Positions 1 through 45,854 of a stretch of DNA of 45,854 nt are shown here, one piece after another. Below the pieces are notes generated by a model. It was not told the origin of the DNA and ran no database searches. It was given only the letters and a program-made list of their open reading frames with translations. This DNA comes from an uncultured bacterium. GTDB taxonomy: Bacteria; Fidelibacterota; Marinisomatia; Marinisomatales; UBA1611. The number at the start of each line of letters is the position of its first letter. Within the stretch, counting starts at the first letter, position 1. The stretch lies in NCBI GenBank assembly GCA_964478995.1, contig CAYZJY010000005.1, positions 1-45,854 on the forward strand, given 5' to 3'. The translations under genes were made by a program, and so were the position numbers.

Positions 1-2
1 CA

Positions 3-509
3 AAGGCTGAGAAGTCACGTAACGAAATTGATAAGATCATCAAGCAGGGTGGACAGTTCTACCAAGATACTGCTGATACAGAAGGTCGTGGACGTTTCCC
101 TAACCAAACTAAGTTCAACGTAGCTGTTGGTGGTGGAGACTATAATAACCACGGTGGATCTTCAACTGATCTAGCAACTGCCCATGCTGCTTCAGCTGCA
201 CATACTGCTAATATCATGAGAGATCTTGGTTTAGGCGATACAGACGGATGGCAGAATTATAATGATTCCCATTCTAATGACTGGGTATCAGTCTTTGGTG
301 GCGATGTAGACGGTGGCACAATACGATCAGACGCTGGCGAATGGGGCGGTCTTTTCGGTGATGAAGAATTAGGCAGCACATTCCAAGATGGTCACTATGC
401 ATACACAGTAGTAGCAGGTGGCGGAACTGGAAGTGATGTTTACCCTCCAGTACTGTATGTAGTGGACATTGAAAACGCTGTTGATTTCAACAACGTACTT
501 GAGCCGTAG
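3..509 (+). CDS. Atypical pilin-like protein, paralogue 1 (5'-truncated by window edge)
   Basis: The frame of ORF 216..509 is open from nt 3: KAEKSRNEIDKIIKQGGQFYQDTADTEGRGRFP...WVSVFG...FQDGHYAYTVVAGGGTG...LEP*. It shares all conserved blocks with the next two genes. Confidence 0.88.
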   Translation, partial: KAEKSRNEIDKIIKQGGQFYQDTADTEGRGRFPNQTKFNVAVGGGDYNNHGGSSTDLATAHAASAAHTANIMRDLGLGDTDGWQNYNDSHSNDWVSVFGGDVDGGTIRSDAGEWGGLFGDEELGSTFQDGHYAYTVVAGGGTGSDVYPPVLYVVDIENAVDFNNVLEP

Positions 510-559
510 AAAGCTTAAAAGAAATTAGATCACAGGTGGACCTGGTCCATCTAGATTTT

Positions 560-592
560 AAGGCCTCGCCAATCGCGGGGCCTTTTCTTTTT
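560..592 (+). terminator. Intrinsic terminator after pilin-like paralogue 1
   Basis: Stem AAGGCCTCGC (560-569) / GCGGGGCCTT (575-584) with one G:U pair, loop CAATC, followed by TTCTTTTT. Confidence 0.85.
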
Positions 593-608
593 GTATCATA
601 TTGATACA
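592..608. promoter_or_regulatory. Palindromic enhancer-binding-protein site (UAS) candidate, TGT-N11-ACA
   Basis: TGTATCA-TAT-TGATACA has perfect 7-bp arms and lies about 90-105 bp upstream of the sigma54 -24 element. Confidence 0.65.
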
Positions 609-695
609 TCCTCTCCTCTTTGATCGTAACACAATTGTTCTTCAAAAATAGGTTCTCTCTCGATAAAAAAAACATCATTAGATATCTTCATGTAA

Positions 696-711
696 TGGCA
701 TAAATTTTGCT
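696..711 (+). promoter_or_regulatory. sigma54 (RpoN) -24/-12 promoter for paralogue 2
   Basis: TGGCATAAATTTTGCT has GG(697-698)-N10-GC(709-710), matches the TGGCAC-N5-TTGC consensus, and sits about 57 nt before the ATG. Confidence 0.8.
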
Positions 712-767
712 CTATTATTTGTGTATACATTTAGGCTATAAGCAATAACCGGTTAACGCATAGAAGA

Positions 768-1445
768 ATGAAAAAAACCCCCATAAATATTTTAAAAGGT
801 TCCAAGGGTAATTCGCTCATGGAATTTGCTGTTACCATAGGTCTCATGGCCATTCTCGCTGCAACGGCAGCACCAAAACTCTCCCAGATGGGTGAGAATA
901 CCAAGATGCAGAAATCTAGAAACGAGTTGGACAAACTGGCTAGACAGGCTGCAAATTTCTTTCAACAGACCGCGATCACGGAAGGTCGTGGAAGATTTCC
1001 AGGTCAAGACAAATACAATCTTCCTGTGGGAGGCCACTCCAACAATCAAGATATATTGGATGATATCCTAGATGTCTATGACTACAGCGGTAACCTGACC
1101 GATCCAGCGGATTATACATCCTACGAATCCAACCATGGTTATGACTGGGTATCGGTCTTTGGCGTGAGTAATGCTGACTTTCCAAAGCCGGTTGAGTCGG
1201 TCATGCGCTGGGATGATGAGGATGAGACGCTCCCGTGCAATGTCTGCCCACCCAACGAGACCGCCGCCAGGCTCGAATGGGCCAAATTATTTCCAGGGGG
1301 TCCTGTTGGGAGTCCCTTTCAGGATGGGCATTTTGTCTATCAAGTGGTGGCGGGAAGTGGTCACGGTTCCAAAGCGGAATCACCGACCTTGTACATAGCT
1401 GACATTGAAAATCCCAGCCAGATACACGTTATTTTACAGCCATAG
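768..1445 (+). CDS. Atypical pilin-like protein, paralogue 2 (class III signal peptide G|NSLME)
   Basis: Basic leader, KG|NSLMEFAVTIGLMAILAATAAPK (E5, hydrophobic helix, P22), GRGRFP, FQDGHF, C-terminal LQP. Confidence 0.85.
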   Translation: MKKTPINILKGSKGNSLMEFAVTIGLMAILAATAAPKLSQMGENTKMQKSRNELDKLARQAANFFQQTAITEGRGRFPGQDKYNLPVGGHSNNQDILDDILDVYDYSGNLTDPADYTSYESNHGYDWVSVFGVSNADFPKPVESVMRWDDEDETLPCNVCPPNETAARLEWAKLFPGGPVGSPFQDGHFVYQVVAGSGHGSKAESPTLYIADIENPSQIHVILQP

Positions 1446-1451
1446 CATGGG

Positions 1452-1507
1452 TGTAACAGAAAGATACGATGTCACGAAAATGGACAATATTGTAACGGTT
1501 CGAGTCA
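1452..1507. promoter_or_regulatory. Three tandem TGT(A/C)AC-headed 17-bp boxes, candidate UAS
   Basis: TGTAACAGAAAGATACG (1452-1468), TGTCACGAAAATGGACA (1470-1486, TGT-N11-ACA) and TGTAACGGTTCGAGTCA (1491-1507), upstream of the second sigma54 promoter. Confidence 0.5.
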
Positions 1508-1641
1508 AAAGAATTAAGAGAAGAGTTCAGAGGAAAAATTAAATAAGTAGAATAACAGATAGAGGGTTTCTCGAGGAAGAAAACCCTAGAAAAAGAAAAA
1601 AATGATCAATAGAGAAGAAAATATCAAGAAAATAGACGAGA

Positions 1642-1658
1642 TTGGCACAAAAATTGCT
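1642..1658 (+). promoter_or_regulatory. sigma54 (RpoN) -24/-12 promoter for paralogue 3 and the major pilin
   Basis: TTGGCACAAAAATTGCT is a near-perfect consensus with GG(1644-1645)-N10-GC(1656-1657). An IHF-like TATCAAGAAAATA lies at 1622-1634. Confidence 0.88.
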
Positions 1659-1696
1659 AATAATAGATAAATTTAAAAGACATACTGAGGAAAACA

Positions 1697-2419
1697 ATGA
1701 AAACACTAATCAGACATTTTAAAAAGGTTAACGGGCAGTCACTCGCTGAGTTCGCAGTAACAACGGCGATGATGGCTACGTTAGCAACAACGGCCGCACC
1801 AAAATTTTCTGGTGTGGGAGAAGGCGCTAAGGAAAAGAAAACGCTTGCAGATATTGATAAGATCTTAAAATCTGCAAACAACTTCTACAACACGCAGGTG
1901 ACCAAAGCTGGTCGTGGTCGTTTTCCTGGCCAATGGAAATACAATGAAGCGGTACCAACAGATGGCGGATACACATACACCTCTGACCAACAGGAGGCAG
2001 AGTATAATGTGAAACTTGCTGTCCAAGGTGTCATTGGTGAAGACGGAAGTATCACGACACAACCAACCTTTACAGGATTTGATAATACTGCGGACGCTCC
2101 TAAATGGGCCTCTTGCTTTGGAACAAACAATCCAGATGCACTGGTCCCTGAGGTTACACAAGGACAGGCCGCAGCCATCAGTACTGTAGAAGATCCAACT
2201 TCAAACTATTATTCCCAAAATGAGATAACAGAAGGCCGTGGCGCTGAAGAATTCCTTGACGGGTTCGGTGGCGAGGCGATCAAGAGTCCTTTCCAGGATG
2301 GTCACTATATATATACGGTGATCGCTGGAGCAGGTTCTGGTACACAGTCAATAGCTCCGATCATCTTCGTGGCTGACCTTGAATCTCCATCATCTTTCTG
2401 GAAAAAATTACAACCATAA
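1697..2419 (+). CDS. Atypical pilin-like protein, paralogue 3 (class III signal peptide G|QSLAE)
   Basis: SD GAGG; NG|QSLAEFAVTTAMMATLATTAAPKF; GRGRFPGQ; SPFQDGHYIYTVIAGAGSG; C-terminal LQP. Confidence 0.88.
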   Translation: MKTLIRHFKKVNGQSLAEFAVTTAMMATLATTAAPKFSGVGEGAKEKKTLADIDKILKSANNFYNTQVTKAGRGRFPGQWKYNEAVPTDGGYTYTSDQQEAEYNVKLAVQGVIGEDGSITTQPTFTGFDNTADAPKWASCFGTNNPDALVPEVTQGQAAAISTVEDPTSNYYSQNEITEGRGAEEFLDGFGGEAIKSPFQDGHYIYTVIAGAGSGTQSIAPIIFVADLESPSSFWKKLQP

Positions 2420-2486
2420 ACAATAACCAAACCAAATGAGCACACCACAAACCACAAACCAAAGCATAAAAACTAAGGAGTTAAAA

Positions 2487-2927
2487 ATGAAGAACACAAA
2501 CAAAGGATTCACACTAATCGAATTAATCATGGTCACGATCATACTAGGGATCTTGGCAGCAGTAGCGATACCACGCTACATGACCTCTGTTCAAAAGGCA
2601 GAAGAAGCAGCTGAAGACGCAGTAATTAATTCAATCAAGGCGGGTTTAGCAACATACGAAACTGAAAAACTAATGGAAAACGGTCGTCGTAGCTGGCCAA
2701 CTAACCCATGGGATGCATTAGAAACAAAACCAGCGGGTTGGACAAATGACAATGCGAATGCAGCGGATGATGGTCAATGGCGTTTTACTACAAGTACAGC
2801 AAACATCACACACATGCGTGGCGATGGTACTCTAGTTCATTGGGACTACGATAAAGGTACTAACTCAGGTGGTAACTCAGATGTTCCAGGTTCACTAGGT
2901 GCTAGACAAGACGGAGCCGGTGACTAA
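2487..2927 (+). CDS. Type IVa major pilin (MshA/PilA-like)
   Basis: SD AAGGAG before ATG 2487 (better start than 2436). MKNTNKG|FTLIELIMVTIILGILAAVAIPRY is the canonical N-methylation motif. A strong terminator follows. Confidence 0.92.
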   Translation: MKNTNKGFTLIELIMVTIILGILAAVAIPRYMTSVQKAEEAAEDAVINSIKAGLATYETEKLMENGRRSWPTNPWDALETKPAGWTNDNANAADDGQWRFTTSTANITHMRGDGTLVHWDYDKGTNSGGNSDVPGSLGARQDGAGD

Positions 2928-2970
2928 GGATCCAATCTGAATTAATTAGATAAAGATCTAACTAATATAC

Positions 2971-3006
2971 TTAAAAAGGCTCCGGCAATTCCCGGAGCCT
3001 TTTTAA
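2971..3006 (+). terminator. Strong, potentially bidirectional intrinsic terminator
   Basis: Perfect 15-bp inverted repeat TTAAAAAGGCTCCGG-CAATTC-CCGGAGCCTTTTTAA. Confidence 0.92.
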
Positions 3007-3036
3007 ATTCGGAACGAAATTCATAATCAATTAATA

Positions 3037-3531
3037 ATGAAATACACACAAATTAAAAAAGATGGAAGTGCAGCGGGATTCACCATGATGGAACTGGTGG
3101 TCACCATTGCACTCATGGGTATCCTCATGAGTTTTGCGGTTCCTGCATACAATGGTGTTGGAGAGAGAATGCAGGGAGAGCGGAATATTGCCAACATGCA
3201 TACCATCCGGGAACAATTCTTTCACTATTTTTACGAGATGCATCAAACAAGTGGCAGGATTGCACACTTTCCACCTGCGCCTACGAACGAGAATGGTCTG
3301 ATGGATGATGAATGGGCCAGTACTCCCATGGATTCTACTTTATCGCCAAGGGCGCCTAAGCATCTATTCTCGACATTTAAAGTGCCAAGGAATTCCAATA
3401 ATAAACCCTTCAAGTATGAGACCTGGCGGGATACGATCCAGGTCACGGGTGAAGTGATGCGTTACATAAAATTAGAAGACATTGATGAGGATAGTCCGTC
3501 TCACGGAAAATCCTTTACTTACTCTATATAA
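3037..3531 (+). CDS. Type IV minor pilin
   Basis: AAG|FTMMELVVTIALMGILMSFAVP prepilin motif. Confidence 0.88.
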   Translation: MKYTQIKKDGSAAGFTMMELVVTIALMGILMSFAVPAYNGVGERMQGERNIANMHTIREQFFHYFYEMHQTSGRIAHFPPAPTNENGLMDDEWASTPMDSTLSPRAPKHLFSTFKVPRNSNNKPFKYETWRDTIQVTGEVMRYIKLEDIDEDSPSHGKSFTYSI

Positions 3532-3566
3532 AACCGTATTCTTCTGGTCGAAATCACATTTTGACC

Positions 3567-4064
3567 ATGGCTAAGATCAAAAGACATATCACTACCACTA
3601 ATTTTTCAGGATTCTCCATGATGGAATTGATCCTGACGATCGTGATCCTGGGTATTTTTGCGACCGTTGCAATGACCCGGACCAGATCAGGTCTTTCGAC
3701 GATACGAGAACAGATAGCGATCGACCAGATCACCAGCGACATTGATCTAGCGAGATCCATGGCATTTGGCAAACATGAGACCATAACGATCGAATATTCA
3801 CCAGATGATGAGAGCTATGCCATCTACAGTGGAGTGGGCCAAGACAAAGAAGCAATAAGTGATTTTCCCAATAGCGATCAGGGGGTCATCTCCTTGGATA
3901 ATTCGAACATGAGGGATGTGAACCTAGTATCAGCCTCCTTTTTGAACAATTCAGAGGATCTTCAATTCTTGCCTTTTGGTGATCCGGTGTCCGGAGGTCA
4001 GATCAAGGTAAATGAAAGGACCATATACATAGAGCCAGTTACTGGCAAATGGACCGTTGATTGA
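3567..4064 (+). CDS. Minor pilin, MshC/FimT/GspH-like
   Basis: SG|FSMMELILTIVILGIFATVAM; ITSDIDLARSMA; LQFLPFGDP...IYIEPVTG C-terminus typical of FimT/MshC. ATG at 3567 (TTG 3561 is an alternative). Confidence 0.82.
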   Translation: MAKIKRHITTTNFSGFSMMELILTIVILGIFATVAMTRTRSGLSTIREQIAIDQITSDIDLARSMAFGKHETITIEYSPDDESYAIYSGVGQDKEAISDFPNSDQGVISLDNSNMRDVNLVSASFLNNSEDLQFLPFGDPVSGGQIKVNERTIYIEPVTGKWTVD

Positions 4065-4558
4065 TGAAACACATGCATGATAAAAAGATCAATGGTTTCA
4101 CATTCGTAGAGGTCATCATCGTCATGATCATTCTCTCTCTATCTTTCTTGACCTTTCTCCAGGCACTGAATACAGGAAAGACCGTGAGAGCAAGATCAGA
4201 ATTGAGGACCGTGCAAAGTGTCATAATGAATAGCATCCAGAACCAGATACGAGCGCGCAAGTTTGATGAGGGTTCTGGACCGACATGGACCACACCAAAT
4301 AGCCTCGGCAAAGATGGAAATGAGACCAACCTGAGTGACTTCGATGATATTGATGACTTCCATCAATATTCGGAGAATGAGGTAAGTGATCACCCGGGGT
4401 TCGGTATCTCTGTCTCTGTGACCTACGCAGACGTAGGCTCAGGATTCAATGTACCAGACCCTAACCAGCAGACAGATTTCAAAAGAGTGACCGTGACCGT
4501 ATCGCATGAGACAATATCAGACATGACAGACGTCATGATCATTGGGGCAGGGCTGTAA
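4064..4558 (+). CDS. mshD: Minor pilin, MshD-like
   Basis: NG|FTFVEVIIVMIIL; RARKFDE...SLGKDGNETNLSDFDDIDDFH...KRVTVTVS resembles the MshD FDE/LGxD/FxDxDD signature. Confidence 0.75.
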   Translation: MKHMHDKKINGFTFVEVIIVMIILSLSFLTFLQALNTGKTVRARSELRTVQSVIMNSIQNQIRARKFDEGSGPTWTTPNSLGKDGNETNLSDFDDIDDFHQYSENEVSDHPGFGISVSVTYADVGSGFNVPDPNQQTDFKRVTVTVSHETISDMTDVMIIGAGL

Positions 4559-4559
4559 A

Positions 4560-5123
4560 ATGTTATCTCGTTCAAGTAAGGGATTTACCATGGTGGAGAT
4601 CCTTGTTGTGATCATCGCGGTGGGTCTGATCGGTTCCATATCGGTGATCATGCTCTCTCAGGGATCGGAGATATTTGTTAGTGAGACGAATAGGCAGGGA
4701 TTCGTGAGTGAGGCGAGATCTGCTTTCTGGAGGGCCATGAGAGATACCCATGGTCAAGCCTCACCAACTGTATTCACCTCATCTGGTCAGAATTATCTCT
4801 ATCTGGAGAATGGAAAAGGTGAAAAGAAAGAATTTCAAATTGTATCACCTGACCGTTTCAATTATAGGTTCGGTGGCACAGGGGATTATAATCTATTATC
4901 AAATTCTTTGGGATCTTCACAGTCTGGTGGATTCAAATTCTATGATGACAATTTCGATGTCATCTCCCTCTCTTCAAATCCATTGAGTGAGGCACAGGCC
5001 AAAATGGTCCGTCTGTCAAAATTGGAACTGACCTTTGTCAAAGACACGGACGTTCTTTCTCTTTCTTCATTTGTGTTCCCCCAAAATTTCAGATTTGGGC
5101 AAAAAATGAGTTATCATCAATGA
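4560..5123 (+). CDS. Minor pilin, MshO/PilW-like
   Basis: ATG at 4560; KG|FTMVEILVVIIAVGLIG...RQGFVSEARSAFWRAMRD; located after the mshD-like gene. Confidence 0.75.
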   Translation: MLSRSSKGFTMVEILVVIIAVGLIGSISVIMLSQGSEIFVSETNRQGFVSEARSAFWRAMRDTHGQASPTVFTSSGQNYLYLENGKGEKKEFQIVSPDRFNYRFGGTGDYNLLSNSLGSSQSGGFKFYDDNFDVISLSSNPLSEAQAKMVRLSKLELTFVKDTDVLSLSSFVFPQNFRFGQKMSYHQ

Positions 5124-7033
5124 GGATCAAAGGCAGATCCAAGTTAGGCTCAGAGTCGGGGATGATCCTCATGGCCACGACCATGGGGGTTTTCATTTTA
5201 TTGAGCATATTTGCATTCTATCTGGCCCGGTTTTCTGTCACGGAGTCCCGGACCGGTGGCTATCACATGCTAGATATCAAGGCACGGAATCTTGCTCTGA
5301 CCGGAATGGACCACTGGATTCATTCATACGGATCAAATCGAAACATATCCCAGGTCTCTGGCTCATTGAATAATGGAAATTATGCTGTATCAACTGATAC
5401 ATCACATGATGAGGGCGGAGGAGATCTCCCCTATGCCAATTACCTTACCATCAAGAGCATGGCGACCATCGATGATGTTGAAAGAAACATCAGGCTGATC
5501 ATGTCGTCCATGCCAGAGGCATTTTGTTTTTCTTATTACGGGCAGAACCAGGGTGGACAGGTCTTTGCTGAGAATTTGGGCAACATCTCAGGCGACATTT
5601 ATCATAATGGAAACATCAATACGGATGTTGTCTCATCAGGCATAAAATATAATAGTACGGGATCTGGTGGGGTCCAACTCACATCTCCACCGTCATTTCC
5701 TGAATTGGTCTCTACTGCATATGAAGATCTGCTTACCGCTTCCGCTTCTGCTTCCGGCCCCTATGTGAATCGTGCAATAAACTTCAACAATAGTTCAGCA
5801 CGGGTCAATATAGGCAATAGTCATGATATTAATTATGGTACCCATGGACAAAGAACCATTGAGGTCTGGTTCAGGGTATCTGATAAGACTCGTAATCATA
5901 AACAGACCATCTATGAGGAAGGGGGTGGTACAAGAGGCATAAATATCTATATCCATAATAATGGTGTATTGTATGGTGGAGGGTGGAATGTACCTAATGG
6001 AGAAAGTGGTTGGAGTGGTGCCTGGGTAACCTGGAATGGGGTTCAAGATAATACTTGGCATCATGTTGCTGTTACATTGAATGGTGATAACCAGGTGGAT
6101 ACAAATGATGGGGCAGATGCATTTAAAATGTATGTTGATGGAGACCTGAAAGGTCAGAGAGCAGGATCTCAACTATGGCAACATAGTGGGAACATAAAGG
6201 TCGGTAGGAATGGTGGTACAAAGTTCCATGATGGAAACAATGGTGGTGGTGGAGAGCCTTTTTATGGTAAGATCGATGAATTCAGGATATGGAACGTGGA
6301 ACGAACGGCTGCCCAGATCAACGATACAAAGGACAAGACATTGGATCTGAATGATGCTGATGGTCTTGTTCTTTACTATGATTTTCAAGAGAATTCAGGT
6401 ACAACGGCTACTGATCTAAAAGGGCCTACGTATAACCATGGAAGCATTACATATGGAACGTGGACATCGGGCCCCGATCTAGCGGACATGCTAGGAACAT
6501 CCTATGCATCCACTACCATAAATTTATCTGGATACGATGACAATCGACTTCTTGTCAATAGCGACCTTTCATTATCAAACGTGACCGTAAATGGTCCAGG
6601 ATCCATTGTTGTAGATGGGAGTCTAACGATCAACTCAAATTCGTTGATCAAGAAAAATGTCAATCTGATCTGCAACGGGAACCTTACCATTGCCTCTTCA
6701 ACGATCGGTCGTAGCATCAGGAAGCCAGCCATAATGTATTCTAAGGGGACAATATCCATTGATCAATCAACGGTAAATGGACTCATTATTGCAAAGGACG
6801 CAGGGTCCTCTTGTACCTTATCTTCGACCACGGTTAAAGGAGCAATATTGAATCATGGATCCTCGTTCTCTTTGGGGAACAGTTCTAGCGTTGTTGGGTC
6901 TGTCGTCTCGACTCATTCAGTTGACCTTACGGATAATAATTCTTCCATTACAAAGGGCAGTCTTCCCCCTTTTTACGGTCTCAACATAGGTCTAAGGCCG
7001 ATGGTCGTTCCTGGCTCCTTTTTGGAATTCTAA
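5120..7033 (+). CDS. PilX/MshP-like pilin fused to a LamG (ConA-like) domain and a beta-solenoid-like C-terminus; putative tip adhesin
   Basis: SG|MILMA lacks E5 (PilX/GspK-like); KARNLALTG; LamG motifs TIEVWF, WHHVAVT, MYVDG, FYGKIDEFRIWN, LVLYYDFQE; repetitive V/I-x-G strands in the C-terminus. Confidence 0.8.
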   Translation: MRIKGRSKLGSESGMILMATTMGVFILLSIFAFYLARFSVTESRTGGYHMLDIKARNLALTGMDHWIHSYGSNRNISQVSGSLNNGNYAVSTDTSHDEGGGDLPYANYLTIKSMATIDDVERNIRLIMSSMPEAFCFSYYGQNQGGQVFAENLGNISGDIYHNGNINTDVVSSGIKYNSTGSGGVQLTSPPSFPELVSTAYEDLLTASASASGPYVNRAINFNNSSARVNIGNSHDINYGTHGQRTIEVWFRVSDKTRNHKQTIYEEGGGTRGINIYIHNNGVLYGGGWNVPNGESGWSGAWVTWNGVQDNTWHHVAVTLNGDNQVDTNDGADAFKMYVDGDLKGQRAGSQLWQHSGNIKVGRNGGTKFHDGNNGGGGEPFYGKIDEFRIWNVERTAAQINDTKDKTLDLNDADGLVLYYDFQENSGTTATDLKGPTYNHGSITYGTWTSGPDLADMLGTSYASTTINLSGYDDNRLLVNSDLSLSNVTVNGPGSIVVDGSLTINSNSLIKKNVNLICNGNLTIASSTIGRSIRKPAIMYSKGTISIDQSTVNGLIIAKDAGSSCTLSSTTVKGAILNHGSSFSLGNSSSVVGSVVSTHSVDLTDNNSSITKGSLPPFYGLNIGLRPMVVPGSFLEF

Positions 7034-7095
7034 AAAATATTCACATCTATAGAATCTTATAAGTCATATACACCAAATTCAACACCAATAAAACA

Positions 7096-9108
7096 ATGAT
7101 ACGTAGCATTGTAATAACAATTGTTTTTTCCGTGATGTTGAATGGTAAAGATTATGAGCCCAGCTGGAATTCTCTAGATTCTCGTCCAACCCCACAGTGG
7201 TTCAAGGATGCGAAATTTGGGATCTTCATTCACTGGGGTCTTTATTCAGTACCGGCATGGGGTCCCAAGGATGCCTATGCGGAATGGTATCTGAATGGTC
7301 TGAACTCTGGCGATACTGCTCGCTTGAGATATCATGAGGAAAATTATGGAAAGGATTTCCCCTATAGAGGCTTCATCGATCTGTTCAAGGCCAATGATTA
7401 TGATCCAGATCAGTGGGCTAGTTTATTCAAGCGCTCAGGTGCAAGATATGTGGTCTTGACCTCAAAACACCATGATGGATTTTGTCTGTGGCCAAGTAAA
7501 GAAAGTAAGGGATATAATTCTGTAAGTGGTGCAGCAGGTAGGGACCTTCTAGGAGATCTGAATAGATCGGTCAAGAAAGTAGGTCTCAGGTCAGGTCTTT
7601 ATTATTCGCTTTATGAATGGGACCATCCAGATTACCCAGACAATACATCAAAATATGTGGACGAATACATGATCCCTCAGTTCAAGGATGTGGTACAGCG
7701 CTATGCACCAGAGATCATCTTCTCTGATGGGGAATGGGATAGAGGGAGCGAGGAATGGAAGAGTGAGGAGTTCTTGGCCTGGTTGTACAATGAGTCCAAT
7801 GCGCCTGAGGATGTGGTTGTGAATGACCGCTGGGGTGGAGAGACAAGATTCAAGCATGGTGGATATTACTCTACCGAATATGACCCCTCTTCCAACCATA
7901 TCGATGAGGATTTCATCCACCGTGGATGGGAGGAGTGCCGTGGAATTGGACGGTCCTTTGGGTTTAACAGAAATGAGGATCCAGAGGACTACAGCACATC
8001 TGAAGAATTGATACGTTTGCTCGTCGACATTGTCAGCAGAGGTGGTAATCTACTTCTGAACATTGGTCCTAGGTCCGATGGTACGATCCCAGAGCTCATG
8101 GTCAATCGCTTAATGGACATGGGCGCATGGCTAGAAAAAAATGGAGAGGCCATATATGGTACCACGGTCAACAGGAAGATCTCATCTGGAAAGGTAAAGT
8201 TCACTCTGTCCAAGGATCGCAAGCATCTTTTTGCCTTCATTGAAAAGATCCAATCAGGGAAGTTTGTCATTAGGGGGATAAGTGGTGCTGGCAATGGCCA
8301 GATCGTCCATCTTGGAAAGAACAAGAGATTGAACTGGCGGAACGTTCGTGATGATCTTGTCATTGAGATCCCAAAAAAGATCCACTCTCTCCTTGGTGAC
8401 CCACCGGTACATGTATTGAAGATACCGGTGCTGCCATACCTCGATGATCCCGAGGTGGAGATCGTGATGAACAACGATAATGCAGATGTCACCATGTCTT
8501 CAAAGGTCGAATCTGCTCAAATACGATATGCTTTTGGCGATAATGTTGATGATCTGGTCAACTTTGTTGATTACAAAGGGTCATTCAGAGTTGATCGGCC
8601 TCTCATGTTGAACTTCCAGTCATATGCCGAGGGTAGGCAGTCCAGTCGCATGGTGACAGTGCCCATAGAGATATTGAAAGCAAAGAATGGACTAATGAAA
8701 GAAACCTTTTTGGGTAAGTGGGAGAACTGTGATCAGATGATCATGGGCCAACCCATTGAACAGACCGTGTCCTTTGATTTTTCGATCGATGAGAGTAGAG
8801 AGAGTGATTTTGGCCATTCTTTTAAAGGGTACTTGAAGATCGAGGAGGATGGAACCTATGAATTCCAAACCACATCAGATGATGGGTCAAAGCTATCGAT
8901 CGATGGACTCCCAATTGTTGATAATGATGGTCTACATGGTAGGGAGACGGTCGCAGGAGAGATCCCCTTGCGGGCTGGTCTACATGTGATCAAGGTACTT
9001 TATTTTGAAAGAGGGGGTCAAGAATCTCTTGATGTAAAATGGAGAGGCCCTGGCTTTGACTGGAGATCCATTCCCTCCTTCAAACTTTTTAGAACAAATG
9101 ATCTGTAA
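7096..9108 (+). CDS. Alpha-L-fucosidase (GH29) with C-terminal PA14 domain, secreted
   Basis: WFKDAKFGIFIHWGLYSVP, LTSKHHDGFCLW, FSDGEW, NDRW, GGNLLLNIGP; PA14 motifs TSDDGSKL, DNDGLHG, YFERGG; N-terminal signal peptide. Confidence 0.93.
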   Translation: MIRSIVITIVFSVMLNGKDYEPSWNSLDSRPTPQWFKDAKFGIFIHWGLYSVPAWGPKDAYAEWYLNGLNSGDTARLRYHEENYGKDFPYRGFIDLFKANDYDPDQWASLFKRSGARYVVLTSKHHDGFCLWPSKESKGYNSVSGAAGRDLLGDLNRSVKKVGLRSGLYYSLYEWDHPDYPDNTSKYVDEYMIPQFKDVVQRYAPEIIFSDGEWDRGSEEWKSEEFLAWLYNESNAPEDVVVNDRWGGETRFKHGGYYSTEYDPSSNHIDEDFIHRGWEECRGIGRSFGFNRNEDPEDYSTSEELIRLLVDIVSRGGNLLLNIGPRSDGTIPELMVNRLMDMGAWLEKNGEAIYGTTVNRKISSGKVKFTLSKDRKHLFAFIEKIQSGKFVIRGISGAGNGQIVHLGKNKRLNWRNVRDDLVIEIPKKIHSLLGDPPVHVLKIPVLPYLDDPEVEIVMNNDNADVTMSSKVESAQIRYAFGDNVDDLVNFVDYKGSFRVDRPLMLNFQSYAEGRQSSRMVTVPIEILKAKNGLMKETFLGKWENCDQMIMGQPIEQTVSFDFSIDESRESDFGHSFKGYLKIEEDGTYEFQTTSDDGSKLSIDGLPIVDNDGLHGRETVAGEIPLRAGLHVIKVLYFERGGQESLDVKWRGPGFDWRSIPSFKLFRTNDL

Positions 9109-9125
9109 AAAAATAGGAGTAGAGC

Positions 9126-10484
9126 ATGGCAAAGAAAATTAGCCGAAGAGAATTCATGAGGACGACCGCTGTGGCGGGGGGAGCGGCAGCCATGATGCCT
9201 CAAGCACTCTTTTCATCTCGGATGAAGACAAGGGTAAAGTTAGGATTCATTGGTACCGGTCTAAGAGGCCAGTGGATGCTATGGCTTGCAGCCAAATATC
9301 CGGAGGTGGAGATCCCAGCGATATGTGACATCGATGATGGGATGATCGGATCCGCATTGAAGATCTTGAAGGATGGCGGAAAGCCAGAGCCTAAGGTCTA
9401 CAAGAAAAATGAAGAGGATTTTAGAAACTTGGTCAAGAATGAAGATCTCGATGGTGTCTATATTGCGACACCTTGGGAGTGGCATCACCCCATGGCCATT
9501 GCCGCAATGAAGGCGGGTATGCATGTCGGGACAGAGGTACCAGCGGCCCTTACAGTGGATGAATGCTGGGACCTTGTGAATGTATCTGAGAGAACAGGCA
9601 AATTATGCATGATCATGGAAAATGTCTGCTACCGCCGTGATGTCATGGCCGTTCTGAACATGGTCAGACAGAACATGTTTGGTGAGTTGCTTCATTGCCA
9701 AGGAGGCTATCAGCATGATCTTAGGCATGTAAAATTCAATGATGGGATCAATCCATATGGAGGAGGCGTCGAGTATGGTGAAAAGGGATATTCAGAGGCG
9801 AAATGGAGGACACAGCATTCCATTGATCGCAATGGAGACCTATATCCAACCCATGGCATTGGACCGGTTAGTCCCATGCTAGACATTAATCGTGGTAACC
9901 GAATGGTCCACCTGACATCGACAGCAACACAGGCCAGAGGCCTACATAAATATATTGTGGACCATGGGGGCGCTGATCATCCAAATGCATCTGTGGATTT
10001 CAAATGCGGAGACATTGTGACCACTGTCATAAAATGTGACCAAGGCCAGACCATCATGCTAAGCCACGATACAAATAATCCAAGACCATACTCACTTAAT
10101 TTTAGGGTCCAGGGTACGCTTGGGATATGGCAGAAGGATGCGCGTTCACTCTATATAGAGGGATTGAGCAAGGATGAGCACCGGTGGGAGGATGAAGATC
10201 CATACCTCAAGGAGCATGATCATCCTCTGTGGAAACGGTTCCAAGATCAGGCCGCAGGGTCGGGACATGGAGGAATGGACTTTTTTATTTTACGAGCCTT
10301 CATTGAGTCATTGAAGGGAGCAGAACCGGTCTTGGATGTCTATGACGCTGCCAGCATGAGTGTCATATCTCCACTGAGTGAGAGATCGATCCGTTTGGGA
10401 AGCGCTGCTGTGAGGGTCCCTGATTTTACTCGCGGAAAGTGGAAGAATAATCCACCCATATTTGGTTTGAACGATCGAGCATAG
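9126..10484 (+). CDS. GH109 NAD+-dependent alpha-N-acetylgalactosaminidase-like protein (Gfo/Idh/MocA fold), Tat-exported
   Basis: SRREFM Tat motif; GFIGTGLRG Rossmann motif; ATPWEWH, EVPAA, ENVCY, YPTHG, GHGGMD. Confidence 0.88.
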   Translation: MAKKISRREFMRTTAVAGGAAAMMPQALFSSRMKTRVKLGFIGTGLRGQWMLWLAAKYPEVEIPAICDIDDGMIGSALKILKDGGKPEPKVYKKNEEDFRNLVKNEDLDGVYIATPWEWHHPMAIAAMKAGMHVGTEVPAALTVDECWDLVNVSERTGKLCMIMENVCYRRDVMAVLNMVRQNMFGELLHCQGGYQHDLRHVKFNDGINPYGGGVEYGEKGYSEAKWRTQHSIDRNGDLYPTHGIGPVSPMLDINRGNRMVHLTSTATQARGLHKYIVDHGGADHPNASVDFKCGDIVTTVIKCDQGQTIMLSHDTNNPRPYSLNFRVQGTLGIWQKDARSLYIEGLSKDEHRWEDEDPYLKEHDHPLWKRFQDQAAGSGHGGMDFFILRAFIESLKGAEPVLDVYDAASMSVISPLSERSIRLGSAAVRVPDFTRGKWKNNPPIFGLNDRA

Positions 10485-10488
10485 ATCA

Positions 10489-12222
10489 ATGATATTATCT
10501 ACGTTGGACTGGTACATTGTTGGGGCCTATTTTTCACTCACCTTGGCCATGGGAATCTGGGCATCAAAAAATGCAGGAAGCGACAGAAGATCATTCTTTC
10601 TTGCTGGAAGGAACATGCCGTGGTGGTTATTGGGCATCAGCATGGTCGCAACCACCTTCTCAACAGATACTCCTAATCTGGTCACTGATCTCGTTCGCCG
10701 CGATGGAGTTTCAGGAAATTGGGCATGGTGGGCATTCCTCTTGACGGGCATGCTGACCGTATTTGTTTATGCGAGGCTCTGGCATCGTTCAGGTGTGCTT
10801 ACAGACATTGAGTTTTACGAATTGAGATATGGGGGAAGGCCCGCTGCATTTCTAAGAGGATTTAGGGCCCTGTATCTTGGGCTTGTTTTCAACATTCTTG
10901 TCATGGGAGCTGTGAGTCTGGCCGCAATCAAATTTGGCGAGATAGTTCTAGGACTTCCTGGCTGGGTCACACTCACTGTGGCCTGTTCGATCACTCTAGT
11001 CTATTCGATGTTAGGTGGCTTGAAGGCAGTGATCATGACGGATTTCTTGCAATTCACTCTTGCCATGATCGGTTCCATATGGGCGACCATGTACATCTTG
11101 GGTCTTCCAGAGATAGGCGGACTTTCAAATCTGATCGCTCATTCCAATGTTATTGACAAACTCCCTCTTATTCCAGATCTTTCAGACCCAAATGTCTGGG
11201 TCCCTGTGCTCTTGGTTCCTCTGGCTGTACAATGGTGGGCAAGTTATTATCCTGGTGCTGAGCCAGGTGGTGGGGGGTATATCGCACAGAGAATGTTCTC
11301 TGCCAAAGATGAGTCGAATGCTGTTGGTGCGACACTATTGTTCAACATTGCGCACTATGCGATCAGACCTTGGCCATGGATATTGATCGCTCTGGCTTCA
11401 TTGGTCATCTTTCCAGAACTATCAGACATCCAAAAAGCATTTCCGCTCCTACCTTCAGACAAACTGGGTCACGATGTTGCCTATCCTGCGATGCTAACAC
11501 TATTACCATCCGGGTTACTTGGATTGGTGTCGGCATCATTGATAGCTGCATTCATGAGTACGATGTCAACGCAATTGAACCTTGGTGCAAGTTATCTTGT
11601 GAATGATCTTTACCATCGATTCTTTAAGCCCAGTGCCTCAGAGAGGGAGTTGGTCATGGTGGGTAGGGTCTTTACGATCTTGTCGATCATCCTCGGTGCA
11701 GGTCTTGGTCTTGTTTTGACAAATGCAGGACAGGCATTTGAACTTTTGCTCATGATCGGTGCTGGAACGGGTTTGATATACATACTTCGTTGGTTTTGGT
11801 GGCGTATCAATGCTCTGACTGAGATCGTTGCCATGGTAAGTTCCTTGATCGTTGCAGGATATTTAAATTTTTCAGGTTTGGAGATGGAGGGCTGGCTAAA
11901 GATCGTATGTGGTACCTTGATCACCACAGTTGTCTGGGTCTTGACCGCCTACCTCAGCCCGCCAGAGGCAGAGGATACCCTTAGAAACTTTGTGAGAAAA
12001 GTAAACCCAGGGGGTCCAGGTTGGAGACAATTTTCAAATGATGTTTCAACTGAACCATGGCCAGTGCCAAAGGGAATTTTGATGATGTTATTGGGTTCTT
12101 TTTCCGTCTACTCAATTCTTTTGGGTGTAGGACAATTGATCTATGGTCATGTCTATCCTGGGATCTTCATTTGCTCTCTTAGCATCATGAGTTCAATGGC
12201 ACTGGTAAAAATTTGGAAATAA
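10489..12222 (+). CDS. Sodium:solute symporter (SSS family), probable sugar transporter
   Basis: FFLAGRNMPWWLLGISMVATTF, QRMFSAK, AAFMST; many transmembrane helices. Confidence 0.92.
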   Translation: MILSTLDWYIVGAYFSLTLAMGIWASKNAGSDRRSFFLAGRNMPWWLLGISMVATTFSTDTPNLVTDLVRRDGVSGNWAWWAFLLTGMLTVFVYARLWHRSGVLTDIEFYELRYGGRPAAFLRGFRALYLGLVFNILVMGAVSLAAIKFGEIVLGLPGWVTLTVACSITLVYSMLGGLKAVIMTDFLQFTLAMIGSIWATMYILGLPEIGGLSNLIAHSNVIDKLPLIPDLSDPNVWVPVLLVPLAVQWWASYYPGAEPGGGGYIAQRMFSAKDESNAVGATLLFNIAHYAIRPWPWILIALASLVIFPELSDIQKAFPLLPSDKLGHDVAYPAMLTLLPSGLLGLVSASLIAAFMSTMSTQLNLGASYLVNDLYHRFFKPSASERELVMVGRVFTILSIILGAGLGLVLTNAGQAFELLLMIGAGTGLIYILRWFWWRINALTEIVAMVSSLIVAGYLNFSGLEMEGWLKIVCGTLITTVVWVLTAYLSPPEAEDTLRNFVRKVNPGGPGWRQFSNDVSTEPWPVPKGILMMLLGSFSVYSILLGVGQLIYGHVYPGIFICSLSIMSSMALVKIWK

Positions 12223-13268
12223 GCACCCCAGGAAGGATATGCTTATTTGGTGAGCATCAGGATTACCTAGGACTTCCTGTGATCGCGATGGCGATCTCAC
12301 TAAGAGCCAACATGGTTGGCGAAAAGAGAACCGATCAGGAGGTCATCATTCATAAACCAGACATCGGTGAGACTGAACGATTCTTGATCAGTGATACTGC
12401 CTATCAAAGGCAAAGAGATTATTTCAAGAGTGGCATCAATATTTGTAAGAGAGAGGGACTCCGGTTCAGCCATGGCTTTGAATGTGAAATAAGGAGCGAG
12501 ATACCGATAAAGGCAGGGACTAGTAGTTCCTCTGCGATCGTTGTAAGTTGGATCAATTTTTTATCTCAGATGTGCGATGAACCTTTGACATGGACAAATG
12601 AAAAGATCGGTGAACTTGCATATGCAGCGGAGGTGTCAGAGTTTCAAGAGCCAGGCGGGATGATGGATCAATATGCAACTGCGATCGGACAAATGGTCTA
12701 TGTCGAATCTGAACCGTTGACATCTGTTGAACCATTGAGTTCGCCCCTTGGAAGTTTTGTTCTGGGTGACTCTGGAGACCAGAAAGATACCCTAAGCATA
12801 TTAGCACATTGCAGAGACATGAGGATCGATGTCTTGAATAAGATAAGACCTTTCAATCCAGGATTTGATCTTCACTCTTGTGGCCATGATCTAGACCTAT
12901 CGAACTTAAATGATCAGGAGAGAATATTATTTAAAAGCACCCTGGATAATAGAGACCTGTTAAGGGACGCAAAGGCTGAGTTACTTGGTAGCGACATGGA
13001 CCATGAACGTGTTGGTGCATTATTAAACCAACATCATGTGATACTCCGAGATCACTTGTATGTCAGTACTGACAAGATAGAGAGAATGATCGATGCAGCA
13101 ATGAATGCAGGTGCATTAGGGTGCAAGATCAATGGGTCTGGAGGTGGAGGATGCATGTTTGCCTATGCACCAAATAATCCAGATGCTGTTGTAGATGCGA
13201 TCGAAGCGGTTGGTGGAAAAGCATATTTGATAAATGCAGATGAAGGAACCAAAGTATTAACTTCATAG
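12213..13268 (+). CDS. GHMP-family anomeric sugar kinase (galactokinase/GalNAc kinase-like)
   Basis: PGRICLFGEHQDY, PIKAGTSSSSA, GMMDQ, KINGSGGGG; TTG start overlaps the upstream gene. Confidence 0.88.
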   Translation: MEISTPGRICLFGEHQDYLGLPVIAMAISLRANMVGEKRTDQEVIIHKPDIGETERFLISDTAYQRQRDYFKSGINICKREGLRFSHGFECEIRSEIPIKAGTSSSSAIVVSWINFLSQMCDEPLTWTNEKIGELAYAAEVSEFQEPGGMMDQYATAIGQMVYVESEPLTSVEPLSSPLGSFVLGDSGDQKDTLSILAHCRDMRIDVLNKIRPFNPGFDLHSCGHDLDLSNLNDQERILFKSTLDNRDLLRDAKAELLGSDMDHERVGALLNQHHVILRDHLYVSTDKIERMIDAAMNAGALGCKINGSGGGGCMFAYAPNNPDAVVDAIEAVGGKAYLINADEGTKVLTS

Positions 13269-13290
13269 GATAATTACAGGAAAGATCGAG

Positions 13291-17392
<4,102 letters not shown>

Positions 17393-17409
17393 GTGGGTCG
17401 TTTCATCTT

Positions 17410-18240
17410 TTGAAGATCTCTGTTGTCATACCTACATTCAATAGGAAACATGTTTTAAAAAGAGCGCTTGATTCTGTAGAGAGTCAAACACTAAAGCCTC
17501 TTGAGATCATTGTTGTTGATGATGGTTCGACGGATGGTACACAAGAGTGGCTGCTAGAATGTTATCCATCTGTAAAATATATTCATCAGAATAATTCTGG
17601 GGTCAGTTCTGCAAGAAATAGAGGCATTGAAAGTTCACAAGGTTCATGGATCGCATTCTTGGACTCAGATGACGAATGGATGCCTAAAAAACTAGAGCAG
17701 CAGGAACAATTGATCATTGATAACCCAGAGGCATGGTTTTGTCATACCAATGAGACATGGATAAGAAATGGCGTCCGTGTAAATCAAATGAAGAAGCATC
17801 AAAAACATGGGGGTAACATATTTGAGAAATGTCTTGATATATGTAGGATCTCCCCCTCTTCCGTGATGATGAAAAAAGATGTCTTTGATGAAATCGGTCT
17901 TTTTGATGAATCACTAAGGGTGTGCGAAGACTATGATCTATGGCTTCGCATCACATCCAAGTTACCAGTGCTTTTTTTGGACCTACCAATGATCATTAAA
18001 CATGGTGGTCACTCCGATCAACTTTCGAAGGTAGATGATGGGATAGAGAAATATCGCATAAGGTCACTGGAAAAGATACTACACTCAAGTTCACTTAATG
18101 AATCTCAATCAAGATGCGCTAGAGATATGCTTGTTCAAAAACTAAATATCTATGCGAATGGATTGGAGAAGCGGGATAAGTTAGAGGAACTTGATCTTGT
18201 AGGTCAAAAGAGAGAATTTTGGCAACAATGGAAACCTTGA
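17410..18240 (+). CDS. Glycosyltransferase family 2
   Basis: ISVVIPTFNR, VVDDGSTD, SARNRG, FLDSDD, EDYDLWLR. Confidence 0.93.
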   Translation: MKISVVIPTFNRKHVLKRALDSVESQTLKPLEIIVVDDGSTDGTQEWLLECYPSVKYIHQNNSGVSSARNRGIESSQGSWIAFLDSDDEWMPKKLEQQEQLIIDNPEAWFCHTNETWIRNGVRVNQMKKHQKHGGNIFEKCLDICRISPSSVMMKKDVFDEIGLFDESLRVCEDYDLWLRITSKLPVLFLDLPMIIKHGGHSDQLSKVDDGIEKYRIRSLEKILHSSSLNESQSRCARDMLVQKLNIYANGLEKRDKLEELDLVGQKREFWQQWKP

Positions 18241-18340
18241 ATTGGGTCTGAATATTAGGTTATATTTGTCATTCTTGGTTGAGTTATCTGTTCCTTTAGA
18301 ACGTTATCATTTAGAGTACATAATTCACTAAATTAATGCA

Positions 18341-21300
18341 ATGAGATCACATAAGATAATATCATTTCTATTATCCGCCCTTGCGGTAAATCTATTTGCC
18401 TCAGAGTGGGTAGACCTAGGGGTTTCACGTCCAACTGAACCGGTTTGGAATGTGAATGTGATATCTGATAATAACATTGAGATATCCTTCCAACTTCAGG
18501 GTTATGATCTTGAGACTCTTCAGAGTGAGAACAATAGGATCAGTTTTCCAGGTGGTGTACCCATCCTGAATGAAGGGGCACCAAATCTACCACGCATGGC
18601 GCGCTCCATCATCATTCCAGACCTCGCTCACATGGAGTTGTCTGTCACGGAGACTGAATATGTAGACATGCAAATTTCAGATGTCGAGTCATCAAAAGGT
18701 AACTTGACCCGCGATGTGGACCCTGCAACAATACCCTATACTTATGGAAAAGTGTATGAACTTGATGAGTTCTATCCTGAAAACATTGTTTTCTTGAGAG
18801 AACCATATATCCTGAGATCATTGAGAGGACAGACGGTAGTATTCCAACCCATTCAATATAATCCAGTCCAGCGCACGCTGAGGGTATATACCCAGATAAA
18901 TATTTCTATTCAACAAAATGGCGTCAGTCAGATCAATCCTCTGACTCAGCGGCCACCACATATTGGTTCTAGAGAATTTGAACACATGTACAAAGATCAC
19001 TTTATTAACTATCCAGAGGATGAGAGGTATGATGTCCTTAGTGAGCAAGGCCCAATGCTGGTGATCAGTTATGGTGATTTCATGGATGAGATGCAGACCT
19101 TCGTAGACTGGAAGAATTATAAGGGAATACCAACCCAGATGATGGATATAGCTGATATTGGTGATGAGAATGACATGGCCCAAATGATAGAGGATCAATA
19201 CTATGAAAACGGCATTGCATTTGTTCTACTTGTGGGGGATATAGCACAAATAGAGACCATTCGCCGTTCAAATGGAGCAGGCTCAAATAGTCCATCTGAT
19301 AATTCACTTACATTTGTTGCAGGCGATGACTATTACCCAGATTTAATTATTGGACGTTTTTCTGCCGAGACAAATGAGCATGTTGAGACAATGGTCAATA
19401 GAACCATTGCCTATGAAATGGATCCAGACCCGATGGCTGAGTGGTATAAGAAAGGTTCGGGTTTTGCATCCAACCAAGGTCCTGGCGATGATGGTGAAGA
19501 TGATGATGAGCATTTGGATAATATTCGTGATCTCTTACTGGATTATACCTACATCGAGATAGATCAGGTCTATGACCCAGGTGGTACAGTTGCAGAAGGG
19601 GAGGCTGCCATAAATGAAGGTAGGTCCATTATTAATTATACAGGACATGGTTCCAATGGGTCTTGGGGGAATGGCTGTCCCATGAATAATACTGATGTAA
19701 ATAATTTGGTCAATGCAGGAAAGTGGCCATTCATTTGGTCTGTCGCTTGCGTGAATGGAGAGTTCCACCAAGGGACCTGCTATGCTGAGACCTGGCTCCG
19801 AGCAACAGACGATTCCGATGGAAGCCCAACCGGTGCCATCGCCACACTGATGTCTACGGTTAATCAAGCATGGAATCCACCCATGGAGGGTCAGGATGAG
19901 ATGAATGCAATATTTGTTGAGTCATACTCCGATAACATAAAAAGAACTTTTGGTGGTCTATCATTCAATGGCATGAATCAGATGAATGATAGTTATGGAT
20001 CACAAGGCTATGATGAGACCTATTATTGGACCCTATTTGGAGATCCTTCAGTAGTAGTCCGTTCTGATACTCCAACTGAAATGGTGGTCAGCCATGATGG
20101 TGTGATCATAATTGGTGCAACTGACTTGAACATTGATGCGGGAGTAAATGGTGCATTGGTCGCAGTATCTAGAGATGGGCAACTTCTAGCATCTGGATAC
20201 ACTAATGAAACAGGGACTGTTGACCTCACATTCGAATCTCCATTGGATGTCCCTGGTGAAATTGACATTGTTGTTACAGCCTATAATAAGATCCCTTATG
20301 AGGAAACTTTAAATATTATTGCTCCTGAAGGAGCATACATGCTTTTGGAAGACCTTATCGTAAGTGGAGGGGATGACGAGATATTGGACTATGGTGAGAC
20401 AGGATATTTTTACACTGTTTTTGAGAATGTGGGTCAGGACCCCTCTGGTGAACTTTCATTTACAATTTCTCATCTAGGGTCGATGATCAATGTGATCACA
20501 GATGCAATTACCCAAGAGTCAGTTGAGGCTGGAGGTCAGGCCACTGTTGGACCATTTGAGATTGAGGTCAGTTGGAATGTGGAAGATGGCTCGTACATAC
20601 CGCTTCTAGTGACCGCAATGAATGATGCAGAAGAATGGGAATATGAGACTGAAGTTCCTGTAGAGGCACCTGCCTTTCTGCTCGTATCATCTGAACTAGT
20701 TGATAATGGTAACGGTACTCTAGACCCTGGTGAATCGATTACAATGCAACTTGCTCTGGAAAATATTGGTAATTCTCCGGTTAGTTATCCCACGTTTGAG
20801 GCAATGACCAGTGACTCATACTTGACCATTGGAAATGTAGTCAGTGATAACGATTACTGGTGGGAAATGAATGATGTGATCAATGTTACCATTGAGATCA
20901 CTGCCTCCAATGATGCACCCATTGGCTATTCCTCTCTCATAGCCTTGACCATTGGGTCTATCAATACCACCTATGAAAATGTTTTTCCTGTGCCAATTAC
21001 ACTTGGCATCATGTTTGAGGATTTTGAGACAGGTAATTTTACCTCTTTTGACTGGAACCACGGTGGTGACGCTGAGTGGACGATCGATACGGACGCATAT
21101 TCAGGTGGTTTTTCAGCACGATCAGGTGACATCGACCATGGCCAAACCTCTGAACTATCCATCATGATGAATGTATTGTACGAGGGTGCAATCCAGTTCT
21201 GGTCCAAATCATCATCTGAACAGGGAGCTTCAGGTACGATATATGATTATCTGGAGTTTTACATTAATGATCAATCTCAAGAATTGATCATTGGTGGTGA

Positions 21301-21637
21301 TACAGACTGGGATGAATACTCAGTAACTCTTCCAGTTGGAGAGCACATCCTCCGATGGGTATATGAGAAAGATGATGATCAGAGTTATGGAGATGATTGT
21401 GCTTGGATAGATAGAATTCAATTTCCCCCAGGAGCAGTCACACCTCTCAATATTGATTTTGGTGATCTAAATTTCGATACCATTGTTAATATATTGGATG
21501 TCATAGTGACGGTCAATTATGTGGTTGGTCATATTGAACTAAATAACCAGCAAATACAAAATGCAGACATGAATTTGGATGGAACTGTCAATGTCTTTGA
21601 CATACTTCTGATCGTTGATGCTGCACTTTCAGAATAG
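18341..21637 (+). CDS. Gingipain-like C25 cysteine peptidase with propeptide, Ig-like domains and C-terminal type I dockerin
   Basis: Signal peptide; C25 propeptide; LLVGD, GRFSA, NYTGHGS (His), SVACVNG (Cys), LFGDPS; two EF-hand-like dockerin repeats GDLNFDTIVNILD and ADMNLDGTVNVFD. Confidence 0.9.
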   Translation: MRSHKIISFLLSALAVNLFASEWVDLGVSRPTEPVWNVNVISDNNIEISFQLQGYDLETLQSENNRISFPGGVPILNEGAPNLPRMARSIIIPDLAHMELSVTETEYVDMQISDVESSKGNLTRDVDPATIPYTYGKVYELDEFYPENIVFLREPYILRSLRGQTVVFQPIQYNPVQRTLRVYTQINISIQQNGVSQINPLTQRPPHIGSREFEHMYKDHFINYPEDERYDVLSEQGPMLVISYGDFMDEMQTFVDWKNYKGIPTQMMDIADIGDENDMAQMIEDQYYENGIAFVLLVGDIAQIETIRRSNGAGSNSPSDNSLTFVAGDDYYPDLIIGRFSAETNEHVETMVNRTIAYEMDPDPMAEWYKKGSGFASNQGPGDDGEDDDEHLDNIRDLLLDYTYIEIDQVYDPGGTVAEGEAAINEGRSIINYTGHGSNGSWGNGCPMNNTDVNNLVNAGKWPFIWSVACVNGEFHQGTCYAETWLRATDDSDGSPTGAIATLMSTVNQAWNPPMEGQDEMNAIFVESYSDNIKRTFGGLSFNGMNQMNDSYGSQGYDETYYWTLFGDPSVVVRSDTPTEMVVSHDGVIIIGATDLNIDAGVNGALVAVSRDGQLLASGYTNETGTVDLTFESPLDVPGEIDIVVTAYNKIPYEETLNIIAPEGAYMLLEDLIVSGGDDEILDYGETGYFYTVFENVGQDPSGELSFTISHLGSMINVITDAITQESVEAGGQATVGPFEIEVSWNVEDGSYIPLLVTAMNDAEEWEYETEVPVEAPAFLLVSSELVDNGNGTLDPGESITMQLALENIGNSPVSYPTFEAMTSDSYLTIGNVVSDNDYWWEMNDVINVTIEITASNDAPIGYSSLIALTIGSINTTYENVFPVPITLGIMFEDFETGNFTSFDWNHGGDAEWTIDTDAYSGGFSARSGDIDHGQTSELSIMMNVLYEGAIQFWSKSSSEQGASGTIYDYLEFYINDQSQELIIGGDTDWDEYSVTLPVGEHILRWVYEKDDDQSYGDDCAWIDRIQFPPGAVTPLNIDFGDLNFDTIVNILDVIVTVNYVVGHIELNNQQIQNADMNLDGTVNVFDILLIVDAALSE

Positions 21638-21663
21638 CGTAACTGACTAATTTAATTTGACCT

Positions 21664-21690
21664 TGGCTCCTTTATTGGGGCTATTTTTTT
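21664..21690 (+). terminator. Probable intrinsic terminator after the C25 peptidase
   Basis: TGGCTCC-TTTATT-GGGGCTA (two G:U pairs) followed by T7. Confidence 0.55.
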
Positions 21691-21710
21691 CAATAAATTG
21701 GATTTAATGA

Positions 21711-22283
21711 ATGAGAAAATATCATGTTATACTGATCTTATCATCCTTGCTTTTTGGAGGGCAGGGAAGAATATTAACTGCAGATCTTGAAAAATCAAAT
21801 TTACGTTGGTTGGCTGAAAAAGTTACTGGCTCACACTGGGGCAATGTCAGTTTAAAGAAAGGGGTTGTAGAGTTCAAGAATGATCAGCTCATCTCTGGTG
21901 AATTCATTGTAGACATGACCTCCATCAAGGTCATGGACATTAAGGATAGTCCTTGGGGTGACAAATTAGAGGCCCATCTTCATGCAGAAGATTTTTTTGA
22001 TACGGGAAAGTATCCTGAAGCATATTTTTTTCTCAATAGTGCATTAATAAAAAATAAAAAAATAATTATTAATGGAGATTTGACGATAAAAGATATAAAG
22101 CACCCAATAGAGTTTACTTGTGAGATCATTCATTCCAATGGTTCAGCATCTGCCAATGGGCAAATGAAGATTGATAGAACCTTATATGACATTACATATA
22201 GATCGGCTGATTATTACCCTGACATAGGAGATAGGATGATCGATGACATATTTACGATTGATTTTGAAATCGAGACAAAATAG
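21711..22283 (+). CDS. YceI-family polyisoprenoid/lipid-binding protein
   Basis: Signal peptide; SNLRWLAEKVTGSHWG, HLHAEDFFD..KYPEA, GDLTIKDI. Confidence 0.88.
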   Translation: MRKYHVILILSSLLFGGQGRILTADLEKSNLRWLAEKVTGSHWGNVSLKKGVVEFKNDQLISGEFIVDMTSIKVMDIKDSPWGDKLEAHLHAEDFFDTGKYPEAYFFLNSALIKNKKIIINGDLTIKDIKHPIEFTCEIIHSNGSASANGQMKIDRTLYDITYRSADYYPDIGDRMIDDIFTIDFEIETK

Positions 22284-22322
22284 AACTTTGATTGCCTAAC
22301 TTGACTACTCATTAGACATCAC

Positions 22323-24509
22323 ATGTCAAAGATCATCACGGTTACCATTATTATTTCCCTCTCTTCAATTCTGTTTTCTGAAAAGACCCTCAATCTTGAT
22401 ACTGTGTCTAATTCAATAATCATTGATGGCAAAATTGAAGAATCTGAATGGATAGGTGCGAAGACCGTAGAAGATTTTGTAGAGATTAATCCAGGGATAA
22501 ACAATCTGCCTGCATTGGCACGGACACAAGTACGAGTCACCTATGATAGCAAGCATTTATATGTTGCTTTCAATGCATTCGACGATCGACAAACAATAAG
22601 GGCAAACCAGTCCAAGCGCGATGACATAGAAGAGGATGATAGGGTAGGTGTGATGATTGACCCAAGAGATGATGGAATTGTAACTCATTATTTTGCATCT
22701 AATCCCTATGGTAACCAGTTAGATGGCCAAAGGATGGGTGAAAGTGAACGTGATGATTGGGATGCGATATGGTATTCTTCTGGGCGTATCAAAGATGATG
22801 GTTATGAGGTAGAGATGGCAATCCCTTTTTCTACTTTCAGGGCAGCAGATCTTGATGAATTTCATTGGAGGATAAACTTTTTTAGGGTCATCCCTCGAAA
22901 TGAAAGTAAGCGAATTGATTCATGGGTTCCCATTGATAAAAATAATCCATGCATGGCTTGTCAGTTGGGTCATCTTAGAGGTGTGAAAGAGATTGATGTC
23001 AAACCGCCCATTGAATTACTGCCAAGTCTTGTAGGGTCGCATGATAATTCATTTTCAAACAATATTGGTTTTGGTTTTTCCTTGCCATTAGGCAATACTG
23101 CTACTGCAGAGATTACCTTCAATCCTGATTTTAGCCAAGTTGAGTCCAATGCAACAAAAATAGATATTAATAGTCAGACCGCTATATCGTATCCTGAGAC
23201 CAGACCTTTTTTTAATGAGGGCATAGATCTGTTTAACACAGGCTCCTTTGGGTGGAAACCCAAGGTACGTGCTGTGTATACTCGCTCCATCAATCAGCCT
23301 ATCATGGCTGCAAAGATGCTCGGGCAAAGTGGGAATACACAGTATGGATACTTGGGTTCTTTGGACCAGAATAGTACGTTCATTGTTCCATTCAGTGACT
23401 TTGGCGGAACCACTGAAAATTTGGGTGAGAGTAATACAAGCATTTTTCGGGCGAAGCATTCTATTAATGAAGGGTCATACATCGGAGGTATATTATCTGA
23501 TAGAAGATATAAAGATGGAATAGGGACCATGGGCGGAGTGGATGGACTCTATCGTTTTAATAATAATCTAAAATTTGACTGGCAACTTTTTTTATCAAAC
23601 ACCTCTGAGCCGAATGACTCAACACTATCTTCATCCATCAACGGGCACCTATTTGGGAAGGACTCTCTTACATCTGATTTCGATGGAGAATCCTATTCAG
23701 GTCATAGTTTTTATTTTAGCCTTGAAAATAGGAAAAAGAATGATGGCATGACCCTCATGTATGTTGAGCGTTCACCTACCTTTAGAGCAGACAATGGTTA
23801 CATAGATCTTAATGATAAAAGACATCTAACGGTTACAAGAGGAAAGATCCTATATCCTGAGAATAGTACATACGAGGTGATGTATTTTTGGTTTGCAACT
23901 GGGCGCATATTTTTTTACGACTGGACTGTGTTTCAGGATTGGATATTCTTAAGTCACAATGGACAAATGAAGGGTCAGTTTGGATATGACATAACATTAC
24001 TTACAGAGGATGAATACTACAAAGGTGTTCTATTTGAAGATAATTATAGACTCATGTTTGAGTTTGAAAAATCTTTTTCAAAAAAAGTATCTTTGGAGTT
24101 TGAACCTCAGTATGGTACGGAGATCATTAGAGAAGATGACCCCTACCAAGCAAGAAACATTAGTATCGGATTTGAATTGAACCTTAGGCCGAGTAATGAG
24201 TTGAAATTCAATTTCAAATTAGATCAGTCGAGGTCGACAAGGTTTGAGACAGGAGAGGAGGTCTATTCTGATCTCATTGCGCGAGCAAGATTTGAATATC
24301 AAGCAACAGCAGCACTGAACTTTAGACTGGTATCTCAATACCATGACTATTATGATACCTTTGACATACAGCCCTTGATCAGTTATCAACCAGGTCCATT
24401 TTCAATTTTTTATATTGGTACTAGTAGATCATATGAGAGACAAGATGCTAAATGGAAAGAATCGTATGGCCAAATATATCTCAAGGTTCAAAAACTGTTT
24501 TCTTTTTAG
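22323..24509 (+). CDS. CBM9/DOMON-like domain plus DUF5916-like outer-membrane protein
   Basis: IDGKIEESEW, YDSKHLYVAF, EMAIPF, NPDFSQVE, YPETRPFF; C-terminal Phe with alternating barrel strands. Confidence 0.72.
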   Translation: MSKIITVTIIISLSSILFSEKTLNLDTVSNSIIIDGKIEESEWIGAKTVEDFVEINPGINNLPALARTQVRVTYDSKHLYVAFNAFDDRQTIRANQSKRDDIEEDDRVGVMIDPRDDGIVTHYFASNPYGNQLDGQRMGESERDDWDAIWYSSGRIKDDGYEVEMAIPFSTFRAADLDEFHWRINFFRVIPRNESKRIDSWVPIDKNNPCMACQLGHLRGVKEIDVKPPIELLPSLVGSHDNSFSNNIGFGFSLPLGNTATAEITFNPDFSQVESNATKIDINSQTAISYPETRPFFNEGIDLFNTGSFGWKPKVRAVYTRSINQPIMAAKMLGQSGNTQYGYLGSLDQNSTFIVPFSDFGGTTENLGESNTSIFRAKHSINEGSYIGGILSDRRYKDGIGTMGGVDGLYRFNNNLKFDWQLFLSNTSEPNDSTLSSSINGHLFGKDSLTSDFDGESYSGHSFYFSLENRKKNDGMTLMYVERSPTFRADNGYIDLNDKRHLTVTRGKILYPENSTYEVMYFWFATGRIFFYDWTVFQDWIFLSHNGQMKGQFGYDITLLTEDEYYKGVLFEDNYRLMFEFEKSFSKKVSLEFEPQYGTEIIREDDPYQARNISIGFELNLRPSNELKFNFKLDQSRSTRFETGEEVYSDLIARARFEYQATAALNFRLVSQYHDYYDTFDIQPLISYQPGPFSIFYIGTSRSYERQDAKWKESYGQIYLKVQKLFSF

Positions 24510-24524
24510 ATTGTAATTAAACAA

Positions 24525-25223
24525 ATGATCAATGACATCATAAACATAGTTATTTCGTTACCCAGTCAGCATGTCATTTATGGCATGATAAGTACGGTCC
24601 TATGTGTTGCAGTGGCATGGGTATATGGAAATTGTTCGCGGAAGGTTAGACTGGTTATTCTTCAGACAATAGGCTATTTGGTGATCTTCAATGAGGTCGT
24701 CTTTCAGATATACATGGTATACTATGGGATCTGGTCACCCAATACTTCATTGCCAATGGAGATGTGTTACATTTCTGCCTTGTTGATTCCTGTATATGCT
24801 AGTAATCAAGATAATAGAACGTTAATGAATTGGTTCTATTTTGCTGGATTTAGCGGTTCTTTATTTGCATTCATTAATACTAATCTTTCTGAGATGGAGC
24901 ATATTTATGTTTCCATACATTATTTTTTTGCCCATGGTCTTGTCATTTTTGTCATGATAAGCATTGTACTTGATGGTTACCGACCAAAATGGAGCGACTA
25001 TTTTGATGCCATTAAATGGACGACAGTACTGGTTGTTAGCATCATCATTGTTAACATAATACTGGGAAGTAATTACATGTTCACTTTTGAAAAGCCTGAA
25101 GGTGTAAACTTTACTCTATTAATGCCTGAATGGCCATATTACTTCTTGATCATGTTATGTATCGGACTTGTCTGCTACACATTGATGATGCTTTTCGGGT
25201 TATTAATAAAAAACAATAAATAA
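24525..25223 (+). CDS. TMEM164/YwaF-like integral membrane protein
   Basis: LPMEMC, YFFAHG, GSNYMF, WPYY motifs; about 6-7 transmembrane helices. Confidence 0.75.
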   Translation: MINDIINIVISLPSQHVIYGMISTVLCVAVAWVYGNCSRKVRLVILQTIGYLVIFNEVVFQIYMVYYGIWSPNTSLPMEMCYISALLIPVYASNQDNRTLMNWFYFAGFSGSLFAFINTNLSEMEHIYVSIHYFFAHGLVIFVMISIVLDGYRPKWSDYFDAIKWTTVLVVSIIIVNIILGSNYMFTFEKPEGVNFTLLMPEWPYYFLIMLCIGLVCYTLMMLFGLLIKNNK

Positions 25224-25248
25224 ATACACCAATAACGTTCAATGATTT

Positions 25249-25277
25249 TTGTATAAACTCTCTTTTTAAATTAATAT
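25249..25277 (+). promoter_or_regulatory. Possible sigma70-type promoter for the lipid-modification operon
   Basis: TTGTAT-N17-TAATAT in an AT-rich gap just before ATG 25293. The match to consensus is weak. Confidence 0.3.
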
Positions 25278-25292
25278 TTGGTTAAAACTAGT

Positions 25293-25814
25293 ATGAAAAA
25301 AATATTTAATATTTTAGGATTTAAAGTTAGTTGGTGGGCCTGTGTCTTTGGTGCGACAAGTGACCTTGTATACATTGGACCGATGATGATGCTGATATTT
25401 CTCATAATCCATTTTTACCTTAATTCTCCAAACCCTGCTGAGATAAAACTTGTATTTATTTTTGCATTTCTTGGCACGTTGATAGATACATTGATGGCCT
25501 ATTCGGGAATGCTTTCATATAATGGTCTTTATGGTCAAGAAATTATCATTGCACCATTGTGGATCACGGCAATGTGGTGCGGATTTGCTGCAATGGTCAA
25601 TCATTCAATGGCTTGGTTGAAAGGTCGTTGGGTACATGCGCTATTATTGGGTGGTTTCCTTGGTCCAGTAGCATATAAAGCAGGAGAGGGACTTGGAGCA
25701 ATAAATTTTAACAATGACCAATTAGAGGTAACTATCATGCTTGCTATTGTTTGGGGTTTGAGCATGCCACTTATTTATTGGGTCAATGATAAATTAGGTT
25801 TGGGAAACAATTGA
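25293..25814 (+). CDS. DUF2878-family membrane protein
   Basis: NILGFKVSWWACV, PLWITAMWCGFA..NHSMAWL, GPVAYKAG; usual neighbour of cfa and DUF1365 genes. ATG at 25293. Confidence 0.8.
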   Translation: MKKIFNILGFKVSWWACVFGATSDLVYIGPMMMLIFLIIHFYLNSPNPAEIKLVFIFAFLGTLIDTLMAYSGMLSYNGLYGQEIIIAPLWITAMWCGFAAMVNHSMAWLKGRWVHALLLGGFLGPVAYKAGEGLGAINFNNDQLEVTIMLAIVWGLSMPLIYWVNDKLGLGNN

Positions 25815-26515
25815 TGAACTTTCTCATTCCATTTCTCTTACTATTTATAGTAGATAATTCCTTACATGCGAAAATATCAATCGATAAACCTGATGAGTTA
25901 TTTAAAATGTTAAATGATAATAATGGGTGGGATATGATCTCAATCAAGGAAGAGATGACATTAAGTACTAAATCCATTGAGAATATGAATTTGGTTGCTT
26001 TCATGGTGAAACAAAGAACAAACATCCCCACTAGAATCATACAAGACATCATAATGGATGTTAAAAACTATGGTCAATATTTTAATAGTGTAGGGCCATT
26101 TATTTTCGAGGAAATTAATAGTGAGAATGACTGGGTCGAAGGGTATCACTTGCTTCCAATTGACCTACCATTAATTAAAGATAGAGAATATTTCTTTAGG
26201 GTTCACACCAATGGTTTTGACCTTCAAGATGCCACCTCAATTGTACATTGGTATTTGATTGAAGAAGGCGTAAAAGAAAAAAAGATGAGTAGCCGCAATT
26301 CTAGGGATGCCATTTACCTCGATTATGGAGCAGGCCTCTGGATGACAGAGCCAATTAATGATGATGAGTATTTTCTTTCTTATCGGTTATATTTGGACCC
26401 TGGAGGTTCGATACCTGATTTTGCGATCGAACTAATGAACAAAATGAGCATAATGAATGTTTTCAAAGATGTGGTTTCTGAGGCATCTCGCAGAAATATT
26501 GTAACTGTTCCCTGA
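25814..26515 (+). CDS. START/SRPBCC-like lipid-binding protein with signal peptide
   Basis: LPLIKDREYF, GLWMTEP, YRLYLDPGGSIPDF START-type C-terminal motif. Confidence 0.7.
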   Translation: MNFLIPFLLLFIVDNSLHAKISIDKPDELFKMLNDNNGWDMISIKEEMTLSTKSIENMNLVAFMVKQRTNIPTRIIQDIIMDVKNYGQYFNSVGPFIFEEINSENDWVEGYHLLPIDLPLIKDREYFFRVHTNGFDLQDATSIVHWYLIEEGVKEKKMSSRNSRDAIYLDYGAGLWMTEPINDDEYFLSYRLYLDPGGSIPDFAIELMNKMSIMNVFKDVVSEASRRNIVTVP

Positions 26516-27073
26516 TTGAATGTTCGTTTGAAATATTTAATTTACATAGTAGTTATTTTTTATTCCTTTGTATTCATAGGATGTTTTGATAATCCTGATT
26601 CAAAAAATTATTCAAAAATGAAAACGGTTGATCATGTGGACATAGAGCGTTTCATGGGGGACTGGTATGTTATTGCAAACATACCAACGTTCATTGAGAA
26701 AGGAGCAACCAATGCCATTGAGTCCTATCAATTAGGTTCAGACGGTACGATCAAGACCACCTTTACCTTTTTCAAAGATTCGCCCAGTGGTGAGAAAAAA
26801 ACATATAGACCCACCGGTTTCATTAAAAATAAAGAGACCAACGCAGAATGGAAAATGCAATTTTTATGGCCTTTTAAGATGCCTTTTCTGATAATTGACC
26901 TAGATAAGGATTATGCCTATACCGTCATTGGTATCCCATCGAGAAAATACGTTTGGATCATGGCGAGGGATTTTGTCCTAGATGATGATCTATATGAAGG
27001 AATACTAAATAGATTATCTGATGTTGGTTATGACATCTCTTTGATTCAAAAAATAACTCAAGACTGGAACTAG
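26516..27073 (+). CDS. blc: Bacterial lipocalin lipoprotein
   Basis: Lipobox FIGC; VDIERFMGDWYVIA, QFLWPF, YVWIMAR. Confidence 0.88.
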   Translation: MNVRLKYLIYIVVIFYSFVFIGCFDNPDSKNYSKMKTVDHVDIERFMGDWYVIANIPTFIEKGATNAIESYQLGSDGTIKTTFTFFKDSPSGEKKTYRPTGFIKNKETNAEWKMQFLWPFKMPFLIIDLDKDYAYTVIGIPSRKYVWIMARDFVLDDDLYEGILNRLSDVGYDISLIQKITQDWN

Positions 27074-27104
27074 TTAATGTCTATTCCAGAGGATAAATAA
27101 TGTC

Positions 27105-28355
27105 ATGAAAATAGCCATAGTTGGTTCTGGGATATCAGGCCTAACGTGTGCCTACCTTTTGAACGAGAATCATGACATAACCATTTTTGAAAAAAATGAT
27201 TACATCGGAGGTCACACCCACACACATGAACTTGAACATGGTGGTAATAAATGGTCTGTTGATTCGGGTTTCATAGTTTACAATGAGAGAACATACCCAA
27301 ATTTCATAAAAATTTTAGACCAACTTGGAGTAGAAAGGCAGTTAACTAGGATGGGTTTTAGTGTCAAATCAGAAAATATTGACCTTGAATATGCTGGACA
27401 TTCTTTGAATGGACTTTTTGCTCAAAGATCAAACCTATTTAGACCTTCATTCATGAGAATGCTTCGCAGCATGTGGAGATTTAATTCTGAGGCAATAATT
27501 GATCTTAAGGTTCTTGATCCTGAAATCACTTTGGGTCAATATCTAACGTCAAAAAATTACGCAGAAGAATTCATCAAGCATTATATCATACCAATAGGTG
27601 CTGCAATATGGTCAACAGTACCTCAAGAATTGATGAATATCCCCGCTATTTTTTTCATAAGGTTCTTTGATAATCATGGATTACTGCAGATAGTTGATAG
27701 GCCAAACTGGTGGGTCATAAAAGGAGGTTCAAAAAAATATGTGGAGAAAATGATCAAAGGTTTTGAAAATAAGATTAGACTTTCATCGCCTGTCAAGAAT
27801 GTAAACCGTGAGGGTGATAATATTACTATTCGATTCGGCACTGACGGCCAGGATAGTGAAAATTTTGATTCCATTATTTTTTCGACTCATAGTAATCAGT
27901 CATTAGCAATGCTTGATTCACCTACAATAGAAGAAAAAGACATATTGGGAGCTATCAAATACCAAGAGAATGAGGCACTGCTTCATTTCGATGAATCCAT
28001 TCTTCCCAAAAGGAAAAATGCTTGGTCTAGTTGGAATTATCTTTTAGATAAAGATCAAGACAAACCGGTTGCCCTAACCTATAACATGAACATGTTGCAG
28101 AGCCTAGAGTCTGATAGGACTTTTTGTGTGTCTCTAAATAGTGGCGATCTGATCGATCGATCCAAGGTGATAAAGTACTTGAACTATGACCACCCACTCT
28201 TTACGGTGTCAAGCGTAGAGGCTCAAAACCGTAAGCATGAGATAAGTGGCAAAAATAATACATATTATTGTGGAGCCTATTGGAGGAATGGATTCCATGA
28301 AGATGGGGTTGTGAGTGCGCTCGATGTATGTAAGGATTTCGGGGCAACTCTATGA
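27105..28355 (+). CDS. FAD-dependent oxidoreductase (amine oxidase-like; UfaD/RSP1091-type fatty acyl desaturase candidate)
   Basis: KIAIVGSGISGL, GGHTHT, VDSGFIVYNERTYPNF, AWSSWNY, CGAYWRNGFHEDG. Confidence 0.88.
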   Translation: MKIAIVGSGISGLTCAYLLNENHDITIFEKNDYIGGHTHTHELEHGGNKWSVDSGFIVYNERTYPNFIKILDQLGVERQLTRMGFSVKSENIDLEYAGHSLNGLFAQRSNLFRPSFMRMLRSMWRFNSEAIIDLKVLDPEITLGQYLTSKNYAEEFIKHYIIPIGAAIWSTVPQELMNIPAIFFIRFFDNHGLLQIVDRPNWWVIKGGSKKYVEKMIKGFENKIRLSSPVKNVNREGDNITIRFGTDGQDSENFDSIIFSTHSNQSLAMLDSPTIEEKDILGAIKYQENEALLHFDESILPKRKNAWSSWNYLLDKDQDKPVALTYNMNMLQSLESDRTFCVSLNSGDLIDRSKVIKYLNYDHPLFTVSSVEAQNRKHEISGKNNTYYCGAYWRNGFHEDGVVSALDVCKDFGATL

Positions 28356-29134
28356 ACTCTTTAAATAAAAGTTATATATATTCAGGGACAATAAGGCACC
28401 GTCGCTTTACACCCTTTGAACATTTTTTCACCTACCCATTATTCATGACATACATAGATCTAGATTCAATAGATAATGCCTTGAGAAGGTCATGGTTATG
28501 GAACATAAATGGACCAGCACTCGTCTCTTTCATGCGTAAGGATTATCATGGAGATGACAGGTTAAGTTTGGATGAATCAGTAAGGAAAACGATCTTTGAA
28601 AAAATCGGATACAAGGTCAAAGGTCCAATTAGACTTCTAACACATTTAAGGTATTTGGGTTATTGTTTTAACCCTGTAAGCTTTTATTATTGTTTTGATG
28701 AAGAAGACACAGAAGTTGACGTTATCATGGCAGAAGTGACCAATACCCCTTGGGATGAAAGACATTCCTACATCATACGTGAAAGAGATGAGGAAGGTAA
28801 ATTTGGAAACCTTGTAGCGGACCTTGAAAAGAAATTACATGTTAGTCCATTTTGGGGAATGGACCACAAGTACGAGTGGGTATTTACTCAGCCAAACAAG
28901 CATCTTTTGGTGAACATGAAAAATTTTAAAGATGGAGACAAGGTCTTTGATGCTACCTTGAATATGAGAAGATCACCATTTACACTAATGGGCCTGTTAA
29001 AGCAGGTCCTAAGATTTCCTTTCATCACCATGGTGGTGGTTTTTCGCATTCATTGGCAAGCCTTTAAACTTTGGGTAAGGAGAGCACCTTTTTTCATCCA
29101 TCCAGATAAAGCAAATCTAATGAAAGGAAGTTGA
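28352..29134 (+). CDS. DUF1365 protein (UfaO/RSP1090-type)
   Basis: HRRFTP..HFFTY, GYCFNPVSFYYC, AEVTNTPWDERHSY, KKLHVSPF, IHWQAFKLW. Confidence 0.9.
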   Translation: MNSLNKSYIYSGTIRHRRFTPFEHFFTYPLFMTYIDLDSIDNALRRSWLWNINGPALVSFMRKDYHGDDRLSLDESVRKTIFEKIGYKVKGPIRLLTHLRYLGYCFNPVSFYYCFDEEDTEVDVIMAEVTNTPWDERHSYIIRERDEEGKFGNLVADLEKKLHVSPFWGMDHKYEWVFTQPNKHLLVNMKNFKDGDKVFDATLNMRRSPFTLMGLLKQVLRFPFITMVVVFRIHWQAFKLWVRRAPFFIHPDKANLMKGS

Positions 29135-29137
29135 TTG

Positions 29138-30409
29138 ATGAATACGACAATGCAAGTAGACCATCTCGCTGAAAAGATAAAGACACCAACCAAAGCAACA
29201 ATTCTTACCTCGGTGTTCAAAAAAGGGTTGAAAAAGAAATTAAATAACCTAATTGATGGCCACATCAAAGTTGAAGATGGCAATGAGAAATTCTATTTTG
29301 GTGATGTTGATTCTGATCTTAGTGTGAATGTAGAGATTCACTCACAAGAGTTTTACGTCATGACTGGGAGTGGTGGCGCATTAGGTATTGCAGAAGCTTA
29401 CATATTAGGTTATTGGTCTGCAGATGATGTTGTACTGCTCATGAGAATTTTGCTAAAAAATCGTTCGATTCTTGTATCTTTGAATAATGGGGTTGCAAAG
29501 TTATTAAGTCCCATAAATAAATTGATACACCGAAGTAGACAGAATACACTCAAAGGGAGTAAGGAGAATATTCTTGCCCATTATGACCTAAGCAATGATT
29601 TTTATAAACTTTGGCTTGATTCTACAATGACCTATTCATGTGCATATTTCAATAATTTTGATATGAATCTTGAAGACGCATCCATAGAGAAATTAGATCG
29701 CATATGCAGAAAGTTGAATTTGTCAGATAAAGATGATGTATTAGAAATAGGAACAGGCTGGGGAAGTTTTTCCATTCATGCTGCAAAAAATTATGGATGT
29801 AACATCACAACTACAACTATATCAGATGCTCAATATGAATATGCAAGGTCGCGTGTAGTTGAAGAGGGTCTAGAGTCAAAGATTAGTGTAATAAATAAGG
29901 ATTATCGGAAGATTGATGGTCAATATGACAAGATCGTATCCATCGAAATGATAGAGGCTGTAGGGCATGAATTCATACCGGAATATTTTAAAAAAATATC
30001 TTCTCTATTAAAACCAAATGGCTTAATGGCACTTCAAGGAATAACATATAATGACCAAAATTTTGATACATATAAGGATTCGGTTGATTTCATAAAAAAA
30101 TATATTTTTCCAGGTTCATGTCTCATTTCTGTTTCACAGATTATTCATGTAATTAAAGATAAAACAGATCTATCAATGATAGACATGGAAGACATTACCC
30201 GTCACTATGCGGAGACTTTAAACAGATGGAGAAAAAAATTCATGGATGTGTTACCAGAGGTGAGAGAAATGGGTTATTCCGAATTATTTATCAATATGTG
30301 GGAGTTCTATTTTCTATATTGTGAAGCAGGGTTTTTAGAGAGAAATATAGGTGATGTCCAGTTGGTTTTTGCAAAATCAGGTGCACGTGACATAGAGGTG
30401 GAGTATTAG
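29138..30409 (+). CDS. cfa: Cyclopropane-fatty-acyl-phospholipid synthase-family SAM methyltransferase (UfaM/CfaS-type)
   Basis: NILAHYDLSNDFY, MTYSCA, LEIGTGWG, SIEMIEAVG, FIKKYIFPG, YCEAGF. Confidence 0.9.
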   Translation: MNTTMQVDHLAEKIKTPTKATILTSVFKKGLKKKLNNLIDGHIKVEDGNEKFYFGDVDSDLSVNVEIHSQEFYVMTGSGGALGIAEAYILGYWSADDVVLLMRILLKNRSILVSLNNGVAKLLSPINKLIHRSRQNTLKGSKENILAHYDLSNDFYKLWLDSTMTYSCAYFNNFDMNLEDASIEKLDRICRKLNLSDKDDVLEIGTGWGSFSIHAAKNYGCNITTTTISDAQYEYARSRVVEEGLESKISVINKDYRKIDGQYDKIVSIEMIEAVGHEFIPEYFKKISSLLKPNGLMALQGITYNDQNFDTYKDSVDFIKKYIFPGSCLISVSQIIHVIKDKTDLSMIDMEDITRHYAETLNRWRKKFMDVLPEVREMGYSELFINMWEFYFLYCEAGFLERNIGDVQLVFAKSGARDIEVEY

Positions 30410-30412
30410 ATC

Positions 30413-31450
30413 GTGATATCAAAGTTTATTGAATTAGCGGAGAAAGGCATAATCCCTGACTATCTTATCAGGGCTGGTATAGTAAGAAATTGTAGAAATA
30501 GATTGAATAATGAATTTCTAACTAATAATGAGAAAGTTTCAATTAAGAAGCAGAATTGGATAAGACAGATGCAAGAGAGCCCTATCGCTCTTGTTCCTGA
30601 GAAAGCCAATGAACAACACTATGAGGTTCCACCCACCTTTTTTGAAAATGTTCTGGGAAAGCATTTAAAGTATAGTTCTGGATATTGGCCTGATGGAACC
30701 AAGACACTGGATGATTCTGAGGAAGCAATGCTGGAACTTAGTTTTAATAGAGCCCAACTTATTGATGGGCATTCAATACTTGAACTTGGATGTGGGTGGG
30801 GTTCTATGACTTGCTTTATGGCAGGAAAATTACCAAATAGCAAGATCACTGCGGTCAGTAACTCCAAAGATCAGAGAAAACATATTTTAAATAGATGTAA
30901 AGAGCAGGGAATAAATAATGTTGAAGTGATTACTGCAGACATGAATGATTTTGAAACTAAAATTAATTTCGATCGAGTTGTCTCCATTGAAATGTTTGAA
31001 CACATGCGCAATTATAAGGAACTATTATCAAGAGTATCATCCTGGCTCAATAATCAAGGGAAATTATTCATCCATATTTTTTCTCATGAGTCTTTGGTCT
31101 ATCCCTTTGAAGATCAAGGGGATGCAGATTGGATGGCTCGAGAGTTTTTCTCTGGAGGCATGATGCCCTCCCATGACCTTTTATTACATTTTCAAGATGA
31201 TCTCCAAATCGATGATGTATGGAGGATCTCAGGAACCCATTATGAAAAGACATCACTGGCCTGGGTGAACAAGATGGACAAAAATAAAGATCAAATCATG
31301 GAAATATTTTTAGATACATATGGAGATGATGCCAGATTATGGTTCCAGCGATGGCGTATTTTTTTCATGTCATGTGAAAAATTGTTTGGATATGATAACG
31401 GATCAGAATGGGGTGTTTCTCACTATAGATTCATGAAGAGGGAAGCCTAG
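30413..31450 (+). CDS. Second CFA-synthase-like SAM methyltransferase (coclaurine N-methyltransferase-like subfamily)
   Basis: ANEQHYEVP, LKYSSGYW, LELGCGWGS, SIEMFEHMRNY, FFSGGMMPS, EWGVSHY. Confidence 0.88.
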   Translation: MISKFIELAEKGIIPDYLIRAGIVRNCRNRLNNEFLTNNEKVSIKKQNWIRQMQESPIALVPEKANEQHYEVPPTFFENVLGKHLKYSSGYWPDGTKTLDDSEEAMLELSFNRAQLIDGHSILELGCGWGSMTCFMAGKLPNSKITAVSNSKDQRKHILNRCKEQGINNVEVITADMNDFETKINFDRVVSIEMFEHMRNYKELLSRVSSWLNNQGKLFIHIFSHESLVYPFEDQGDADWMAREFFSGGMMPSHDLLLHFQDDLQIDDVWRISGTHYEKTSLAWVNKMDKNKDQIMEIFLDTYGDDARLWFQRWRIFFMSCEKLFGYDNGSEWGVSHYRFMKREA

Positions 31451-31451
31451 A

Positions 31452-32168
31452 ATGATAATCTTGATCTTTTTTTTCGCACACTGGTACCTTTCTCTTTTTT
31501 TCCAGACATTTTTTCTCCATCGTTATACATCCCACAAAATGTTCAAAATGACACCTTTTTGGGAAAAGACATTTTTTCTATTTACATTTATTTTCCAAGG
31601 GTCATCCTTTTTGCATCCAGCAGCATATGGCATAATGCATCGGAATCATCATTCGTATGCTGATACTCCAAAGGACCCTCACTCTCCTGTTCATCTTACA
31701 AACATTATCTCATTTAATTTGGCAACTGTTTCCGAGTATAGAAAACTTGTCAATGAGTTTATGAAAGGAGAAAGAACAACTACCGATGTGCCTAGGTGGT
31801 ATGTGCTAGAGAATATTGGTGAATCAATAATCACCAGATTTGGATTTATATTATTGTATGTGTTATTCTATGTTGAATTCACAACAGCCACCTGGCAATA
31901 TGTTTTCCTTCCATTCCATGTGATCATGGGATCCATGCATGGTTTCATAGTTAATTGGTTTGGTCACAAGCGAGGGTACAGGAACTTTGATGACTTGAAG
32001 GATAACTCAAAAAACACACTGCCAGTAGACTTTTTGATGATGGGAGAGTTATACCAGAACAATCATCATAAAATGCCTAATAACCTTAATTTTGCAGTGA
32101 GGTGGTTTGAATTAGATTTTGGGTATATTGTAACCACGATCCTTAAGAAGATCAAGATCATATACTAG
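31452..32168 (+). CDS. Membrane fatty acid (acyl-CoA/acyl-lipid) desaturase
   Basis: His boxes HRYTSH, HRNHH and QNNHH; DPHSP; NWFGH. Confidence 0.88.
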   Translation: MIILIFFFAHWYLSLFFQTFFLHRYTSHKMFKMTPFWEKTFFLFTFIFQGSSFLHPAAYGIMHRNHHSYADTPKDPHSPVHLTNIISFNLATVSEYRKLVNEFMKGERTTTDVPRWYVLENIGESIITRFGFILLYVLFYVEFTTATWQYVFLPFHVIMGSMHGFIVNWFGHKRGYRNFDDLKDNSKNTLPVDFLMMGELYQNNHHKMPNNLNFAVRWFELDFGYIVTTILKKIKIIY

Positions 32169-32173
32169 CATAG

Positions 32174-33055
32174 ATGACGCATTCCTTAAAAGATTATGTT
32201 AACGTTATTATCGTTCTGCTAATAGGGGCAGTCGTTGCAATTGCCAGTGGGCAGAATGGATTGAATTATAATGGATGGCCAATAATACTAATTTGCATGA
32301 CGATCAGTTTCCTTATTCACTGGGTGGCTTTCATTCCAGCATATTTGGCTAGGACTGAAAAGTTTTATGATATCTCAGGTACAGTCGCTTATATATGTGT
32401 TCTGTTCTCAGCATCTTATCTAACCAAACTTGTTTCTGGTGGGGTTTTGAACACTAGATCCATATTAACGGTAGCATTGGTCTCCATCTGGGCCTTGCGA
32501 CTTGGTTTTTTCTTGTTCATCCGTGTACTAAAGACAGGTGAGGATCGAAGATTTCGAGAGGTAAAACAAAAATTCTCTGGCTTTCTTGTATGGTGGTCTC
32601 TTTCTGCGCTCTGGGTATTCCTAACCACAGTAAATGCATTGGTCATGATCATAAATAATGTAGAATACCATAATGATCCTTTTATGTATTTAGGTTTTAC
32701 AATATGGATTATCGGATTTTCTTTTGAGGTTATATCTGATGAACAGAAAAGAAGATTTAGATTGGAACCTATTAATAAAGATCGTTTTATTTCAACTGGG
32801 CTCTGGGGTGTATCAAGACATCCAAATTATTTTGGTGAGATATTGCTCTGGATAGGTATGGCTGTCATTGCGTATCCAACTTTACAGGGATGGCAACATA
32901 TGAGTTTGATATCCCCAATATTTATTTATGTTCTATTAACAAAAATGAGCGGGGTTAATCTGCTGGAACAACATGCGGAAAAAAAATGGGGAGGCAAAGA
33001 AGACTATGAAAAGTATAAACGCAATACGCCAGTCTTAATCCCATTCACAAAATAA
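32174..33055 (+). CDS. DUF1295 / steroid 5-alpha-reductase-like membrane protein
   Basis: EKFYDISG, WALRLG, EDRRF, TGLWGVSRHPNYFGE. Confidence 0.88.
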   Translation: MTHSLKDYVNVIIVLLIGAVVAIASGQNGLNYNGWPIILICMTISFLIHWVAFIPAYLARTEKFYDISGTVAYICVLFSASYLTKLVSGGVLNTRSILTVALVSIWALRLGFFLFIRVLKTGEDRRFREVKQKFSGFLVWWSLSALWVFLTTVNALVMIINNVEYHNDPFMYLGFTIWIIGFSFEVISDEQKRRFRLEPINKDRFISTGLWGVSRHPNYFGEILLWIGMAVIAYPTLQGWQHMSLISPIFIYVLLTKMSGVNLLEQHAEKKWGGKEDYEKYKRNTPVLIPFTK

Positions 33056-33633
33056 TGTTCAATTATAGAATTAATTTTACTATCATTTTATTATTATGTA
33101 TTTCCTTAAATGAAACCATGGCACTTGAAACACCAAAATATGCATTGATTGCCAGAGAAGATGGATTTGAAATAAGAGAATACCAGTCCATGATTATTGC
33201 GACCACAAGGGTCCAAAATGATTATAGAAATGCTACTTCAACTGGTTTTAGGCGAATAGCAAACTACATATTTGGTGGTAATTCAACTGGTATGAGCATC
33301 GAGATGACAGCGCCTGTGATTTCCAATGTGCCTGATGCAGATGACATATATGACATACAATTTGTCATGCCATCAGAGCATTCATTGGAAGATCTACCTC
33401 AACCAAATACTGAATATGTTTCTATAAAAGAGGTGAATCTAGGCAAGACAGCCGTTCTAAGGTTTGGTGGATGGGCGACTAGAGAAAGAGCATCATATTA
33501 TAAGGATAAATTGAGTGGCCTTATGACGATTAAAGGCTATGAGCCCAATGGGGTTTTTATGGTGGCACAGTATAATTCGCCTTGGGTGCTACCTCCATTT
33601 AGGAAAAATGAAATAATAGTTCGAATTAATTAG
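33055..33633 (+). CDS. SOUL heme-binding protein
   Basis: ETPKY, FEIREY, GFRRIANYIFGGN, IEMTAPV, YNSPW..PFRKNE. Confidence 0.9.
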   Translation: MFNYRINFTIILLLCISLNETMALETPKYALIAREDGFEIREYQSMIIATTRVQNDYRNATSTGFRRIANYIFGGNSTGMSIEMTAPVISNVPDADDIYDIQFVMPSEHSLEDLPQPNTEYVSIKEVNLGKTAVLRFGGWATRERASYYKDKLSGLMTIKGYEPNGVFMVAQYNSPWVLPPFRKNEIIVRIN

Positions 33634-33692
33634 TCCATAAAACCCAGTTTGATTACAATAGTTCATTTTAAATCATTTACTGGAATTGGAAT

Positions 33693-34169
33693 ATGTTATA
33701 TCAACAAAAAGTTATATTAAGAGATATCGATGTTTCAATTGTAATTCAATCTTTTCATGATAGAAGATTCGTTGAATTTCTAACATCATTTCAACCGGTA
33801 AAAATTAATAGTTGGGAAGGTATTGAGAATGGAAAAGAAGCCTCATTTTCATTTTGGTTTTTTGGCTGGAGAGATATAAAGGTTTCACATGACAATTATG
33901 TAGTTAATGATACGCACCTTCATTTTGAAGATAAAGGGCTTGAATTACCATTTGGATTTTCAAAATGGCATCACCATCACATAGTACGTCCATACAATAA
34001 TGGTGCAATGATTATTGATAAGGTGAATATGGATTCGAATGGCTTGTTAATTAGATATCTGACATACCCGATCATGCTATTTCCGATCTTCGTTAGAAGG
34101 ATCACCTATAAGATTTGGTTTTATTGGTTAAATAAAAATCTTCGCAACCAAGGCGATAGTAGAGAATAA
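33693..34169 (+). CDS. SRPBCC-like protein
   Basis: FEDKGLELPFGFSKWHHHH...IIDKV resembles the FxD...PF..WxHxH motif of SRPBCC proteins. Confidence 0.6.
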   Translation: MLYQQKVILRDIDVSIVIQSFHDRRFVEFLTSFQPVKINSWEGIENGKEASFSFWFFGWRDIKVSHDNYVVNDTHLHFEDKGLELPFGFSKWHHHHIVRPYNNGAMIIDKVNMDSNGLLIRYLTYPIMLFPIFVRRITYKIWFYWLNKNLRNQGDSRE

Positions 34170-34264
34170 ATACGTATCGATTACTATCACAACTCATCAA
34201 TATATGAAATGAAGAAGGGTGTTCGCCCAAGTTATGCCACTAGAATAAAGAACAAAAACTATCA

Positions 34265-35605
34265 ATGATAGATCCCAAGAGAATTCGTACGTTAAAAGCC
34301 GGTAAATTCACTGGTCATTCTGTTCTATACTGGATGAATAGAGATAAGAGAGTTGATGATAATTGGGCTCTGATTGCTGCTCAATCTCTTGCCTTAAAAA
34401 AACATGTCCCCCTCATTGTTTGTTTCCAATATGTTGGAAATTTTTTAGAAGCAAACATAAGACAATATGGATTCTTGTTCAAAGGATTGGAAGAGCTTAA
34501 GATAAAATTAAACAGATTGAACATAGAATTTGTATTGGTTCAGGATACCGCGCATAATGCTCTGCCAAGGATAATCCACGAAAGATCAGTAGGGAGCCTT
34601 ATTGTGGATCATAATCCACTAAAAGTATATCAAAAAAGACTTAATAATGTTTTAAAAAATATTGATGTTCCCGTTTATCAGGTAGATGCACATAATATTA
34701 TACCTGTATGGGTAACATCCCAGAAGAAAGAATATGCTGCATATACCATTCGGACAAAGATCCAATCAAATCTTGACCATTTTCTTACTGATTATCCTAA
34801 ACTAAAAATACATCCTTATGGGACTGCAAATGTTGAAGAAAGACCGTATGATAATATTATTGCTGATCTAAACATAGACCATGGAGTTAAAGAGGTTGAT
34901 TGGCTAATACCAGGTGAAATAGCAGCAAGAAAGAAGTTGGACTCATTATCAGATATATTGATTGGCTATAATGATAATCGAAATGATCCAAATAGAAAAG
35001 CCTTGAGCAATCTAAGTCCCTATTTTCATTTTGGGCATATATCGCCGCAAAGAGTGGCATTAGAAATAAAAGATTCATCTCTTAGCAATTCTGATAAAGA
35101 TGTTTTTCTTGAAGAGTTGATAGTCCGTAGGGAATTATCTGATAATTTTTGTGAGTATGAGCCCAGTTATGATTACTTTGAAGGATTCCATCCCTGGGCA
35201 AAAAAGACACTGAATCAACACCGTAAAGATAAGAGAGATTATTTATATCCAAGGGAACAATTTGAGCATGCAGAGACACATGACCCTCTTTGGAATGCAG
35301 CCCAAAATCAGATGAGGTTAGCGGGGAAGATGCATGGATACATGCGGATGTATTGGGCAAAAAAAATATTGGAATGGAGCCCTAGCCCTGAAATTGCATT
35401 GCAGGTAGCGATAGATCTTAATGATAAATACGAGTTAGATGGTAGAGACCCTAATGGTTATGCAGGTATTGCTTGGAGCATTGGTGGAGTACACGACCGG
35501 GCTTGGTTTGATAGACCCGTATATGGTAAGATAAGGTATATGAACTTTAATGGTTGTAAATCTAAGTTCAATGTGCAAAAGTATATTGAACTTTATGCTA
35601 CTTGA
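34265..35605 (+). CDS. phr: Class II CPD DNA photolyase
   Basis: YWMNRDKRVDDNWAL, VDAHNIIP, LSPYFHFG, EELIVRRELSDNF, GKMHGYMRMYWAKKILEW, DGRDPNGY. Confidence 0.95.
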   Translation: MIDPKRIRTLKAGKFTGHSVLYWMNRDKRVDDNWALIAAQSLALKKHVPLIVCFQYVGNFLEANIRQYGFLFKGLEELKIKLNRLNIEFVLVQDTAHNALPRIIHERSVGSLIVDHNPLKVYQKRLNNVLKNIDVPVYQVDAHNIIPVWVTSQKKEYAAYTIRTKIQSNLDHFLTDYPKLKIHPYGTANVEERPYDNIIADLNIDHGVKEVDWLIPGEIAARKKLDSLSDILIGYNDNRNDPNRKALSNLSPYFHFGHISPQRVALEIKDSSLSNSDKDVFLEELIVRRELSDNFCEYEPSYDYFEGFHPWAKKTLNQHRKDKRDYLYPREQFEHAETHDPLWNAAQNQMRLAGKMHGYMRMYWAKKILEWSPSPEIALQVAIDLNDKYELDGRDPNGYAGIAWSIGGVHDRAWFDRPVYGKIRYMNFNGCKSKFNVQKYIELYAT

Positions 35606-36243
35606 ACAAAAGACTGATCACAAAAACCTTGAACAGAGAAGATAGATCTCAATTTTGGGAAGATATCTATTTAGCAGATGATACCGGATGGGATCTTCAA
35701 GGTCCTACGCCGATCTTTACGGAATTAGCCAAGCAACTACCTAAAGGTGACCTATGTATCATTGGCTGTGGACGTGGATACGATGCAATCACATTTGCGA
35801 AGAGAGGATTTAATGTGACAGCTGTAGATTTTGCACCTTCTGCCATAAAATCACTCAAAAGGATGGTTGATCAAGAAAAAGTAAAGATCAACATACTCCA
35901 GAGAGACATATTTGACCTACTGCCAGAATATGAAAATGAATTCGACTACATCATAGAACAAACATGCTACTGTGCGATCCATCCCAGTCGCCGTGGTGAT
36001 TATGAGAAAATGGCTCAAGGGATTCTAAGGCCAGGTGGCCACCTAGTTGGGTTGTGGTTTCCACTTGACAAAGAATTAAATGAGGAAGGTCCACCTTATG
36101 GGACGACCATAAAGAAGGTCAAATCCAATTTTAATTTTAACTGGGATATCGTAAGAGAAGAATTCTCAGATCATTCAATTAAGCCGCGCAAAGATCGAGA
36201 AAAATTAATAATCTTCAGGAATATTTCTGGTGTCAATACATGA
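35602..36243 (+). CDS. TPMT/halide-methyltransferase-like SAM methyltransferase
   Basis: FWEDIY...TGWDL..PTP, GCGRGYDA, EQTCYCAIHP..R, GPPY. Confidence 0.82.
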   Translation: MNKRLITKTLNREDRSQFWEDIYLADDTGWDLQGPTPIFTELAKQLPKGDLCIIGCGRGYDAITFAKRGFNVTAVDFAPSAIKSLKRMVDQEKVKINILQRDIFDLLPEYENEFDYIIEQTCYCAIHPSRRGDYEKMAQGILRPGGHLVGLWFPLDKELNEEGPPYGTTIKKVKSNFNFNWDIVREEFSDHSIKPRKDREKLIIFRNISGVNT

Positions 36244-38180
36244 TCCATGACTTGAAAATAATCTTGAGGTTTTCAGTTCTTATTCCAATATTCATTTTTT
36301 TTGGTTGTCGGAGTCAAACCAATCTACCAAACATAATAATCATTTTTACAGATGACCAAGGGTATGGAGATCTAGGTTGCTATGGAGCGAAGGGCTTTGA
36401 GACTCCAAACATAGATGCCATGGCAGAAGACGGTATGCTTTTCACTGATTTTTACGTTTCTCAAGCAGTCTGTAGTGCTTCAAGAGCATCATTGATGACA
36501 GGGAGTTATGCTGAGAGGGTTGGAATTCAAGGTGCGCTTAGTCCGTGGGCTGTCAGTGGTTTAGACCCAAAAACAGAGACCATCGCAAAAACCCTAAAAC
36601 GACATGGATATACCAATGCGATCTTTGGCAAATGGCATTTAGGGCATAGATTAGAATATTTGCCACTCCAAAATGGTTTTGATGAATATTCAGGACTTAT
36701 ATGTTCAAATGACATGTGGCCAGTTGACTATGATGGAAATCCATTGGATGGACCAAAACGAAGTTATTATCCTCCCATGTCATTTTGGGAAGGAAATCAG
36801 CCAAAAAGTGAGATTGAGACACTAGAGGATCAGGCACAGATAACAAGGCAGATAACTGAATCATCAGTTGATTTCATAAATCGAAATAAGAAAAATCCTT
36901 TTTTCTTATATGTCCCTCATCCCATGCCTCATCAGCCCATTGCTGCATCAAAGAAGTTTAGAGGTAAGAGTGAACTAGGATTGTACGGTGATGTCATAAT
37001 GGAAATTGATTGGTCTGTAGGCGAAATAATGAAAGCATTAAAAGACAACGACATAGATGATAATACATTGGTCATTTTTACAAGTGATAATGGACCGTGG
37101 TTAAATTATGGAGAGTGGGGAGGATCTGCTGGTCCACTTAGAGAAGGGAAGGGTACAATGTGGGAAGGTGGTGCGAGAGTACCTTGTATCATGCGCTGGC
37201 CTGGTAAAATAGAGCCAGGACAGGTCATATCAAAAATTGCATCCACAATGGATATTTTCCCAACCATAGCAGATATTGTAGGAGATGAAAAAATAGGATA
37301 TGCAAATGATGGTTTCAGTTTAATGCCCATCCTAAATGGAAATAGTGACGCTAATCCAAGGAATGAACTTTTTTATTATTATGGTGAAAATTTAATTGCA
37401 GTCCGGAAGGGCAAGTGGAAATTGGTCTTTCCGCATTCATATCGATCGTATGAAGGTGTAGAGCCTGGGAAGAATCTTCACCCTGGTCCCTATAATAGAG
37501 GGAGATCCGGATTGGAACTTTATGATCTTGTTGGAGATATTGGAGAAAAGAATGATGTTGCGAGTTTGTTCCCCAATGTTGTGGCGGAACTAGAGCAACT
37601 CGGTGATATCGCACGGGAAAAATTTGGTGATAAATTGACCGGGGAAATTGGTAGTCAGTCCTATGCCACCATATGTGGAACTACACCAGAATACGTCAAA
37701 CTTGACAATAGAGCTTTTGGCCATGACATCATCTTAAAAAAATCAGCCAATAAAAAGTATCCTGGAGAAAGTTCTGATGCTTTGATCAATGGCAGGGGAG
37801 GTGGATTAAATTATCAAGACCCATCTTGGCAAGGTTTTGAGGCAGAGGACCTAATTGCCACAATTGACCTCGGGGAGACAAGAAATATCAATTCAGTAGA
37901 GGTAAGATTTTTGCAAAGTCAGGTGTTTTGGATTTTCTTACCAAAACGTATCGAAATAGAATATTCGGTCGATGGTGATAACTTTGAATCCATTTATGAT
38001 AATAGTCCGACCAATGATTTTAGTTTTGATCAGAAGATTTTTTCCTATAAGGCAGAGATTAATAAATTGAGTTCTCGGTATATAAGGGTCAAAGGTTATA
38101 ATCTCAATGCATGTCCTGATTATCATCCTGGCGCTGGTAAGCCCTGTTGGATATTCTCTGATGAGATCATCATCCAATGA
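36240..38180 (+). CDS. Arylsulfatase (S1) lipoprotein with C-terminal F5/8 type C (CBM32-like) domain
   Basis: Lipobox FFGC; PNIIIIFTDDQGYGD; CSASR formylglycine motif; GKWHLG; TSDNG; TIDLGE...RYIRV...WIFSDEI. Confidence 0.92.
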   Translation: MIHDLKIILRFSVLIPIFIFFGCRSQTNLPNIIIIFTDDQGYGDLGCYGAKGFETPNIDAMAEDGMLFTDFYVSQAVCSASRASLMTGSYAERVGIQGALSPWAVSGLDPKTETIAKTLKRHGYTNAIFGKWHLGHRLEYLPLQNGFDEYSGLICSNDMWPVDYDGNPLDGPKRSYYPPMSFWEGNQPKSEIETLEDQAQITRQITESSVDFINRNKKNPFFLYVPHPMPHQPIAASKKFRGKSELGLYGDVIMEIDWSVGEIMKALKDNDIDDNTLVIFTSDNGPWLNYGEWGGSAGPLREGKGTMWEGGARVPCIMRWPGKIEPGQVISKIASTMDIFPTIADIVGDEKIGYANDGFSLMPILNGNSDANPRNELFYYYGENLIAVRKGKWKLVFPHSYRSYEGVEPGKNLHPGPYNRGRSGLELYDLVGDIGEKNDVASLFPNVVAELEQLGDIAREKFGDKLTGEIGSQSYATICGTTPEYVKLDNRAFGHDIILKKSANKKYPGESSDALINGRGGGLNYQDPSWQGFEAEDLIATIDLGETRNINSVEVRFLQSQVFWIFLPKRIEIEYSVDGDNFESIYDNSPTNDFSFDQKIFSYKAEINKLSSRYIRVKGYNLNACPDYHPGAGKPCWIFSDEIIIQ

Positions 38181-38240
38181 TGCAATAATATCATTTAACA
38201 AACTTTAGACTCAATAAATTTTCATTTAACTTTCCTCACC

Positions 38241-39017
38241 ATGATAATGGAATTATCAATTGCTAAAGATGCTGCAGTTATTGCAGGAAACTTGATTCTT
38301 AAATACTATAAGGCTGACTACGAGATTAAAGATAAGGGCTATCATAATCCTGTAACAACTGCAGACCACGCTTCTGACGCATGTTTAAAAAAGATATTAA
38401 CAGAGGCTTATCCTGAATATGGATGGTTATCAGAAGAGACAGTCGATTCCAAAGAGAGATTGGAAATGGATAGGGTTTGGGTCGTTGACCCATTGGATGG
38501 TACAAAAGAATTTATTGAAGGTGTTCCTCACTTTGTTGTTAGCATTGCATTAGTTGAGAAAGGTAAACCAATTGTAGGTGTTCTTTATAACCCAGTTACC
38601 AAAGAGATGTTCTCCGCAGCGCATGGACAGGGTGCGACACTGAATGATAGATCTATTCAGTGCAGTTCAAAAGAAGATACTAGCGATATGGTCATACTCA
38701 ACAGTCGTTCAGAGACCAAAAGAGGATTATGGTCTCCCTATGCAGACACTTTCGCTGAATTGAAAGCCATTGGCTCAGTTGCATATAAACTTGGACTAAC
38801 TGCTTCAGGCGAAGCGGATATATTTGCATCTCTAAGCCCAAAGAATGAATGGGATATTTGTGCTGGTAATTGCATTATTAATGAGGCTGGAGGAAAGTTG
38901 ATCGATCTAAATGGTAAGCAGCGAAAGTACAATAAGGATGATACATTGATAGAACCAGGACTGATCGCTGGTGATGTATATGCTGTAGACAAAACATATT
39001 CTGTATTAGGGCAATAA
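38241..39017 (+). CDS. cysQ: Inositol monophosphatase family, CysQ-like 3'(2'),5'-bisphosphate nucleotidase
   Basis: PVTTAD, LSEE, WVVDPLDGTKEFI, EWDICAG. Confidence 0.8.
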   Translation: MIMELSIAKDAAVIAGNLILKYYKADYEIKDKGYHNPVTTADHASDACLKKILTEAYPEYGWLSEETVDSKERLEMDRVWVVDPLDGTKEFIEGVPHFVVSIALVEKGKPIVGVLYNPVTKEMFSAAHGQGATLNDRSIQCSSKEDTSDMVILNSRSETKRGLWSPYADTFAELKAIGSVAYKLGLTASGEADIFASLSPKNEWDICAGNCIINEAGGKLIDLNGKQRKYNKDDTLIEPGLIAGDVYAVDKTYSVLGQ

Positions 39018-39133
39018 TTGAGGGTGTTAGGGCCTTAAGAGAAACCGCTGAACTCATAAAAAATAATGATAGATTAGAGCCCCTTTTTCTACCTTTTAGA
39101 GATGGGGTCATGGTATATAGGAAAATCAATTAG
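39017..39133 (+). pseudogene. 3' remnant of a caffeoyl-CoA-type O-methyltransferase gene
   Basis: The gap translates IEGVRALRETAELIKNNDRLEPLFLPFRDGVMVYRKIN*, resembling the Methyltransf_3 C-terminus (DxR...LPxRDG...RK). An in-frame TGA at 38972 and the lack of a start codon leave no N-terminal part. Confidence 0.65.
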
Positions 39134-39142
39134 AGATCAAAT

Positions 39143-40105
39143 ATGTCAAATATTCCTGAAGATGCAATAAAATGTTTAGATAAAGGTTTTGTCCGATTGG
39201 TAGATGCAATGGGTGGAGATGATGCAATTGTGCAAGCCGCCCGAGTCAGTTATGGCAAAGGTACTGCAAAGGTATCCCAAGATAGAGGTTTGATCCGATA
39301 TCTAATGCGCCATAGGCATACGACACCATTTGAAATGGTAGAATTCAAATTTCATTGCAAGATGCCAATATTTGTGGCACGCCAATGGGTCAGGCACAGG
39401 ACGGCAAACATCAATGAATATTCTTTAAGGTATTCAGAGGCTAGAGATGAATTTTATTTTCCGGAACCTGAAAATATCCAATTTCAAAGTGCACTGAACA
39501 AACAGGGTAGATTGGGTGAGGTTTCAGATGAGTTGAAAAATAAGGTTCGTAATTATTTTGAAGAGATCTCAAATAGGAGTTTTGAAATATATTCTGAATT
39601 GAATGACGCTGGTGTCGCACGAGAATTGGCAAGAGCGATTCTTCCTGTAAACCTATATACAGAATGGTATTGGAAGAATGATCTACATAATCTTCTTCAT
39701 TTCATAGGTTTACGCTCAGATAGTCATGCTCAGTACGAAATTCGAGTGTTCTCAGATGCCATGGCAGAGTCAGTAAAGGCTGTTGCGCCTTTTGCTTGGG
39801 AAGCATACCAGGATTATGTAGTAAGTGGGCTTAGGTTTTCTAGGATTGAACAGGGCCTTCTTGAACAAAATCTACCAGATCGTGTTATTGAAGATATGCA
39901 AGAAGACATAGTATATCAGATAACAGCCTCTTTGCATAATAATAAACCACGTGAAGATCATGAATTATTTCCTCTTTACCAAAAGCAGGGCGGACAAGAT
40001 TCTGACGAGGATTTTAAGTTAAAATGGGATTCGGGAGAGATTCTAGTAGGTAATGTCCGGGAACTTCGAGAATTCAAGGAAAAATTATCATCCTTGAAGA
40101 ATTAA
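39143..40105 (+). CDS. thyX: Flavin-dependent thymidylate synthase
   Basis: AARVSY, HTTPFE, RQWVRHRTANINEYSLRY (RHRx7S), ELAR, HAQYEIR. Confidence 0.96.
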   Translation: MSNIPEDAIKCLDKGFVRLVDAMGGDDAIVQAARVSYGKGTAKVSQDRGLIRYLMRHRHTTPFEMVEFKFHCKMPIFVARQWVRHRTANINEYSLRYSEARDEFYFPEPENIQFQSALNKQGRLGEVSDELKNKVRNYFEEISNRSFEIYSELNDAGVARELARAILPVNLYTEWYWKNDLHNLLHFIGLRSDSHAQYEIRVFSDAMAESVKAVAPFAWEAYQDYVVSGLRFSRIEQGLLEQNLPDRVIEDMQEDIVYQITASLHNNKPREDHELFPLYQKQGGQDSDEDFKLKWDSGEILVGNVRELREFKEKLSSLKN

Positions 40106-40131
40106 AATGATCTAATTGAAGTAATCTGCCC

Positions 40132-42345
40132 ATGTCTTTATTTAATAGAGCGGAGGTCATTGATCAGAATTTCACTCGATGGGTAGCCGCTGGCGAATTT
40201 CCCCAAGCAAAGACAGTAATATCATTACCCCAAAATGATATATTAAAGACCGATCTGATATCTTTATTTGAATCCCAGATCACTAGTCGACACATGGATA
40301 TTTTTGCACGTCAACTAAAGGATAGTGGAGAATGCTTTTATACCATTGGTAGTTCAGGTCATGAGGGCAATGCTGTCTTTGGTAAAATATTTTCAATTGA
40401 GGACATAGCATTTCTTCATTATAGAAGTGCACCCTTTTATTTAGAACGATCAAGGAAACTTCATAACTCTACTCCAATTTATGACATGGCATTATCTTTC
40501 ATGGCATCTTCAGAAGATCCAATAAGTGGAGGTCGACATAAGGTAATAGGTAGTGATGTACTCAATCTTCCGCCACAAACAAGTACGATCGCAAGTCACC
40601 TTCCTAAGGCTGTGGGCACTGCTTTCTCCATTGATCGCGCAAAAGACCTAAATCTTACTGAAAGTAAATTAGCTAATGAAAGCATAGTGCTTTGCAGTTT
40701 TGGAGATGCCAGTGCTAATCATGCAACAGCACTATCAGCCTTTAATACTGCTTGTTGGATCTCAAGCCAAGGTGGGCATGTTCCAATTATTTTCATTTGT
40801 GAGGATAATGGCACTGGTATTTCTGTACCAACGGATGGGGAATGGTTAGAGCAGAATTTTTCTAACCGATATGGAATGGAGTATATAAAAACGGATGGAC
40901 TACACTTAATTGATCTAATTCTAAAGACAAGAGAGGCAGAAAAGGCATGCCGATTAAATAGGACTCCTATTTTCCTCCATATGAAAACAATTCGTTTGAT
41001 GGGCCATGCAGGATCTGATGTCGAGGTAGGGTACAGGTCTATTCAAGATATAGAGAATGATGAATACAATGATCCATTAATGCACTCAGCACGGATCCTG
41101 GTAGAGAATGATTGTTTATCAAAAGAAGAGATCATAGGTCTATATGAAAAAAAACGTGAACAGATAACACATGTCTTTCATGCTGCTGTCTTAAGGCCAA
41201 AATTAAAAACAGCAAAAGATGTAATGTCAAGCATTTTGGCAAACAAGCATGTGCGGTCAACGCCCAAGAGCCCTTCAAGCGTTTTGCGAAAAAAAGTATT
41301 TGGGAAAGAATTTGATAGACTAAAATATCCACAACACATGGGGAAATTGATCAATTATGCATTGACAGATATTCTTTTACAGTATCCAAATACTGTTATT
41401 TTTGGTGAAGATGTTGCCCAAAAGGGAGGTGTCTATCATGTCACTGCAGGCCTATATAAACAATTTGGTGTTCGAAGGGTCTTTAACAGTCCATTGGATG
41501 AGACCTCCATTATTGGTTTTGGACTAGGCCTTGGGCATAATGGATTTGTCCCTATCCCAGAGATACAATTCCTTGCATACTTGCATAATGCAGAAGACCA
41601 ATTAAGAGGTGAGGCCGCGACCCTCCCTTTTTTCTCAGAAGGTCGATTTACAAATCCCATGGTACTTCGTGTACCAGGCCTAGCATATCAAAAAGGTTTT
41701 GGAGGGCACTTCCACAATGATAATTCCCTTACGATCTTTAGAGACATACCTGGTATTATATTAGCAGTCCCATCTAATGGTGCAGATGCGGTTAAGATGT
41801 TGAGGACTTCAGTTAGAGAAGCTCACGAAAATGGTCGAGTTATTATTTTCATTGAACCTATTGCCCTTTACATGACCAAAGACCTTCATGAAACAAAAGA
41901 TGGAAAATGGGTTCATGAATATCCAGAACCAAATAATGAGATAGCACTAGGCGAATTCATGGCATATGGTTCTGGTACGGCTTTAACAATTATCACTTAT
42001 GGTAATGGTCTTTATCTATCCTTAAAGGCAAAGAAGACCATAGAGTCAAAATCAAGAAAAAAAATAAAGGTCATTGATCTCAGGTGGCTTTCACCGATCG
42101 ATGTTCAAAAATTGATGAAGTCCATAGGGCCTTGTAAGAAAATTTTAATCGTAGATGAATGCCGGAGGACTGGATGCCACGGCGAAGAGATCTATATGAA
42201 ACTCAGTCAATCATCTAATAAGGCACTTGATATAGTTCTCCATGCGGCTGAAGACAGTTTTATTCCATTAGGCGTTTCTGCAACTGCTACACTTCCTAGT
42301 GAAGATTCAATTATAAAAAATGCAATGGACATGTTAAATGAGTAA
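40132..42345 (+). CDS. Fused alpha/beta E1 2-oxoacid dehydrogenase (TPP-dependent)
   Basis: YTIGSSGHE, TPP motif GDAS...EDN, GHAGSD; beta part FGEDVAQKGGVY, PLDE, EIQF, IDLRWL. Confidence 0.9.
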   Translation: MSLFNRAEVIDQNFTRWVAAGEFPQAKTVISLPQNDILKTDLISLFESQITSRHMDIFARQLKDSGECFYTIGSSGHEGNAVFGKIFSIEDIAFLHYRSAPFYLERSRKLHNSTPIYDMALSFMASSEDPISGGRHKVIGSDVLNLPPQTSTIASHLPKAVGTAFSIDRAKDLNLTESKLANESIVLCSFGDASANHATALSAFNTACWISSQGGHVPIIFICEDNGTGISVPTDGEWLEQNFSNRYGMEYIKTDGLHLIDLILKTREAEKACRLNRTPIFLHMKTIRLMGHAGSDVEVGYRSIQDIENDEYNDPLMHSARILVENDCLSKEEIIGLYEKKREQITHVFHAAVLRPKLKTAKDVMSSILANKHVRSTPKSPSSVLRKKVFGKEFDRLKYPQHMGKLINYALTDILLQYPNTVIFGEDVAQKGGVYHVTAGLYKQFGVRRVFNSPLDETSIIGFGLGLGHNGFVPIPEIQFLAYLHNAEDQLRGEAATLPFFSEGRFTNPMVLRVPGLAYQKGFGGHFHNDNSLTIFRDIPGIILAVPSNGADAVKMLRTSVREAHENGRVIIFIEPIALYMTKDLHETKDGKWVHEYPEPNNEIALGEFMAYGSGTALTIITYGNGLYLSLKAKKTIESKSRKKIKVIDLRWLSPIDVQKLMKSIGPCKKILIVDECRRTGCHGEEIYMKLSQSSNKALDIVLHAAEDSFIPLGVSATATLPSEDSIIKNAMDMLNE

Positions 42346-43357
42346 AAAAAGAATTGCAGTGATATGCCCAGGTAGAGGATCTTACACAAGAGATACGGTC
42401 AATTACCTTCAACAAAATGGCAATGCAGCAAAGGAACATATCGAGTGGATGGATGAAAAGCGTAAAGATCAAGAAAGGCCATCATTAACTAAACTTGATT
42501 CTCAACCTTTTAGAACTAAGACTCACATGGTAGGCGAGAATGCATCAGCATTGATATATGCCTGTAGCCTGGCTGATTTTATGAGTATGGATACAGACCA
42601 CTATGAAGTTGTATCGGTATTAGGTAACTCCATGGGTTGGTATACATCTTTAGCATTATCTGGTGCGATCACATTGAAAGATGGATTCTACTTGATCGAT
42701 ACCATGGGCTCAATGATGAAAGATGAGATTATCGGAGCTCAATTGATATACCCCATTACCCATGAAAATTGGAAGATAGATCAAAAGACCCATGAGATGG
42801 TATTATCCAAAGTACGTGAATCAGGTTCATTTGTATCAATAAAATTAGGTGGATACATCGTAATCGGAGGAGAAAAGAAAGTACTTCAGAAACTATCCAA
42901 AAATCTTCCAACACAAGAAAAGTATCCATTGGTAATACCTTACCATGCTGCTTTTCATACCCCCTTGCTTGAATCAATCTCTAGATCAGCGATCGATATT
43001 ATTGATCGATCAATCTTTAATAGGCCATCCATACCTCTCATAGATGGCAGAGGAAAGGTCTGGTCAACTTACAGTACGAATCCCAGAGGTCTTAGGGATT
43101 ATACACTAGGTCATCAGGTATTAAACACCTTTGATTTCACATCTTCAGTCACTGTGGCTCTAAAGGAATTCTGCCCTGACCTATTGGTATTGCTAGGTCC
43201 TGGAAATTCATTGGGTGGTGTGGTTGGTCAGATATTAATTGATAATAAATGGAAAGGTCTAGAATCTAAAAAAGACTTTTTAGATCTTCAGGCATCTGAT
43301 CCATTCATGCTCTCAGTAGGGATTCCAGAACAAAGGAAGATACTAAAGAAAAATTAA
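42338..43357 (+). CDS. FabD-fold acyltransferase (ACP S-malonyltransferase-like, atypical motifs)
   Basis: CPGRGS, GNSMG (Ser nucleophile), HAAFHT, LGPG; start overlaps the E1 stop. Confidence 0.85.
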   Translation: MSKKRIAVICPGRGSYTRDTVNYLQQNGNAAKEHIEWMDEKRKDQERPSLTKLDSQPFRTKTHMVGENASALIYACSLADFMSMDTDHYEVVSVLGNSMGWYTSLALSGAITLKDGFYLIDTMGSMMKDEIIGAQLIYPITHENWKIDQKTHEMVLSKVRESGSFVSIKLGGYIVIGGEKKVLQKLSKNLPTQEKYPLVIPYHAAFHTPLLESISRSAIDIIDRSIFNRPSIPLIDGRGKVWSTYSTNPRGLRDYTLGHQVLNTFDFTSSVTVALKEFCPDLLVLLGPGNSLGGVVGQILIDNKWKGLESKKDFLDLQASDPFMLSVGIPEQRKILKKN

Positions 43358-43408
43358 TTGTGTCAAATATACTGAAAAATTATTAATGAATTGATTAGGG
43401 TTAATAGA

Positions 43409-45160
43409 ATGAACAAGATGAAAATATGTGGATTTTTAATCATATTGACTTCCAATTTGATATTTGGCCAGTGCGAGGATAATGAATATTCGACAATTGG
43501 TGTATTAGATGATATTAATGAAGAAATCTATAATGATGATGAATCGGTCAATGCATATAGCATCTACTCATGGACATCTGATGATATAAATAGAATCCTT
43601 TCAGGAAATGGTATTCCAAACCATGAAGTAGGGACTTTCCCTAATGCAAATAATCCTAATACTATAAGCGAACAAAATGTAAATGAAGTTTTTACTCTTT
43701 GCCCGATAATAGTATCAGAAAATGGTGAGCCTGTAGGTGGCCCAGCCGGAGCTATCGCTTACGCAATTAATAGTGTAAAATTTGATCCTGCTACAGCAGG
43801 AAGATGTAACGATCAAGGAGAGTGTAGTCTAGCACAGGGGCAAGGAAATTGGAATATCGAAGCTCTTGGTCATGAGACATTTAATTTTGGAGATGACATG
43901 AATCATGCTCATGTACAACCTTCAGGTGAATATCATTATCATGGAATGCCTGAACTGCTAATTGACTTTTTAGGAGAGGATCAAGGCATGACCCTTGTTG
44001 GTTGGGCCTCAGATGGTTTTCCTGTGTATGCAAGATATGGCTATTCGGATCCAAATGATGCAACTAGTGAGCTTATATCCTTACAACCTAGTTGGAAGTT
44101 AAAGGAAAATCCTGATGAAGGTCGTCCAGATACCTTGACAGCCTTAGAAGGTGGTCCGGGGCAAGGAACAACCTATCCAAATATTCCTATCCCAATGGGA
44201 GCTTTTACTCAAGATTTTGAATATGAGGAAGGCTATGGAGACTTAGATGAATGTAACGGAAGAATAGGTGTAACCCCTGAATTTCCTGATGGTATATATT
44301 ATTACATGGTTACGGATGAATTTCCATTTTTTACCAGGTGCTTAAAAGGGGAAATTGGTACTGGAGGAGGCGATGATGTACCTGATTGCGAAGATGTTCC
44401 ACCGGGTAGTCCATGTTGCGGAGATGGAATTTGTGGTGGCCCAGAGACAGAAGATAATTGTCCAGAAGATTGTGCTACAGGAAACACGGGTCCTTCACTA
44501 ATAAATTTTTTGTTCTATGCAGATACAGTTAATACCAGTCAAGAGCCTGTTAATGTTGGTTATGTAATAGAAGCAGAGGATAATGATAATTATTTATCTA
44601 GTTATAGTCTTAGATTGATAATCAATGGCGGTCCAATGAATGGAGGAGAGATGTTAGAGAGTTCAGGGGATTTTGAAGCTGGGTTGATGTCTTCTTCCAT
44701 TAGTGGTGTCATAGAAATACCCATGGGCTCAACTGAAGGTCAATGGAATATTAGAATTATTTTAAGAGATGATCTTGATGCTATCACAAATATTGGGCCC
44801 AATGAGTTACAGAACCTAAATTTTCAAAATTATATCTACATCGACAATTCAGCACTTGGTCAAATAACAAATAGTCAACCTTTGCAATATTCTTTAAGTC
44901 AAAATTATCCAAATCCATTTAATCCTGTCACAACCATTGGATATGAAATACCAGAGTCAGGGCTTGTGAATATCACAATATTTGACATGATGGGAAGAGA
45001 GATTAATACGCTAGTGAATGGTCTACAAAATAGTGGATATCAATCCATTACATGGAATGCTACGGATCATCAAGGTGATCCAGTCCCAGCAGGCATTTAT
45101 CTATATAGATTAAAAGTTGGAGATTTCACACAGATAAAGAAAATGATACTTCTTAAATAA
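43409..45160 (+). CDS. Secreted YHYH-domain protein with Cys-rich module and FlgD-Ig/T9SS-like C-terminal domain
   Basis: Signal peptide; NGIPNH, GEYHYHG, GWASDGFPVY, DLDECNGR, YYYMVT; CCGDGIC...CPEDC; LSQNYPNPFNP...KKMILLK. Confidence 0.85.
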   Translation: MNKMKICGFLIILTSNLIFGQCEDNEYSTIGVLDDINEEIYNDDESVNAYSIYSWTSDDINRILSGNGIPNHEVGTFPNANNPNTISEQNVNEVFTLCPIIVSENGEPVGGPAGAIAYAINSVKFDPATAGRCNDQGECSLAQGQGNWNIEALGHETFNFGDDMNHAHVQPSGEYHYHGMPELLIDFLGEDQGMTLVGWASDGFPVYARYGYSDPNDATSELISLQPSWKLKENPDEGRPDTLTALEGGPGQGTTYPNIPIPMGAFTQDFEYEEGYGDLDECNGRIGVTPEFPDGIYYYMVTDEFPFFTRCLKGEIGTGGGDDVPDCEDVPPGSPCCGDGICGGPETEDNCPEDCATGNTGPSLINFLFYADTVNTSQEPVNVGYVIEAEDNDNYLSSYSLRLIINGGPMNGGEMLESSGDFEAGLMSSSISGVIEIPMGSTEGQWNIRIILRDDLDAITNIGPNELQNLNFQNYIYIDNSALGQITNSQPLQYSLSQNYPNPFNPVTTIGYEIPESGLVNITIFDMMGREINTLVNGLQNSGYQSITWNATDHQGDPVPAGIYLYRLKVGDFTQIKKMILLK

Positions 45161-45332
45161 TTTCATTAAGTGGAAGTTATTTTTTTACACATTTATGAGA
45201 AATAATTAATAGTAAACGAGATCAGGTTTTTTCTTAATTGATTTAGAGTGGTTTTAAAACCTGTTTTTCATTCTTTATACTGAATCTTTATTTAATATAT
45301 ACATTAATTTCAGCATAAGAATTAGGATAGAT

Positions 45333-45854
45333 ATGAAATCATTTGGGCCAGACTTTTATAATATTACAGAATTACTAACTGAAGAAGAGATCATGATTCA
45401 AAGGACTGCATTTGAATTTGTGCAAACTGAGTTCATGCCCCTTATCCATGAGCATTATGAAAATGCAACTTTCCCACTTGAACTTGCACCAAAACTAGGA
45501 GAAATGGGATTTATGGGCTCATCTTTGCCCGAAGAATCTGGAGGTTCAGGCGTAAGCAATGTTGCATATGGATTAATATTACATGAACTAGAGAGGGGTG
45601 ATTCTGGACTCCGTTCCTTTGCAAGCGTCCAGGGTGCCCTTGTGATGTACCCCATACATGCCTATGGGTCAGATGAACAAAAAACTAAATGGTTGCCTGG
45701 TCTTGGGGCTGGAACAATGATCGGATGTTTTGGATTGACCGAGCCTAATTTTGGTTCCAATCCTGGTGGAATGGTCACACGTTGCAAAAGAGATGGCGAT
45801 GATTGGATAATTAACGGGAACAAAATGTGGATCACGAATGGAACCCTTGCCGAT
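45333..45854 (+). CDS. gcdH: Glutaryl-CoA dehydrogenase (3'-truncated; absent from the ORF track)
   Basis: ATG 45333 after AGGA: MKSFGPDFYNITELL...YGLILHELERGDSGLRSFASVQGALVMYPIHAYGS...IGCFGLTEPNFGSNPGGM...KMWITNG, open to the window end. Confidence 0.88.
   Translation, partial: MKSFGPDFYNITELLTEEEIMIQRTAFEFVQTEFMPLIHEHYENATFPLELAPKLGEMGFMGSSLPEESGGSGVSNVAYGLILHELERGDSGLRSFASVQGALVMYPIHAYGSDEQKTKWLPGLGAGTMIGCFGLTEPNFGSNPGGMVTRCKRDGDDWIINGNKMWITNGTLAD

Follow-up and report, generated by a model that had tools for sequence, protein, structure and literature searches.

What do the genes at the start of this contig encode, and what would a single pilus locus do with several of them? The stretch of DNA analyzed here, 45,854 nt from an uncultured bacterium of the Marinimicrobia/SAR406 lineage (the window), begins inside a tandem array of related genes and continues into a run of type IV pilin genes. 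A literature search, with most subscription journals outside its coverage, returned no description of this gene family or of Marinimicrobia pilins. Below, the array genes are assigned to four positional classes, A to D, and two of the pilin genes that follow are referred to as pil163 and pil164. The features of the window on which the analysis draws are the following.

3..509, plus strand: class B paralogue, open at its 5' end at the contig end; 168 aa present, with the leader and about 45 N-terminal residues absent
560..584, plus strand: terminator-like stem-loop of 10 pairs with a T run, 3' of the class B gene
696..711, plus strand: sigma-54 -24/-12-like element, TGGCAT-N5-TTGCT, one mismatch, 57 nt before the start codon of class C
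768..1445, plus strand: class C paralogue of 225 aa with a 14-aa leader and predicted cleavage at G14/NSLMEF; AlphaFold pLDDT 78.7
1643..1658, plus strand: perfect sigma-54 -24/-12 element, TGGCAC-N5-TTGCT, lying 39 nt before the start codon of class D
1697..2419, plus strand: class D paralogue of 240 aa with a 13-aa leader and predicted cleavage at G13/QSLAEF; AlphaFold pLDDT 86.4
2436..2927, plus strand: pil163, a canonical short type IV pilin (GFTLIELIMV); likely true start at ATG 2487, giving MKNTNKG/F with a 7-aa leader
2969..3008, no strand assigned: strong symmetrical stem-loop of 17 pairs between runs of A and T, terminator-like, past pil163
3037..3531, plus strand: pil164, a second canonical pilin (GFTMMELVV)
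3561..4064, plus strand: GspH/ComGD/FimT-like minor pilin
4061..4558, plus strand: PilV/GspI-like minor pilin
4542..5123, plus strand: further GFxxxE minor pilin
5120..7033, plus strand: protein of 637 aa with a hydrophobic helix at its N terminus and a Laminin_G_3 match (E 5e-19)

A preliminary description of this DNA had reported three paralogues sharing a set of sequence blocks, and the open reading frames and their alignment bear this out: 42 columns are invariant among the three window genes, including GRGRFP, W-S-FG, FQDGH, D-E and a terminal L-P. The other two genes are 46% and 34% identical to the gene at 3..509, and matches between paralogues within the genome reach E values of 5.5e-37 to 1.9e-41, so the kinship of the copies is far beyond chance. 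The array is real, but the original count of three or more copies was too low. Because the window starts at a contig end and a second contig, C46, holds two more paralogues (881–1558 and 66–761, minus strand) immediately past pilC, the array comprises at least five copies, and the assembly gap between C46 and the window contig (C5) falls inside it. The genes therefore do not stand at the head of the locus, as had been thought, but between pilC and the canonical pilins. The adjacency of the two contigs is deduced from synteny in relatives rather than from the assembly; no exact overlap between the two contig ends, that of C46 and the beginning of C5, was found, and three relatives (L017, L025 and L030) have the same gene order on single contigs.

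The precursors follow a common plan: a basic leader of 13–22 aa (the range in the genome's four complete copies) that ends in Gly, then (N/Q/S/A)-S-L-x-E-F, the α1 helix, a core and two loops, V1 and V2. The leader ends G/NSLMEF and G/QSLAEF were read from the translations as originally reported, the cleavage itself being predicted. Among 106 family sequences (73 cellular and 33 from phages), the mature protein is 192–243 aa long, Pro22 is present in 102, and Glu5 in all 106, all of which were chosen by the motif G-x-S/T-h-x-E-h. The +1 residue is never Phe; it is N in 36, Q in 26, A in 6 and S in 5 of the cellular sequences, and N in 20, Q in 10 and A in 3 of those from phages. The α1 helix is rich in Thr and Ala, as had been claimed, with 8–12 A or T per 21 residues in the array pilins against 2–5 per 21 in the five canonical pilins that follow, and its mean Kyte-Doolittle hydropathy is correspondingly 0.94–1.54 against 2.08–2.64. 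Cysteines are not conserved across the family alignments.

The family had gone unrecognized in the preliminary description, and our searches agree: neither Pfam, NCBIfam nor PHROG profiles gave a match above cut-off. N_methyl (PF07963) reached 13 bits against a cut-off of 21.2 in one protein and found nothing in the others, and TIGR02532 matched none of the three window array proteins. There being no family model, annotation pipelines leave these genes as "hypothetical". Sub-cut-off Pfam matches to PsaN and DUF2897 (E 0.005–0.12) were attributed to chance similarity with the helix. A profile built from 50 family sequences matched Geobacter PilA-N (E 1.8e-5), Myxococcus PilA (1.2e-3) and MshA (2.1e-3, confined to α1), with the cleavage sites in register. 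Profile comparison also links the array proteins to the pil163 family (hhalign probability 93.7%, E 1.9e-7, 85 columns), and the alignment extends directly past α1, where EGRGRFPGQ of the array family is paired with NGRRSWP, so that the two share α1 and a following G-R-x-x-(F/W)-P motif. The pil163 family lacks the V1/V2 loops and is distributed more widely in the bacterial family.

The predicted structures are pilin-like in architecture, with helices spanning residues 16–72 and 17–71 in the AlphaFold models, followed by three or four C-terminal strands. In the VIA-align comparisons, the first 15 of 50 rows for the class C model and the first 18 of 50 for the class D model are all pilins or pseudopilins, with Z no higher than 5.1 against the tool's noise level of 7–8. 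The best row for the class C model is the ETEC type IVb chain 9iuf_A (Z 5.1, 128 residues aligned, rmsd 4.0), which ranks fourth for the class D model at Z 4.7; many type IVa pilins and pseudopilins are level with it. Foldseek at E ≤ 0.001 gave no match in PDB for the class C model or in BFVD for the class D model. The models are pilin-like in predicted architecture, with weak matches to solved chains.

The machinery around the array is conventional. Contig C46 encodes a Peptidase_A24 protein with its N-terminal domain, a T2SSE plus MshEN ATPase, a T2SSF protein and a secretin, and the pilus locus also includes a PilM-like fusion protein and a PilO-like protein. PilB is the best match of the ATPase (571.6 bits; GspE, 542), which is far from the TadA family (54.9 bits against a cut-off of 373) and carries the MshE-type c-di-GMP motif NF053729 (49.3 bits, above the cut-off of 38). 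PilC has a GspF score as well (313.6 bits), and the secretin is best as PilQ, with an MshL score of 89.3 against a cut-off of 250.2. Downstream, the 637-aa Laminin_G_3 protein sits where a large PilX/GspK-type tip subunit would, and may take that role. An "undescribed filament type", as first suggested, gains no support from this ordinary PilB/PilC/PilD/secretin set.

Nor does the array belong with the Tad pseudopilins, to which its cleavage sites had been likened. The resemblance to TadE/TadF is a superficial G/xSxxEF start: TadE (PF07811) gave no match at E ≤ 1 in any of the three window proteins, the ATPase is of the PilB type, and α1 aligns in register with type IVa pilins. With the type IVa major pilins (PilA of Geobacter, Myxococcus and Pseudomonas; MshA), the A–D proteins share the α1 register, Gly-1, Glu5 and Pro22, the predicted long α1 and C-terminal sheet, and a setting of pilB, pilC and pilD neighbors, sigma-54 promoter-like elements and an activator in the locus; pilA of Pseudomonas, Myxococcus and Geobacter is under sigma-54/PilR control. 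They differ in having N, Q, S or A rather than Phe at +1, a leader of 13–22 instead of 5–7 aa, a mature protein of 192–243 aa, an Ala/Thr-rich N-terminal half of α1 and a globular part with no sequence relative or close fold relative. Type IVb pilins are defined by a long leader, a variable +1 residue and a mature length of at least about 190 aa, and the A–D proteins share the long leader, non-Phe +1 residue and large mature protein with the ETEC CofA/longus type and TcpA. In contrast to type IVb systems, the machinery here scores as type IVa PilB and PilQ and the cysteines are not conserved; the 50-sequence profile gave no type IVb pilin match. Judged from profiles, register and locus, the A–D genes encode divergent type IV pilins of a previously unmodeled, fast-evolving branch.

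Comparison of relatives gives the array a fixed order: pilC-A-B(n)-C-D-canonical pilins, with one to three copies of class B. In trees, D (30 rows), A (15 rows) and C (8 rows) each form a clade with support 99, and the truncated gene at 3..509 groups with class B. Each class has its own α1 signature, conserved across genomes. Of the four classes, D is the universal one. The pilin family has been found chiefly in a single bacterial family within Marinimicrobia/SAR406 and in large phages, and in marine data it comprises at least 4273 clusters at 90% identity.

The two sigma-54 elements listed above belong to a general pattern. The element TGGCAC-N5-TTGCW, with at most two mismatches, was found 74–125 nt before the Gly codon in all 71 family genes with at least 150 nt of upstream sequence; the background for this search is 17 sites on both strands of the 45.8-kb window and 7.7% of 2000 random 260-nt stretches. 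The site at 1643..1658 is the only one in the window with no mismatch. The pattern TGGCA[CT]N5TTGC[AT] has only seven matches in the 2.0-Mb genome, three of which, including 696..711, lie at the array. The genome contains rpoN, and the pilus locus itself encodes a sigma-54 activator.

Parts of positions 1–5200 are present in 18 RNA runs from 13 studies. In four runs from four studies, RNA contigs cover the B, C, D and pil163 genes, although contig depth cannot rank their expression. Cover drops past about 2960 in all four, a weak hint of a transcript end, since holes are not proof; likewise 523–696 is almost bare and 3130–5200 nearly bare, which hints weakly at transcript ends. Class D and pil163 appear to form one transcription unit.

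We consider it probable that the A–D proteins are lineage-specific, divergent type IV pilins (class III signal-peptide proteins) that are made together and polymerized as filament-body subunits. The locus's PilD would cut the leader after Gly, the locus's sigma-54 activator would turn on all copies at once, and one machine would polymerize the products beside or mixed with pil163. In such a filament V1/V2 would lie exposed at the surface, with the conserved α1 and core buried, so that different classes and B copies would yield different pilus surfaces. Duplication of a pil163-like pilin is the most likely origin of the family.

The presence of pil163 itself is what could make the array proteins accessory. 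Because it is a textbook short major-pilin candidate that also occurs in genera where A–D were not found, pil163 might build the filament, while the A–D proteins prime, cap, decorate or regulate it at low abundance, much as MshB stands beside MshA. Its features are canonical throughout: N_methyl matches at E 1.3e-7 and TIGR02532 at 31.4 bits (cut-off 16.3), the start at 2487 is conserved in homologues, and the family has a leader of 5–8 aa, a length of about 135–145 aa, G/FTLIELIMV and a near-invariant α1. Of 41 genomes of the bacterial family, 28 have it, among them members of genera in which no A–D gene was found (for example, g5 and g6), and genus g4 expands this type instead, with up to 15 matches in one genome (G244). 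Nonetheless, we regard an accessory role as unlikely. Every A–D gene has a dedicated sigma-54 promoter-like element, RNA contigs cover A–D genes in four of the four metatranscriptomes examined, and a separate H/I/J/K-like minor-pilin set already lies downstream. Moreover, α1 is nearly invariant within each class, which suggests many packing contacts.

The preliminary description had pictured interchangeable subunits with hypervariable exposed loops, and the behavior of the loops lends this some appeal. Within classes, V1/V2 are 22–51% identical, with up to 35% gaps, against 59–100% for the core; in close class D pairs, α1 is 96–98% identical and the loops 41–78%; and between the gene at 3..509 and the class B copy on C46, core blocks are 56–86% identical, compared with 17% (56% gaps) for V2. 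The rapid divergence of two loops relative to the core is therefore confirmed, and it extends to orthologues. Nonsynonymous divergence (dN) is about 3 to 14 times higher in loops than in core, but region-wide loop dN/dS is 0.06–0.40 and never exceeds 1, with loop dS saturated, and hence giving no estimate, in 9 of 17 pairs. The number of class B copies varies, with recent tandem duplicates 95.6–98.9% identical in DNA, and phages carry class D copies. Freely interchangeable cassettes that vary the surface of one filament in the manner of antigenic variation, selected by phages or grazers, would account for these observations, yet we hold this to be quite unlikely. The positional orthologue classes A-B(n)-C-D are fixed across genomes, each with a class-specific α1, although the loops differ between orthologues too; all copies are full-length with their own promoters, there are no silent cassettes, and no invertible or recombination element was noticed in passing. 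The preliminary description had named fixed orthologues with conserved loops as evidence against its view; the fixed orthologues are there, the conserved loops are not. The array copies are not freely interchangeable.

It is highly improbable that the A–D proteins form no pilus at all, whether as products of the prepilin peptidase that are destined for the cell surface or secretion and need the class III signal merely to leave the cell, or as type II secretion-like pseudopilins: the weakly hydrophobic N-terminal half of α1, the large globular part without a close structural relative and the secondary GspF and GspE scores could be read in this way, but the proteins do not match GspG (TIGR01710 at 14.5 bits against 88.85 in the 225-aa protein and no match in the others; no T2SSG Pfam match at E ≤ 1), the ATPase and secretin are best as PilB and PilQ, and the place between pilC and the pilin operon together with the conserved Glu5 and Pro22 is what is expected of a polymerizing pilin.

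Polymerization of the A–D proteins as body subunits would have precedents in multi-pilin pili, namely the wide and narrow pili of Thermus (PilA4/PilA5) and the heteropolymeric PilE1/PilE2 pili of Streptococcus sanguinis. There, one machine handles more than one body-type pilin, as is proposed here, and three entries of multi-pilin pili (6xxd, 6xxe and 8pfb) are among the structural neighbors of the A–D models. Unlike those systems, the present one would draw on four classes, with at least five genes and a separate sigma-54 promoter-like element for every gene.

Class D copies were found on 49 IMG/VR viral contigs, 44 of which keep pil163 with D; in most, a pil164 homologue follows pil163. None of the 49 viral loci holds machinery genes. 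The two viral flanks examined look like those of large phages, the genomes are estimated at about 185–200 kb, and the viral module has a sigma-54-like promoter variant. As a lead only, the matches in the ESM Atlas were clusters labeled viral that are unnamed or auto-named "GspG C-terminal". According to one report, P-FimU of Pseudomonas F10-like prophages enters the host pilus and blocks pilus-binding phages, and P-PilA of Xylella prophages is a phage-encoded pilus subunit (PMC12952977). The phages here resemble those prophages in carrying homologues of host pilins, and differ in that they carry a two- or three-gene module that includes a new family.

Since phages carry class D copies, phage evasion becomes a more pertinent motive for loop variation, and a reasonable one. 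We tentatively suggest, while considering it somewhat unlikely as a whole, that the A–D proteins join pil163 in building the body of a mosaic or switchable pilus, its exposed surface depending on which of the sigma-54-driven paralogues the cell makes, and that this pilus is the main battleground with large SAR406 phages: the phages would use it or compete at it, and their module of D, pil163 and pil164, with its host-type promoter, would re-coat the pili of infected cells and exclude rival phages. If so, conflict with phages would drive both the hypervariable loops and the gene expansions, of A–D in some genera and of pil163-type arrays in others.

Few uncultured bacteria of the dark and low-oxygen ocean are as abundant as SAR406/Marinimicrobia, and the A–D family is transcribed in seawater metatranscriptomes from 13 studies and very common in marine data. 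As type IV pilins, its members would widen the sequence rules for this class of proteins to Asn or Gln at +1 and an Ala/Thr-rich α1, and, with copy numbers that run from one to at least five, they would offer a natural series in which to study how a single pilus machine copes with several subunits of the body type. The family ties a surface structure of the host to genes on large ocean phages and may bear on how SAR406 bacteria attach to particles and meet their phages.

The window begins at the contig end, within the first of three paralogous reading frames:

3–509, forward strand: paralogous reading frame, 168 aa, 5′ end open
768–1445, forward strand: paralogous reading frame, 225 aa
1697–2419, forward strand: paralogous reading frame, 240 aa

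Their alignment contains 42 invariant columns, including GRGRFP, W-S-FG, FQDGH, D-E and a terminal L-P, and the second and third proteins are 46% and 34% identical to the first. The conserved motifs, cleavage sites and Thr/Ala-rich helix reported in the preliminary description were all borne out: Ala or Thr occupies 8–12 of the 21 residues of the N-terminal half-helix alpha1N, compared with 2–5 of 21 in five canonical pilins, and the mean hydropathy of this segment is 0.94–1.54 versus 2.08–2.64. The array, described there as three or more copies, is real and larger than estimated. The 225-aa protein recovered the paralogues from its own genome with E-values of 5.5e-37 to 1.9e-41, and two extra paralogues are located on another contig of that genome, C46 (881–1558 and 66–761, minus strand), directly downstream of pilC. 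No exact overlap joining C46 to the window contig was found. Single contigs of relatives (loci L017, L030 and L025) run from pilC through the paralogues to the canonical pilins; given this order and the two C46 copies, the array therefore comprises at least five copies and is interrupted by an assembly gap within the repeated genes.

The alpha1 (N-terminal helix) sequences split the family into four classes in a fixed order:

Class A: directly after pilC
Class B: mid-array, one to three copies
Class C: in close relatives only
Class D: last, with the canonical pilins next

The order in the window's genome is A, B, gap, B, C, D, and some lineages (e.g., L025) carry class D only. In a 74-row tree, classes D (30 rows), A (15) and C (8) form clades with support of 99, class C lying within class B. 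Class B includes recent tandem duplicates with 95.6–98.9% identical DNA. In four such tandems (L011:2038–3738, L017:8936–10657, L022:1061–2851 and L023:8845–10503) the proteins are identical, yet the DNA, 700–920 bp including flanks, is only 95.6–98.9% identical. On the single-cell assembly contig L039, two class D genes of identical sequence lie on opposite strands (176–961, plus strand; 3858–4643, minus strand) around two small pilin genes; this arrangement is a genuine inverted duplication or else a chimera produced by amplification.

No model in Pfam, NCBIfam or PHROG covers the paralogues, which gave only sub-threshold matches to N_methyl (13 bits; cut-off 21.2) and GspG (14.5 bits; cut-off 88.85). 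The suggested link to Tad pseudopilins was dropped, as no TadE match was found at E ≤ 1. A 50-sequence profile matched alpha1 of solved type IV pilins in register with the predicted cleavage site (Geobacter PilA-N, E = 1.8e-5; Myxococcus PilA, 1.2e-3; MshA, 2.1e-3). All 106 family sequences have Glu5 and 102 of them have Pro22; at position +1 they carry N, Q, A or S, and in no case Phe. Profile–profile comparison aligned classes A–D with the family of pil163, the first canonical pilin after class D (93.7% probability, E = 1.9e-7, 85 columns), placing EGRGRFPGQ opposite NGRRSWP right after the helix. Because of this match, the A–D family most likely descended from a pil163-like pilin. AlphaFold models of class C (pLDDT 78.7) and class D (86.4) proteins contain a helix of ~55 residues and a three- to four-stranded C-terminal sheet. 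When both were compared with 48,161 chains using VIA-align, pilins and pseudopilins filled the first 15 and first 18 rows, with best Z-scores of only 5.1 and 4.9, under the noise level of the tool; Foldseek returned no match for either model at E ≤ 0.001 (class C against the PDB, class D against BFVD). We read the predicted architecture as pilin-type, with a globular part that has no close solved relative. Classes A–D form a family of divergent type IV pilins that no model covers and whose N-terminus is unusual.

The pilus locus is divided between C46 (locus L008) and the window:

C46, array direction: response regulator
C46, array direction: prepilin peptidase, A24 plus N-terminal domain
C46, array direction: PilB-type ATPase, best score TIGR02538 (571.6 bits)
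C46, array direction: sigma-54 activator
C46, array direction: PilC/GspF
G000:C46:9356–12277, opposite strand: AAA_22 ATPase/PilM-like fusion, 973 aa
C46, opposite strand: PilO-like protein
C46, at contig end, opposite strand: PilQ-type secretin
Window, 3′ of the paralogues: five canonical GFxxxE pilins
Window, 3′ of the paralogues: Laminin_G_3 protein, 637 aa

The machine encoded here is predicted to be an ordinary type IVa/MSHA-like one, and an MshE-related c-di-GMP motif in its PilB-type ATPase scores above cut-off. The N-terminus of the 973-aa fusion resembles XrtA/PEP-CTERM-associated (ExeA/MshM-type) AAA ATPases (E = 4.8e-47) and its C-terminus resembles PilM, with the Akkermansia Amuc_1101 family among the matches (E = 2.6e-18). 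The same genome encodes another type IV pilus system (G000:C3:9334–22328), whose pilin gives the best GFxxxE match and which also includes a PilT-like ATPase, a secretin and an additional PilB. Directly 3′ of the pilus genes in the window is a glycan-use cluster (7096–17392: PA14-domain alpha-L-fucosidase, GH109, sodium:solute symporter, galactokinase, nucleotidyl transferase and GH2 beta-galactosidase), with a sulfatase bearing an F5/8 type C domain beyond it (36240–38180); these genes fit a particle- or polysaccharide-attached lifestyle. The window also encodes a 1098-aa C25 (gingipain-type) peptidase with a C-terminal dockerin domain (18341–21637) and a YHYH protein with a type IX secretion sorting tail (43391–45160).

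A sigma-54-like element, TGGCAC-N5-TTGCW with at most two mismatches, precedes each of the 71 family genes for which 150 nt or more of upstream sequence was available (no mismatch in 19, one in 37, two in 15; two short-flank genes were excluded), 74–125 nt before the Gly codon. A tighter pattern has just 7 matches in the 2.0 Mb genome, 3 of them at the array, and the genome encodes rpoN, with a sigma-54 activator within the locus. The candidate signals in the window are:

560–584: terminator-like hairpin, 3′ of the class B gene
696–711: sigma-54 −24/−12-like element
1643–1658: sigma-54 −24/−12-like element
2969–3008: strong terminator-like hairpin, 3′ of pil163

Class D and pil163 look like one transcription unit, because the strong hairpin comes only after pil163. 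Parts of window positions 1–5200 were found in 18 RNA runs from 13 studies. Four runs, each from a different study, gave RNA contigs, some mismatch-free, that cover the genes for B, C, D and pil163 but almost nothing past ~3130; contigs of this kind allow neither a ranking of expression nor proof of where transcripts end.

Two loops, V1 (25–61 aa) and V2 (16–49 aa), are fast-evolving, since both their divergence and their dN exceed those of the core. Within classes they are 22–51% identical with up to 35% gaps, compared with 59–100% for core blocks; between class D of the window's genome and its nearest relative, identity is 95–100% in the core, 78% in V1 and 71% in V2. Loop dN is ~3 to 14 times that of the core, and dN/dS is 0.06–0.40 in loops versus 0.014–0.085 in the core, never exceeding 1 in loops, where dS is saturated in 9 of 17 pairs. 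In the closest class D pair (window 1697–2419 and L009:2140–2868), dS is 0.37 in the core and 1.29 in the loops, which hints at recombination or gene conversion homogenising the core or importing loops; several other pairs lack this contrast. The preliminary description envisaged interchangeable subunits with hypervariable loops and held fixed orthologues with conserved loops to speak against this. The orthologues proved fixed and the loops variable, so that the interpretation holds in part: hypervariability stands, and interchangeable cassettes are contradicted by four alpha1-defined classes in constant order.

The family abounds in marine metagenomes, where at least 4273 clusters (90% identity) reach E ≤ 0.001 among 8000 candidates scored, and it is compact in sequence space, clustering at 50% identity into 444 representatives, 97 of them at E ≤ 1e-30; none of the 120 metagenome clusters listed has a Pfam domain. 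The 42 loci in species-representative genomes are titled Marinimicrobia/Neomarinimicrobiota (20), only ‘bacterium’ (16) or otherwise (6). The discordant MAG labels (L010, L030, L034, L048, L049, L050: Balneolaceae, Methanobacteriota archaeon, Gammaproteobacteria, Nitrospinaceae, Crocinitomicaceae, Dehalococcoidia) probably reflect mis-binning or mislabelling of contigs from Marinimicrobia or phages. Among 301 genomes sampled across the phylum, 18 have a match: the window's genome, 13 of the 24 other genomes sampled in its family and four elsewhere, two of which match over alpha1 only. Within this bacterial family, the pilin family occurs in 24 of the 41 genomes, representing 11 of the 15 genera. 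One genus, g4, has expanded the pil163-type pilin instead (15, 8 and 7 matches; G244:C5:219911–230020, on the same contig as L038; L044:9647–13538; G188:C1:17666–23200; G172:C65), with divergent class D-like copies in between. The locus thus has a wider habit of expanding pilin genes, and the subunit type affected differs by genus.

We consider it probable that classes A–D are divergent type IV pilins, encoded in an ordered sigma-54-type array and assembled by the machine of the locus. Its peptidase would cleave the precursors after Gly, its activator would switch on all copies jointly, and its machine would assemble subunits with alpha1 and the core buried and V1 and V2 exposed. That A–D are instead accessory pilins would accord with pil163 being a textbook short major pilin, found in genera without detected A–D and expanded in g4 to up to 15 matches. 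This seems unlikely, however: the near-invariance of alpha1 within each class, a promoter-like element for each A–D gene and the distinct minor-pilin set already present downstream all favor body-type subunits.

Such divergent pilins are also carried by phages. Each of 49 IMG/VR viral contigs (L051–L099; e.g., L060:9983–14873, L069:9968–11069) has exactly one family gene, always of class D type, followed in 44 by a pil163 homologue (38–67% identical) and then usually by a homologue of pil164, the next canonical pilin; none of the 49 has pilB, pilC, pilD, the activator or the LamG gene. The two flanks examined, one encoding a phage RNA polymerase beta′ (E = 3.8e-99), head maturation proteases, DNA ligase and exonuclease and the other PhoH and an endonuclease, both look phage-derived. 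Of five whole viral records, one has a terminase and none a PilB match above cut-off; completeness estimates give genomes of about 185–200 kb. The class D clade takes in all 33 distinct viral sequences; these make up at least four groups, with cellular genes between them, and are up to 83% identical to cellular class D. Most are preceded by a TGGTAC-N5-TTGTA variant at the same distance as in cellular genes, the element occurring with at most two mismatches in 28 of 43 cases versus 7.7% of random stretches. A laboratory precedent for phage-carried pilins is provided by Pseudomonas prophage FimU-like proteins, described in PMC12952977 as entering the pilus and blocking pilus-tip phages; PilA-like genes in other phages are also mentioned there. 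What is new here is an unmodelled pilin family, organized as an ordered multi-paralogue array with sigma-54 promoter-like elements and with copies in large ocean phages.
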